Positions 1-64,000 of a DNA stretch of 64,000 nucleotides are shown here, piece by piece (position 1 is the first letter of the stretch; every line of letters begins with the position of its first letter). The stretch comes from Anthoceros angustus (Eukaryota; Plantae; Anthocerotophyta), in assembly GCA_010909165.1 (NCBI GenBank), contig VJWM01000019.1, positions 1,612,001 through 1,676,000 of the forward strand. Reading direction: 5' to 3'. Below the pieces are notes generated by a model, which worked only from the letters and a program-made list of their open reading frames with translations, was not told the origin of the DNA and did not search any database. Made by a program: the position numbers and the translations under genes.

Positions 1-62
1 GGGTACGTGAGAACAAGGATATCCCAGAGTGCGAGCATTGCAGTTCTTGTGCAGCAGCTGAC

Positions 63-1178
63 CTCCAGATTCAGTGCAAAAGCTGCTGCAGCAATTATGG
101 CGGGCAGGTAGGATGTTAAGCATAAATCGTTATCCTCGTCCAGTGCCTTTGGTGCCAACTGCAGCGAAAACCTCCTCACGGTCACCAGGAGCCCCAAAAG
201 CAGACCGACGCCACATAAGGCTGATGGAAGCCTGAAAGCCCAGACTTCAGGCCCTAGGATTTTCCCCTACAGACAGCAAGAAGTGGACAGCGCAATGCAA
301 TTCACCAGTCAGAAACCAGAGAGCGAACGCATTCGCTTCTACTAGACGAGACGAAGACTCATGAACACACCCAGTGTGGAACCTTACCGACATTGCCATC
401 AACCAATATATGAGCACGGGCTTGTCAAACCGGGGCTGTGCATTGAACTGAGGAGTGATATAATCGCCAGTTACAATCCTGCATTGCGAGCTCTTTTAAA
501 AAGATACCTGCAGCATCCCTAGAAACTGTGACAGGACCACATGAGGCTTGAAAGATCTCATATGCGGTTCATTCACTTGTGCTTTCAAACACCATGCAGG
601 AGCATTTACATTTGCCTAGCAGCTTCCACGAAAAGCGGTTCAGTATCATCCACCAAGCCGGCTGCTCCAAGGTTCCTCACCCAGGCCACCCCCGCCAGAG
701 CCCCCAGAAACAGAGCTCCAGCCAGCCTTCTCCGTAGAGGACTCATCTGTCTTACAGCGCCTGCCACGTCCGGGAACTGCAAAGGTCGGTACAGGAGGCT
801 CGGGAGAGACACCACTCTCCGTGTCCGAGATCTTCCTCTTCGCCGCGTTTTGTCCTGTTCACCGTCAGCTCCCTCTTCCTGCTCCTTACGAGCAGAAATC
901 CATCCTGCTGCATTCTGTGGCAGTCGAATTCCAGTCCTGTACCTCGAGCTCATAACAATTGCTTGACGCAATTGCAATCCATAAAACTTCCTCCGCGAGA
1001 GTGCACTATTCTGTGCAGTCTTGGGCTGCTCACAGGCTTGAGTGCACGTCCCACGCTCCGGCGTACAGAAGCGCGCCCGGACGGCAGGCCTACTGTTGCT
1101 GCCTTGCTGCAGAAATCCTGCGGGAAACGCATGCATCTTGCAAAACTCCAATGGCCGCGTGCAACCCGCGGAAGCCAT
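63..1178 (-). CDS. ArnT-like (GT-C fold, PMT_2/GT39-GT83-type) glycosyltransferase, 5' three exons; gene continues off the left edge of the window
   Basis: Exons 1178-610, 478-388 and 266-63 have GT-AG boundaries and join in frame: NLGAAGLVDDTEPLFVEAARQM-IVTGDYITPQFNAQPRFDKPVLIYWLMAMS-GKILGPEVWAFRLPSALCG...AAAAFALNLE. This is the ArnT/PMT_2 N-terminal signature (D-x-x-E acidic pair, GDxITP, DKPxLxYW, RLPSA). A ~150-aa Ser/Arg-rich N-terminal extension precedes it. Confidence 0.85.
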
Positions 1179-2031
1179 CAGTGCATCCCGAAGTTCACTA
1201 GACTGGCTGCCTGAAGTGCTTCATCTGATTGTTAACCTGAGGGACGGCTTGATTGCAGATTCCATTCCCAGAAGAGCATCCTTTGCCTTCGCACGGCCCA
1301 ACGGGAGAGGATATGACCCAGTTCACAACAAGTAGGCAAAACCCAGAACCCCTAACCACGAACTTTGTGGTCTTGCTCAGAACAGGTGCTACAAGTTGTG
1401 ACAAGTTCTTTTTCGAAGCCGTTCAAAATCGTAGAGCACTGGCTACTGAAGCTCAGTAGCCCGGTGCTCGTCCATGTCTCGGTCAGACGAACTAGCAAAC
1501 AACCAAGTCAAGCACTTCGTTCACATTCTGAGCTATGGTTGGAATACGACGGCATGATGGTGCTCTCCAGTGATGAGAAGGAAGATGTATCATTGCCTGA
1601 TTCCGTGCATCGTTTCGCTGGCCAGCAACTGCACAGAAAAACCAGGCGTTAGGCGCTTGAATATGCTTACCATTGAGGGTCGCTTTCCAAGTTTTGTGAG
1701 CAGCAGATTGCCTTTCAGGTTCGTATTGACTGGGAAGAGACAGGAAATCTGTCCCGACTTGGTGCCTGAGCTTGAGGCGTTCAAGAGTTGTGTCCATCCG
1801 ACTCCAAGCTGTTGTGATTTTTCATTCCATCATCTCGATTCTGTCCTAGTAAGCCATCAGGAGAGAGACGAGAGGGAATCTGATTTTACCGGCCTCAAGC
1901 AAGAGCTCGACGGGCCCAGCTGATTGCTTCACGGAGCTAGAGGAATTGGACACGGCGGAGAGACGACTGTTGGGGATTGTTCCTCCCAAGCCTCTAATGG
2001 CCAGTCCCCTGTCTTCACAGCTCTACCAGTG
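127..2031. repeat. Host segment A, copy 1 (other copies at 10979-12717 and 21680-23419)
   Basis: Near-identical sequence from tcgttatcctcgtccagtgcc to ctctaccagtg occurs three times in direct orientation. Confidence 0.95.
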
Positions 2032-2199
2032 TAACGGGAGCGCGAGGTACTAAGGCGCGAGGAAAGCACGAGCGTTTGCGAGAGCAGAAAGCACTGAAGG
2101 TGTTCGTTCATGTTTGGGGAAAGGTGAAGTACAAAATTGTGTCGGTTAAGTAGAGTACATGGTGGTTATTCTAAATATGCTTGGGTTATCAGCTTAACA
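2030..2199 (-). repeat. 3' LTR of a minus-strand Copia element (LTR-X)
   Basis: TGTAAC...TTAACA termini. Adjacent CACCCCCTTAA (2200-2210) is a polypurine tract on the minus strand. Similar to 10835-10975. Confidence 0.85.
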
Positions 2200-2399
2200 C
2201 ACCCCCTTAACCCTAGCAATGGTAGAGATGAAAACTTGAGAATAATGACGATTTGCTAGTATGTTGAGCTTCATCCGCCATCTTCTTACTTGAAAGATGT
2301 TCTTCTTAATAATAATATCATTTAGTGGAAAGAGGTAATAGAGATATGAAGTCTCTAAGCCCCATGGCCTCCATATGAATGAAGTGTTTATGTTTTGGT

Positions 2400-3075
2400 A
2401 GGGGCTTCGTCAGAAGATCATATTTGTGGGAACATAAGAAATCTTCACAACGTGAGTCTCATCAGCTTATCTTACATAGTGTTGTCGGATTTCAATGTGT
2501 TTAGTCCGAGAGTGAAGGCGAGGCTTACTGGCCATGGCAATAATGGACTTGTTATCACATAAAATCAGAGTTGGTGAAGCTTGTTTATAGGCGAACCGAG
2601 AAAAGTCCTCTCCCAAGCGGCTTCCTTGGATGCATCGGTCAAAGCTATGTATTCGGCCTCAGATGATAAAGCCATTGAAGTCCGCTTCTTAGACCTCCAG
2701 TTGATAGTTCCATTAGAGAGCACAAAACAATAAGATATGCTTCTTCGACTATCGGATCTCGAGGCCCAATCGCCATCAGCATATCCCGTAATGTAACGGT
2801 AGAACTATTGTCTTGAAACCAAAGCCCATAAGAGAGAGTTCTCTTTAGGTATCTATACACCCTCTTAAGCCGGTATTCACGCCCGGATTTTCTAGAAATT
2901 GAGATAAAGTGCTAATGGTATATTGGATATTGGGCCGAGTCCAACAACATAAATAGTAAAGACACCTTTGCATGCCTATAGGGAACTTGTGATATAGCAA
3001 ACTTCTCCTCATTTATTTGTGGAGATTGAAAGGTGGTCAATCCCGATTGAATGCTTCTCTTTTCAATACCCTAGG
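2400..3075 (-). mobile_element. Copia RT C-terminus and RNase H fragment
   Basis: Motifs YRHAVGCLYYL..TRPNI, ENPGREY, NWRSKKQTSMALSSTEAEYIA and HSRTKHIEIR (cleaner in copy 2, 13148-13785). Confidence 0.9.
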
Positions 3076-3754
3076 AGCAAGATGGCCTACGTGCTACCTT
3101 GCTTCTTCTTAGAAAACAACTTGGTGTCATCTTCAACAAGAGGAGCTTTTAGCAATCAAAGATATGCAAGACCTTAGTCCACTAGTGATGATTCTGATGT
3201 GTTCCGATATTGTGGAGATATTTTGACTGATGAGAATCAAAGGTCCTCCTCCTACCATTCACACAACAAGGAGACAAACTCACCTTATTATTCTCTAACT
3301 ATACCACTACACCAGTTCATAGTGTCACTCCACATAATTCGTCATCATAACGTTCTAATCGATCGGTCAAGATCATTCTACTTCTACTAAGAAACTCTAT
3401 TATCTTTGATGGATGTCATGCCGTATGATACTAATCTCTACACTTGGATTCAGTGTTTTATTAGCATTAATTAATCTAATGACTTATCTTTAAGTAAGTA
3501 ATTAGTGTTAATTAATCTAAACCACTTATGTTAATTAAGCATTGATTAGTATTAAGTAAACATGGTTAGCAATAGCTAAGTGGATAAGCTCAAGTAATAT
3601 GCTTTGGCATATTCCTTGCATATTATAGTGTATTCTTATGATACAATAGCTAAGAGGATGATTTATTAAGGTGAAAGAACGATGGAAAGAGACCATCTAG
3701 GAGGGGACAACAAATGGGGACCCGGGGTCGGAGTGAAGAGGAGCAACCAGCTCC

Positions 3755-4022
3755 CTACCTAAAGTGACCAAGCACCCACAATGTCATATGCGTAGAATAA
3801 ACGGCCGCAAAACCACGGAGGAAAGGAAAAGGCATCACCCACCGCCGCCACCTCATGGAGAATCGCTGAGGCCTGAAGAGCAATAGAAACCACTGGCCGG
3901 AGTATCTTTGTAACGGAGGGATGCGACTATGCTGCGCGCATGGTAAGCTTTGGCACAAGACTTGACGAATTTGTTAAAGTCCTCAGCCATTGCCCCATAC
4001 GTTTCTAGAGCAAGCGGGATAA
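3755..4022 (-). mobile_element. 3' fragment of a CRE-like non-LTR retrotransposon (restriction-like endonuclease C-terminus)
   Basis: AGHLFIPLALETYGAMAEDF. The homologous copy at 56351-56680 preserves YFRQRVSIALQRA, typical of CRE-clade RLE domains. A third copy lies at 14462-14752. Confidence 0.7.
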
Positions 4023-6610
4023 AGAGGTGGCCTGCTTGCATCCTGAACCCTGGACGTGAACACTAGATGTCAACTAAGCGCATATTCAGATACCTCAAGG
4101 GTACCATGCACACAGGATTGACATTCAAGTATACACCAGGCATAAAGACGTTGACATTAATAAATTACCGACGCTGACTATGGTGGACTGACACACGCAG
4201 ATCCGATCGTGTGATCGCTATTGGGGAGCACCAATATCCCGTCAAGTAAGAAACAACCAACCATAGCCTTGTCCAAAGACCGAGTATAGAGTACTAACCT
4301 CGGTTGCTAAAGACATAGTATGGACTAGGCTAACCTTGAGTGAACTTCATCACAAGCGGAAAAGCCCACCTTGTTGTTGAGTGATAGTGAGCTATAGCCT
4401 TGTCAAGGAACCCCGTCTTCCACTCTAGAACTAAACATATTGTCGAATATCATTACATCGAGAGAAAATAGAGGATAAAACTATAGATATTAGTTATGTT
4501 CAAACTTTAGATAACGCAATGATTTATTAACAAAGTCACTAGGCATTGAATCGCACAGAAACATATGAAATGTTTAGGTATATTGGACACATTGTCTAAG
4601 CCTCCACCTATAGTTCATCCTAGCGACTAAATTGGTCTACTTGAGATAACCTTACTAGTCCAATATTCTATTCTAAGTCTTGAACAATCATCCTCAATCT
4701 CAACATAGGCCTTGTATCCTCATCCTCTTCATACATAGTTGAGGAGCTCTCTGGAAAATAATATTAAAATATTAAATAATATTTTGCTAATTAAAACTTT
4801 TCCATATTTTCTTAGCCTCAGGAATACTCACGATAGACATGGATCATATGTCCGGGAAATTCTTCACAGACAGCATACATAACCCGTATCATGTGTATCT
4901 TAGTTTCCAGGCAAACATAGGAGCATGGTGGTACGTCTAGCCCGCTCTCCCCTTTCATATTAGTGATTATATAGATGAGCTTCACATCATCACCCTTGGG
5001 ATATATGCCGGGCTTCCAGAACCCTATGTTTCCTATCCTATGTCTTACTTCTAAAAGAAATCTAAAATGGGCAAGTTTTTAGCAAGAGAAAAATAAGTTA
5101 GAACACCTTTTTAGAATCACAAAAGCATGTCTACCTTTTCATTTTCTCATTTTCTTCATTTTCATTTCATTTTCCTTTTTCCCATAATTTTCCATACATA
5201 AATCTGCGAAAATAGTATCAGAAAATTCATCACAATTAATATTTTGAACTGGAAAATGGTCATTTGAAGATGCCCACAAACGGGCTTACAACTAGGTGCC
5301 TCTCCTCAAAAAAGGGGGCATCCATCGCTCAAGGTGCCTCCCTTCATGACAGGGGAACCTTATTACACACATGTTGCCTTACTTGAGATTTCAGCCTCCT
5401 TCATCAGGTGGAAGCCCTTCCATGAAGATTCTTCCAAGGCACTTGTATCGAGAGAACAATCTCGCGATTTCTTCTCCACAAGAACTTTAGAATCTTCCTC
5501 GGCGATCTCTCATCCGCACACAACTGAGGACATGACGGAGCAGCCTAGGCTTGGGATTGGCGCACTTTTCAACAAATTGAGACAAGACATGGGATCTTCT
5601 CCAATTTCCCGGCTTGGGTGAGACACTCCCGCATATGGCAGCACTCACACATCAATTGGCGATCGACTGAGGAACAAAATTCCACCTCTCCCGGTGACTT
5701 CAACATCAACACGAGTGCCACCACTTCCTACCACGAAATCGTGGTGGGCTCTCAACAAAGTTGGAATCCTAGGCAGAGGATCACCGGGAGGCGTTGCTCT
5801 TGAGGCGCGATCCCTCCCAGGCCGCTCCTCTTCTTCCACCGCAGTGTGGCGTCTTTCTTCCCAGCGACGCAGGCGACACATGGTGACGACATGGCGGGCG
5901 CGGGGCGCCCGCGCGCGCGCCCTCCGGCGGGCGCGCCGCTTCTGCACACCGCAGGCGCCAAGGAGCTTTTGGGAGGAGCGGGAGGCGGGAGGCGGGAGGA
6001 GGAGGAATAAAACCGTATGGGAGGGTACATTATGACCATATGGCGGGCATCATATGGCTCATCAATTTAATGGGTTTTCACTTTTTTTACCTCTTTCAAG
6101 TTTTCTTTTAACTTTTACCTATGGTTTTTATTAAGATTAACCTAGTTTAAGTTTTACTTTTATCTTTTTACCTTATTTAGGAATTCACTATTTTCCTAAT
6201 TAAGTTTTTGGTAATTAATTTTGATTACATTAAATTCTGCTTAAATGTAACTTAAGGCAGTTTTTAATCGTTTTCTTAGTTAGCGAATAGCTTTCAAGTT
6301 AGTGGGAGCTAACTAACCTTTTTAGGCTTATTTTGAAGCTATTTCTTCACACCTAGTTCATAGTGAGTGGGAGTGATGAAATATGACCTATTTAGGGCAC
6401 TCTTCACTAGGGCACCTAAGACCATTAATTAATTTAGTTCTTAGGGCTTTAGGTAGTTTAATGAGTAGTTAGTTGTTACAACCACTTAGAGGTTAGAACT
6501 ACTTATGGTTACAACCACCTTATGGTTATAACCACCTAGCCTATATAAAGGCTTTGTACTTTCTATTATAATCACGCATACAACTCTTTGTGCAAAGCTT
6601 TCTACTATCA
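4023..6610 (+). mobile_element. 5'-truncated Copia element: RNase H, long 3' region, PPT and 3' LTR (6374-6610)
   Basis: KRIFRYLKGT, SKKQPTIALS, NPVFHSRTKHI, ADLLTKSL. PPT-like AGTGAGTGGGAG is followed by TGATG...TATCA with TATA box CTATATAAAG at ~6541. Confidence 0.8.
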
Positions 6611-8510
6611 CTTGCTATGTTTTGCTACCTAGAGCTATGATTCTCATCAATAAACTAGTTGACTTGAATACCCATGCTATTGTATATGCTCGCACTGTCA
6701 CTTTTGATGAGGCTCGGTTAGCATCTGCTCGTTCTGTCCCCGTGGACTCTGCTTCGGCTCCTTCCGACGACACTGCTTCTTCCGACCTTATGCCTAAGTT
6801 TTTTGACTCTACCCTCTGTTTTCCCTGACTCCGGTCCTCCAGCGACTACTGCTCCACCCATGGCCTCCTCACCTCAAGCAACAACTCTGCCTATTGTTCC
6901 CGCTCGAGAGGGGGAAGATGAATAGGCCATTGTTGATCCTTTTGAAAACAGAGAAGACTTTGGTGCTCTTAATCCCCAAGACCTAGAGACCTTTCTTGCT
7001 CCACCGCCTCCAGTTATACTTGATCCAGCCCCTGAGCGACGATATCCTTTGCGTCAACGACAATCGAGACACCTCTGGAACGAGATCCCCTTTGATTTAG
7101 CGTTCAATCATGCTGGCTACACCTGCTGCAGGTCATTTCAATGCGTTCACTGTTGGTCCTTCAGAGGGAGATCCTCTCACTCTACAAGAAGCATATTCGT
7201 GACTTGATGCAGCTAAGTGGAAGTTTGCTATTGATGATGAATATAATTCTCTTATCAAAAATAATACTTGGACTTGAGTAAACTTGCCCAAAGGCAAAAC
7301 TAATGTCAAATGCAAGTGGGTTCTCAAAACTAAATTCCAGGAGGTTGAACTTCAAATTTGCTATAGAGCAAGACTAGTGGCTAAGGGTTATAGTCAGAAA
7401 GAGGGTGTGGACTATCAGGGCGATAAGGTTTATTCACCTGTTGTCAAGGCTGCTTCCGTGAGAATGCTCTTGGCTTTATGTGCCGAGCTTAATCTGGAAA
7501 TTTATCAGCTTGACATTTGTACTGCTTTCCTTTATGGTCATCTGCAAGAAGAGATCTATATGGATAAATTGGAAGACTATGAAGATGAGCAACACCCAAA
7601 CAAAGTGTGTAAACTTATTCACTCCATTTACGGACTGACGCACAGCCCACGTTTATGGTATGAAAGAATGGATTCTTACCTCAAGAAGATAGGTTTTATT
7701 CAAAGTGAAGCAGACACCAATATCTACATACTCTACAAGGATAGCTCCCTTGTACTGGTTGCACTATACATTGTTACTTATTCCTGGCAACAATATTTAA
7801 CTAGTTAACCAGATTTAAGCTGATCTTAGTAAAGAATTCGAAATGAAGAATCTCGGCAAAGTTAAATATATTCTTGGAATGCATGTACATAGAGATGCCA
7901 CTGGAGCTATTTATCTCCATCAAGGAAGATATGTAGCTGGCATGTTAAGACACTTCAATTTGGAGAATGCACATGCAGCAGCCACACCTGGCGCCGTAGG
8001 TGTTAAGCTTTCATCTACTACCCGTCCACAATCTCAACAGGAAAAGAAAGAGATGGAAAATATTCCTTATCGTATGGGAGTTGGTACTCTCATGTTCTTG
8101 AGTAATCAAACCAAACCATCTCAAATATTGTAAATGTTGTTGCTCGCCTCGGAGAATCCAAGAAAGGATCACTGGGTTGCTCTCAAGCACATCATGCGGT
8201 ACCTCAAGGGTACTCCAAATTATGGCCTCTGCTTCAAACCTAGCGGAAAGAAGCATTTGCTATTGACACGCTTTGTCGATGCAGATTGGGCTTCAGATGC
8301 TGACACTCGAAAAAATATCTCAGCATATTGTTTTTTTGCTGGCTCCACTGTTGTTAATTGGTCTTGTAGAAAACAAGCTACAATATCACTATCATCAACA
8401 GAATCGGAGCACAAAGCACTCACTGAAGCCACGATAGAGGCTAAATGGGAAAGAAAGCTATGTGAAGATTTGGATATGAAGTAGGAAGGGCCAACAATGC
8501 TTAATTGTGA
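6611..8510 (+). mobile_element. Copia pol fragment (integrase C-terminus, RT, RNase H)
   Basis: IVYARTVTFDE; CKWVLKTK..YRARLVAKGYSQKEGVDY; YQLDICTAFLYGHLQEEIYM; FVDADWASDADTRK; NWSCRKQATISLSSTESE. In-frame stops are present. Confidence 0.93.
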
Positions 8511-8767
8511 TTAATTTTTAGTTCTTAGATTTAGATAATCCAACTAGTCTGAGAGGGAGAGTTAGAAGTACAGACCGCGTTGGTTAGCTTGGCTTAACCC
8601 AGCGTGGTCATACCCTCTGGAATCTTGTACCGAAGAGGTACAATTATTCAGACACAGGCTATAAAAGTGCACTACTTGTAATCAATTGTATCAATTAGTA
8701 AAGCACTAAACTTTGATCATAAATTCGCTTCCGCAAAGCACCTCAAACCGACTTGCGGCCATCAACA
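8506..8767 (+). repeat. Probable solo or remnant LTR
   Basis: AT-rich non-coding ~260 bp between two pol fragments, with TG...CA ends and TATA-like CTATAAAAG. Confidence 0.5.
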
Positions 8768-10827
8768 TCTCCAGCCCAATATGAATCATAAAATCCAACT
8801 ACCTTGGCTTCTTGTTGTCGCTCCTTTTGCTATTTCAACTCCCAATGTTTTGTGCCGCGCAAGTACTTGAATATCCTCTTGATTGCTTGATAATGTTGTT
8901 GCCCAGGGTTGGCCAAAAATTGACTCACAACTCCCACTGCCTTTGCACTGTCGGGCCTTATCCCTATGGCCAAATATGTAAGACAAACAACAACATGCTG
9001 GTAGAGAGTTTTATCTACCTTCGCTTTCTCCTTTTCAGTTGTAGGGCTCATCTCCTTTGATAGCTTCTCATTGAAGATCATTGCCTTCATGGGTTTCCAA
9101 TCTTGCATGTCAAAAGCCTCGATAGTCTCCACATACGTTTGTTGGCTCAAAGAGTCTATATACTTGTTAGCCTTATTCCTTTTTACCTTTATTCCTAAGA
9201 AATAGTGGAGCTCACCCAAATCTCTCATATCAAAGCTTGCATTAAGGCTTTTATTTGCTAAGTCTAAGAGTTCCATGTTATTGCTAGCAATAATCAAATC
9301 GTCCATATAGACATGATGATAATTATAGATTCTCCCACTCTTTTCACATAGATATTCCAATCGATTGGTTTTTGAAACCTATAAACTGGAAAAACACATC
9401 AAGCTTACGATACCAAGCAAGGGCCGATTGCTTAAGACCATAGAGAGCCTTTAGCAGCCTACATACCTCTCCCTCGCGTCCTGGTATTTCATATTCCTTT
9501 GGTTGGTCCATGTAGATCTCTTCATCCACATTTCTATTTAGAAAAGCGGTGAGAACATCCATTAAATATATCTCCATGTCGAAAGAGGATGCGATAGCTA
9601 GAGTTTTGGAGATGCTATCTTAGCAACAAGGGAGAAGGCAAAGATAATCCACGCTTGGGACTTGTGTATATCCTTTGCCCAGTATTTGCCTTGTGGCGCT
9701 CTATGCTTCCATCAACCTTGCGCTTAATCTTAAATGTCCACTTGGATCCTATGCTCTTCCTTAGGAGGTAGAGGAGTGATTACCCAAGTGTTATTCTTGA
9801 GAAGGAGTTATATTAATTGTCCACGGCTTCTTTCCACTCCTTCGCCTTTGGTCATTCCAATGCCTCCCTCACGCTTTGTGGTTCGCCGGCATCTGCCAAC
9901 CATGCCTCCTCATACACACATGCATTCATGGATTCCAAGATCTTCCGTGAAGGTTTCAAACTACTCAACAAAGATAGTGATCACCTTGCCCTCCTGGAGG
10001 TTTCATCTCCGCCTCCTCATTTGATCAACCAAGCTTTTCAACTTGTTGACATGTTGACTGTCGCCTCACCATCTTGAAGTTGGAGAATTGACTTTCCAAC
10101 AAAGATTCCACTCACAATGCTCTTCTTCTCGACGTTGTAAAGAATTTTTCATGCATCCTGCCAAGAGACACACTCACTCAATTGTGAGAGAACGTCATCT
10201 AACCCATTCAGAATAATATTAGCCAAGGCTTTCGGATCCTTGCCTACATCCTTTTCAGAAGGGCCATATGAAAGTCCATTTTCTACAAACTTTCACAATC
10301 CTTTGTCAATGAGATTTTAGCTTCAACTCCATAATGTGAAGTTCCTGACATCCAACTTCTCCACTTGATGCGTAGTCTCCATATGCATGCCGTTGGAAGC
10401 CATGCAAAGACGAGACAAAAATTCCTCGCACCAAAACTACTGCCAAGCGTCGCAAAATTGCAAACAAGCTTTCACAGACACTTCGTCTGCATAGCTACAA
10501 ATAATGCAATTCGTCTGCATAGCTACAAATAATGCAATAAAAGGCAAGTAACAACAGTCCCACACAAGGTGGTGTAGAGTACTTTTTGCAGCTCCTGAAC
10601 CATGCTCTGATACCATGTTAGAGAACAGTAAGTCCCAATTTCAGTGCAATAAAAATGGTGTGCTATGCATACATATATAGTCCTTGGCCTTGTCATGTTC
10701 TCGATAATATGAACCCTATCTCGATCTTGGGATTGTCCTATCTACTTCTAGGACTTATTCTATCTACTTATAGGACTTATTCTCTGAACTCTAATATGGG
10801 ATCTGTTGCACTGATCGATTTCTAACA
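8768..10827 (-). mobile_element. Internally deleted Copia element: 5' LTR (10616-10827), tRNA-Met PBS, gag joined to RT
   Basis: LTR TGTTAG...CTAACA; PBS TGGTATCAGAGCA (10603-10615, minus). Gag reads VEKLDGRNFTLWKLKLK...FKMAEGDTVQQHV; RT reads DVLTAFLN..EEIYMDQP, LKALYGLKQS, VYMDDL (clearer at 19595-20362). Protease and integrase are missing. Confidence 0.9.
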
Positions 10828-10834
10828 GATACCA

Positions 10835-10975
10835 TGTAGCGGGAGCGCGAGGCACTGAGGAGGAAAGTACGAGCGTTTTGTTCATGTTTGGGGAAATGTG
10901 AAGTACACAAAATTGTGTCGGTTCAGTAGAGTACGTGGTGGTTATTCTAACTGCGCTTGGGTTATTAGCTTAACG
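10835..10975 (-). repeat. 5' LTR related to LTR-X, with truncated PBS TGGTATC (10828-10834)
   Basis: TGTAGCGGGAGCGCGAGG...AGCTTAAC resembles 2030-2199 but is diverged and shorter. Confidence 0.82.
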
Positions 10976-10978
10976 CGC

Positions 10979-12717
10979 TCGTTATCCTCGTCCAGTGCCT
11001 TTGGTGCCAAATGCAGCGAAAACCTCCTCACCGTCACCAGGAGCCCCAAAAGCAGACCGACGCCACATAAGGCTGATGGAAGCCTGAAAGCCCAGACTTC
11101 AGGCCCTAGGATTTTCCCCTACAGACAGCAAGAAGTGGACAGTGCAATGCAATTCACCAGTCAAAAACCAGAGAGCGAACGCATTCGCTTCTACTAGACG
11201 AGACGAAGACTCATGAACACACCCAGTGTGGAACCTTACCGACATTGCCATCAACCAATATATGAGCACGGGCTTGTCAAACCGGGGCTGTGCATTGAAC
11301 TGAGGAGTGATATAATCGCCAGTTACAATCCTGCATTGCGAGCTCTTTTAAAAAGATACCTGCAGCATCCCTAGAAACTGTGACAGGACCACATGAGGCT
11401 TGAAAGATCTCATATGCGGTTCATTCACTTGTGCTTTCAAACACCATGCTTACAGCGCCTGCCACGTCCGGGAACTGCAAAGGTCGGTACAGGAGGCTCG
11501 GAGAGACACCACTCTCCGTGTCCGAGATCTTCCTCTTCGCCGCGTTTTGTCCTGTTCACCGTCAGCTCCCTCTTCCTGCTCCTTACCAGCAGAAATCTAC
11601 CCTGCTGCATTCTGTGGCAGTCGAATTCCAGTCCTGTACCTCGAGCTCATAACAATTGCTTGATGCAATTGCAATCCATAAAACTTCCTCCCCGAGAGTG
11701 CACGATTCTGTGCAGTCTTGGGCTGCTCACAGGCTTGAGTGCACGTCCCACGCTCCGGCGTACAGAAGCGCGCCCGGACGGCAGGCCTACTGTTGCTGCC
11801 CTGGTGCAGAAATCCTGCAGGAAACGCATGCATCTTGCAAAACTCCAATGGCAACCCGCGGAAGCCATCAGTGCATCCCGAAGTTCACTAGACTGGCTGC
11901 CTGAAGTGCTTCATCTGATTGTTAACCTGAGGGACGGCCTGATTGCAGATTCCATTCCCAGAAGAGCATCCTTTGCCTTTGCACGGCCCAATGGGAGGAT
12001 ATGACCCAGTTCACAACAAGTAGGCAAAACCCAAAACCCCTAACCACGAACTTGTGGTCTTGCTCAGAACAGGTGCTACAAGTTGTAACAAGTTCTTTTT
12101 CGAAGCCGTTCAAAATCATAGAGCACTGGCTACTGAAGCTCTGTAGCCCGGTGCTCGTCCATGTCTCGGTCAGACGAACTAGCAAACAACCAAGTCAAGC
12201 ACTTCGTTCACATTCTGAGCTATGGTTGGAATACGACGGCATGATGGTGCTCTCCAGTGATGAGAAGGAAGATGTATCATTGCCTGATTCCGTGCATCGT
12301 TTCGCTGGCCAGCAACTGCACAGAAAAACCAGGCGTAAGGCGCTTGAATATGCTTGCCATTGAGGGTCGCTTTCCAGGTTTGTGACCAGCAGGTTGCCTT
12401 TCAGGTTCGTATTGACTGGGAAGAGACAGGAAATTTGTCCCGACTTGGCGCCTGAGCTTGAGGCGTTCAAGAGTTGTGTCCATCCGACTCCAAGCTGTTG
12501 TGATTTTTCACTCCATCATCTCGATTCTGTCCTAGTAAGCCATCAGGAGAGAGACGAGAGGGAATCTGATTTTACCGGCCTCAAGCAAGAGCTCGACGGG
12601 CCCAGCTGATTGCTTCACGGAGCTAGAGGAATTGGACACGGCGGAGAGACGACTGTTGGGGATTGTTCCTCCCAAGCCTCTAATGGCCAGTCCCCTGTCT
12701 TCACAGCTCTACCAGTG
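10979..12717 (-). pseudogene. Segment A copy 2: truncated ArnT-like pseudogene fragment
   Basis: Lacks ~154 bp (598-751 of copy 1), which removes the LVDDTEPLFVEAARQM exon end and its donor site. Cut inside exon 3 by the LTR. Confidence 0.85.
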
Positions 12718-15700
12718 TAACGGGAGCGCGAGGTACTAAGGCGCGAGGAAAGCACGAGCGTTTGCGAGAGCAGAAAGCACTGAAGGTGTTCGTTCATGTT
12801 TGGGGAAAGGTGAAGTACAAAATTGTGTCGGTTAAGTAGAGTACATGGTGGTTATTCTAAATATGCTTGGGTTATCAGCTTAACACACCCCCTTAACCCT
12901 AGCAATGGTAGAGATGAAAACTTGAGAATAATGACGATTTGCTAGTATGTTGAGCTTCATCCGCCATCTTCTTACTTGAAAGATGTTCTTCTTAATAATA
13001 ATATCATTTAGTGGAAAGAGGTAATAGAGATATGAAGTCTCTAAGCCCCATGGCCTCCATATGAATGAAGTGTTTTATGTTTTGGTAGGGGCTTAAGATC
13101 ATATTTGTGGGAACATAAGAAATCTTCACAACGTGAGTCTCATCAGCTTATCTTACATAGTGTTGTCGGATTTCAATGTGTTTAGTCCGAGAGTGAAGGC
13201 GAGGCTTACTGGCCATGGCAATAATGGACTTGTTATCACATAAAATCAGAGTTGGTGAAGCTTGTTTATAGGCCGAACCTTCGAGAAAAGTCCTCTCCCA
13301 AGCGGCTTCCTTGGATGCATCAGTCAAAGCTATGTATTCGGCCTCCGTAGATGATAAAGCCATTGAAGTCTGCTTCTTAGACCTCCAGTTGATAGTTCCA
13401 TTAGAGAGCACAAAACAATAAGCAGATATGCTTCTTCGACTATCGGGATCTGAGGCCCAATCGCCATCAGCATATCCCGTAATGTAACGGTAGAACTATT
13501 GTCTTGAAACCAAAGCCCATAAGAGAGAGTTCTCTTTAGGTATCTATACACCCTCTTAACTGCTGAGCAGTATTCACGCCCGGGATTTTCTAGAAATTGA
13601 GATAAAGTGCTAATGGTATATTGGATATTGGGCCGAGTCCAACAACATAAATAGTAAAGACACCCCACTGCATGCCTATAGGGAACTTGTGATATAGCAA
13701 ACTTCTCCTCATTTATTTGTGGAGATTGAAAGGTGGTCAACTGTAACCGATTGAATGCTTCTCTTTTCAATACCCTAGGGAGCAAGATGGCCTACGTGCT
13801 ACCTTGCTTCTTCTTAGAAAACAACTTGGTGTCATCTTCAACAAGAGGAGCTTTTAGCAATCAAAGATATGCAAGACCTTAGTCCACTAGTGATGATTCT
13901 GATGTGTTCCGATATTGTGGAGATATTTTGACTGATGAGAATCAAAGGTCCTCCTCCTACCATTCACACAACAAGGAGACAAACTCACCTTATTATTCTC
14001 TAACTATACCACTACACCAGTTCATAGTGTCACTCCACATAATTCGTCATCATAACGTTCTAATCGATCAGGTCAGCATCATTCTACGGCTTCTACTAAG
14101 AAACTCTATTATGCTGATGGATGTCATGCCGTATGATACTAATCTCTACACTTGGATTCAGTGTTTTATTAGCATTAATTAATCTAATGACTTATCTTTA
14201 AGTAAGTAATTAGTGTTAATTAATCTAAACCACTTATGTTAATTAAGCATTGATTAGTATTAAGTAAACATGGTTAGCAATAGCTAAGTGGATAAGCTCA
14301 AGTAATATGCTTTGGCATATTCCTTGCATATTATAGTGTATTCTTATGATACAATAGCTAAGAGGATGATTTATTAAGGTGAAAGAACGATGGAAAGAGA
14401 CCATCTAGGAGGGGACAACAAATGGGGACCCGGGTCGGAGTGAAGAGGAGCAACCAGCTCCCTACCTAAAGTGACCAAGCGCACCCACAATGTCATATGC
14501 GTAGAATAAACACGCAAAACCACGGAGGAAAGGAAAAGGCATCACCCACCGCCGCCACCTCATGGAGAATCGCTGAGAGCCTGCTGAAGAGCAATAGAAA
14601 CCACTGGCCGGAGTATCTGAAGTACGAGAGGGACACAGACTATGCCTCACACGATGGTAAGCTTTGGCACAAGACTTGACGAATTTGTTAAAGTCCTCAC
14701 CATTGCCCCATACGCTTTAGAGCAAGCGGGATAAAGAGGTGGCCTGCTTGCATCCTGAACCCTGGACGTGAACACTAGATGTCAACTAAGCGCATATTCA
14801 GATACCTCAAGGGTACCATGCACAGGATTGACATTCAAGTATACACCGAGCATAAAGACGTTGACATTAATACCACGCCGACGCCGACTATGCCGGTGAC
14901 ACACGCAGATCCGTGACGTTACGCATCGCTATTGGGGAGCACCAATATCCCGGTCAAGTAAGAAACAACCAACCATAGCCTTGTCCAAAGACCGAGTCGA
15001 GTATAGAGTACTAACCTCGGTTGCTAAAGACATAGTATGGACTAGGCTAACCTTGAGTGAACTTCATCACAAGGTGAAAAGCCCACCTTGTTGTTGAGTG
15101 ATAGTCGTGAGCTATAGCCTTGTTAAGGAACCCTGTCTTCCACTCTAGAACTAAACATATTGTCGAATATCATTACATCAGAGAGAAAATAGAGGATAAA
15201 ACTATAGATATTAGTTATGTTCAAACTTTAGATAACGCAGCTGATTTATTAACAAAGTCACTAGGCATTGAACTGCACAGGAAACACATGAAATGTTTAG
15301 GTATATTGGACACATTGTCTAAGTCTCCAGCCTAGAGTTCATCCTAGCAGCTAAATTGGTCTACTTGAGATAACCTTAAAAACTAGTCCAATATTCTATT
15401 CTAAGTCTTCTGAACAATCATCCTCAATCTCAACATAGGCCTCGTATCCTACGTCCTCTTCTTCATACATAGTTGAGGAGCTCTCTGGAAAATAATATTA
15501 AAATATTAAATAATATTTTGCTAATTAAAACTTTTCCATATTTTCTTAGCCTCAAGAATACTCATAGACATGGATCATATGTCGGAAATTCTTCACAAAA
15601 GCATACATAACCCGTATCATGTGTATCTTAGTTTCCTGGCAAACATAGGAGCATGGTGGTACGCCCGCTCTCCCCTTTCATATTAGTGATTATATAGATG

Positions 15701-18700
15701 AGTTTCATATCATCACCCTTGGGATATATGCCGGGCTTCCAGAACCCTATGTTTCCTATCCTATGTCTTCCTTCTCCAAAAAAAAAAAATGGGCAAGTTT
15801 TAGCAAGAGAAAAATAAGTTAGAATACTTTTTTAGAATCACAAAAGGCATGTCTACCTTTTTCATTTTTCTCATTTTCTTCATTTTCCACTTCATTTTCC
15901 TTTTTCCCATAATTTTCCATACATAAATCTGCGAAAATAGTATCAGAAAATTCATCACAATTGATATTTTTGGAACTGGAAAATGGTCATTTGAAGATGC
16001 CCACAAACGGGCTTACAACTTGGTGTCTCTTCCTTACAAAAAGGGGGGGTGGGGGGAGGCATTCTTCATCCTGCTCTAAGGTGCCTCCCCTTCATGACAG
16101 GGGTTGACACCTTATTACACACAATCAGGGGGTGCCTTACTTGAGATTTCAGCCTCGCTCATCGCAGGAAGCTCTTCCATGAACACTCTTCCAAGGCAGT
16201 TGAGTCAGAGAGAGCAATTTCAAGCGATTTCTTCTCCACAAGAACTTTCTGGAATCTTCCTCGACGATCTCTCATCTGCACACAACTGTGGTGACGGCTT
16301 GCTGCATTTGGAGCAGGCCTAGGCTTGGGATTGGCAGCAGGCACTTTCAACAAATTAAGACAAGACATGGGGGCAATATCTTTCTCCAATTTCCCGGCCT
16401 GAGTGAGGTACTCCCGCATAAAGACTCACACATCAATTGGCGACCTCCAAGACCGCAGGACGACTTCCACCTCTCCAAGGTGACTTCAACATCAACACGA
16501 GTGCGGACCACTTCCTACCACCGGAAATCGTGGTGGGCTCTCAACAAAGTTGGAATCCAGGGAGGCGTGAGAGGATCACCGGGAGGCGTTGCTCTTGAGG
16601 CGCGATCCCTCCCAGGGCGCACTCCTCCCAATTCTTCTTCCATGCGGGCGGCCATCTTGCGGCAGGCGCCGTGCGACGCGGTGAGGCACATGTGGGCGGG
16701 CCGCCCCGATGGGCAGCGTCCCTCGGCCAGGCCGCTTCTGCACGGATCATGCCATGGCGGAGCTTTCTTTGGGGAGGCGCGGCGGGAGGCGGGCGCGATG
16801 GAGGCGGGAGGGAATAAAACCGTATGGGAGGGTACATAATGATGACTTCACATGGCATATGGTCAGTTACCATTTAATGGGTTTTCACTTTTTACCTCTT
16901 TCAAGTTTTCCTTTAACTTTTACCTATAGTTTTTACTAAGATTAACCTAGTTTAAGTTTTACTTTTATCTTTTTACCTTGTTTAGGATTTCACTATTTTC
17001 TAATTAATTTTTTGGTAATTAATTTTGATTACATTAAATTCTGCTTAAATGTAACTTAAGCCAGTTTTTAATTGTTTTCTTAGTTAGCGAATAGCTTTCA
17101 AGTTAGTGGGAGCTAACTAACCTTTTTAGGCTTATTTTGAAGCTATTTCTTCACACCTAGTTCATAGTGAGTGGGAGTGATGAAATATGACCTATTTAGG
17201 GCACTCTTCACTAGGGCACCTAAGACTATTAATTAATTTAGTTCTTAGGGCTTTAGGTAGTTTATTTAGTAGTTAGTTGTTACAACCACCTAGAGGTTAG
17301 AACTACTTATAGTTACAACCACCTTATGGTTATAACCACCCAGCCTATATAAAGGCTTTGTACTTTCTATTATAATCAATGCATACAACTCTTTGTGCAA
17401 AGCTTTCTACTATCTGCTTGCTATGTTTTGCTACCTAGAGCAGCTATGATTCTCATCAATAAACTAGTTGACTTGAATACCCATGCTATTGTATATGCTC
17501 GCACTGTCACTTTTGATGAGGCTCGGTTAGCATCGCTGGATTCTCCCGTGGACTCGCGGCTCCTTACGACACCGCTTCTTGGACCTTATGCCTAAGTTTT
17601 TGACTCTACCCTCTGTTTTCCACGACTCGGTCCTCCACACTCTTGCTCCACCCATGGCCTCTCCTCACCTCAAGCAACAACTCACTGTTCTCAGAGGGGA
17701 AGATGAATAGGCCATTGTTGATCCTTTTGAAAACAGACTTTGGTGCTCTTAATCCCCAAGACCTAGAGACCTTTCTTGCTCCACCGCCTCCGGTTATACT
17801 TGATCCAGCGACGATATCCTTTGCGGCAATCGAGACACCTGGAAGAGATCCCTTTGATTTAGCGTTCAATCATGCGGCTACACTGCGAGTCATTTCAATC
17901 GTTCACTGGTCCTTGAGGAGATCCTCTCACTCTACAAGAAGCATATTCTGACTTGATGCGCTAAGTGGAAGTTTGCTATTGATGATGAATATAATTCTCT
18001 TATCAAAAATAATACTTGGACTTGAGTAAACTTGCCCAAAGGCAAAACTAATGTCAAATGCAAGTGGGTTCTCAAAACTAAATTCCAGGAGGTTGAACTT
18101 CAAATTTGCTATAGAGCAAGACTAGTGGCTAAGGGTTATAGTCAGGAAGAGGGTGTGGACTATCAGGGCGATAAGGTTTATTCACCGTTGTCAAGGCCGA
18201 GAATGCTCTTGGCTTTATGTGCCGAGCTTAATCTGAAATTTATCACATTTTGTACTTTCCTTTATGGTCATCGCAAGAGATCTATATGGATAAATTGGAA
18301 GACTATGAAGATGAGCAACACCCAAACAAAGTGTGTAAACTTATTCACTCCATTTTCTTGGCCACGCGTTTATGGTATGAAAGAATGGATTCTTACCTCA
18401 AGAAGATAGGTTTATTCAAAGTGAAGGACACCAATATCTACTCTACAAGGATAGCTCCCTTGTACTGGTTGCACTATACATTGTTACTTATTCCTGGCAA
18501 CAATATTTAACTAGTTAACCAGATTTAAGCTGATCTTAGTAAAGAATTCGAAATGAAGAATCTCGGCAAAGTTAAATATATTCTTGGAATGCATGTACAT
18601 AGAGATGCCACTGGAGCTATTTATCTCCATCAAGGAAGATATGTAGCTGGCATGTTAAGACACTTCAATTTGGAGAATGCACATGCAAGACCACACGCCG

Positions 18701-21676
18701 TAGGTGTTAAGCTTTCATCTACTACCCGTCCACAATCTCAACAGGAAAAGAAAGAGATGGAAAATATTCCTTATCGTATGGGAGTTGGTACTCTCATGTT
18801 CTTGAGTAATCAAACCAAACCATCTCAAATATTGTAAATGTTGTTGCTCAGTTCTCAGAGAATCCAAGAAAGGATCACTGGGTTGCTCTCAAGCACATCA
18901 TGCGGTACCTCAAGGGTACTCCAAATTATGGCCTCTGCTTCAAACCTAGCGGAAAGAAGCATTTGCTATTGACACGCTTTGTCGATGCAGATTGGGCTTC
19001 AGATGCTGACACTCGAAAAAATATCTCAGCATATTGTTTTTTTGCTGGCTCCACTGTTGTTAATTGGTCTTGTAGAAAACAAGCTACAATATCACTATCA
19101 TCAACGAATCGGAGCACAAAGCACTCAGACGATAGAGGCTAAATGGGAAAGAAAGCTATGTGAAGATTTGGATATGAAGTAGGAAGGGCCAACAATGCTT
19201 AATTGTGATTAATTTTTAGTTCTTAGATTTAGATAATCCAACTAGTCTCGAGGGAGAGTTAGAAATGCAGACCCGCGTTGGTTGGCTTGAAGCAACAGTG
19301 GTCATACCCTCGGAATCTTGTCAGAGGTACAATTATTCAGGCTATAAAAGTGCACTACTTGTAATCAATTGTATCAATTAGTAAAGCACTAAACTTTGAT
19401 CATAAATTGCTTCATAAGCACCTCAAACCGACTTCGCCATCAACATCTCCAGCCCAATATGAATCATAAAATCCAACTACCTTGGCTTCTTGTTGTCGCT
19501 CCTTTTGCTATTTCAACTCCCAATGTTTTGTGCCAAGTACTTGAATATCCTCTTGATTGCTTGATAATGTTGTTGCCAGTTGGCCAAAATTGACTCACAA
19601 CTCCCCTTTTTTGTCGGGCCTTATCCCTATGGCCAAATATGTAAGACAAACAACAACATGCTGGTAGAGAGTTTTATCTACCTTCGCTTTCTCCTTTTCA
19701 GTTGTAGGGCTCATCTCCTTTGATAGCTTCTCATTGAAGATCATTGGCGTCTTCATGGGTTTCCAATCTTGCATGTCAAAACGCTCCAGTATAGTCTCCA
19801 CATACGTTTGTTGGCTCAAAGAGTCTATATACTTGTTAGCCTTATTCCTTTTTACCTTTATTCCTAAGAAATAGTGGAGCTCACCCAAATCTCTCATATC
19901 AAAGCTTGCATTAAGGCTTTTATTTGCTAAGTCTAAGAGTTCCATGTTATTGCTAGCAATAATCAAATCGTCCATATAGACAGCGATGATAATTATAGAT
20001 TCTCCCACTCTTTTCACATAGATATTCCAATCAGCATTGGTTTTTTTGAAACCTATAAACTGGAAAAACACATCAAGCTTACGATACCAAGCAAGGGCAG
20101 ATTGCTTAAGACCATAGAGAGCCTTTAGCAGCCTACATACCTCTCCCTCGCGTCCTGGTATTTCATATTCCTTTGGTTGGTCCATGTAGATCTCTTCATC
20201 CACATTTCTATTTAGAAAAGCGGTGAGAACATCCATTAAATATATCTCCATGTCGAAAGAGGATGCGATAGCTAGCAGAGTTTGGACAGATGCTATCTTA
20301 GCAACAAGGGAGAAGGTGTCAGTATAATCCACGCTTGGGACTTGTGTATATCCTTTGCCCACCAGATTTGCCTTGTAGCGCTCTATGCTTCCATCAACCT
20401 TGCGCTTAATCTTAAATGTCCACTTGGATCCTATGCTCTTCCTTCCGGGAGGTAGAGGAGTGATTACCCAAGTGTTATTCTTGAGAAGGGAGTTATATTA
20501 ATTGTCCACGGCTTCTTTCCACTCCTTCGCCTTTGGTCATTCCAATGCCTCCCTCACGCTTTGTGGTTCGCCGGCATCTGCCAACCATGCCTCCTCATAC
20601 ACACATGCATTCATGGATTCCAAGATCTTCTGTGAAGGTTTCCAAACTACTCAACAGCATAGTGATCACCTTGCCCTCTGGAGGTTTCATCTCTGCCTCC
20701 CTCATTTGATCAACCAAGCTTTTCAACTTGTTGACATGTTGCTGAACGGTGTCGCCCTCAGCCATCTTGAAGTTGGAGAATTGACTTTCCAACAGCATTC
20801 CACTCACAATGCTCTTCTTCTCGTACGTTGTGCAAAGAATTTTTCATGCATCCTGCGAAGAGACACACTCACTCAATTGTGAGAGAACGTCATCTAACCC
20901 ATTCAGAATAATATTAGCCAAGGCTTTCGCATCCTTGCCTACATCCTTTTCAGAAGGGCCATATGAAAGTCCATTTTCTACAAACTTTCACAATCCTTTG
21001 TCAATGAGAAGAGATTTTAGCTTCAACTTCCATAATGTGAAGTTCCTGCCATCCAACTTCTCCACTTGATGCGTAGTCTCCATATGCATGCCGTTGGAAG
21101 CCATGCAAAGACGAGACAAAAATTCCTCGCACCAAAACTACTGCCAAGCGTCGCAAAATTGCAAACAAGCTTTCACAGACACTTCGTCTGCATAGCTACA
21201 AATAATGCAATTTCCCGCATAGCTACAATAATGCAATAAAAGGCAAGTAACATAGTCCCACACAAGGTGGTGTAGAGTACTTTTTGCAGCTCCTGAACCA
21301 TGCTCTGATACCATGTTAGAGAACAGTAAGTCCCAATTTCAGTGCAATAAAAATGGTGTGCTATGCATACATATATAGTCCTTGGCCTTGTCATGTTCTC
21401 GATAATATGAACCCTATCTCGATCTTGGGATTGTCCTATCTACTTCTAGGACTTATTCTATCTACTTATAGGACTTATTCTCTGAACTCTAATATGGGAT
21501 CTGTTGCACTGATCGATTTCTAACAGATACCATGTAGCGGGAGCGCGAGGCACTGAGGCGGGAGGAAAGTACGAGCGTTTGTTCATGTTTGGGGAAATGT
21601 GAAGTACACAAAATTGTGTCGGTTCAGTAGAGTACGTGGTGGTTATTCTAACTGCGCTTGGGTTATTAGCTTAACG
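12716..21676. mobile_element. Copia nest, copy 2 (tandem duplicate of 2030-10975)
   Basis: Same order and junctions of all sub-elements. LTRs at 12716-12885, 21314-21525 and 21533-21676. Confidence 0.93.
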
Positions 21677-21679
21677 CGC

Positions 21680-23419
21680 TCGTTATCCTCGTCCAGTGCC
21701 TTTGGTGCCAAATGCAGCGAAAACCTCCTCACCGTCACCAGGAGCCCCAAAAGCAGACCGACGCCACATAAGGCTGATGGAAGCCTGAAAGCCCAGACTT
21801 CAGGCCCTAGGATTTTCCCCTACAGACAGCAAGAAGTGGACAGTGCAATGCAATTCACCAGTCAAAAACCAGAGAGCGAACGCATTCGCTTCTACTAGAC
21901 GAGACGAAGACTCATGAACACACCCAGTGTGGAACCTTACCGACATTGCCATCAACCAATATATGAGCACGGGCTTGTCAAACCGGGGCTGTGCATTGAA
22001 CTGAGGAGTGATATAGTCGCCAGTTACAATCCTGCATTGCGAGCTCTTTTAAAAAGATACCTGCAGCATCCCTAGAAACTGTGACAGGACCACATGAGGC
22101 TTGAAAGATCTCATATGCGGTTCATTCACTTGTGCTTTCAGACACCATGCTTACAGCGCCTGCCACGTCCGGGAACTGCAAAGGTCGGTACAGGAGGCTC
22201 GGGAGAGACACCACTCTCCGTGTCCGAGATCTTCCTCTTCGCCGCGTTTTGTCCTGTTCACCGTCAGCTCCCTCTTCCTGCTCCTTACCAGCAGAAATCT
22301 ACCCTGCTGCATTCTGTGGCAGTCGAATTCCAGTCCTGTACCTCGAGCTCATAACAATTGCTTGATGCAATTGCAATCCATAAAACTTCCTCCGCGAGAG
22401 TGCACGATTCTGTGCAGTCTTGGGCTGCTCACAGGCTTGAGTGCACGTCCCACGCTCCGGCGTACAGAAGCGCGCCCGGACGGCAGGCCTACTGTTGCTG
22501 CCCTGGTGCAGAAATCCTGCAGGAAACGCATGCATCTTGCAAAACTCCAATGGCAACCCGCGGAAGCCATCAGTGCATCCCGAAGTTCACTAGACTGGCT
22601 GCCTGAAGTGCTTCATCTGATTGTTAACCTGAGGGACGGCCTGATTGCAGATTCCATTCCCAGAAGAGCATCCTTTGCCTTTGCACGGCCCAATGGGAGG
22701 ATATGACCCAGTTCACAACAAGTAGGCAAAACCCAAAACCCTAACCACGAACTTTGTGGTCTTGCTCAGAACAGGTGCTACAAGTTGTAACAAGTTCTTT
22801 TTCGAAGCCGTTCAAAATCATAGAGCACTGGCTACTGAAGCTCTGTAGCCCGGTGCTCGTCCATGTCTCGGTCAGATGAACAAGCAAGCAACCAAGTCAA
22901 GCACTTCATGCACATTCTGAGCTATGGTTGGAATACGACGGCATGATGGTGCTCTCCAGTGATGAGAAGGAAGATGTATCATTGCCTGATTCCGTGCATC
23001 GTTTCGCTGGCCAGCAACTGCACAGAAAAACCAGGCGTAAGGCGCTTGAATATGCTTGCCATTGAGGGTCGCTTTCCAGGTTTGTGACCAGCAGGTTGCC
23101 TTTCAGGTTCGTATTGACTGGGAAGAGACAGGAAATCTGTCCCGACTTGGCGCCTGAGCTTGAGGCGTTCAAGAGTTGTGTCCATCCGACTCCAAGCTGT
23201 TGTGATTTTTCACTCCATCATCTCGATTCTGTCCTAGTAAGCCATCAGGAGAGAGACGAGAGGGAATCTGATTTTACCGGCCTCAAGCAAGAGCTCGACG
23301 GGCCCAGCTGATTGCTTCACGGAACTAGAGGAATTGGACACGGCGGAGAGACGACAGTTGGGGATTGTTCCTCCCAAGCCTCTAATGGCCAGTCCCCTGT
23401 CTTCACAGCTCTACCAGTG
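21680..23419 (-). pseudogene. Segment A copy 3: truncated ArnT-like pseudogene fragment continuing into unique sequence
   Basis: Carries the same ~154-bp deletion as copy 2. After ctaccagtg it continues into unique DNA rather than an LTR. Confidence 0.85.
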
Positions 23420-23519
23420 GAATTTAACCCACACTACTACTGTATCTGCGTTGTGATCGCACTTGTGATGCTCAAGAGGTTCCGCCAACGCCAGAGCTTC
23501 ACGACTCAGCTACTAGCAG

Positions 23520-24087
23520 CTACCTGGAAGCAGAGTGGAGAACCCATTTCCTCCTCCCACTGGCTGTGGACGTGGGTACCGCCTGCAGAGAGCACGAGAC
23601 ACGACGGATGCATTGAAGTGACGATACAGTCTCGGCGAGCAGCTTCCTGAAGATGAGACAGGGCAAAGGGAAAGGGTTCGTATAGTGCTCACATTGGAGA
23701 AGCTTATTCGAGCTGACATGGACCTTCTTTGGCGGTACGTCTCCTCACACGCCTTGTAAATCACAAACGAACCTCCAGCCACAAGAAACCCGAGCACAGC
23801 ACCAAACCACAGGGGTGCAGCTGCATCCGCATCCCCAATTCCCGCCAGTCAGAATGCAAAGACGAAGCTGCTGCAGAGCCTGGCAAGACAGATAAGAAAT
23901 TGATCTCACCTAGAGCGTACGCAGCCAGGGTGCCCAGGCCGGCCCCGGCAGCGCTCACCCCAACAGGAACCAGCGCCTTCCTCACCACCTTGTGCACTGT
24001 CTTGTAAAAGCGCGAGCGAACCACATTCCAGATCAAAGCGTACGCCTTGTCCTTCACCCAGTGCTTGAATCTCGCCCACCTGCCCAT
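23520..24087 (-). CDS. Small unknown membrane protein (3-4 exons)
   Basis: MGRWARFKHWVKDKAYALIWNVVRSRFYK...GAGLGTLAAYAL/AAPLWFGAVLGFLVAGGSFVIYKACEETYRQRR/KLLAET. GT-AG introns keep the frame; two Gly-rich hydrophobic helices. The 3' end is uncertain. Confidence 0.55.
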
Positions 24088-24167
24088 CCCTTTCCACTTC
24101 CGCTAGCAGCGATCACCCCTGTCCCTAGGTGAGATCACCTGATCAGAATCATCTCCAATAGCAAGCC

Positions 24168-24217
24168 TGCCCAATGCAGGACACGCGTCGAGTGCCCAAT
24201 GCAGGACACGCGTCGAG
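24168..24217. repeat. Perfect 25-bp tandem duplication in a divergent promoter
   Basis: TGCCCAATGCAGGACACGCGTCGAG x2. Site II-like AGGCCCA motifs lie nearby at ~24351 and ~24402. Confidence 0.9.
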
Positions 24218-24653
24218 CGCCACACCGGCGGTCGCATCGAGTGCCAGAGCGGTACCGGTACACAAGATTTCGCACGAGAATTTAAAAACCTGGGGGCATG
24301 TAACGGCCGACATCTGCTCAGGCACAGGTCCCGTTTGGATTTAATTTGCAAGGCCCAGCCCCAAGGGAGTGCCTTTCCAGAAATTCTCAGGGGCCCCGAA
24401 AGGCCCAAGAGGGGGGTTGGAAAAAGTTTTCAACCAGCAATTGACGCGTCTCGGTTTGACCTCACAAACTGCGTCATTGCCCCAAGCGCAAAGATAACAA
24501 CACCTTGTGGAGGGCCTGCTCATATAGTGCCTGGCGGGTTCACGGTTTTACTGGTCCAATATGGGTTTATTCCGAGGTTCGTATTCCATGACCGGAGTTC
24601 CTGCCCGATACGACGGGGCAGGCTGGAGGGAAGGCAGCCAGTCCAGAGGTGTG

Positions 24654-26620
24654 ATGCTGCGTGCTGTTTCCTCCTCCGCCTTGTGGCGGCCGGTTACGGG
24701 ACTTGCTTGGATTCGTGGTGGGCCCGGCAGGAGATGGTGGAGTCCGCAGGACAATGCTCCCTTCCTCGCCCCGTCTTTCTCTTGGGTTGCTCCTGGTGCG
24801 AAGGTTGCTGGTAGTGGAAGGCGAATTTGTGCAGCTGGTGAGACCCTCTTTGGGCTTGCACGAAGGGAGCAACTGCAAGTTGGAACCTGACAAGTGTGCT
24901 TGTTCTTGGCATAGGCAGCCTACAGGACGAGATTGTGGGGGCGGATGGTAGTGAAAATGGTGAAGAGCTTGAAGACATCCAGTCTGAGGATGAGCAGGCT
25001 GTGGAGCCAGGGAATCGTGGACGTGAGGCATGTTCTGTGACCTTTGGAATGGATTTTGTTTTATGCACGGAATGGCAGGAGAAAGCTCATTTTGTTTTAG
25101 GCACGATGTATCAGGGCAAGCTGGAGCCTGGGTTGTATCTGGTTGCAACCCCGATTGGGAATATGGAAGACATCACCTTTCGGTGAGGAAGTGTTAATGC
25201 AGTAGGAAGGAGACCATGTACTTTCCCAGGCAGCCGTGATGACGTACTGGAGTGGTTGATGAACGATGTGCAGTGCCATTCGAGTTTTGAAATCAGCTCA
25301 GCGGATTCTTGCTGAGGATACCAGGCATTCGAGGAAGCTGCTTACCTACTACAACATTCATACGCGCATGGTGTGTCATTAACTTCACGGTAGTCTCTTC
25401 AACATGCCATGTCCCTCTGCGAGCTTCATGTCTCTTACCGGGATAGTGGTTTGCTACTCATGGGTCAGCTGGTGCTGAAATGCAGACGAGTTACCACAAG
25501 TTCAACGAGACTGCCAGCCAACAGAAGATTGTGGAATGGCTGCAGACGACAGAGGACATCGTTGCTCTCATATGTGATGCAGGCACCCCGGGGATCAGTG
25601 ATCCTGGTGCTGATCTGGTATGCCTCACTCTACCATCCGCGCTGCCTTCTCCTGGCCTTGTAACATTCTGCCACTGACAAGCAGTTCACCTCTTAGGTGC
25701 TGGCTTGTGTGAGGGCAAAGGTTCCTGTGTATCCGATCCCCGGCCCTTCTGCTGTCATCACAGCGCTTATTGCATCCGGCTTGTCTACGGAAGAGTTCTC
25801 ATTCGGTGAGCTGCATTCTCTTCCCTTGCCCTCGTTGTGCAGATCGATACCTGAAGAAAGAGTGTGACTCAGTAATGTGCTGATGGCAGTTGGGTTTCTT
25901 CCAGCACAAGCAAGTGCACGAAGACAGAGGCTGACAGCTGCTGCTCAGTCCCCTGGCACGCAGATATTCTATGTTCCTCCCCACAAACTGCAAAGCATCC
26001 TTGAAGACTGTATACTTGCCTTTGGAGGCTCCAGGTCTCGGAACATGTTTACAGCAACAACCTGAGCCAAGCTTGTCCTTTCTCTCTCGCATGGCCTCAC
26101 CTTGAGCATGTATGTGGCAGGCAGTGTGTAGTTGCGAGAGAACTCACCAAAATTCATGAAGAAGTAGGTGAAAAATACCTTTCTGTGATGACACTCACTG
26201 TCACTGCTCTGGTTGTACATTTACGAAGAATGCTCGATGGTTTCGCAGTTTTGGCGAGGGGATCTGACCGAGGCCCAGGAGGAGTTTACCAAGAGAACCC
26301 CACGAGGGGAAGTCACACTGCTGGTGGCTGGCACTTCTGGTGAAGCCCTGCCAACAGAGGAAGAGGTGGAGTCTCGAATTGAGTTCTTGCTGGCCTCGGG
26401 AATATCTCCTTCAGAGGTACTGCCACGAGCACAGGGCGTTCAGGGCGCTCTTTGTTCATCTGATTGCTCAACACAGCTCTGTGCACCTTCGCAGGCCAGC
26501 AGACAAGTGGCAAAGGAAACCTCAATGAGGAGGAACGTTGTGTATCCTCTTGCTCTGAAGTTGTTCACACGTAAGCGTCAGGAGGATCAGGTAGCAGGGA
26601 GCAAGTGGACACGCAAGTAG
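24654..26620 (+). CDS. rsmI: Organellar 16S rRNA (cytidine-2'-O)-methyltransferase RsmI (tetrapyrrole methylase family), multi-exon
   Basis: LYLVATPIGNMEDITFR, ILAEDTRHS, SYHKFNE, ALICDAGTPGISDPG, PIPGPSA, GFLP, VARELTKIHEE and RGEVTLLV in spliced exons. The start codon is uncertain (24561 is also possible). Confidence 0.93.
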
Positions 26621-27129
26621 CATTAGCAGAAGGCTCCTGTGATGCTGCTGGGTTCCACTCCCACTAGCATCTAATGGTACACATGCATGTCATGTTAGAT
26701 CTTGCCTTGAAATAAACCAGGTGCATGAAAACCTGCTCAACAAGGACTACCACTGGGCATAGCAGACCTGAAGGAGCAGTACCCGTATCCACCAAGTTGT
26801 CTGGCGCCACTACTCCACTGCCCAATAGCCTCGACCACCTCCACATCAAACTGGAGTGACGGCGTATATGTGACGCTGATTCGGCTGCAGCCTGGGGACT
26901 AGTGGCTCCTGTAGCGAGCTCGAGCCTGCTTACTGTCATTGATCAAGCTGAAACCAGTTGGCTTTCCCTTTGATACTTGATTGTCGTAGAATAGCCTAAA
27001 CGCTACGTTAGCCCGGAGGACGATTCTCTTTCGGTACGTATTCCTAGAACAGCGGGATCAATTTCAACTGTAGAAACCGATTTGTTATAATCCACGAGCA
27101 AATGTAGCTACAGCAGCTTACCGTGGCGC

Positions 27130-27228
27130 TTTGTTGTGTATGGACAAATGGAGGAGGCAGGCCTCATGTTGGCTAAGCTTGTCACTTTTGCTTGCCTTCT
27201 CAAGACTTGTGGAAGCAAATTGTGGTGA
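27130..27228 (+). pseudogene. Isolated PPR (PLS-type) motif fragment
   Basis: FVVYGQMEEAGLMLAKLVTFACLLKTCGS resembles the PPR pattern LYxQMxxxGxxPDxVTFxxLLKACGS. A stop follows immediately. Confidence 0.55.
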
Positions 27229-27236
27229 ACTGGGAG

Positions 27237-28544
27237 GCTGCCAGGGCAAGGGACCGTTGGATGTTAAGGTTGTGGTCAAGCTCCAAGAAATCAGCTGTTG
27301 CTTGGAGCTGAGCACATTATTGCAGCTATCCAGAAACTGATGGCCTTGATTTTGATGGTTGCTGTGGCAAATCTCCGTCTCATCAGTTCACGTGTTTGTT
27401 GCAGGTAAGAAAATCGACTTCATTAAAGCTTGTGGCTGGGTAGGTCTTACTGCCAGCTAGGTTCACCTGGTTTAGTTTGATTGTACGAGACTCGGCTGCT
27501 GTGACCGCAGGAACCAGGAAAGGTCGATCAAGGTCTGCCAAGAAGGAAGACACTGCAGAGCAGCCCTTGAAAAGGGGCAGGGCTACAAAAGCCAAGACAA
27601 TTGCTACTAGGCAGCAGAAGGCAGCAGTTGGGCACGGCACTAGAAGTCAATCTGTAGCAGTGTCCAGAAAGGGCTTGCAGTGTACAGAACGGCTTGCAAT
27701 CCGAGAACTACCTCCTCTCCAGTCTGGTCTCGTCAATTCAGCAGTTTACAAGCGTTGGGTGCGTACGGATGTGTTCAGGAGATATGTCCTGGTGCTACAT
27801 TTCCCAACATAACAAGCTGCGTGCACACGAGATGGGGAACCTGGGTTGCGGGTTTGCATGTCGCTTCTGAGGAGGCCTGCTTCTCTGGTTTGATCCTCTC
27901 AGCAGCAGCTTGGAGACCTTCAAGTAGCATTCCACTTTTTGTAGAGGAATAGCAAGACATGAGAGAGAGTTCAGGTATCGAACATCGGCTATATTTTTGT
28001 TCTTGGGGAATAAAATGTAAGACCCACTTTCAGGGTTTCGGTTAGCAGTTGTTCAGTATGCTGTAGAAAAAGCCAGCCTTCGTAAGGCAGTCGGATCAGG
28101 TGCAGGGCGCTCTGCCGAGCAATGGCTTCGCTGAGGTAGGCGCTGTCCAGCATAGCAGACAACTTTCTACAAGTGTTTTTGTGTAGTTAAATAAATTGGT
28201 TATTCTAGAAGGATGACTGCTGGAAGTAGAATCTCTAACTACCTTCCGACGTCACAGACGAACTACAAGGTATCAGCAATCACATGCCATCACACAGATC
28301 CCTGTGAACCAGGGAGCCATTTCTCTCTCCCAAAATTCTGTAGCGTCTGCATCTCCATCAAAGGTGCTTGAGTTACAGATGCCGAAGCGCAGTTCATTAC
28401 GTTTGGCACGGCTAGTTCTATAAGAACAGAAACATGGCTTCGCACAGAAAATTTTCCAAGCAAAATAGAAGACCTCATTCTCATTTCCCAACCCAAATTA
28501 TGTCCTACATCCCTGTGTTGAATGAAGGTCTGCGTTGCACAATC
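27237..28544 (+). pseudogene. Chimeric duplicate of FPG 3' region (42198-43684, with internal deletions) fused to 38745-39244
   Basis: Direct similarity, including introns (GKKIDFIK exon, DSAAVTAGTRKGRSRSAKKEDT). At ~28055 it switches to agtatgctgtagaaaaa, the 3' end of the 36954-38824 gene. Confidence 0.9.
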
Positions 28545-29062
28545 CTTGTTACAGGGCAGACACAATCTCACATAAGCAGCGATGAGCGAAAGCGTGCTCA
28601 GCACGCTGCCAACGGTGACGACAGGAACAGGAGTGGTTATTGAAATCCCTTTGAAGGCCTGGTGATCTCACGCCTTCAAGATCAAGGACCTTGGTGAAAC
28701 AAGCACGACCGCAGGTCGGCAAGCAACCGCATCTGCTGCCGGAGGCCAAGATCGATAGCTGCTGTGCCCAGGAAGGGTGCCGGACCACCACCACCACCAT
28801 AGCGGCGATACGTCGTGCCACCTTCGCCGCCGCCGCCACCGCCTCACACCTTGAGAAGCAACACAGCCTTTACACTTTTAATTGTTTACTTGACGCCAAT
28901 AAAATATAAAATTAAGTCGTTCGTAAGTGTCAAAATTCGTGTCAGCCGTGAAAGGAACAATGGGGCTGATGCTGTACGTGGGACCATGTGCTCTGGCCGA
29001 AAAAAGTAGCAGCCTGCTAGATGGCAGCCTGGCAAAGTCGGACTCCAACCCTGCGGCCAAGT

Positions 29063-31008
29063 TCACCGAACTTCCGTCGCCTTGAGGTAGTTGTCAGCAG
29101 CCACAGCCACTGACTGAACTGTTACCGGCACACCTCGACCCATCTACACTCTCAACCAGACTAGATTGGTCTCGTTTTCATATACTTAAACGAAGAACAA
29201 ACAGCTGTACCGGAGGCCAAGGAAAACGAGCTTACCGTAGATGTCAGATAAATCTTATGCACGTATCCCGCATACCGTGAGCCTGGAGATCAGTTGATCC
29301 ACAACATGAGGACACTTCACAACAAGAAACGACGCTATACGTATGCAGGGACTCACTTTTCTTCAACCCCACGGGTTTAGCTCCCAATAGCGCAGCCACG
29401 AAGGCAGCGATATTCTCTTGCAGAGCTGCTTCGGAGAAGCTAACCTGTCAGAGGTTACCCTTGGTGATCAGTCAGTCACCTTTTGCTGTTAGGCAACGAG
29501 AGAAAGCCTGAAGATTTCTACAATATCAACGAGAATGAACGTTTACACTACAAGAGTGACCAGGGCTAGGACCGCCTGCCTTGCCGAGTCCAGCGTGAAC
29601 GATGCCAGTTTTGTCCACTCTGAAGTCAACTCGTCCCTGTTTGGCAGCTTTCACCGCTTCCGCAACATTGTTCGTCACAGAGCCTACCTGCCAGAGAGAG
29701 CGAATTAAGTTCCTGAACTAGAAACACACTGAACTGTTGGACAAACAAACCTCAAGGTAGAACCCAAAATCACCTTCGGATTTGGCATTAGCCCTCTGGG
29801 CCCTAAAATGCGTGCCACCTGTTGAAGACAGAACAGTGAGGTCTCGCACACACGGGCACTGCTGCCTATTTGACACCGCATCTAGTCAACTTGAACCTTT
29901 AACAGAACTCAAAGCGAGACACGCAAAATCAGCCTATCAGCCACAACCTTGCCGAGTTTCGGCATAAAAGCTGGAGTGGCAATGCATTTATCAAACTCCA
30001 ATTTTCCCCCACCTGCAAAGCAAGTGCAATACGCATCAACACCTAGTTATTCACGGCCCTCAGACCACATTAGGCCAGGCACAAAATGTGACCATTGCTT
30101 CCCATAACAGGACGCAACTTACCATCCTTAATGGCATTCACTAGCTCGTCAGCACCAACAATGTCCGCTCCCGCAGCTTCAGCTTCCTGAGCAGCTGCCC
30201 CCTCCGCGAACACTGCCACCCTCACCACCTATTCCCAGCATGAATTCACATTGCTTGCCCTAGCACATAAAAGGCAGGACAATGGCCGAGCTCATACAAC
30301 GTAGGATGAGCAACAACACTGACCTTCCCACTACCATGGGGAAGAGTTGCAGCACCACGGACCATCTGCAACCAACACAAAACCACAAACCCTAATAAAC
30401 CACACCGTTCCCCACCCCTTTCTCCCCTCCCCCCCAATGCAAATTCAAGACACCACAAAAACCGACCTGATCTCCTCGCCGTGGATCAACACCGAGCCGA
30501 ACATGAGCCTCCACAGTCTCATCGAATCGAGCACGGGCCCCTGTCTACATCCCGAAAATGCAAGCCAATCAGCTCCGAGACCTGCCATCCTCCATTCAAA
30601 CGGGCAGCAACTTCCTCCCACCTTCACAAGCCGGATGGCATCCATCAACCCGACCGGATCCGGCCGCTTCTCGAACTTCTTGGCAGCGAATCCAGGAACT
30701 GGAATTTCCTCAACCTTCGGCTTCGGAACCCGCTTCACGGCCGCCTGCTGCTGCCTCACCACAGCCTCCGGCACCTCCACACGCACCCGATCCTCCGGCA
30801 GCGGCGCCACCCGCGGCTTCTGCAGCTGCACCAGCAGCTCCGAGAGGTTGTATGCGCCGCCGGAGGACGAAGCGGGATCAGCGCTTCCGCCACCATTTCC
30901 CGCATCAGCCGAGAAACATCGACAGGACCGGCAAGCCGCCGTCGCCCGCCCTCCCACAGACGGAAGCAGCCGCTGCCTGGCCGCCCGCATCGCCATCCCC
31001 GACGCCAT
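29063..31008 (-). CDS. RPL1: Ribosomal protein uL1, mitochondrial type, multi-exon
   Basis: [104 protein letters not shown]. Arg-rich presequence ends RCFS. Confidence 0.93.
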
Positions 31009-31476
31009 CGTCTCCCATCCAATTCTCGAACCCCTGATTGCAAATTACCTCACTGAAAAAATCGAAGAATAAGCACGTTTCATTTCACGAACCAAGGCTA
31101 GACGAGGCAAAATCTTCGAGCGCTTGGCCTCCATGCGAAAGCCACGCGCGGAATATTTACCCGGTCAGTTTCACCCGGCAGGTCACCTGCACGAGACTCG
31201 CAGCGAGCAATGGGAGACGGCCACGTCTGCCGTGAGCATCCTCGGGCCTGTGGAGCTCTGGTGCAGGAATTTTGTGTGGAGCGTGAAGCCAAGGAGAGAT
31301 GCCGGCACCATAGAGTGCGGACGCGGGTCGTGAAGAGTTTTCGGATAGAAACGTGGGTTGCATCGCGAATTCCAGGCTAGCGGTGGAGGAGGGTGTCGAG
31401 GCAGGGAGCGGGAAGGGATAGATTTTGTGGGTTGTAGAATTTCTCTGAGCTTTCGGGGGATTCTGGATTGTCCAGG

Positions 31477-33303
31477 ATGACAGCAACGGTGGCGGTTTGC
31501 GGGGCTGTGGGAGCTGCTGCGGGAGCGTCTTCCTCTCAGCCCTTGGTGGGCGGTTTGAGGACGAGGCAGCCGGGGAGGGGATGGCAGTCTCTAGGGTTCT
31601 CCAACAGCGCGGGATTCGGGTCGCTGGATTTGGTAGCACAGGCTGTGCGTGCCGAGGAGCGGCCAGAGGTGCGTCGGTTTGGTATCAGGTGTGACGCTAC
31701 AGCTGCGGAGGCAGCTGCCGAGGCGTCCTCTTCTGTTGTGCTGGAGAAGAAGAGCTCCAGCGAGGAGACCATACAGAATTTCCTCCAGCGGGAATACAAG
31801 TGGGGGTTTGTGTCGGATATTGAGTCGGTGTCTATCCCGAAGGGGCTGTCGGAGGAGACTATCAGGTTGATATCGGCGAAGAAGAAGGAGCCGGAGTGGA
31901 TGCTAACTTTCCGTCTGAATGCGTACAAGCAATGGCTGAAGATGAAGGAGCCGGCCTGGAGCGATAACCGCTACCCGAGTATCGACTTTCAGGATATTTG
32001 CTACTACACGGAGCCCAAGCAGCAGGAGAAGAAGCAGAGCTTGGATGAGGTTGATCCTGACTTGTTGGAGACGTTTGCCAAGCTCGGAATTCCTCTTACA
32101 GAACAGAAGCGGCTGGCGAATGTGGCTGTGGATGCTGTTTTCGACAGCGTGTCTATTGCTACCACGCATAGGAAGACGTTAGCGGCTTCGGGAGTCATCT
32201 TCTGTTCGATATCCGAGGCTGTGAGGGAGTATCCCGAGCTTATTAAGAAGTATCTAGGCAAGGTTGTTCCTGTTACTGACAACTACTACGCTGCTTTGAA
32301 CTCTGCAGTGTTCAGTGATGGGTCCTTCTGCTACATACCGAAGAACACGGTGTGCCCCATGGACATTTCCACGTACTTCAGGATTAATGCTCTGGAGACA
32401 GGACAGTTTGAGAGGACCTTGATTATAGCCGAGGAAGGAAGCGAAGTTAACTATCTCGAAGGCTGCACAGCCCCTTCGTATGATAGAAATCAGCTTCATG
32501 CTGCGGTCGTGGAGCTGTTTTGTGCGGAGCGTGCGAAAATCAACTACTCTACTGTGCAGAATTGGTATGCAGGTGACGACCAAGGGAAGGGTGGTATATA
32601 CAACTTTGTCACCAAAAGAGGGCTGTGTGATGGGGCCAACTCTTTGATCTCCTGGACTCAAGTGGAGACGGGATCTGCAATCACCTGGAAGTACCCGAGT
32701 GTGGTGTTGAAAGGGGACAACTCGGTGGGCGAGTTTTACTCTGTGGCGCTGACAAACAAAATGCAGCAGGCAGACACTGGGACGAAAATGATCCATGTTG
32801 GAAAGAACACACGAAGCCGAATCATCTCCAAAGGAATATCAGCCGGCCAATCTCGGAACTGCTACAGGGGTCTGGTACAGGTGCAACCTTCAGCTCACAA
32901 TTCGAGGAACTTCTCTCAGTGTGATTCAATGCTGATTGGTGATAAAGCTGGTGCCAACACGTATCCTTACATTCAGGTATGCCGTCTGCTATCAGGTTTA
33001 GAAGGTCATGTGGAGTCTATTGTGCTCCAAGACCCCTCGTCGTTGTCCCTTACACCATGATGTTTCCCTTCTTTGTGGCCACAGGTAAAAGATCCAACAG
33101 CAAGAGTTGAGCACGAAGCAAGCACCTCGAAAATCAGTGACGACCAGCTTTTCTACTTCAGACAAAGAGGCATTGATACAGAAAGGGCCGTTGCTGCAAT
33201 CATCAGCGGCTTCTGCAGGGATGTCTTCAACAAGCTCCCCCGAGAGTTCGCTTCAGAAGTTAACCAGCTAATGAGTCTGAAGCTGGAGGGTAGTGTCGGA
33301 TAA
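31477..33303 (+). CDS. SUFB: Plastid Fe-S cluster assembly scaffold SufB (NAP1/ABCI8), one intron at 32977-33084
   Basis: [80 protein letters not shown] and LKLEGSVG, with a transit peptide. Confidence 0.97.
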
Positions 33304-34074
33304 TTGCTCAGCAACTTGGGTGCGCCTCTTGCCGTGCGGTTTCCTCTTGTATTATTTTTAAGCACTTATTAGTAAGAGTCCATGTGAGCCTTGCCCACAG
33401 CAAGGAAAGGCATCTTTGAGCTGGTTTGCAACAGGAGAAGGTTCCTAGTGACGAGCGAGCCGTGGCCCCCAAACGGTTGTAACGCCGCATAGTCCTCCAA
33501 GAAGCATTCTCCAAGATGCAGTCAGTCCTGACGTCGCTGTGGGATGCAACGGCCTGTGATGCACTGCAACTAAAGCCACTGCGGATCCGGGAGGCTAAAC
33601 ATGAGGCTAGCAAGCACTCAGATTCAGCAGCTTGTAGATTTCGATGTGTGAATTGTACCCTGGTATGTGTTCGATGTCATATTTGGCTTCAATCTTTGTC
33701 ATCTCGGTCTTCCTAACCATCAAACCTCTAAACTAGGTCTAGTTTTCCAAACGCCGTGAGGCGTCCTTTAGCGATAAGCCCGAGCCCTTGTTCCGGTCAG
33801 CCAAAGCCCGAGCGCGTAACGAGACCGACAAGGCAAATCTCACTTGTTTTCAAGAACTATTAGAACAGGGTAAGAGCCCTTCCCACTAACTCTCGTGAGG
33901 GTTGAGGGTTTGTCTTCGTTATGATCACTAAAGTTTTTGCACGAAATTGATATACCTATTTTTGCATACACTCAGTGGTCTGGTAGATCTGTCACTATTG
34001 CATACCGAGATATGAGAAAACATGTGATCTCAACCATGGATTTCAATGCCACCTTGTTGTTGTGTGGTATTGGT

Positions 34075-34805
34075 TATGGAATACCGATATGGTCACTCGG
34101 CATCGTGTGTGTGTGACTTTTTTTTTTGGGTGTACGCTACAGAAATATGCCATGACATCTTTCAGATATTTGCATACAATATACGTATAATACGTGCCAC
34201 ATCAGCTTCTGTAGCTTCATACGCGGGGCAAAAACTTTCTACGACACGATGATAGCCTGGTGTTCTGATTGTGTCATGCATGCGCATGTTTTCTTGTTTA
34301 GGGTTTTAGGGTTCCGATCACCACACATACATGTTAAACAGGCAGCCAAGACACACATACTGCACCCCATAGGGGACAGGCCTAGCAAACATTGCAGCCC
34401 TATATGCAGCCAGTGCCAAACACTGTAGCTTTGCACGTAAGGGCAAACGCACTCAGCCGCGTCGCAAACATAGACGATGAGTGCAGCGCAAACGCAATTG
34501 CAAATGGTGGGCACAACGCAAACGCAACCGCTCACATACAGCACCCAGTGCCGCAATGGCGCGGCAACGCAAATGACCCTAAACGCAACCCTAAACCCGA
34601 GAGAAGAAAGGTTTCTGTATATCGTGAAAGCTTTGTGTGCATCATGGGGTAGGTTGACGACATCGGTACACCGGGTGGCCGCAGCCCCGATCGATGTGGT
34701 CATGCATGACCTACCGAAATAGTTCCGCCGTATACGGCAAGACTGTTTCTTTCTGTCCACAACCCTAAAAAAATGTGGATGCCGATGATGGATCCAGATT
34801 CCATA
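34075..34805 (+). mobile_element. Non-autonomous TIR element, unit 1
   Basis: Begins TATGGAATACCGATATGGTCAC and ends in a degenerate ...ATTCCATA. It is an inverted copy of 35992-36749 and contains TTTAGGG/CCCTAAA motifs. Confidence 0.8.
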
Positions 34806-34858
34806 CACGGCGAAAGAGTGAAGGAGGGCGGGAATACTTACCAGCGAAATCTCAAAGG

Positions 34859-35905
34859 TATGGAATACCGATCTCGTCACGGAGCCGTTTAGGGTTTTTT
34901 TTTCGATGGTGACAAAAGAAGTTTTTCTGCCGCATATGGCGGGAAAACTTCTCATGTCACACACTTGACGACATCGGCCGTGGGCGCTTGCCCCCCTCGT
35001 GTCTCGATGTCGTCAAGTGGTGTGTGAAGATTCTTTTTAGGTTGTGACACACAAGGTTTTCTTTTTTAGGGCTGTCAGAACATGGACCTTCGCACATCCA
35101 TCCTGCATGACCCCATCTGCCCGTCAGTTTGCCATAAACAAACCGTCACCAGGCCTTTGTGGCAGATAGCTTGGAGGAGCCATCCGCGCCTCGCGCCACT
35201 AGCTTTCGCAGCCATCCAGGCCTTTGTGGCAGATAGCCTGGAGGAGCCATCTACACCTCACATGCCTGGCTTTCGCAGCCATCCAGGCCTCGCGCGCCTG
35301 GCTTTCGCAGTCATCCAGGCCTTTGTGGCACATAGCCTGCAGCAGCCATCTGGGCCTCGCGCGATTGGCTTTTGCAGCCATCCAGGCCTTTGTGGCACAT
35401 AGCCTACAGCAACCATCCGGGCCTCGGGCGACTGGCTTTCGCAGCCATCCAAGCCTTTGTGGCACATAGCCTGCAGGAGCCATTCGGGCCTCGCGCGACT
35501 GGCTTTCGCAGCCATCCAGGCCTTTGTGGCACATAGCCTACAGGAGCCATCCATGTGCGGTACAAGCAAACCCTAAACATGAGTATGTGTGTTTGACAAA
35601 AACCCTAAATGGCAGAAAGAAAAGTAGATGACGAGATCGGAATACGAGGGGGCAAGTTGAGAGACAAAAAAACTTTGTGGTGCAAGGGGGCAAGTTGCGA
35701 GACAAAAAAAACTTTGTGGCGCCTACGGCCCATAGTGCGTTGATGTGGCCCGTATGTGATGAAGGAATCTTGAAGATACCTGGGCATGATGTGGCCCGTA
35801 TGTGATGAAGGAATCTTGAAGATGCCTGGGCATCTTCAAGATTAATACTGGAGAAAAAAAACTTGTCACAGAGACCCTGCCTCGTGACGAGATCGGTATT
35901 CCATA
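34859..35905. mobile_element. Non-autonomous TIR element, unit 2, with perfect 23-bp TIR and 6-bp TSD CAAAGG
   Basis: TATGGAATACCGATCTCGTCACG ... CGTGACGAGATCGGTATTCCATA, with CAAAGG at 34853-34858 and 35906-35911. Confidence 0.88.
35149..35552. repeat. ~67-bp minisatellite (about 6 copies) inside TIR unit 2
   Basis: Recurring CTGGCTTTCGCAGCCATCCAGGCCTTTGTGGCACATAGCC. A separate ~46-bp duplication lies at ~35742-35835. Confidence 0.9.
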
Positions 35906-35991
35906 CAAAGGCCAGGTGCGTTCCAACACCTAATCGAGGAAAAGTAAAAACCACACCGTTTTTTTGTTTCATCTCTATCGTTACCAATATT

Positions 35992-36749
35992 TATGGAATA
36001 CCGATCTGGTCATGCGGCATCTACATTTTTTTAGGGTTGTGGACAGAAAGAAATATTCCCGCCGCATACGGCGGAACTATTTCCGTATGTCACGCATGAC
36101 CACATCGGTTGGGGCTGTGGCCACCCGGTGTACCGATGTCGTCAACCTACCCCATGATGCACACAAAGCTTTCACGATACTTAGAAACTTTTCTTCTCTT
36201 GGGTTTAGGGTTGTGTTTAGGCAACTTTTCTTCTCTTGGGTTTAGGGTTGTGTTTAGGGTCATTTGCATTGCCGCGCCATTGCAGCACTGGGCGCCGTAC
36301 ATGAGCGGTTGCATTTGCGCTGCGCTTACCGTTTGCAATTGCATTTGCACTACACTCATCGTTTGTGTTTGCGGCGCGGTTGAGTGCGTTTGCCCTTATG
36401 TGCAAGGTTGCAATGTTTGGCACTGGCTGCATATGGGGCTGTAACGTTTCCTAGGCCTGTTCCCTATGGGGGTGCAGTATGTGTGCCTTGGCTGCCTGTT
36501 TAACATATATGCGTGGTGATCGGAACCCTAAAACCCTAAACATGTGCATGATACAATCGGAACACCAAGCTATCATCGTATCCTAGAAAGTTTTTACCCC
36601 GCGTATGAACCTACAGAAGCTGATGTGGTACGTATTATATGTATATTGTATGCAAGTATCTGAAAGATGCCGTAGCATATTTCTGTAGCGTACATCCAAA
36701 AAAACAGTCACACGCACACGATGCCGAGTGACCAGATCGCTATTCCATA
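35992..36749 (-). mobile_element. Non-autonomous TIR element, unit 3 (inverted copy of unit 1)
   Basis: TATGGAATACCGATCTGGTCA ... TGACCAGATCGCTATTCCATA; reverse-complement match to 34075-34805 along its length. Confidence 0.85.
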
Positions 36750-36953
36750 GCCGTGACGGTGCTACGAAAAGTGTTTTGTTTTTTTGGCTTATGCAGAAAT
36801 TTATAATGGTAAAGGTTTTATTGGATCTTCGGCTTCTTGTTTATCCACGATTGTGTAGCACCGAAGACTAGGTCTGTGCATTTAACAGCTTTGCCCGTAA
36901 CGGGGGTCTACGCTGGTCGGGACTGGGGTGAAGAAGCAATCAGTCTTGTGGCG

Positions 36954-38824
36954 ATGGTGATGGACTCGCTCTTTGCGGGCCTCCCGCCCCCGTCGGGTCC
37001 GCAGGAAACCCCGGCAGAGCCTTTGGAGTCCTCATCGTCCGTTGTATCCAATGTGACGCATATCGAGCCCGTGCCTGCGGTGAAATCGGCCTTAGCAGCT
37101 TCTGGGAGCAAACGAGGTGCCAAGGATGTGGAGCTAGAAGGTGGTTTCTAGGTCGTCGTCTTCTCTCTGTTCCTGTTATTTTGTCTTGTGTCTGGAGTAA
37201 GAATGGAGAACCTTGGTAATCGCAGGTGAAAAAAGGGTTCGGTTCAGGACCACCGTTGACGCCAGCGCAGAGCAGGTTTTAAGTGCCATGCACAAAATTG
37301 CTGTACATATCAGTAATCCTTCCAAGTTCAACAAGGCTTCAAAGCTGGCTGTGCAACTGCTGGAGGGAGGCAGCGTAACGAGTGAATCAGCGGAGCCTTT
37401 TTTTGGCATTCTGAAGGCGGCCATGGCGCCGCCCTCTCGAGCAACAGAGGCCTCTACCCGGGCAGATTACCTGGCTCTGTTCGAAGCTGTCCAAGAGCAG
37501 CTTGAGGTGAGCTTATGGACTTACTTCCTCTTAATTTCTTACCTGGTTGCCAGTTCCTTTTGCTCGTTCAGAGCGTTTTTCTTTGGTGTCCGTTGTCTGA
37601 CTTGACGTGGATGGTTTCAGTGCTTCAGTGCTTCTCAGCAAGCCCAAGTGGACGTGTGGCTTATCTGGGTACAGGTGGGCAACGATTTGAAAACCGACGA
37701 TTCTTTCGTGGTAATAATCCTATGGCCTCCACTTGTTTATGCACCTGTATTTATTGACTTGTTGCGTGGTCCAGCTCAGTACGTTGTGTTGGTGGGGCTT
37801 GGATGGTGGGTTTGGCTTTGTATCGCCGGTCAAGGATGCATCTCTAACACCTCAGATAGTCTTGTTTGCATCCTAGTCCAGCATGGGACTGAACGACAAT
37901 TATAAGGTGCCATGGCTTCCATGGATGGTCCATTTGGTGAGGGCTTGCTTGACTAGCTCCATCACTGGATTGGCAGCTCGGGGCCAACTTTGTGTGTAAG
38001 TCTGAAGTCCTCTCTGTTTGTAAATGTATTATGGACATATCCACACAGCTCTTTCAGAGTTGGGTGCTGAAAGTGGACTGTTCGTTGGGTGTTTGCCTGT
38101 GGTGTTTTTGCGAAGGAGCCATGCTTCTTCTGATGTCACAGATGTGATGTGTTGCAGTTCTCGAAAGCAGCTGGACGTTTGAGGCAGGCTATTGATGCAC
38201 TCCCAGATGCAACAGAGGAGGACTTGGAGGTCACCAGTGTTCCTGACACGAAGGCACCTCCAACTTGCAGTGATGTAGAAGTTCCAGAGGGGGCCACTGG
38301 GGAAGCTGATCCATTCGGCTTGAATGCTTTTCTGCCAAAACTATCGAAGAAAGAGGAAAGGTTGAAGAGGAAGAAGGATGAAGAAGCTGCAGCAAGGAAG
38401 GCTTCTGAGGATGCCGGAAGACTACTAGGAGAACGCAGGGAAGCGTTACTAGGTTGCTTGAAGGTTGCTGCCGACCGTTACAAATTGCCATGGTAGGACC
38501 TTGACTGCTTGCTTCAGGTGGTTCTGTTTTGCGTAGCAAATGACCCTGACTCCTGTTACTCTTTTCAGGGCTCAAACGATTATCGACATCACAGTAAAGC
38601 ACGCCAATGACAATCTTGTGAAGTTCACATCCTCTCAGAGAGCAATTGTTGAGGCGCTGTGGTCATCTGTCCGTGACCAGCAGACGCGTCGAAGGCAAGG
38701 GAAGGTTGCCTCGGATATAACGCCCTTCGAAAGGCTTCAGGCAAAGTATGCTGTAGAAAAAATCAGCATTCGTAAGGCAGTTGGATCAGGTGGAGGGCGC
38801 TCTGCCGAGCAATGGCTTGGTTGA
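36954..38824 (+). CDS. Conserved uncharacterised green-plant protein, multi-exon
   Basis: MDSLFAGLPPPS...EKRVRFRTTVDASAEQVLSAMHKIAVHISNPSKFNKASKLA...DPFGLNAFL...WAQTIIDI...FERLQAKYAVEKISIRKAVGSGGGRSAEQWLG, with consistent GT-AG introns. Confidence 0.85.
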
Positions 38825-39460
38825 GGTAGGCGTGTACAACAAAATAGACAACTTTCTACAATTGTTTTTGTATAATTAAAAAAAAATGGTTATTCTAGAA
38901 GGATGACTGCTGGAAGTGGAAACTCCAAAATAAGAGGTGCTGCTATCGTCCGACGACACAGACGAACCAGAAGATATCGGCAACGACATGCCATCTCACA
39001 GATCCCTGTGAACCAGGGAGCCATTGCTCTCTCCCAAGATTCTGTAGCGTCTTCATCCAACAAAGGTGCTTGAGTTACAGATGCCGAAGCGCAGTTCAAT
39101 ACGTTTGGCACGGCTAGTTCTATAAGAACAGAAACATGGCTTCGCACAGAAAAGTTTCCAAGCAAATGGAAGACCTCATTGTCATTGCCCAACCCAAATT
39201 ATGTCCTACATCCCTGTGTTGAATGAAGGTCTGCGTTGCTCAATCGCAACAGCAGAGCAGACTTCGCTGTACCGCTCCTGCCAGGACGCTCTTGCCGCGG
39301 TGGATGAGTTGGTCCTAAGGCGTGATGAGGCAAAATGCTCATATTGGAGCTGCTGGATCTGGTGAACTGCGTTCAAAGTCCAAACAACCTAGCCCCAGCT
39401 TGTTCCTCACAGACAAGTGACATGCGCCACGGCATGCTGGCATGGACAATCTAATCTGAT

Positions 39461-39953
39461 TCACAGGAACTTGCGGGGAGGCTTTCCACCTGACTCGTCC
39501 TGCATTCTCTGCAAACAAAACAGACAGCAATTGACGTGTGTCACAGATTTGTTGCTCACTTGCTCCACTCAGCTAAAATCCTGTCAAATACGATACCCTG
39601 ACAATGCAAAAACCCTCGTTTGCCATAGAAGACATCTAATTCCCCAGACATACACCAAACCTAAATCACAAATGCAGAGCCAACGCATCGGATGCAGCGG
39701 TCATGCGACAAGAGGAAGGACAGGCCTGCCTGACACTCACAAACTTCATGTAACAAGAAGAATGAAAGGATTTCCTGACACTTACGAACTCTTTCTTGAT
39801 GGCCTGGTGCACCACCACGGGAACCAGCAGCCCGAAGGTGAAGACAATGGCGAGATTGCGCCGCGTGAAGCGGAAGGTCTTCTCAAGGTTCTCCCTGGAC
39901 GCGGCCCATTCCTCTATGTATCTGTTCTTGTGCACATCCATGCCCCCCGCCAT
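39461..39953 (-). CDS. NDUFB4: Mitochondrial complex I subunit B15 (NDUFB4), exons 39953-39786 and 39508-39461
   Basis: MAGGMDVHKNRYIEEWAASRENLEKTFRFTRRNLAIVFTFGLLVPVVVHQAIKKEF/RMQDESGGKPPRKFL matches the plant B15 subunit pattern. Confidence 0.9.
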
Positions 39954-40489
39954 CGCTGCCTCTGCTGATCTTCACCAGGCAATGTCGCTGCCACTCGTTC
40001 GCTCTCACCTTGCGTAGCCTTTACTCCGTGCTGCGTTCACATTGGTGTAAAACCTAACTTGGAATGGGAAGTAAAATCGGTCGGCGGCGTCAGCGACGTG
40101 GAAAAGGAACACCTGGTGCACGTCAGCCGTATCTCTCGTTTACCCGCCATTTTCGTCGCGATGTCGCTCTAGTCGGCATGCTGCTCTCCTTCTCCTCCTG
40201 AGACCAGCTCGTCGACCTGCGGTTTGGTGAAGTTCTATCCTTGCTGTGAGAATTGAGGCTGCAGCCTGGAGCCTGATGATGTTGGACTGAGCTAGTGGAT
40301 GTCTCTTTGCTGAAGCTGCATCCCGTTATGAGCTAGCTGATTGTTCTGTTGTGAAGTGGTGATTATTTGCGTCGGTCGGCGGTGTGGGTACAAGTTGTTT
40401 GAGGCAATTGCAAGTTGTTTGTGTTGAGGGGACCTGTATTGGTGTGTGTCAGGGGAACGTTCCTGTCGTGGTTCTAGCTGAGGTAATCA

Positions 40490-42919
40490 ATGCCAGAGCT
40501 TCCAGAAGTAGAGGCTGCTCGTCGGGTACTGGAGGAGCATGCCAAGGGGAAATTGATTGTGAGGGCCGTCGTAGCCGAGGATTCTAAGGTTATTACCGGA
40601 GTTGAGCCTCTTCAGCTTCAACAGAGCCTTACAGGAAAGAGAATTCAAAATGTCAATCGCAAAGGCAAGAATATGTGGCTTGAACTAGATGAGCGGCCAT
40701 GGCCCACTTTTCAATTTGGTAAGTCCTTTGAGGTTGCAATGTGCATTGATATCGTTCCGATTCTCGGCAGTAAGTTGTGTGCAGTCTTTATTTGCACCCA
40801 CCACCCAACTTCGCTTGCAGGTATGGCCGGGGCAATCCACGTCAAAGGAGGGCAGACGGTTAAGTACAAGAGGTATTGTTCGTTATTGTTTAGAGGTGAC
40901 ATGCAGGTATGCTTGGAGTTTGAGGACGGCCTTAGAGGTCTTGGGAAGAAGTCTGAGTTTCATTTTTTTCAAATCGGGCTCTGTGGAGCAGGGCTGTTAC
41001 TGCCGACGATGATGAATGGCCTCCAAAGTATTCCAAGGTTCTTGCGGAGGTATGACCGCAAGTTAAGTTTCATGTGTGCCTATTGGCCCCCTGATGCCTG
41101 TGCCGTTGCATTATGTTACTTGGTTCTTGTTTGTTCTGCAGCTGGAGGACGGACAGGAGTTCTCATTTTCTGATGTCCGACGCTTTGCTCGAATTCGGCT
41201 TGTTGAGGACGTGAGAAAAGCAGCTTTTTGCGTACGGAACATTATAAGCAGACATATTTGGTGATGCTAGGCATTGAGCATGTGTCATCATGTCTTCTGT
41301 GCAGCCTAAAACATCTCCTCCCATCTCAGAGCTGGGTCCAGATGCATATTTGGAGCTTCCTAGTGAGGAAGAATTTCTGACGATGTTAAGAGCAAAGAAA
41401 GGTTCTATTAAGGCTTTGCTGCTGGACCAGGTTGGTTGCTAGAGCGTGTTGTGTGGTTGGCTGCTTGGAAATGGACAGCACTCGGTTCTGCACCTGCTAA
41501 TTATCTTCGGATGCTGTGATGATGCTTTGTTGGTGCAGAGTTTTCTGTCCGGCATAGGCAACTGGGTGGCGGATGAAGCCCTCTACCAGGTACTCGTATG
41601 GAAATTTAGTTCAATGTCTTTACTTCGAATGCAAGTCCTAGGGCGCTTAATGGCTGGGTTCAGGCTGTCCTCAGTGTTGAGGTGGTGTGAGTGTGTGTTG
41701 CAGGCCAAAATCCATCCAGAGCAGGTAGCATCAAGTCTTTCAGATGAGCAGAGTTCCATCCTCAGGGATGCCATTAAAAAGGTAGGGAAGGCTCAAGACA
41801 CGTTTCTACTTTGAGCATGAATCTTGTGCTGGTGGATCTTGCTCACGTGTAGCTTGAAGGTCTGATCGTGTAGGTTTTGGAATTGGCGGTACACGTTAAC
41901 GCTGATAGTGCGCAATTTCCCTCTGATTGGATATTCCATAACCGCTGGGGCAAGAAACCTGGCAGTGTCAATGGTGAGAGCCTCCATTGTTCAGCTTTCT
42001 TCTGGACTGTGTGACAGTTAGCCTGCACATTTGCGTGCCAGGTACTTGAAATAGCTATTGAAGCTGGAGCAGACAGCAGCCGGTATCCTGACGACTGGAT
42101 TTTCCACATCCGGGACAAGAAGGCAGCCAAGGCCTCTGGTGAGGATCTAAGGCATGGCCGTTTGTCATTCACAACTTGTGAATAATACATGGCGGAAGCT
42201 GCCAGGGCAAGGGACCGTTGGGTGTCAAGATTGTGGTCAAGCTCCAAGAAAGCGGTTATTGCTTGGAGCTGAGCACATTATTGCAGCTATCCAGAAACTG
42301 ATGGCCTTGATTTTGATGGTTGCTGTGGCAAATCTTCGTCTCATCAGTTCACGTGTTTGCTGCAGGTAAGAAAATCGACTTCATTAAAGTTGGTGGCCGG
42401 GTAAGGTCCATCTGCTAGCTAGGTTCACGATGTTTAGTTTGATTGTATGAGATCTGTTGTTTATCTTTTGCTGCCAATTTTTTGCAGACATCAGCGTATG
42501 TCCCAGAGTTGCAGAAGCTCACTGGACCATTAGAAGTTGAGAAGCCTCCTCGCAAGAGAGCTTCATCCCGAAAAAGCGATGATCAGTCAGAGAGCGAGGA
42601 CAATTCAGGAAAAGCTCAACCAAAAGGGGGCAAGAAAAGAAGGGCCAAGAAAAAGGAGGCAGAGATGGAGTCTTCAGATGAGGACAATGAGGAAGACCAG
42701 GAAGAAGATGAGGAAGACTCGGCTGCCGTGACTGCAGGAACCAGGAAAGGTCGATCAAGGTCTGCCAAGAAGGAAGACACTTCAGACGAGCCATTGAAAA
42801 GGGGCAGGGCTACAAAAGCCAAGCCAATTGCTACTGGGCAGCAGAAGGCACCAGTGACAGAGAAGGTGGGAACTAGAAGTCAATCTGTAGCAGTGTCCAG
42901 AAAGTCCAAGAGGAAATAA
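40490..42919 (+). CDS. FPG: Formamidopyrimidine-DNA glycosylase (plant FPG/MutM) with two mutually exclusive exons (41874-41973 or 42042-42138)
   Basis: N-terminal MPELPEVE, RKGKNMW, FGMAG, DVRRFARI, ISELGPDA, IKALLLDQ, GIGNWVADEALYQAKIHP and GGRTSAYVPELQK, followed by a charged low-complexity tail. Confidence 0.96.
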
Positions 42920-43698
42920 AATGGGATTGAAGGTTAACTTAAGCAGAGTGCTAAAGTTGATCGCCATTTTGTGGGATTGTTTGCATGCTTTGCCTCTCAA
43001 TTATGCTGGCGGCACCTGCATTCTGCAAGCCCCAGTGAGGCCTCCCATGTTTTGCAAGGTCAGTGGAATTGCTGTCTGGTTTTCAAAACTGTGTGTGGTC
43101 ACCAGTCGTAGGTCGCGTATTTTTTCTTGTAAAATTGTTAACAATGTTTTGATATGCAGGAACCCGTGCTTGGAGGTGCAAGAGCCAGTGCCCTGCAGCA
43201 TTCCATGCCTTCGAGATCTGCATCTGTAGTTCGAGGATACAGAACGGCTTGCAATCCGAGAAATACCTCCTCTCCAGTCTGGTCTCGTCAATTCAGCAGT
43301 TTACAAGCGTTGGGTGCCTACGGATATGTTCAGGAGATAAGTCCTGCTGCTGCATTTCCCAACACAACAAGCTGCGTTCAGAGGAGATGGGGAACCTGTT
43401 CCATCCGCGAACTTGAAGAGGAGAGAGTACTCGGCAAAGCCAAACTCCACGTGCATCAGGTCCGTAGCCTAACGGTGGGTTTGCGGGTTTGCATGTCGCT
43501 TCTGAGGAGGCCTGCTTGTCTGGTTTGATCTTCTCAGCAGCAGCTTGGAGACCTTCAAGTAGCACTCCACTTTTTGTAGAGAAATCGCAAGACATGAGAG
43601 TTCAGTTCTCGAACATCGGCAATATTTTTGTTTTTCGGGAATAAAATGTAAGACCCACTTTCGGGGTTTCAGTTAGCAGTTGTTAGTCAGGAAACCTT

Positions 43699-44835
43699 TC
43701 AAGAGCGGGGCTTTGCGGTCCAGCCAAGCTGCTGCCGCAAGATGAAAGCAAGCGAGGCAAGGCCTGCTGCAAGATAAGGAAAGATGGAAACTGCAGCCAC
43801 AAAAGACGCCACTGTGGCCAAAGCCCTTACAGGATGCTCCCTCAACACAATCCCAACCCCTAGCTGTAGGGGCAGCGTAATTAAACCTCCGGCGCAAACC
43901 CCTGCAAAATATCGTTCAGGAGCAATTCCGGCCGCACCAGCCAGGAACGATGTTGGATTGCGAACTCCGAGCGAGAAGCGTTCCACAAATCCGATCAAAT
44001 TGCCGTACCGCTGCACCGAGGCCATCACCTTCTCCACCTGCTCCTTGCTCACGCCAATCTTGTCCCGGATCCTGCCTCCCGACCTGGCCGCCAGCCTGCC
44101 TGCGTAGAACGGCACCATGTCACTGATGCACACTCCCCAGTACACCCAGAGCACCGTGGACGTGATGTAGCCCGCATTCTCCGACAGAGATCTGAGCAGA
44201 GCGTCCCGGGATCCCTCCAGCGCCAGGCTCCGCCCGAGCGCGGTGCCGACCCAGACGTTGAGCGCCTCCTCGCTCACGAAGAGCCCGAATCCGGCAGCCA
44301 TGAGCAAGCAGAAGTAGATCCAGCCTGGAGTGCGCTGTCCGAGGTCCAGCTTCCTGCCGAAGAACTCCCACGTGATATGCACCGGAGCCTGCACCTCCGC
44401 GGCAGCAGTAGCAGCAGCAGCAGGTGCTGCAGAGCCGATTCCCTCCACGCCAGCAAACATCCCCCTGCCTAAGGCCACCATGACCACCAGTCCCGTAGCT
44501 ACCAAAGCCCCGACCAGCAGCCAGAGCCGCGGCCTTCCCCGCCCCGGTTTGCCTCCCCTCTCCTCCTCCTCCTCGTCGCCGCTAGTAGAAGCGCCATAGC
44601 CGTTTTCCGCATCGAGCGCCCCGTCAGATTGGTTCTCGGACCATCTCACCCTCCGCCTGCAGCTGCCAGTAGACGCGGAACGTGAAGGTGGTGCCACAGT
44701 GAGAGATCCCGGCCGCAATCCCGGCAAGCAAATATAGGCGCGCTTGGCTGTCGGCCTGGCCGCTGGAAGCCGCGGCGCAGCGTCATCTGCACAGAAACGT
44801 GAGATGCTGCACGGCGAAGCTCCCGCGAGCGCCAT
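43699..44835 (-). CDS. DedA/VTT (SNARE-associated) family membrane protein, intronless, probable plastid transit peptide
   Basis: MAAGFGLFVSEEALNVWVG, YWGVCISDMVPFYAGR and RYGNLIGFVERFSLGVRNPTSFLAGAAGI form the DedA core. The first ATG is at 44835. Confidence 0.88.
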   Translation of the reverse strand: MALAGASPCSISRFCADDAAPRLPAARPTAKRAYICLPGLRPGSLTVAPPSRSASTGSCRRRVRWSENQSDGALDAENGYGASTSGDEEEEERGGKPGRGRPRLWLLVGALVATGLVVMVALGRGMFAGVEGIGSAAPAAAATAAAEVQAPVHITWEFFGRKLDLGQRTPGWIYFCLLMAAGFGLFVSEEALNVWVGTALGRSLALEGSRDALLRSLSENAGYITSTVLWVYWGVCISDMVPFYAGRLAARSGGRIRDKIGVSKEQVEKVMASVQRYGNLIGFVERFSLGVRNPTSFLAGAAGIAPERYFAGVCAGGLITLPLQLGVGIVLREHPVRALATVASFVAAVSIFPYLAAGLASLAFILRQQLGWTAKPRS

Positions 44836-44947
44836 AGCCGGAAGAGGGAGCTTCGCTTGGTGAACGGCCACACAACAAACATGCCCGGTCGGCACGGTTT
44901 CCGTCCATTCAAATCTAAAACCACACTGGAAGCCGGATTAACGCTGT

Positions 44948-44959
44948 TTTGGCGGGAAA
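44948..44959. promoter_or_regulatory. Overlapping double E2F site in the DedA/HOP2 divergent promoter
   Basis: TTTGGCGGGAAA contains TTTGGCGG (+) and TTTCCCGC (-), ~175 bp upstream of the HOP2 ATG. Confidence 0.6.
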
Positions 44960-45131
44960 TTGCCGCCATTGTTGTGTGACTAGCGGCGTCATGTGCGGTT
45001 TGCGCTCATCGTCGGATGGTGGATTCTGTGGCAAGGAGGAAGGTGATTCAATTTGAGCGAGCTCCTGCAAGAGGCCAAGGCTGAGGAGGCGGCAGGATCC
45101 CTGATGCCTCGGAGTCGGATCTGTTCGGAGG

Positions 45132-46271
45132 ATGGCTGTGGAAGAAGGTGACCTCGTGTGTGTGGCTCTCGCGAAATGAAATGTGATCGTGTCTTATCAC
45201 CAGCTGGTGCTGATTTCTTGTGCTTGTTTGGTCTTCATCAGCTCATGTGCTCGCGTATGTTAACGAGGTACGCATCTGTGCATTCTGAGGGGGTGGTTGA
45301 ATGTCATCTGTTCCACCTGAACTGACACAGTTGCGAATCTTCAAATATTGGCAGCAAAACAGACCGCTCAATTCTCAGAATGTTGCTGATGCTCTTCAAA
45401 AGTACAACCTCAAGAAAGCTGGTATACAGAAGGCACTTGACAATCTTGCAGACAGTGGAAAGATCTCCTTCAAAGAATATGGCAAGCAGAGAATATACCT
45501 TGCCAAGCAAGACCAGTTTGAAATCCCAAATGCGGAGGAACTGGAGCAGATGAAAAAACTGAACGATGCTTTGCAAGAAGAGCTGGCAGCAGAGAAGAAG
45601 GCAGTGACTGAGCTAGAAGCAGGTGTCATGTCTGTGGTACTTCATCGTTTCGCTGGCATGTCCTTTATCCTGTCATACAGCTAAGTTCTCTCAGTTCTTC
45701 TGTGCAGAGATCCGTTCTGTAGAATCGAATATGACGGGGGAGCAGATTGCTGAGAAAATATCCAAGCTCACTGAAAAGGTGAGCGAACCTCTTGGCTGTC
45801 AGCCTCCCTCCCCCCCCCACCCAGCATATGCGAGCTTGATCTTGTGAGACCCTATCTCGAAATGCACTTTTCAGCTCACAGAAACATCCGCACGCAGATA
45901 GCCAGAATGGAGAAGAAGCTGGCCAAACTTAGAGAAGGACCTCCAGCGATAACAGCAGAAGAAAGACAGAAAATACAAGAGGCATACGAGTCCAAGATGG
46001 CCCAATGGAGAAAGAGGAAGCGAATGTTCAAGGATCTCTGGGATATGATTACTGAAACTATGCCAAGGAACCACGCCGAATTCAAGGTTATCTCTTAACA
46101 TTGGACTTCCCCTGTTCATGGAGCGAACATATTTCTCCCGCATCCTGCTCTTACATTGCATTGTCCTGCTTGTGCCTCTGTGGACAGGAAGAGCTAGGTA
46201 TCGAGACGGATGAGGATGCAGGAGTGAGCTTGCAAAATTTCTGCAACATCTCCAAGAAACAAAAACGCTAG
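45132..46271 (+). CDS. HOP2: Homologous-pairing protein 2 (HOP2/AHP2/PSMC3IP), six exons
   Basis: MAVEE/AHVLAYVNE/QNRPLNSQNVADALQKYNLKKAGIQKALDNLADSGKISFKEYGKQRIY...QWRKRKRMFKDLWDMITE...EELGIETDED. Confidence 0.94.
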
Positions 46272-46674
46272 AAGCGAATTGTATGTTTCCCAGTTGTACT
46301 AAACAGCAATAAAAACATAAGTCCCGTCTGCACCGTCTCAGCTGCAGCACAGTAAGGGCAGAGTACGGCAATACCACACAGGAATACCTCAGAAAACAGT
46401 GCAAAACAAAAAAGGAGGGCACAAATGTAGATGTTATTGCACATTGAAGGAAACCGAACAGAACTGAAGAGAACAACGAAGTCCCTAGCATTCCCCAGCT
46501 GAAAACCCTAGCTGGAGCGGTGGCATTTTAATGCACACGCTCCGCTGGTGAGGGAACCAGCCCTGATGAAGGCCTCATACTTTCTACTCAAACATGCCAA
46601 GCTGCGGAAGCAGCTCAACGTGACTCAAGGTACAAAAAGAATGACTGGATGAACTAAGAAGTATTGAAAACCTT

Positions 46675-47118
46675 TTACGCCTCTTGCAGCTTATCCTCAG
46701 CGTGGGTCTCAATCACCAAGTCTGATGTGGGGTAGGCAACGCAGGTCAGGACATAGCCAGCTGCAACCTGGTCGTCATCCAAGAAAGAGCCATCGCTTTG
46801 GTCGACTGAGCCGTTCTCCACGATTCCGGCGCAGGAAGAGCAGGCTCCCGCCCGGCAAGAAGACGGCAGGTCCAATCCAGCTTCTTCGCCGACTTCCAAA
46901 ATGTACTTGTCATCGGGGACTTCGAGGACGTGCGAGCCGGTCGGGGTCTTGAGCGTCACCTTGTACACGGCGGCCTGAATGCGGCTCTGGGAGGCCTTGA
47001 TCCCGAAGAGCGAGCTGGGGGTGGCCGGCTTCAGCGACACCGAGGTCTTGGAGCAGAAGGAGGAGGCCATGGCCGGGGCCACCACCAGGGACGCCATCGC
47101 TGCTGCTGTGGCCGCCAT
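46675..47118 (-). CDS. PETF: Plastid [2Fe-2S] ferredoxin, intronless
   Basis: Ala/Ser-rich transit peptide, then [10 protein letters not shown]...[17 protein letters not shown]...[13 protein letters not shown]...[11 protein letters not shown]. Confidence 0.97.
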
Positions 47119-47254
47119 AGCTGCGCTTCGCGTCCTCGGTGGCCTGCCGGAGCGGGTCGGGGGGCGTGCTGTGCCTTGCGCTGCTGGAGCTGTGAGCGTG
47201 CTGGAAGCGTGAATGCAATGCAAGGGAGAGTCGGAGGCAAAGATTTGAGGGAAA

Positions 47255-47369
47255 TGACGTGCGGCCAGAGTGTGGTAGCCACAGGTCCCCTGCCGGTTCG
47301 GTTTGCCGAGCCAGGCTTATCCTGCTGCACTGGCCTCCCCGTTCCGTTGTGGCCATGAGACGGGATAAG
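47255..47369. promoter_or_regulatory. Light-responsive-type motifs upstream of ferredoxin
   Basis: TGACGTG (47255-47261) and two I-box GATAAG motifs (47316-47321 minus, 47364-47369 plus). Motif match only. Confidence 0.45.
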
Positions 47370-47489
47370 GAACAGGCGGCGAGCAGGCTCGGGGACCGCT
47401 CCGGCCAATCGCCTGCCTTCACCGGACGAGGCTCGGGCCGCTTGAGCACCATAATCCTCAGTAGCCAATGGCCGCCCGCCTGTTGGTTC

Positions 47490-47996
47490 CAAAAGGGCTG
47501 TTGAGGAACCATGTTGAAGGCATGACACGTGCCCTGCTGCTTACGTATAGTGATGAGGATGCATCCGATGCCGAGCGCATGAAAGGGCCGTTGCTCGATC
47601 TCGATGGTGATCCACACACAGGCATACAACCTTGTTCATGATCCTCGTCGAAACGGTGGTCATTTAGGGCTTCTTCGTTTTCTTCTTTCTCTCTTTCACG
47701 TCTTTGGATTGGAACATCGTTCTCCATCTCTTTGCCTTCAAGGTCTGTTTCGATCTTGTGGTTTTCGATGGAGTGAGTTTATCCCTTGTCTTGAAAAACA
47801 AGAACCTGCTGTTTCCTTTTTGTCCTCTTCTTGTATCAGACTGTGAGAAGTTGGGCGGAAATTCACACTTTCAGCTTGCACTAAAGCACGAATCTATCAG
47901 TCCTATGTGAAACACCTCGAGCGAGCCATGGAAGTTTGTGAGCTTGTCAAAGTGCCTCATCCAACGGCCCAGTTCTGCCTTCTCACATGTGTCGCA
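47490..47996. repeat. CCD 3'-flanking block (related copies at ~48135-48530 and ~51070-51510)
   Basis: Shared blocks aggaaccatgtt..catgac, tctttgccttca..ttcgat and tcaaagtgcctcatccaa precede each CCD copy or remnant. Confidence 0.8.
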
Positions 47997-48015
47997 ATGA
48001 GTGGACATACCCGGC

Positions 48016-48383
48016 CAGATTTGTGCTTTACTGCATGCTGAAAGTGCGAATTTCAACCCAACTTCCCACAAACTGATAGAAGAAGAGAAGAAGAGAAAAA
48101 GTGAAAAAGATAAAAAGAGAAAGGAGGTCCTTGTTCATCATACTCCACTGAAACGTCTTAAGGGCTTCTTCAAGCCTTTCTTCTCTTCCTTTAAGTCTTT
48201 GGATCTGGAACCTACAGTAGTTCCGAATCTCTTTGCCTTCATGATCTGTTTCGATTTTGTATTTCTTGATGGAGCGAGTTCATTCCATTGTCTGCAAAAC
48301 AAGGACCTCCTTTCTCTTTTCCTCTTCTTCTATCAGTTTGTGGGAAGAGTCGGACTTTCAGCGTGCAGTAAAGCACAAATCTG
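48016..48383. repeat. Inverted repeat (arms 48016-48135 and 48298-48383)
   Basis: cagatttgtgctttactgca..cttcccacaaactgatagaagaagag..aaagagaaaggaggtccttgtt is the reverse complement of the right arm, apart from indels. Confidence 0.88.
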
Positions 48384-48547
48384 TTAGTCTATGTGAGACA
48401 ACTGTTGCGTTTATCGAGCCAGCCATGGAAGTTGCGCGCATATCAAAGTGCCTCATCCAAGTGACCAGTTATGGCTTCTCACATGTGTGGCAGTATGTGG
48501 TCCATGGTACGAGCTAGTCTGGGTGACTGTACAGGTTGACAGCGCTT

Positions 48548-50654
48548 TCAGGCAATGGACTTCAAGCATTCTGTGTTGTGGGGCATGCTCCTCCAACGTC
48601 CCTCCGGCTCGTCCTCATAAAAATACGTGCCGTGATAACCGTATGGAACTCGCTGCGGAAGTTGCAGCTTTGCCACAGGCTCTCCGCTGAAGTCCTGCGC
48701 ATCTATGATGTACAAATACAACACACCAACGCACAACCCCTTACCTTGTGTGGACACGAACACCACATGGAATTGTGCTGACTTGACTACCAATTTCAAA
48801 GCACAAGGATTGGGTGGCGATGGGATGGAGCAAAAGGTCGGTCTTTCGTAGGAGATTCCTGCTTCCTCGTCGTGCACATAGGCAACCACCCATCCGTCAT
48901 CCTCGTCCTGGGAATTGGGCCTTGACACAAAGGATGGTTCTGACACTCCCCAGCCGGTTCCCAGGTCGTGAAACTCTTACCTTCAACTCCTACAGGCAAC
49001 AAGTGCTCAGCAGATTAAGAGCTTAATTGGAGCTCAATGTTACCACAGCTGGCTGCTGTGCGAAACTCCGATATGCAGCGAACCGCCTTTGCAGGTTGTG
49101 GGAGTGTCAGCTTGGCCCAACCTTTCATAGGGGGGACACCTGCAAGATCACGCACGTACAGCTGTAACACTTGCCAGGGACAAGAACTGGATGGAGGATC
49201 GTGTATGCTTGATTGTGGCAAGAGCATACCAGTAGATTCCCTCGCCTCTGCCACATTGTACTGAGTCATGTAGCCGTATTTGTTGTTGACACCGGTGTGA
49301 GAACGGTTTATAGTCGGAAATTCCCCACAGAAGCTGTATCCCGAGAGATCACGCTCCGAAACATCACCTGTGCCCAGAAAAGGGTTGCCGTTACAAAGGG
49401 CTGCTGGGCCTGGCTTCGTGTTGTGATGTTCAGGAAAGGTACCTGTGACCATATCAAAGCGCAACTCGTGGACATACCCGGCCAGGGCTCCGTCATTGGC
49501 AGGGTCTGGTGCATGTTTAGGATCCATATTCTGCAGACCCCGAGCCCACCACTCCTTCCGATCTGCTGGATTTGGCAAAGGGATGACGGATCTTCTTGAC
49601 CGGACCCCAATCACTACAACCTACCGCATGATTCACATGATTGAATCAGCTCACTTTCAAGAGAATCCAAAATACATGTCCACAATGCAATAGATTCTTC
49701 CAGGCTGGTGAAACAAGTCCTCACCTCGTCCCCCTCCTCGAAGGAATTCACCTTGTGCAGAGTGGCTTGTCTCTACAGGGTTCCACTTTGTAGACTGGCT
49801 GTCACCATAGCGGGGGAGTATCCCAACTCGGGATCTGTAATGCTCTTCAAACTCCAGCAGGCTGTTATCCAGCAGCATAGCAGGTTCAATTACGTATACG
49901 AGCAGGCACGAAGGGATTGAGTGCGCCAGCGGCTGCTGTAGATGCTCACCTTTCTCCTCTGCAAAGGAAACACCATCACTGTCACTGAGCTTGCAACTTC
50001 CGGCATCGTCCCTCGCCAATAAAATGAGCATACCGTCTTGTGATGGCAAGTTCGTTGCACAAGCCGCAGTGGTCCAGCTCCAAGTCGATCTTATGAGCCA
50101 GCCTTTCACCATCAGCTGCACATCCCAATGCTATCCATAGGTTTCAATCTCTGCAATTGTGCTTGAATGACAAGGAGAGCGGGAGCATGTCAAAGATGAC
50201 CAGGTCGTTCGTTTCTGGGTCACGCTGGAACATATCTACGACAGTTTGCTACCTCTTGTCTGATATGTCCAGGCTAGGGAAGTAAGCTCTCGGTGGAATT
50301 TATGACTAGGAGGCAGATGTCTTACCACAGGGTGAGCACTGAAGGGACGGTTCCATTGGCCGTTACAGCCATCCCAGGCAGCGATGGTGGTCAGGTCTGA
50401 CATCCCTGTCCGGCCCAGCAGCTGCTCGGCAGCGTACATCCGCTCGTCGCGCTTCCCGCAGTGAGAGGTCCAGGCGTGAATCAACATTTTTTTGCACGAC
50501 TGCCCGCAACAGAAATGGATCCAATGGCGCCAAACCCACAAACCGTTTTGAGAGGCGGACGCCAGGACTGCCTGTTGAAGCTGGATTCGGTCGGAGAAGT
50601 TGGACATGTCCCAGCGCCGGGAAGCATCCGTGCAAGGTGTGGAGCCGAAGCCAT
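48548..50654 (-). pseudogene. Carotenoid cleavage dioxygenase (ZAS/CCD10-like), internally deleted copy A
   Basis: Retains NRPFSAHP, RVGILPRYGD, GEFPTINR, EDDGW and RVPYGYHG. The GNWAPV and GPNP exons and most of the YTIFFDFP exon are deleted relative to 51605-54862. Confidence 0.9.
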
Positions 50655-51604
50655 GGCGTTGGTGATGGAAGAAAGGGCACTTTGAGAGGAGGAAGAGCGC
50701 AGTCGCAGTGAGCCAACTCGGTGCCGTGCTCCTGCTGCTTGGGGAGGTTGAGCAGAAATGGCTGGATTTGCTGGCTCTACATCTTGTGCAGTTCGAGACC
50801 CGGTTAAACTCCCTTTCTATTTCCTGGCCATGGATCCAGGATTTTCATCCAATTGGTGCATTGAACCCTCGGGGCCTTCGCCCATCGTCTGGCGTCAAAG
50901 CGACTGCCGGCCCCGGGCAGGGATTGGTTAGGTTGGCGGTTGCTGTCTCTTGCGAAGCCAAAGACTTTCTTGTGAGCAGGTCGAGTCAGTCTATTATGGT
51001 TGCGGTGCTGGTGATGGACAGGTGAGATAGCTTAGGGAGATGATAGCCCTAGACTCTCCTGGAAGGATGTTGGATCCAGAAGTGCTGCTGAGGAACCATG
51101 TTCCAGACATGACAAGAGAACTGCTGCTTGGGCGTGCTGATGAGGAGGCATGCAATGCCGGACACATGAAAGGTCCATTGGTGGTGAATGGTCATTTCTA
51201 TCTACAGTATAAACTTGTTCATGATACTCTACTGAAACCTTCAAAGGGCTTCTTCAGCTTCTCCTTTCTTCCTTCTTCCTTTCAAGTCTTAGGATCTGGA
51301 ACCTGGTTCTGCATCTCTTTGCCTTCAGGATTTGCTTCGATTTTGTATTTCTTGATGGAGCAAGTTCATCCGTTGTCTTAAACTCAAGGACCTTCTATCA
51401 AGGTAGCCATAACTGTGGCGAGCAAGTCAAAGTGCCTCATCCAAGCGCCCAATGATGCCCTCTCTCACAGGTGTGGCAGCATGTGGTCCATGGTACGAGC
51501 TAGTCTACAATGGTTGACAGTGCATTCAGCCAATGCACTTTGAAACCCTACTTGCAGTCTGTGTTGTGGGGCATGCTCCTCCATAGTCCGTCAAGCAGCT
51601 CTGC

Positions 51605-54600
51605 TTAGTGGGAAGTCTTGGTTCTGGCGAGCACGTGCTCCGGCTCCTCCTCATAAAAATACGTGCCATGATAACCATATGGAACTCGCTGCGGAAGTTG
51701 CAGCTTTGCCGCAGGCTCTCCGCTGAAGTTCTGTGCATCTATGATGTACAACTGCAACACATCCACGCCACTTTTCTTGTGAGGACACGAACACCACATG
51801 ACCTTGTGCTGAGTCCTGAATACATACTAATTTCAAAGCACAAGGTTGGGTGGGATGGGACGGAGCAAAAGGCCGGTCTTACGTAGGAGATTCCTGCTTC
51901 CTCGTTGTGAACATAGGCAACCACCCATCCGTCATCCTCGTCCTGGGAATTGGGCCTTGCCACAAAGGATGGTTCTGACACTCCCCAGCCGGTTCCCTGG
52001 TCATGAAACTCCACCTTCAACTCCTGAAGGCAACAAGTGCTCAGCAGATTACATAGTCAGTTGGAGCATCAATGCTACTACAACTGGCTGTTTAAACATT
52101 CCGAAATGCAGCGAACATCCTTTGCAGATTGTGGGAATGTCAGCTTGGCCCAACCTTTCATAGGGGGAACACCTGCAAGATCACGCACGTACAGCTGTAA
52201 CAATCGCCAGGGATAATTAAGAACTGGATGGAGAACAGTGTATGGTCAATAGTGGGCAGTGCATACTATGTAGTATATTCCCTCGCCTTTTCCGTGTTGG
52301 ACAGAGTCATGTAGCCGTATTTGTTCTTGATACCGGTGTAAGAACGGTTTATGGTTGGACATTCCCCAGAGATGGTGTATCTCGAAAGATCACGCTCCGA
52401 AACATCACCTGTGCCCAGAAAAGGGTTGCCCTTGAACGATACCATTTACAAAGGGCTGCTGGGCCTAGCTTCGTGTTGTGATGTTGAGGAAAGGTGCCTG
52501 TAACCATATTAAAGCGCCACTCGTGGACATACCCGGCCAGGGATCCGTCCATGGCAGGATCCGGTGCATGTTTAGGATCCACATTCTGCAGACCCCGAGC
52601 CCACCACTCCTTTCGATCTACTTCGTTTGGCAAAGGAATGATGGGTCTTCTTGACCGGATCCCAATCACTACAACCTACCCCATGATTCACATGATTATG
52701 GCGTCAATCGATATCAGCTCGGTTTCAGGAGAATCCACAATGCATGGCCAGAATGGAATCGATTCTTCCAGACTGGTGAAACAAGTCCTCACCTCGTCAC
52801 CATCCTCGAAGGAATTCACCTTGTGCCACGAGTGGCCTGGCTCTACAGGAAACCACTTTGTAGACTTGCTGTCACCATAGCGAGGGAGTATCCCAACTCG
52901 GCATGCGTAATTCTCTTCAAATTCCACCAGGCTGCGATCCAGCAGCCGAGCAGGTTCAGAGCAGGCACGGAGGGTTTGGGTGCGCCAGGCGGTTGCTGTC
53001 GATGCTCACCTTCCTCCTCTCAAGAGGCGACACACGTTGATGACGAGAGGAAAGTCGAAGAAGATAGTATAGCTGCAAGAGGAAACACCACCACTGTCAC
53101 TCCGCATTGAGCTTGCAACTTCCGGCATCGTCTCGCGCACGAATGGAATGAACAGACCGTCTTATGATGGCAAGCTCGTGGCAAAAGACACAGCGGTCCA
53201 GCTCCAAGTCGATTTTATATACTAGCCTGTCACCATCAGCTGCACATCCCAGTGCCATCCATAGTTTCAAGTCTTCGTAACTGTATTTGGGTCCCAAGGG
53301 GAGCAGGAGCATGCCAAACACGTAGTTCTCACCAGACCAGACTGCAAGCTGGCAATAGGGCTTGCTGGGGTTGAAGCCAAAGATGACCAGCTCCTTCGTT
53401 TCTGGGTCACGCTGAACACATTTGTAACCACAATCACCTAAGCATTGTCTGACGTAATATTTCCAGGGACGAGAGCTCTGGGTGGAATTCATGACTGGCA
53501 CGCAGGTGCTTTACCTGGGGGTGAGACGTGACGCGACGGGTCCATTGGCCGTTACAGCCATCCCAGGCAGCGATGGTGGTCAGGTCTGACAGATTGAACT
53601 CATGGGGAAGGTCGCCTTCAGCAATGGCGAAGTACCTTCCAGCGTGTTGGAACACATGAGTATTGCATGTGGGCTTGGTCACCCTGAAAAACCGCATCTA
53701 CGTGGGGACACATTCAGAGTGAGCGCAGTTGCTGACTCAGTCTACAGGTGCATGATGGTGATGGTGGTGGTGAGGGATACCAGGTTGAAGAAATGGCTCA
53801 GGGCGATAGCCCCAGCATCCCCATGGAAGGACGTCAACCAAACGCGCCCTCCTCTCTCCTTTTCAAGCTCGTAGCATTCCGTGCTAACATATCTGTTGAG
53901 GTAAGCAGCCGTTCCTCCCTCCTCGAAGTAGGTTGCGTGAAGCATCCCATCAGCCTCAAATGGGTGGTACTCCAGTAATCCGAAGGGGCTACTCATGCCG
54001 TTCCCTCCAAACTGAGGATTGGGACCTGCACAGCCAGCTCCACGCTGCTCCATTCAAACCCCCTCCCATTCCCGACAGTGACAGACCGTCTTCAGACCCA
54101 CCCCTCTTCGGGTCAGAGAAATTTGCACATGACTGGTGAACACGTTCCCAGGCCACTCACCATTCCTAACGTACACTCCAGGTGGGAAGTCTGTCGGAAT
54201 GGCCCCAGACACCACCCGCACCGCCGTCTTCTTCCCAATCTCCGCCACAGGAGCCCAATTCCCCTGCAGACACGGATTTCAGTATTGTTCTCTTTCCAGT
54301 GTCAGAGACGTGCAGAACCTGCAACTGCCAAAGAATGGGCACCGGATTCCCAATCTGAACAGACTAGTCATGCACTACTACCACCCACCGCGAAATGATT
54401 GACAGAGAACTGTGCTTCTTTGAACAGCGAGTGCGCCACTTGAGTCAGAACCCGCTCCTGACGCCGTTGGCAATTCTTCCAATCCTCTGCAACAAATTCA
54501 CCTGTTTCTGAACAGGCTTCACAAAGCTGGGCTCGGAAGCTCCCTCAACAACAGCCTGACGGCGCGAATCATGGACATCCCGCCAAGCAGCTGGCTCCTC

Positions 54601-54862
54601 TATCTCAAGTACTCGGCAGCGTACATCCGCTCCTCGCGCTTCCTGCAGTGACACGTCCAGGCTTGAATCAAATTTGATCTTCGCAACACTGCCCGCAACC
54701 GAAATGAATATGGTACTGATCGAATCGCGCCAAACCCACAAACCGTTTGAGAGGCGGACACCAGGACTGCCCCCTGAAGCTCAGCAGTGTGGAGTCGGTC
54801 GGAGAAGTTGGACATGTCCCACTTCCGGGGAGCCTCCGTGCAAGGTGCGGAGCAGAAGCCAT
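51605..54862 (-). pseudogene. Carotenoid cleavage dioxygenase (ZAS/CCD10-like), full-length copy B with apparent lesions
   Basis: GNWAPV, YVRNGPNP, FEADGMLHA, NTHVFQHAG, TSHP, FCHEL, GILPRYGD, WHKVNSFE, EPSFV, EDDGW and RVPYGYHG, with four iron-ligand His. Exon 1 needs frameshifts, one donor is GC (~52497) and one exon end is out of phase (~52265). It could be functional if these are assembly errors. Confidence 0.75.
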
Positions 54863-56350
54863 GGCCGATTCCAACGTCAACGCAAGCGTGTCTCCCCGCG
54901 CACTCCTGGTGATGGAGAACAGCGTAATTTGAAGAGGAGGAGAGTGCAGCAATCTGATGAAGAGGAGGAGGCTGTGGCAGTCGCAGTCAGCCGACTGAGT
55001 GCCGTGCGCCTGCTGCTGTGGAGGTTGAGCAGGTTCCGGTTCTGCTGCATGGGCAGGTTGAGCAGATTCCTGTTCTGTGGATCCAGGATTTGCATGGAAG
55101 AAGAAGAAGTAGTCTCTTATAGTCGCTCGAACAGAATTGTTCCATCCTGTTTCAACTTGACCCATAGTGGACTTGCACCAAGGGCATCCACTAAACACCA
55201 ACAGCTCTCAACAACCCATCGAAGTACCGATCTGAGAGCAGGATGCTTAACAGCGGCGTTCCTATACATGTGTGTCCATTTGGCCCAAGAAGGTTACCCA
55301 CCAACTTCTCTGTTCCCACCAAGTATCTCATCGATTTTTAAGGTTACCGACTGGATCCTTGAGCTTGAGTACCGAGCAGCTCCACAAGTCTAACATTCTC
55401 CTTGGGAAGTTTGGGACCAAGGTGGGGCCAAACACAGTCTTGGGTGATACACCCAAACACGTAGGTCTCTGTTTTGTGGCGGGCCGGTGTGCTATGTGCT
55501 GAGTGCCCTGGCCCTCTAGTCTTTCGTTTTGATCTGTCCGGACCATGTGCCGGGCTCGTCGTCTATTTCTCATCTTCATAATGTTTTGAAAGGAAGCGCA
55601 CTCGCAGTGATTAAGAATGCTGCAAAAGCCATGCCTGCACGCTGTTTGTGGCTTTGGATAGCAGCGTCTCAGGTCGCACGTTGAGGACCACCCCCCACCC
55701 AACGCTGGCGGGGGCATGGTGCCATCGCCTTACGCACGTTGCACATTATTGGCGATCAATGTAGGAGTCCCATGTGGAGCTGAATGACTGAAATTGAAAA
55801 TGAATGGACTCTGTGGTTTTGCTTACATAACAATAAGGAAAGGTGTCCATGGTGTCCTTGCGTGAGGAGGCCATGTGAGGAGTGAGGAGGGATGTGGGGT
55901 TCATGGGGGGAGATGCTGGCGCCGCCGCCGCAGCAACAGTACTGCATGTACTCCGACATTTTTATGTCATGAAAGCTCACATGTTGTACACATGTGGCTT
56001 CGTCAAGTCTGAAATGCAGAATCTGAGGTGAGTCGGTGGAATGAGTGACTTACCTCCGCCAGGAACTGCTTTTCTCTATCCTGAGTTCTCTTCAACTATT
56101 TTTATATGCATCCTGGCTGTCTTCGAAATGCTTTCGCGCTACGTCTAAGAAATGTTGTGCCGCCTGCTCTTTTCTCGTGGATGGCTTGGTTGCAGGCAGG
56201 AACAGGCGAGGATGATGTGCATGCAGCAAAGAATGGACTGACATTTTTGGACGCATTCAGTGCATTGTAGCGGCGGCAAATGCCACAAGATGCAGGAACA
56301 AATGATATTTTATTGAGGTGAACAGAAGGGGAGAGGAGGAATTGAGCTCC

Positions 56351-56680
56351 CTACCTAAAATCACCTACCGCACCCACAATGTCATATGCAAGAAGAATAA
56401 ACGGCCTGCAAACCACGGGACATAGGAAGGATGTCGCCGTCTTGTGGAGGATCGCTGTTGAGAATGCCCGTTGAAGGGCAATTGAAACCCGCTGTCGAAA
56501 GTATGCTGCGAAGTACGAGAGGGACAGCCCCGCCTCGTGCTTGCGAGCATGGTAAGCTTTGGCACAAGACTTGACAAATTTAGTCCTCAGCCATTGCTCC
56601 ATACGTTTCTAGTGCAAGCGGAATAAAGAGGTGGCCGCTTACATCCTGCTATATTTGCACACGTTGAGCAGCGGCTCTCC
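56351..56680 (-). mobile_element. 3' fragment of a CRE-like non-LTR retrotransposon
   Basis: GHLFIPLALETYG...FAAYFRQRVSIALQRAFS; same family and same 3' end (ctccctacctaaa on plus) as 3755-4022. Confidence 0.72.
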
Positions 56681-56994
56681 AAGATATATGCAGGTAGTCA
56701 TTCCACTTTTCCTGGCGCCTGTGACTACACATCCTTAGCATCACTTCGCATATTTAATTTGCTTTCTCCACATGACCTTCAGTCTCTGGATGATAAGCGG
56801 ATGTTTTTTAACCCTGACATGGCATCCTTGATGGCAGCATGCTCACACTGTATTTTGGGTATTTAAGTCTGGGGGAGTTGAGAGGTCCGCTTGACTGTGC
56901 CCTCTCTCTGCTGCCTTGGGTTTGAGATGTGGAATGTGATGTCTTATCTTCACTTGGACAGATGATTGTTACGAGTAATCCTACCTACTATTAA

Positions 56995-59900
56995 GGGAGA
57001 CAACACCATAATATTTGAACCGGCGGAATATACATCAAGCGGCTTTATGCATGAATATACGCTGAACCGGGTTGTGGATGGTCACTAAATCGATGTTCAT
57101 GTATGTAGTCGCGGATAATGTGTTCAAAATTATGGTCAAAATCACATTCTACTTCAAATTTACAAGGAGCTCCAGTAAAGGGTCGTGGGGACATTCCCTG
57201 TGGGGTTTGCAATGATTTAGCACCGACTTCACACTCCCTTTGTGCTGGGATCCGAAACCACAGTGTTACAATATATTGTCTTATATCAAGGGAATGGAAG
57301 CCACTTTTGCATCCGGGTTCACATTTACGGTGGCAAGGTATGGAAAATGTGCGGTTCCTCTATGGTAGAAAGGTGAGTAACGCAGAACGCGATGGGCGCA
57401 TGCCGCGCCATCGCACACCTTGGGCCCTTAGCCATTCCACAGCACCAAACAGTTCAACATGGCCTTTTGATATCCGTGTGAGCGGAAAAATCTCTGTAGT
57501 GTACCATGTTCTTGTGAACCCTCAACAAAACCACAATTTGGCATATCGGCTCGGAAAGGGCTGCCAAGTTTCACGGAAACATTGGGTTGGCGCCACCATT
57601 AAACGAATCCCACTAACAGAGCCATGGCAGCCCGGTGACAATGGAAGGGGCCACTAGGAATAGACGACAAAATGTGGTGCGGAAGGAGTGCGGCATGCCA
57701 TCGCAAAGGGTGTTACAAAGGGTTGCGCCATAAGTTCTTAGGAGCGGACCATGATCGGAATATATTTTGCCGTTGCTTATTCACTCCTCACCGACTCGAG
57801 ACCGTCGGGTTCTCCATGCCCAAGACACCGTCATCCCCATCATCCTCGTCCACCCGAGGGAGTGCAGGTTGAAGATGGGGACGGAGGGCACTTAACTTCT
57901 CTTTGATAGCTTTTTATCCACAGCATGATGTTTCCTAGAAGTGAGATTGAACCCATAGTACAATGACTCTTATGGACAAACAACTTCAATGTTGGGAGGC
58001 TTCCATGCTTTTGCACCTTTGTTGGTAGGAGGTAGTTCTCTGTCCTCCGGGTCCTAACAAAGTATTCTCCCCATACTTGCCCTCGTATGCATCTGTGCTC
58101 GGTTCGCCACCTGCACCAGAAGTAGGGGTCATCGGTCATGTGCACACTCAAGACCTTTGCAACCCAGAATGCCTGTGAGTGTCTCACAAGGTGACAATAA
58201 ACATACCTTTTTATCTCCATGATGTCACCATTCATCCGCTCGACCTCTTGTTCCCGTCTTTCCACACTCGTAAGCTCCCAAGTACATGTCCGTTGGAGGC
58301 ACGCCTCGCAATAAGGCTTGTCCAATATAGCCTCCTCCGAACTGCAGTGGTACAAGTGCATCTGCTGCAGATCTGTCATACCACTTCCTGTCTTTTCGCA
58401 TACAAAGGCCGATGTTATTGTCCACAATAGTTGCGATCTCCTCTTGATCCTCCAGTCACTCCACCACTCCTCCTCACCGTTAGATATGTGTTGGCTTTTG
58501 CAAACCCTTTCTTAAGTGGTCTACTCCATCCGTCGAGCTTCCATCAACGCCTTTCTTGTCCTTGGCCTCAGAGCTAGCAGGTTGTAGGTCCAATCTCGAT
58601 TTGGAATAAAAGACAAGAACTCCATCTTCTTGCTTCCCATAACGGTGAGGTCGAATCTTTTACTCCGAATAGCAGTTACTTTACCCCTGCGACTTTTCCT
58701 CCCGCGTGATTTTGAACCGGTGTTGGTATGATAGATTGTTTAGCTTGCGAACCGCAGCTTTAAACTTTAGCACTTTCCTTTTTCAAAGGCCGAGACGAAC
58801 GGAAGTGGAACCTCGGTCGACCTTCACTGGTTTGGCGTGAAAGCCTTGCTCAATATATCCCGCATGACGGAAGAGTTTTGCCTCTTTGTGCTTCAAATGT
58901 TTGGAAAACACGAGAACATTTGGTCCACTGGTCATGTGTGTGACCTACAAGAAGAAAGCCCACCTTCACTTTTTCAAAGTCCCCACTCCACGAGCATATT
59001 CGGATAAGCAAAGCGATTGATTCTTGTTCTCCGACATGTGTTGTCCAGTTGCAAATATAGAACCTTGGGAAGTAAGCCAACATATGTATGTATCACATCT
59101 TGGATAATGCATATGGTTAAATTAGCATCATTCCGCAAATTTGCGTAGTGCAGATACGCCCTGGACTTGAACGTGTGATTGTGGATCATACACCCCACCA
59201 CATGGACAGTAACACGGCAGTCTTCCTTTAGCTCCTTAGGCCATCTAAGTATATGCGGTAAGGATGTTTTTTTCTGATCCATGCCATCGATACATAACAA
59301 CATGTACTTGTGAGGCTCGGTGTATCCTTTCGTTCGATGTTTTGTCAACTTCTTCCGCTCCTCCATAAGCTTTATGCGATGTTTGTTCAACGCGTCCCGA
59401 TATATATCGCCTTCAACCAAACATGTCGTGTCCATCCATGAAATATAACGTCATCGCTAACGGGACCAACCAACGGAGTTCGACATAACCCGTAGGGGCA
59501 AGGGGCAATAGCATGATGGCAACCCTCGGAAGGGTCATGCCCCAACAACCTAGGGATCCACCGTTGTATGGCCCAGCGGTCCTATCCCATCGTAAGGCGG
59601 GCGCCCGCCCCTCCCTACCGCCTCAATTAGGGATGTGGCATCGCGCCTCCCAAGCTCCTTTAGGGTTTAGGGTTCGCATGTTGCCGCCTCCTCTCCCCAT
59701 TGCACCCCTCACCCATGAGGGGCATCTGCTCCTCCTCCCACAACACATGAGGGCGCATGCCGCGTCCAACCCGGCCCCGCCCCCGGGTGCAATGTGGCAT
59801 GCGCCTTCCCTACCTCCTTTAGGGTTTAGGTCCCCGGCATGCCGCGCCTCCTCCTCTCCCCACTCGGCGTTCACCGCCTTCATCTGCGGGGCCGAACCGG

Positions 59901-61600
59901 TTGTGCCTCGACCAAGGTTCAACCTCCACCATCACAACGCCCACCGTTAGATATCGGATGGCCTCACTTCTAACCTTTCACCCTGTTTATACCATGCCGA
60001 AAAAGCGGTGTGGAGCGATGAGCTTACCTTGATCCGTCTGCGATCCAAAGGTTCAATGTTGAACTTTAGACCGCAAAGAGAACATGTTGAAAACCGATTG
60101 GATTTGGGTATCTTCACGCTTGAAGTTCTCGCTCCCATAGTCTCGTAAAGTAAGCATACGAAATATCTGGCCCTTTTGCTCCATGCCACATTTGTATTGT
60201 GTCCACACTTCTAGTTTGGTGAAAGTGTCGAAGATTGTAGACTTCAACATTAGGCGGCGCTCGCCACCGCCGCCTTCATCCGCAGAAAACCGCACCCGAC
60301 CAAGGTTCAACCTCCACCACAACGCCCACCGTTAGATATCGGATGGCCTGCCACTTCTAACCTTTCACCTTTATACCATGCCGAAAAACGGTGTGGAGCG
60401 ATGAGCTTACCTTGATCCGTCTGCGATCCAAAGGTTCAATGTTGAACTTTAGACCGCAAAGAGAACATGTTGAAAACCGATTGATTTGGGTATCTTCACG
60501 CGCTTGAAGTTCTCGCTCCCATAGTCTCGTAAAGTAAGCATACGAAATATACTGCAATTTTTGCTCCATGCCACATTTGTATTGTGTCCACACTTCTAGT
60601 TTGGTGAAAGTGTCGAAGATTGTAGACTTCAACATTAGGCGCCGCCCGCTAATTGCGTAAATGTTGCATCCATCCATGCAATAGCGCCCAATGCATGAGA
60701 GGATTTCACCCGGGCTTGGCTTGCTACAATCCCATGGTGAATTCAACGGACTCGCCTTCACCTCCTCGTACCTTTCCGACCCTATGCAATACACCCTTCA
60801 AGGATTTCGTGCAACACTTGATTGGAACCGGTGCCTTCGTGAAAGTATGACTTTGTCTTTGCCATTCAACCATGGTCGTCTTACAAGGGTCTCTAGGAAT
60901 GTCTCCCCTCGGACCTTCCCAACCTAAGGAACCTTTGCCTCTTCCGAAACCTTCCTCGAAAGTCGTTGAATACATACTTTGTTGCAACACGGTTTCAAAA
61001 TCCTCCACGTGTCCGTCTCGCCTTCTTCAAGGAGACACCACCAGCCGTGTTTGCAAACGAAACGCAAGCTCGCTCGCAGGCTGCAATGTCTCCGACATTG
61101 GCTTCGGATGATATGTACCGCAGCCTGTGAGGTGAACGGGAGGGTGGGGAACGTTGTCGCCGCCAAGAATATCGCCCCCGATGCACCCAAAACTCCACAC
61201 GGAGGCGAGACCTCTCATTGCCCGCTGATGGCTCACTCGAGGGCGGGCATCTCCTCGCTCTTGGGCTAAGTTCCATAGCCGCATACAAGTTCAAGTTCCG
61301 AGGCGTCGGTGGCACATAGGGGTGCACGAAGGTGATGAGTCCTTCTGAGCTGCAAGCATGTTTGCCGAATACAAGGTGAAGCTCATCGTCATCCAGCCGG
61401 TGATGATTACCATTGCAAACCCGCATGCCCGTGGCAGAGCAGTTGCTCGGAAAACATCCGGAACGCCGCGAATTATGAAACATGAGCTTTTCAACAAGCC
61501 GAATGTGGTCGCTCCCTTCGCTCGCAAAGTTTGCAAGCGCTTACGGAAATAGATCGCTGGATGCTCCTTTTTGTGCATGCGTCGCTTGAGTGCAACATAT
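56995..61600 (-). mobile_element. Degenerate DNA transposon with DUF7869/Sola-like DDD transposase; boundaries uncertain
   Basis: VKIPKSNRFSTCSLC, LCIDGMDQKKTSLPH, NDANLTI, LPKVLYLQLDNTCR and VGFLLVGHTHD (58850-60650), with frameshifts. Downstream are a PHD-like remnant (KWY..C...PYCEAC) and an FWVAKV domain at 57840-58430. Confidence 0.75.
59874..60642. repeat. ~390-bp tandem duplication inside the transposase gene
   Basis: ccgccttcatc..accaaggttcaacctccacca...aacattaggcg occurs at 59874-60255 and 60270-60642. Confidence 0.88.
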
Positions 61601-61940
61601 GCGGACAAGTTCCTCCCATCCACTCGTCGATGCATGACACCCATCAGAACAACGACCCAGCGGATATAAACTACATTGAAGGAGCAGCAATCGCTTGAGC
61701 TACCTCGTATCCTCATCGGTATGGGTGGAGTGGAGCATGGTGTGACGTTCACGTCTCGCGGAACGCGAACGAGCCACCACAACCAGAGCAACAAACAAGG
61801 AGGTGGGCAAATTAGTATGAGACATCGGAGAACAAGCAGCTGGATGCCTTAGCGTCGAATATTTCCAGCATTCACTGTTGGAGAAGATCTACCTATCAAG
61901 TGCCGGATCCGACGCCGCCGTCATTTGCTGGCGGACATAA

Positions 61941-64000
61941 ATGTTGCGGCTTTTGCCGTTTGGTATCGGGAATCATTTAATGCAGGCACAGAACACCACG
62001 CCTGGAAAACATGGGCACCCGTTTTACGTAAAACCATGGCAAAGCAAGCGGGTGCCGAAAATTAGGGTTCCCAGAAAAATGGACACCTGTCAAACGCGGT
62101 GGCGATTACCGTCTGCCGCAGTTTTTAACCCCGGCCCTGACCTTTTTAGGGCAGTTCAACCTTACCGTAATGGAGCGTCCATCACGGCCTACACCGTGTT
62201 CACCAAGCCTGTGAGTTGCGCTCCACTTAGCGTGACGTCGGGATTGCGCCGCCCACGCCGCTTGTTCGTGATTTTTGTCAATTGCACGCGCCTGACTTCG
62301 TGCGGTGCGCGCATCCCACCTCCTTTTGCATTGAGGGAGAAGGGGGTAGTCACCGTAATCAGCTGCGCACATGCGGTATGGCAAGTGGGCGGTAGAAGGA
62401 ATTGGGGGCGAAGAAGAAACCCGCATGTAGACAAACCAAAACGTCGGAAGAGACCAAAAGGGAAGAAGGCGGGCTACCACGCAAAGGAGCCGTGCGTGGG
62501 TGGATGCACACCAAAGTTCGAGCCGACCGGTGTTCCAATTCGGGAGCACATTCTTCAAAAGCTAATGCCGATGTATCAGCCTGAACTCTCGGGATCCGGT
62601 CGGCAAAGGTGAGCCTAAGGGAGGCGGGAGGGAAATCGAGATGGCCAAGTCACAAAAGCCAGGCTGGATTCTAATCCTCACCTTTTACGTTTGAGGCTGT
62701 TCAATTCTGCGACACACTAAGATTGATGAGACAATTCTCGGAGAAGGGACATGACCGCAGAGCTCAAGAAGACAATGTGGTGTGGACACCCATGCTGAAA
62801 TTGTGGATTTATGGCCACAATGGTGCTGCCGAATCGAGGGTGGGTATGTGGTCCGGCAACTTTGATAGAAGCGGAAGGAGATCCGGATATTCACTCTGGT
62901 GACTTCAAAGCCTTATGGGTTTGAAGCTTTGCCTGGAAGATTACAGTGTGTTCGTGTTGAGCATAGCTTGCACGAAAAAGAGCCACGAAGGCTATCTCTT
63001 AAATTCGGAAGCTCTTCGATAGGATTGTAAGTGTGTGTCTTTGGAAGTCATTGATTTTGAAGTTTTGGAACATCATTGCATCCACTTAACACTTTTGGCA
63101 CTTCTAACGCTTGGGCGTAATGCAAGGAATTTTTATCGATGCTTATGTGAGGTGATTACAAGTTCTATCATCAATCACCGCCGGAGATGTCTTTAGAAGG
63201 ACCAGTGGCTATCTCGACTATGAACCGGAAGGAGATGAGGACGAGGCGCAGTATGGACCCTCGTGAAGAGGATGGCCCTATGAGTCTTGGTCGCAGATGA
63301 CGAAATGTCGGAGGAGGACGGATAAGAGGACTAGAATGGAATTTGCTTCCATAATGCTCGGGCATCCATGCCGGGTGCCCACTATTCCTTCCAATCCAGA
63401 TGAGGACATGGGTCGCAAAGTGGGGAATTGCTGTGATACATGGAGTTGGGTACCCCAGTGCATCGGGTTTATATCGTGGTATGAAGGCATGGGAGGAAAC
63501 ACGATAATTTTTGAAGGGGGATATCGACTTCGGCCGAGACAAGACCCCCTTGTCACTTAAGAACACCTTACCTAGAACAAAGATATGTGCCCTACTTTGA
63601 TAATGCACACACCCTTTCCGAGGTCATATCTTTGATAAAAGATGCACTTTCAAGTCTACACCCGAGAACCGGAGCATGAGGGTGTGGGCCCGCTTATGCT
63701 TTAGTAGAATGCATAGAGGGCTGCCATTTTCATATGTTTATTACAACCGAAAACTTTTACTTTCAAGTGGTGGAACACAATGAAAACAATCTGTACTAGC
63801 GGAGTCTCATTTAAGTGGTCGTGAGAACATTGCAACAAACAATCAAGGAGGAAGTGGTCATCAAGATCGACAATAGCCATTCAAGAGTGCGGCCCGGCGA
63901 CTCATCCATGCGCCGAACCGAGTCACCACCGCCATATTCGAGGCGGTCCATATCCTCCGCCTCGAAGTTGTCGCTCTCTCCATTGCTTGCTCGTCTTCAA
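61941..64000 (+). other. Unresolved, probably TE-derived degenerate coding sequence
   Basis: Broken ORF-like segments with no recognisable family, adjacent to the transposase. Confidence 0.3.

Follow-up and report, generated by a model that had tools for sequence, protein, structure and literature searches.

The window, by which is meant the whole stretch of 64,000 nucleotides of Anthoceros angustus DNA analysed here, carries at its left edge a set of minus-strand exons with the motifs of a bacterial-type sugar transferase. This raises the question as to what kind of enzyme a hornwort gene encodes there, where it came from and in which membrane its product would work. A reading made from the sequence alone had proposed three spliced exons of an intron-containing nuclear gene for a cyanobacterial-type glycosyltransferase of the ArnT/GT-C class, behind an N-terminal extension, and a pathway uncharacterised in plants. 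The analysis that followed makes it likely that the minus-strand interval 63-1178 represents the 5' third of an intron-containing nuclear gene for a GT-C glycosyltransferase of the ArnT branch, which is of cyanobacterial descent and would work in an organelle.

Gene Structure at the Left Edge of the Window

The gene is cut by the left end of the window; the visible part constitutes its 5' third, and about two thirds lie beyond. Three GT..AG introns are present at the locus, two of them complete within the window (Table 1). A 190-codon open reading frame (606-1178, minus strand) starts with ATG and ends in ...GLVDDTEPLFVEAARQ(M), the C-terminal stretch of the exon 1 frame being GLVDDTEPLFVEAARQM. 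The invariant methionine at this end is split by intron 1, with two of its bases ending exon 1 and the third opening exon 2. The product of exon 2, IVTGDYITPQFNAQPRFDKPVLIYWLMAMS, comprises the split-Met base and 30 codons that include GDYITPQFN and RFDKPVLIYW, and exon 3 adds 68 codons that run from WAFRLPSAL... to a terminal FALNLE. In terms of layout, codons 1 to ~145 of exon 1 form the extension and are followed by TM1 (~150-170) and by the acidic motif of the first loop, GLVDDTEP...EAARQ; the exon 2 region corresponds to the first extracytoplasmic loop with its RFDKP motif, and the exon 3 region to TM2 (WAFRLPSAL...), a variable loop and the beginning of TM3 (...FALNLE). At positions 62-1 the frame stays open to position 1; this stretch was considered as coding sequence and rejected, as the homologues carry there a conserved VV.WGS.ALSDML that is not encoded here. 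Because likeness to the homologues stops at this point, positions 62-1 are read as the start of intron 3.

Table 1. Coordinates of the features discussed, in positions of the window.
Feature	Position	Strand	Remarks
Exon 1	1178-610	minus	CDS from ATG 1178-1176; donor GT 609-608
Intron 1	609-479	minus	131 bp, GT..AG, phase 2; falls at junction 160/161 of the moss protein P0017
Exon 2	478-388	minus	acceptor AG 480-479, donor GT 387-386
Intron 2	387-267	minus	121 bp, GT..AG, phase 0
Exon 3	266-63	minus	acceptor AG 268-267, donor GT 62-61
Intron 3 (start)	62-1	minus	GT at 62-61; remainder of gene left of the window
N-terminal extension, coding region	744..1178	minus	~145 residues before TM1; candidate targeting peptide
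Copy B, degraded 5' fragment and upstream region	10979..12720	minus	10.8 kb away
Copy C, degraded 5' fragment	21680..23422	minus	21.6 kb away; same lesions as B
Degraded copia-type LTR retrotransposon	2024..10978	minus	8.9 kb; between copies A and B
Second LTR element copy	~12710-21679	minus	RVT_2 ORF 19595-20362
SufB (ABCI8) gene	31477-32979	plus	N-terminal presequence; apparently one long exon, then an intron near the C-terminus
Formamidopyrimidine-DNA glycosylase N-terminal domain ORF	40490-41173	plus	ordinary plant gene
VTT (TVP38/TMEM64) domain ORF	43699-44895	minus	ordinary plant gene
RPE65/carotenoid-oxygenase-like ORF	49015-49614	minus	weak match, E 3e-4, below threshold
DUF7869 domain ORF	58974-59435	minus	E 6e-14

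Evidence That the Exons Are Coding Sequence

Homology searches were run exon by exon, and the position of the window gene in its family is thus given as exon-by-exon identities. In a phmmer search of 1.84 billion proteins, exon 1 gave 14 matches with E values from 7.5e-26 to 1e-5. The best of these, a protein of 195 residues (P0001, E 7.5e-26) that is the product of a relative's 9.8-kb genomic contig, shares 59% identity with exon 1, reaching into the N-terminal extension; the others include a Calypogeia fissa protein of 759 residues (E 1.7e-16), an 808-residue eukaryotic protein, a Chara braunii protein and a cyanobacterial “Ara4N transferase-like” protein. By BLASTP, the three exons match the Ceratodon protein P0017 back to back (exon 1 at residues 77-160, exon 2 at 161-190 and exon 3 at 191-264), and the Sphagnum and Calypogeia proteins are likewise matched at abutting residues; against the relative P0002, exon 1 aligns with residues 139-206. 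Exon 2 is 77-90% identical to plant and Chara proteins and 70-85% identical to cyanobacterial ones, and exon 3 is 45-53% identical to moss and liverwort proteins with all 68 residues aligned. By their E values and identities, the exon matches are far above chance.

The exons were also added, each as a separate fragment, to a family alignment of 52 sequences, in which columns conserved to 90% or more were taken as conserved. All 26 such columns that fall in the visible exons are kept (9/9 in exon 1, 10/10 in exon 2, 7/7 in exon 3), and the cyanobacterial motif consensus that the sequence-only reading had given proved correct in the same alignment. The three spliced exons and their motifs, as first proposed, thus hold: their borders are GT..AG, they match abutting residues of the homologues and they keep the conserved columns. 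As far as comparative sequence analysis reaches, this confirms both how the visible part is spliced and that it can encode protein.

Exon-sized queries give little in domain and structure searches. No Pfam match rose above threshold when the single exons were scanned, the PMT_2 domain being split over exons 2-3 and the part beyond the window; the sole NCBIfam match was a weak one of exon 2 to ArnT PRK13279 (E 0.0038, 15.9 bits). In a phmmer search of the PDB, exon 2 led to ArnT at E 1.3 and the other exons to nothing useful, and by tblastn against plasmids exon 2 matched weakly (E 0.05) “phospholipid carrier-dependent glycosyltransferase” genes of Ralstonia. A search for related loci with a 53-residue query returned no relative, and word searches miss the full-length kin of exon-sized queries.

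All three exons recur in the relative's genomic contig (L001), where DNA identity in exons 1-2 is 75-84%, and its downstream exons are collinear and span residues 105-666 of the moss protein. Two contigs of ~2.9 kb from other runs contain an uninterrupted 808-codon open reading frame, and one of them (L002) has an AT-rich trailer with a poly(A) run at its end. These contigs look like mRNA assemblies and would represent a polyadenylated full-length transcript in another eukaryote.

Membership of the ArnT Branch of GT-C Glycosyltransferases

The full-length relatives place the family. Pfam PMT_2 (PF13231), with a gathering cut-off of 26.1 bits, is found in P0002, P0006, P0008, the partial Chara protein P0010 and the cyanobacterial P0009 at 28-42 bits; it is the sole Pfam domain in the first four, in which no MIR domain was found. 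A profile of the eukaryotic relatives run against the PDB has a single solved match, the ArnT of Cupriavidus (5ezm, E 9e-24), and up to an E of 1 no Pmt1/2/4, ALG or PIG chain appears. Structure prediction points in the same direction: Foldseek matches the AF2 model of the moss orthologue P0017 (pLDDT 83.9, pTM 0.83) to ArnT 5f15 with a TM of 0.79 and an E of 1e-18, and the next folds (OST, ALG, Emb, Pmt) follow with a TM of 0.56 or less and an E of 1e-6 or worse, namely 4e-6 for ALG9 and 2e-4 to 6e-3 for the Pmt chains.

The motifs in the visible exons agree with this placement. GLVDDTEP (exon 1) aligns with the PDEG segment of ArnT, and RFDKP (exon 2) with FEKPP of 5ezm. In the 52-sequence alignment, the D of the acidic first-loop motif is invariant and its E 98% conserved, both being kept in exon 1; the D, K and P of the acidic-Lys-Pro motif, kept in exon 2 as RFDKP, are invariant across the family. 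RFDKP further aligns with the pair numbered E84/K85 in the published structure, at the carrier-phosphate and metal site of ArnT. As had been read from the exons at the outset, the predicted protein is thus a member of the ArnT branch of GT-C glycosyltransferases; the ER PMT/PIG type, kinship with which would have refuted that reading, is excluded. The CAZy class is presumably GT83, in line with literature classification. ArnT proper, that is the lipid IVA/lipid A Ara4N transferase, was considered and rejected: because the plant orthologues and two cyanobacterial relatives reach only 72-136 bits against the ArnT equivalog model NF009784, with its cut-off of 567, orthology to ArnT is denied.

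Relatives and Origin

Word searches with the Calypogeia protein and with the eukaryotic alignment find, at 43-49% identity, sequences from Calypogeia, Ceratodon, Sphagnum and other eukaryotes; next come some 100 cyanobacterial proteins labelled “ArnT family” (30-37%, E ~1e-80) and then other bacteria (E ~1e-30). In prokaryotic genomes, taken one per species, at least 556 relatives are found among the 600 pattern matches listed, and the best 80 of these come from cyanobacteria of many orders or from MAGs. Within the word- and length-limited search, no relative was found in seed plants, ferns, lycophytes, Marchantia or Riccia, several such proteomes being in the database; because the search depended on shared words and on length, this absence is suggestive only.

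A maximum-likelihood tree (56 rows, all of them database proteins; quick search; SH-aLRT support) unites seven eukaryotic proteins, Chara, liverwort and mosses included, in one clade (97, starred). This clade is sister to a cyanobacterial clade (90, unstarred), and a branch with a support of 100 (starred) parts both from other bacteria. The eukaryote branch is long, and its clade stands beside the sampled cyanobacteria and not nested among them, in a sample among whose rows early-branching cyanobacteria were not identified. The cyanobacterial affinity of the plant family, which the sequence-only reading had proposed, is shown by the best 80 prokaryotic relatives and by this sister relationship, at the resolution of such a tree. 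A cyanobacterium was probably the source of the lineage, at a time before the streptophyte algae and land plants split, and many lineages would have lost it later. The transfer may have been endosymbiotic or an ancient lateral one; the tree, whose long eukaryote branch is compatible with nesting within the cyanobacteria, agrees with both.

The N-Terminal Extension

The extension had been put at ~150 residues, close to the ~145 residues now placed ahead of TM1. Its net charge is +16 (R+K 26 vs D+E 10), and acidic residues are few in the first 95. All full-length eukaryotic homologues are extended N-terminally, by ~95-230 residues that differ in length and are unalignable in sequence, and the AlphaFold model of the moss orthologue shows disorder over residues 1-85; the cyanobacterial homologues have no such extension, their N-terminus lying 20-35 residues ahead of the acidic motif. 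The extension fits an organelle presequence, which makes organelle targeting of the product plausible. Localisation predictors are described as unreliable outside seed plants (PMC11581415).

Just ahead of TM1 (window 743-800, minus strand) stands the motif LLYRPLQFPDV, with YRP..FPD in Calypogeia and similar forms in Ceratodon, P0006 and P0001. It is common to the land-plant proteins and absent from the cyanobacterial ones, and may lie where the mature protein begins or serve an interaction specific to plants.

Gene Neighbourhoods in Cyanobacteria

In 29 of 80 species-representative genomes, ycf20 (DUF565) is the divergent upstream neighbour of the cyanobacterial gene, within 1.5 kb and on the opposite strand, and it is likewise the divergent upstream neighbour in four of six longer contexts (loci L004-L009). 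The ycf20/DUF565 family is plastid-associated. Directly upstream on the same strand, 24 of the 80 genomes encode a conserved protein of ~200 residues, to which the gene tables give no Pfam family and which is 48% identical between two orders. A hybrid histidine kinase is found downstream in three of the six longer contexts and is followed in two by kaiABC. The cyanobacterial neighbourhoods examined contain no sugar-activating or ArnC-like gene from which the donor could be told. One locus, from a Phormidesmis-type cyanobacterium, has another PMT_2 paralogue directly after the ArnT-like gene, on its downstream side (L007, 6791-8464).

Nuclear Context, Degraded Copies and Retrotransposons

The window holds copia reverse-transcriptase remnants together with SufB, FPG and VTT genes. 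The SufB protein matches those of liverworts (Riccia, Marchantia, Calypogeia) at 75-78% over 92-100% of the query and those of mosses at 81-83% over shorter spans; fern and seed-plant proteins come after. By these matches the host is placed among land plants of bryophyte grade. With copia elements and plant genes such as SufB alongside it, the split gene is borne out as an intron-containing nuclear one.

The gene stands at the end of an array (window 127-23422) in which its 5' segment alternates with LTR elements: segment, element, segment, element, segment. The first segment (127-2034) belongs to the gene described above, hereafter copy A, and comprises its promoter region and its sequence from exon 1 as far as the middle of exon 3. 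The segment copies are 96-99% identical to each other and the LTR element copies ~94%. The same four lesions are found in copies B and C: 7 bp are missing near codon 7, a stop interrupts the frame, a loss of 153 bp takes out TM1, the acidic motif and the splice donor, and the sequence breaks off in mid exon 3; by these they are clearly pseudogene fragments. Because two neighbouring copies have come to this state, the locus is regarded as unstable. Copy A is the only one that runs on into the remainder of the gene, and copy C the only one that leads into unique upstream sequence. An exact-seed repeat search found no long LTRs; by blastn, the first element has short terminal direct repeats (2024-2198 and 10830-10974, 84-90% identical), and RT/RNase H remnants lie within it at ~2400-3000. 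As a conjecture, the array would have arisen by unequal recombination between transposon copies.

Proposed Function and Alternative Explanations

Judging from its family, the protein would be a multi-pass membrane enzyme that takes a sugar from a polyprenyl-phosphate carrier and passes it to a lipid, glycan or protein acceptor at the non-cytosolic (lumenal or intermembrane) face of the membrane. For this it would draw on the first-loop acidic residues (DDTE) and on RFDKP, whose D-K pair aligns with the E-K pair by which ArnT binds the carrier phosphate. Because of the N-terminal extension and the cyanobacterial ancestry, it would act in an organelle membrane, the likeliest being the inner envelope of the plastid or the thylakoid. 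The links to lipid A or peptidoglycan put forward in the sequence-only reading were neither borne out nor contradicted by the analysis. A more specific and tentative proposal, of low probability, sees in the enzyme a remnant of the machinery that glycosylated the cyanobacterial envelope or thylakoid; it would still be active in the plastids of streptophyte algae and bryophytes, draw on a plastid polyprenyl-phosphate sugar donor and be functionally coupled to Ycf20-family proteins; this coupling is proposed because gene order in cyanobacteria puts ycf20 beside the gene in over a third of the representative genomes.

Two readings would deny the gene its place in the family or in the plant. Some relatives are labelled “glycosyltransferase family 39” and the Pfam name of the domain is PMT_2, from which the gene might be taken for a eukaryotic ER protein O-mannosyltransferase (GT39) or a mannosyltransferase of the PIG/ALG type. 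As the PDB profile search finds ArnT alone, the Foldseek E values separate ArnT widely from Pmt and ALG9 and the orthologues scanned have no MIR domain, this identity is refuted at the level of family placement by the profile, Foldseek and Pfam results and deserves virtually no credence. Cyanobacterial contamination, or a very recent lateral transfer, might explain the 70-85% identity of the core motifs to their cyanobacterial counterparts, but it would have to account for spliceosomal-type introns at positions common to a relative, for the N-terminal extension, for flanks of plant origin and for a eukaryote clade in which Chara, mosses and a liverwort stand together; we regard it as very improbable, and as refuted by the intron structure and the tree.

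The other two readings accept the enzyme and question where it works or whether this copy is alive. The same protein could be mitochondrial or dually targeted instead of plastid: the extension is rich in arginine, with the positive net charge given above, the Lpx lipid A-like pathway of plants is reported to be mitochondrial, and the reported weakness of localisation predictors outside seed plants leaves room for such a destination. The cyanobacterial ancestry and the ycf20 linkage in cyanobacteria speak against it, both indirectly, and on balance we think it unlikely. Copy A might itself be dead or dying, as the third fragment of a locus split by retrotransposon-associated duplication, with a functional copy, if any, elsewhere. 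The adjacent copies B and C are indeed degraded, the remainder of copy A lies beyond the window and the locus is set in transposon debris. However, copy A has an intact 190-codon open reading frame and three canonical splice-site pairs, keeps every conserved residue of its visible exons as well as the 153 bp lost from B and C and, unlike these, passes through exon 3 to a donor site, which makes its death distinctly improbable. The preferred reading remains that of an enzyme of the ArnT branch, most likely in a plastid membrane, encoded by a gene of which copy A is the 5' third.

Comparison with Known Systems

Among known proteins, the closest are the cyanobacterial ones annotated as ArnT family or GT39 (e.g., of Oscillatoria nigro-viridis PCC 7112 and Synechocystis sp. 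PCC 7509), which share 30-37% identity over the whole catalytic body, the motifs GL.DETEPLFAEAARQM, TRFDKPPLIYW and RLPSAL, and a C-terminal soluble domain that is common to them and the plant relatives. By comparison, the plant side has the extension of ~95-230 residues, the pre-TM1 motif and introns. ArnT itself (PmrK; 5ezm, 5f15), the transferase of 4-amino-4-deoxy-L-arabinose to lipid A, has the same fold as the modelled moss orthologue and is alike in its acidic first-loop motif, in the acidic-Lys-Pro motif (FEKPP in ArnT) and in the undecaprenyl-phosphate-type donor to be expected, but differs in that identity is ~20% and that the gene on the plant side is a eukaryotic nuclear one. Pmt1/2/4 (GT39) belong to the same GT-C superfamily, use a polyprenyl-phosphate sugar donor and have a DE-type first-loop motif; they differ in that the plant relatives have no MIR domain, no match at sequence level and a weak structural match.

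The likeness that bears most on novelty comes from a published listing. Ulvskov et al. (2013; PMC3797821) listed GT83 for red algae and for a single green plant, Physcomitrella, and favoured lateral transfer. These proteins, which are of bacterial type and nuclear-encoded in archaeplastids, probably represent the same family; in comparison, the present tree brings in members from Chara, Sphagnum, Ceratodon and Calypogeia, and the source that it suggests is cyanobacterial. The initial claim that the pathway is uncharacterised in plants stands in so far as no functional study was found, and was overstated as to novelty: because GT83 in Physcomitrella has been on record since 2013, the locus is a further member of a known, uncharacterised family. 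The literature search, in which Per-ARNT-Sim papers drown out the term “ArnT”, found no characterised member of the cyanobacterial ArnT-like family and none from plants; the family goes unmentioned in a preprint on the Marchantia plastid proteome and in a review of plastid peptidoglycan. What is added here is modest, namely a wider distribution among streptophytes, the cyanobacterial sister relationship and the linkage to ycf20.

Significance

The locus itself contributes one more member of the family and an example of retrotransposon-associated duplication of gene fragments, and little else; the family matters more. Certain functions of the bacterial envelope, peptidoglycan among them, are retained in the plastids of bryophytes and streptophyte algae and reduced in seed plants. 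The family is a second candidate for such a retained function: the searches placed it in Chara, mosses and a liverwort, and none of its members came from a seed plant, fern or lycophyte. If the tentative proposal made above is true, this patchy retention marks an undescribed plastid glycosylation pathway that depends on a lipid carrier and possibly shares its carrier pool with plastid peptidoglycan synthesis. The ycf20 linkage provides a concrete first hypothesis on function, and work on the substrates of plant or cyanobacterial members could open up the biochemistry of the plastid and cyanobacterial envelope or thylakoid.
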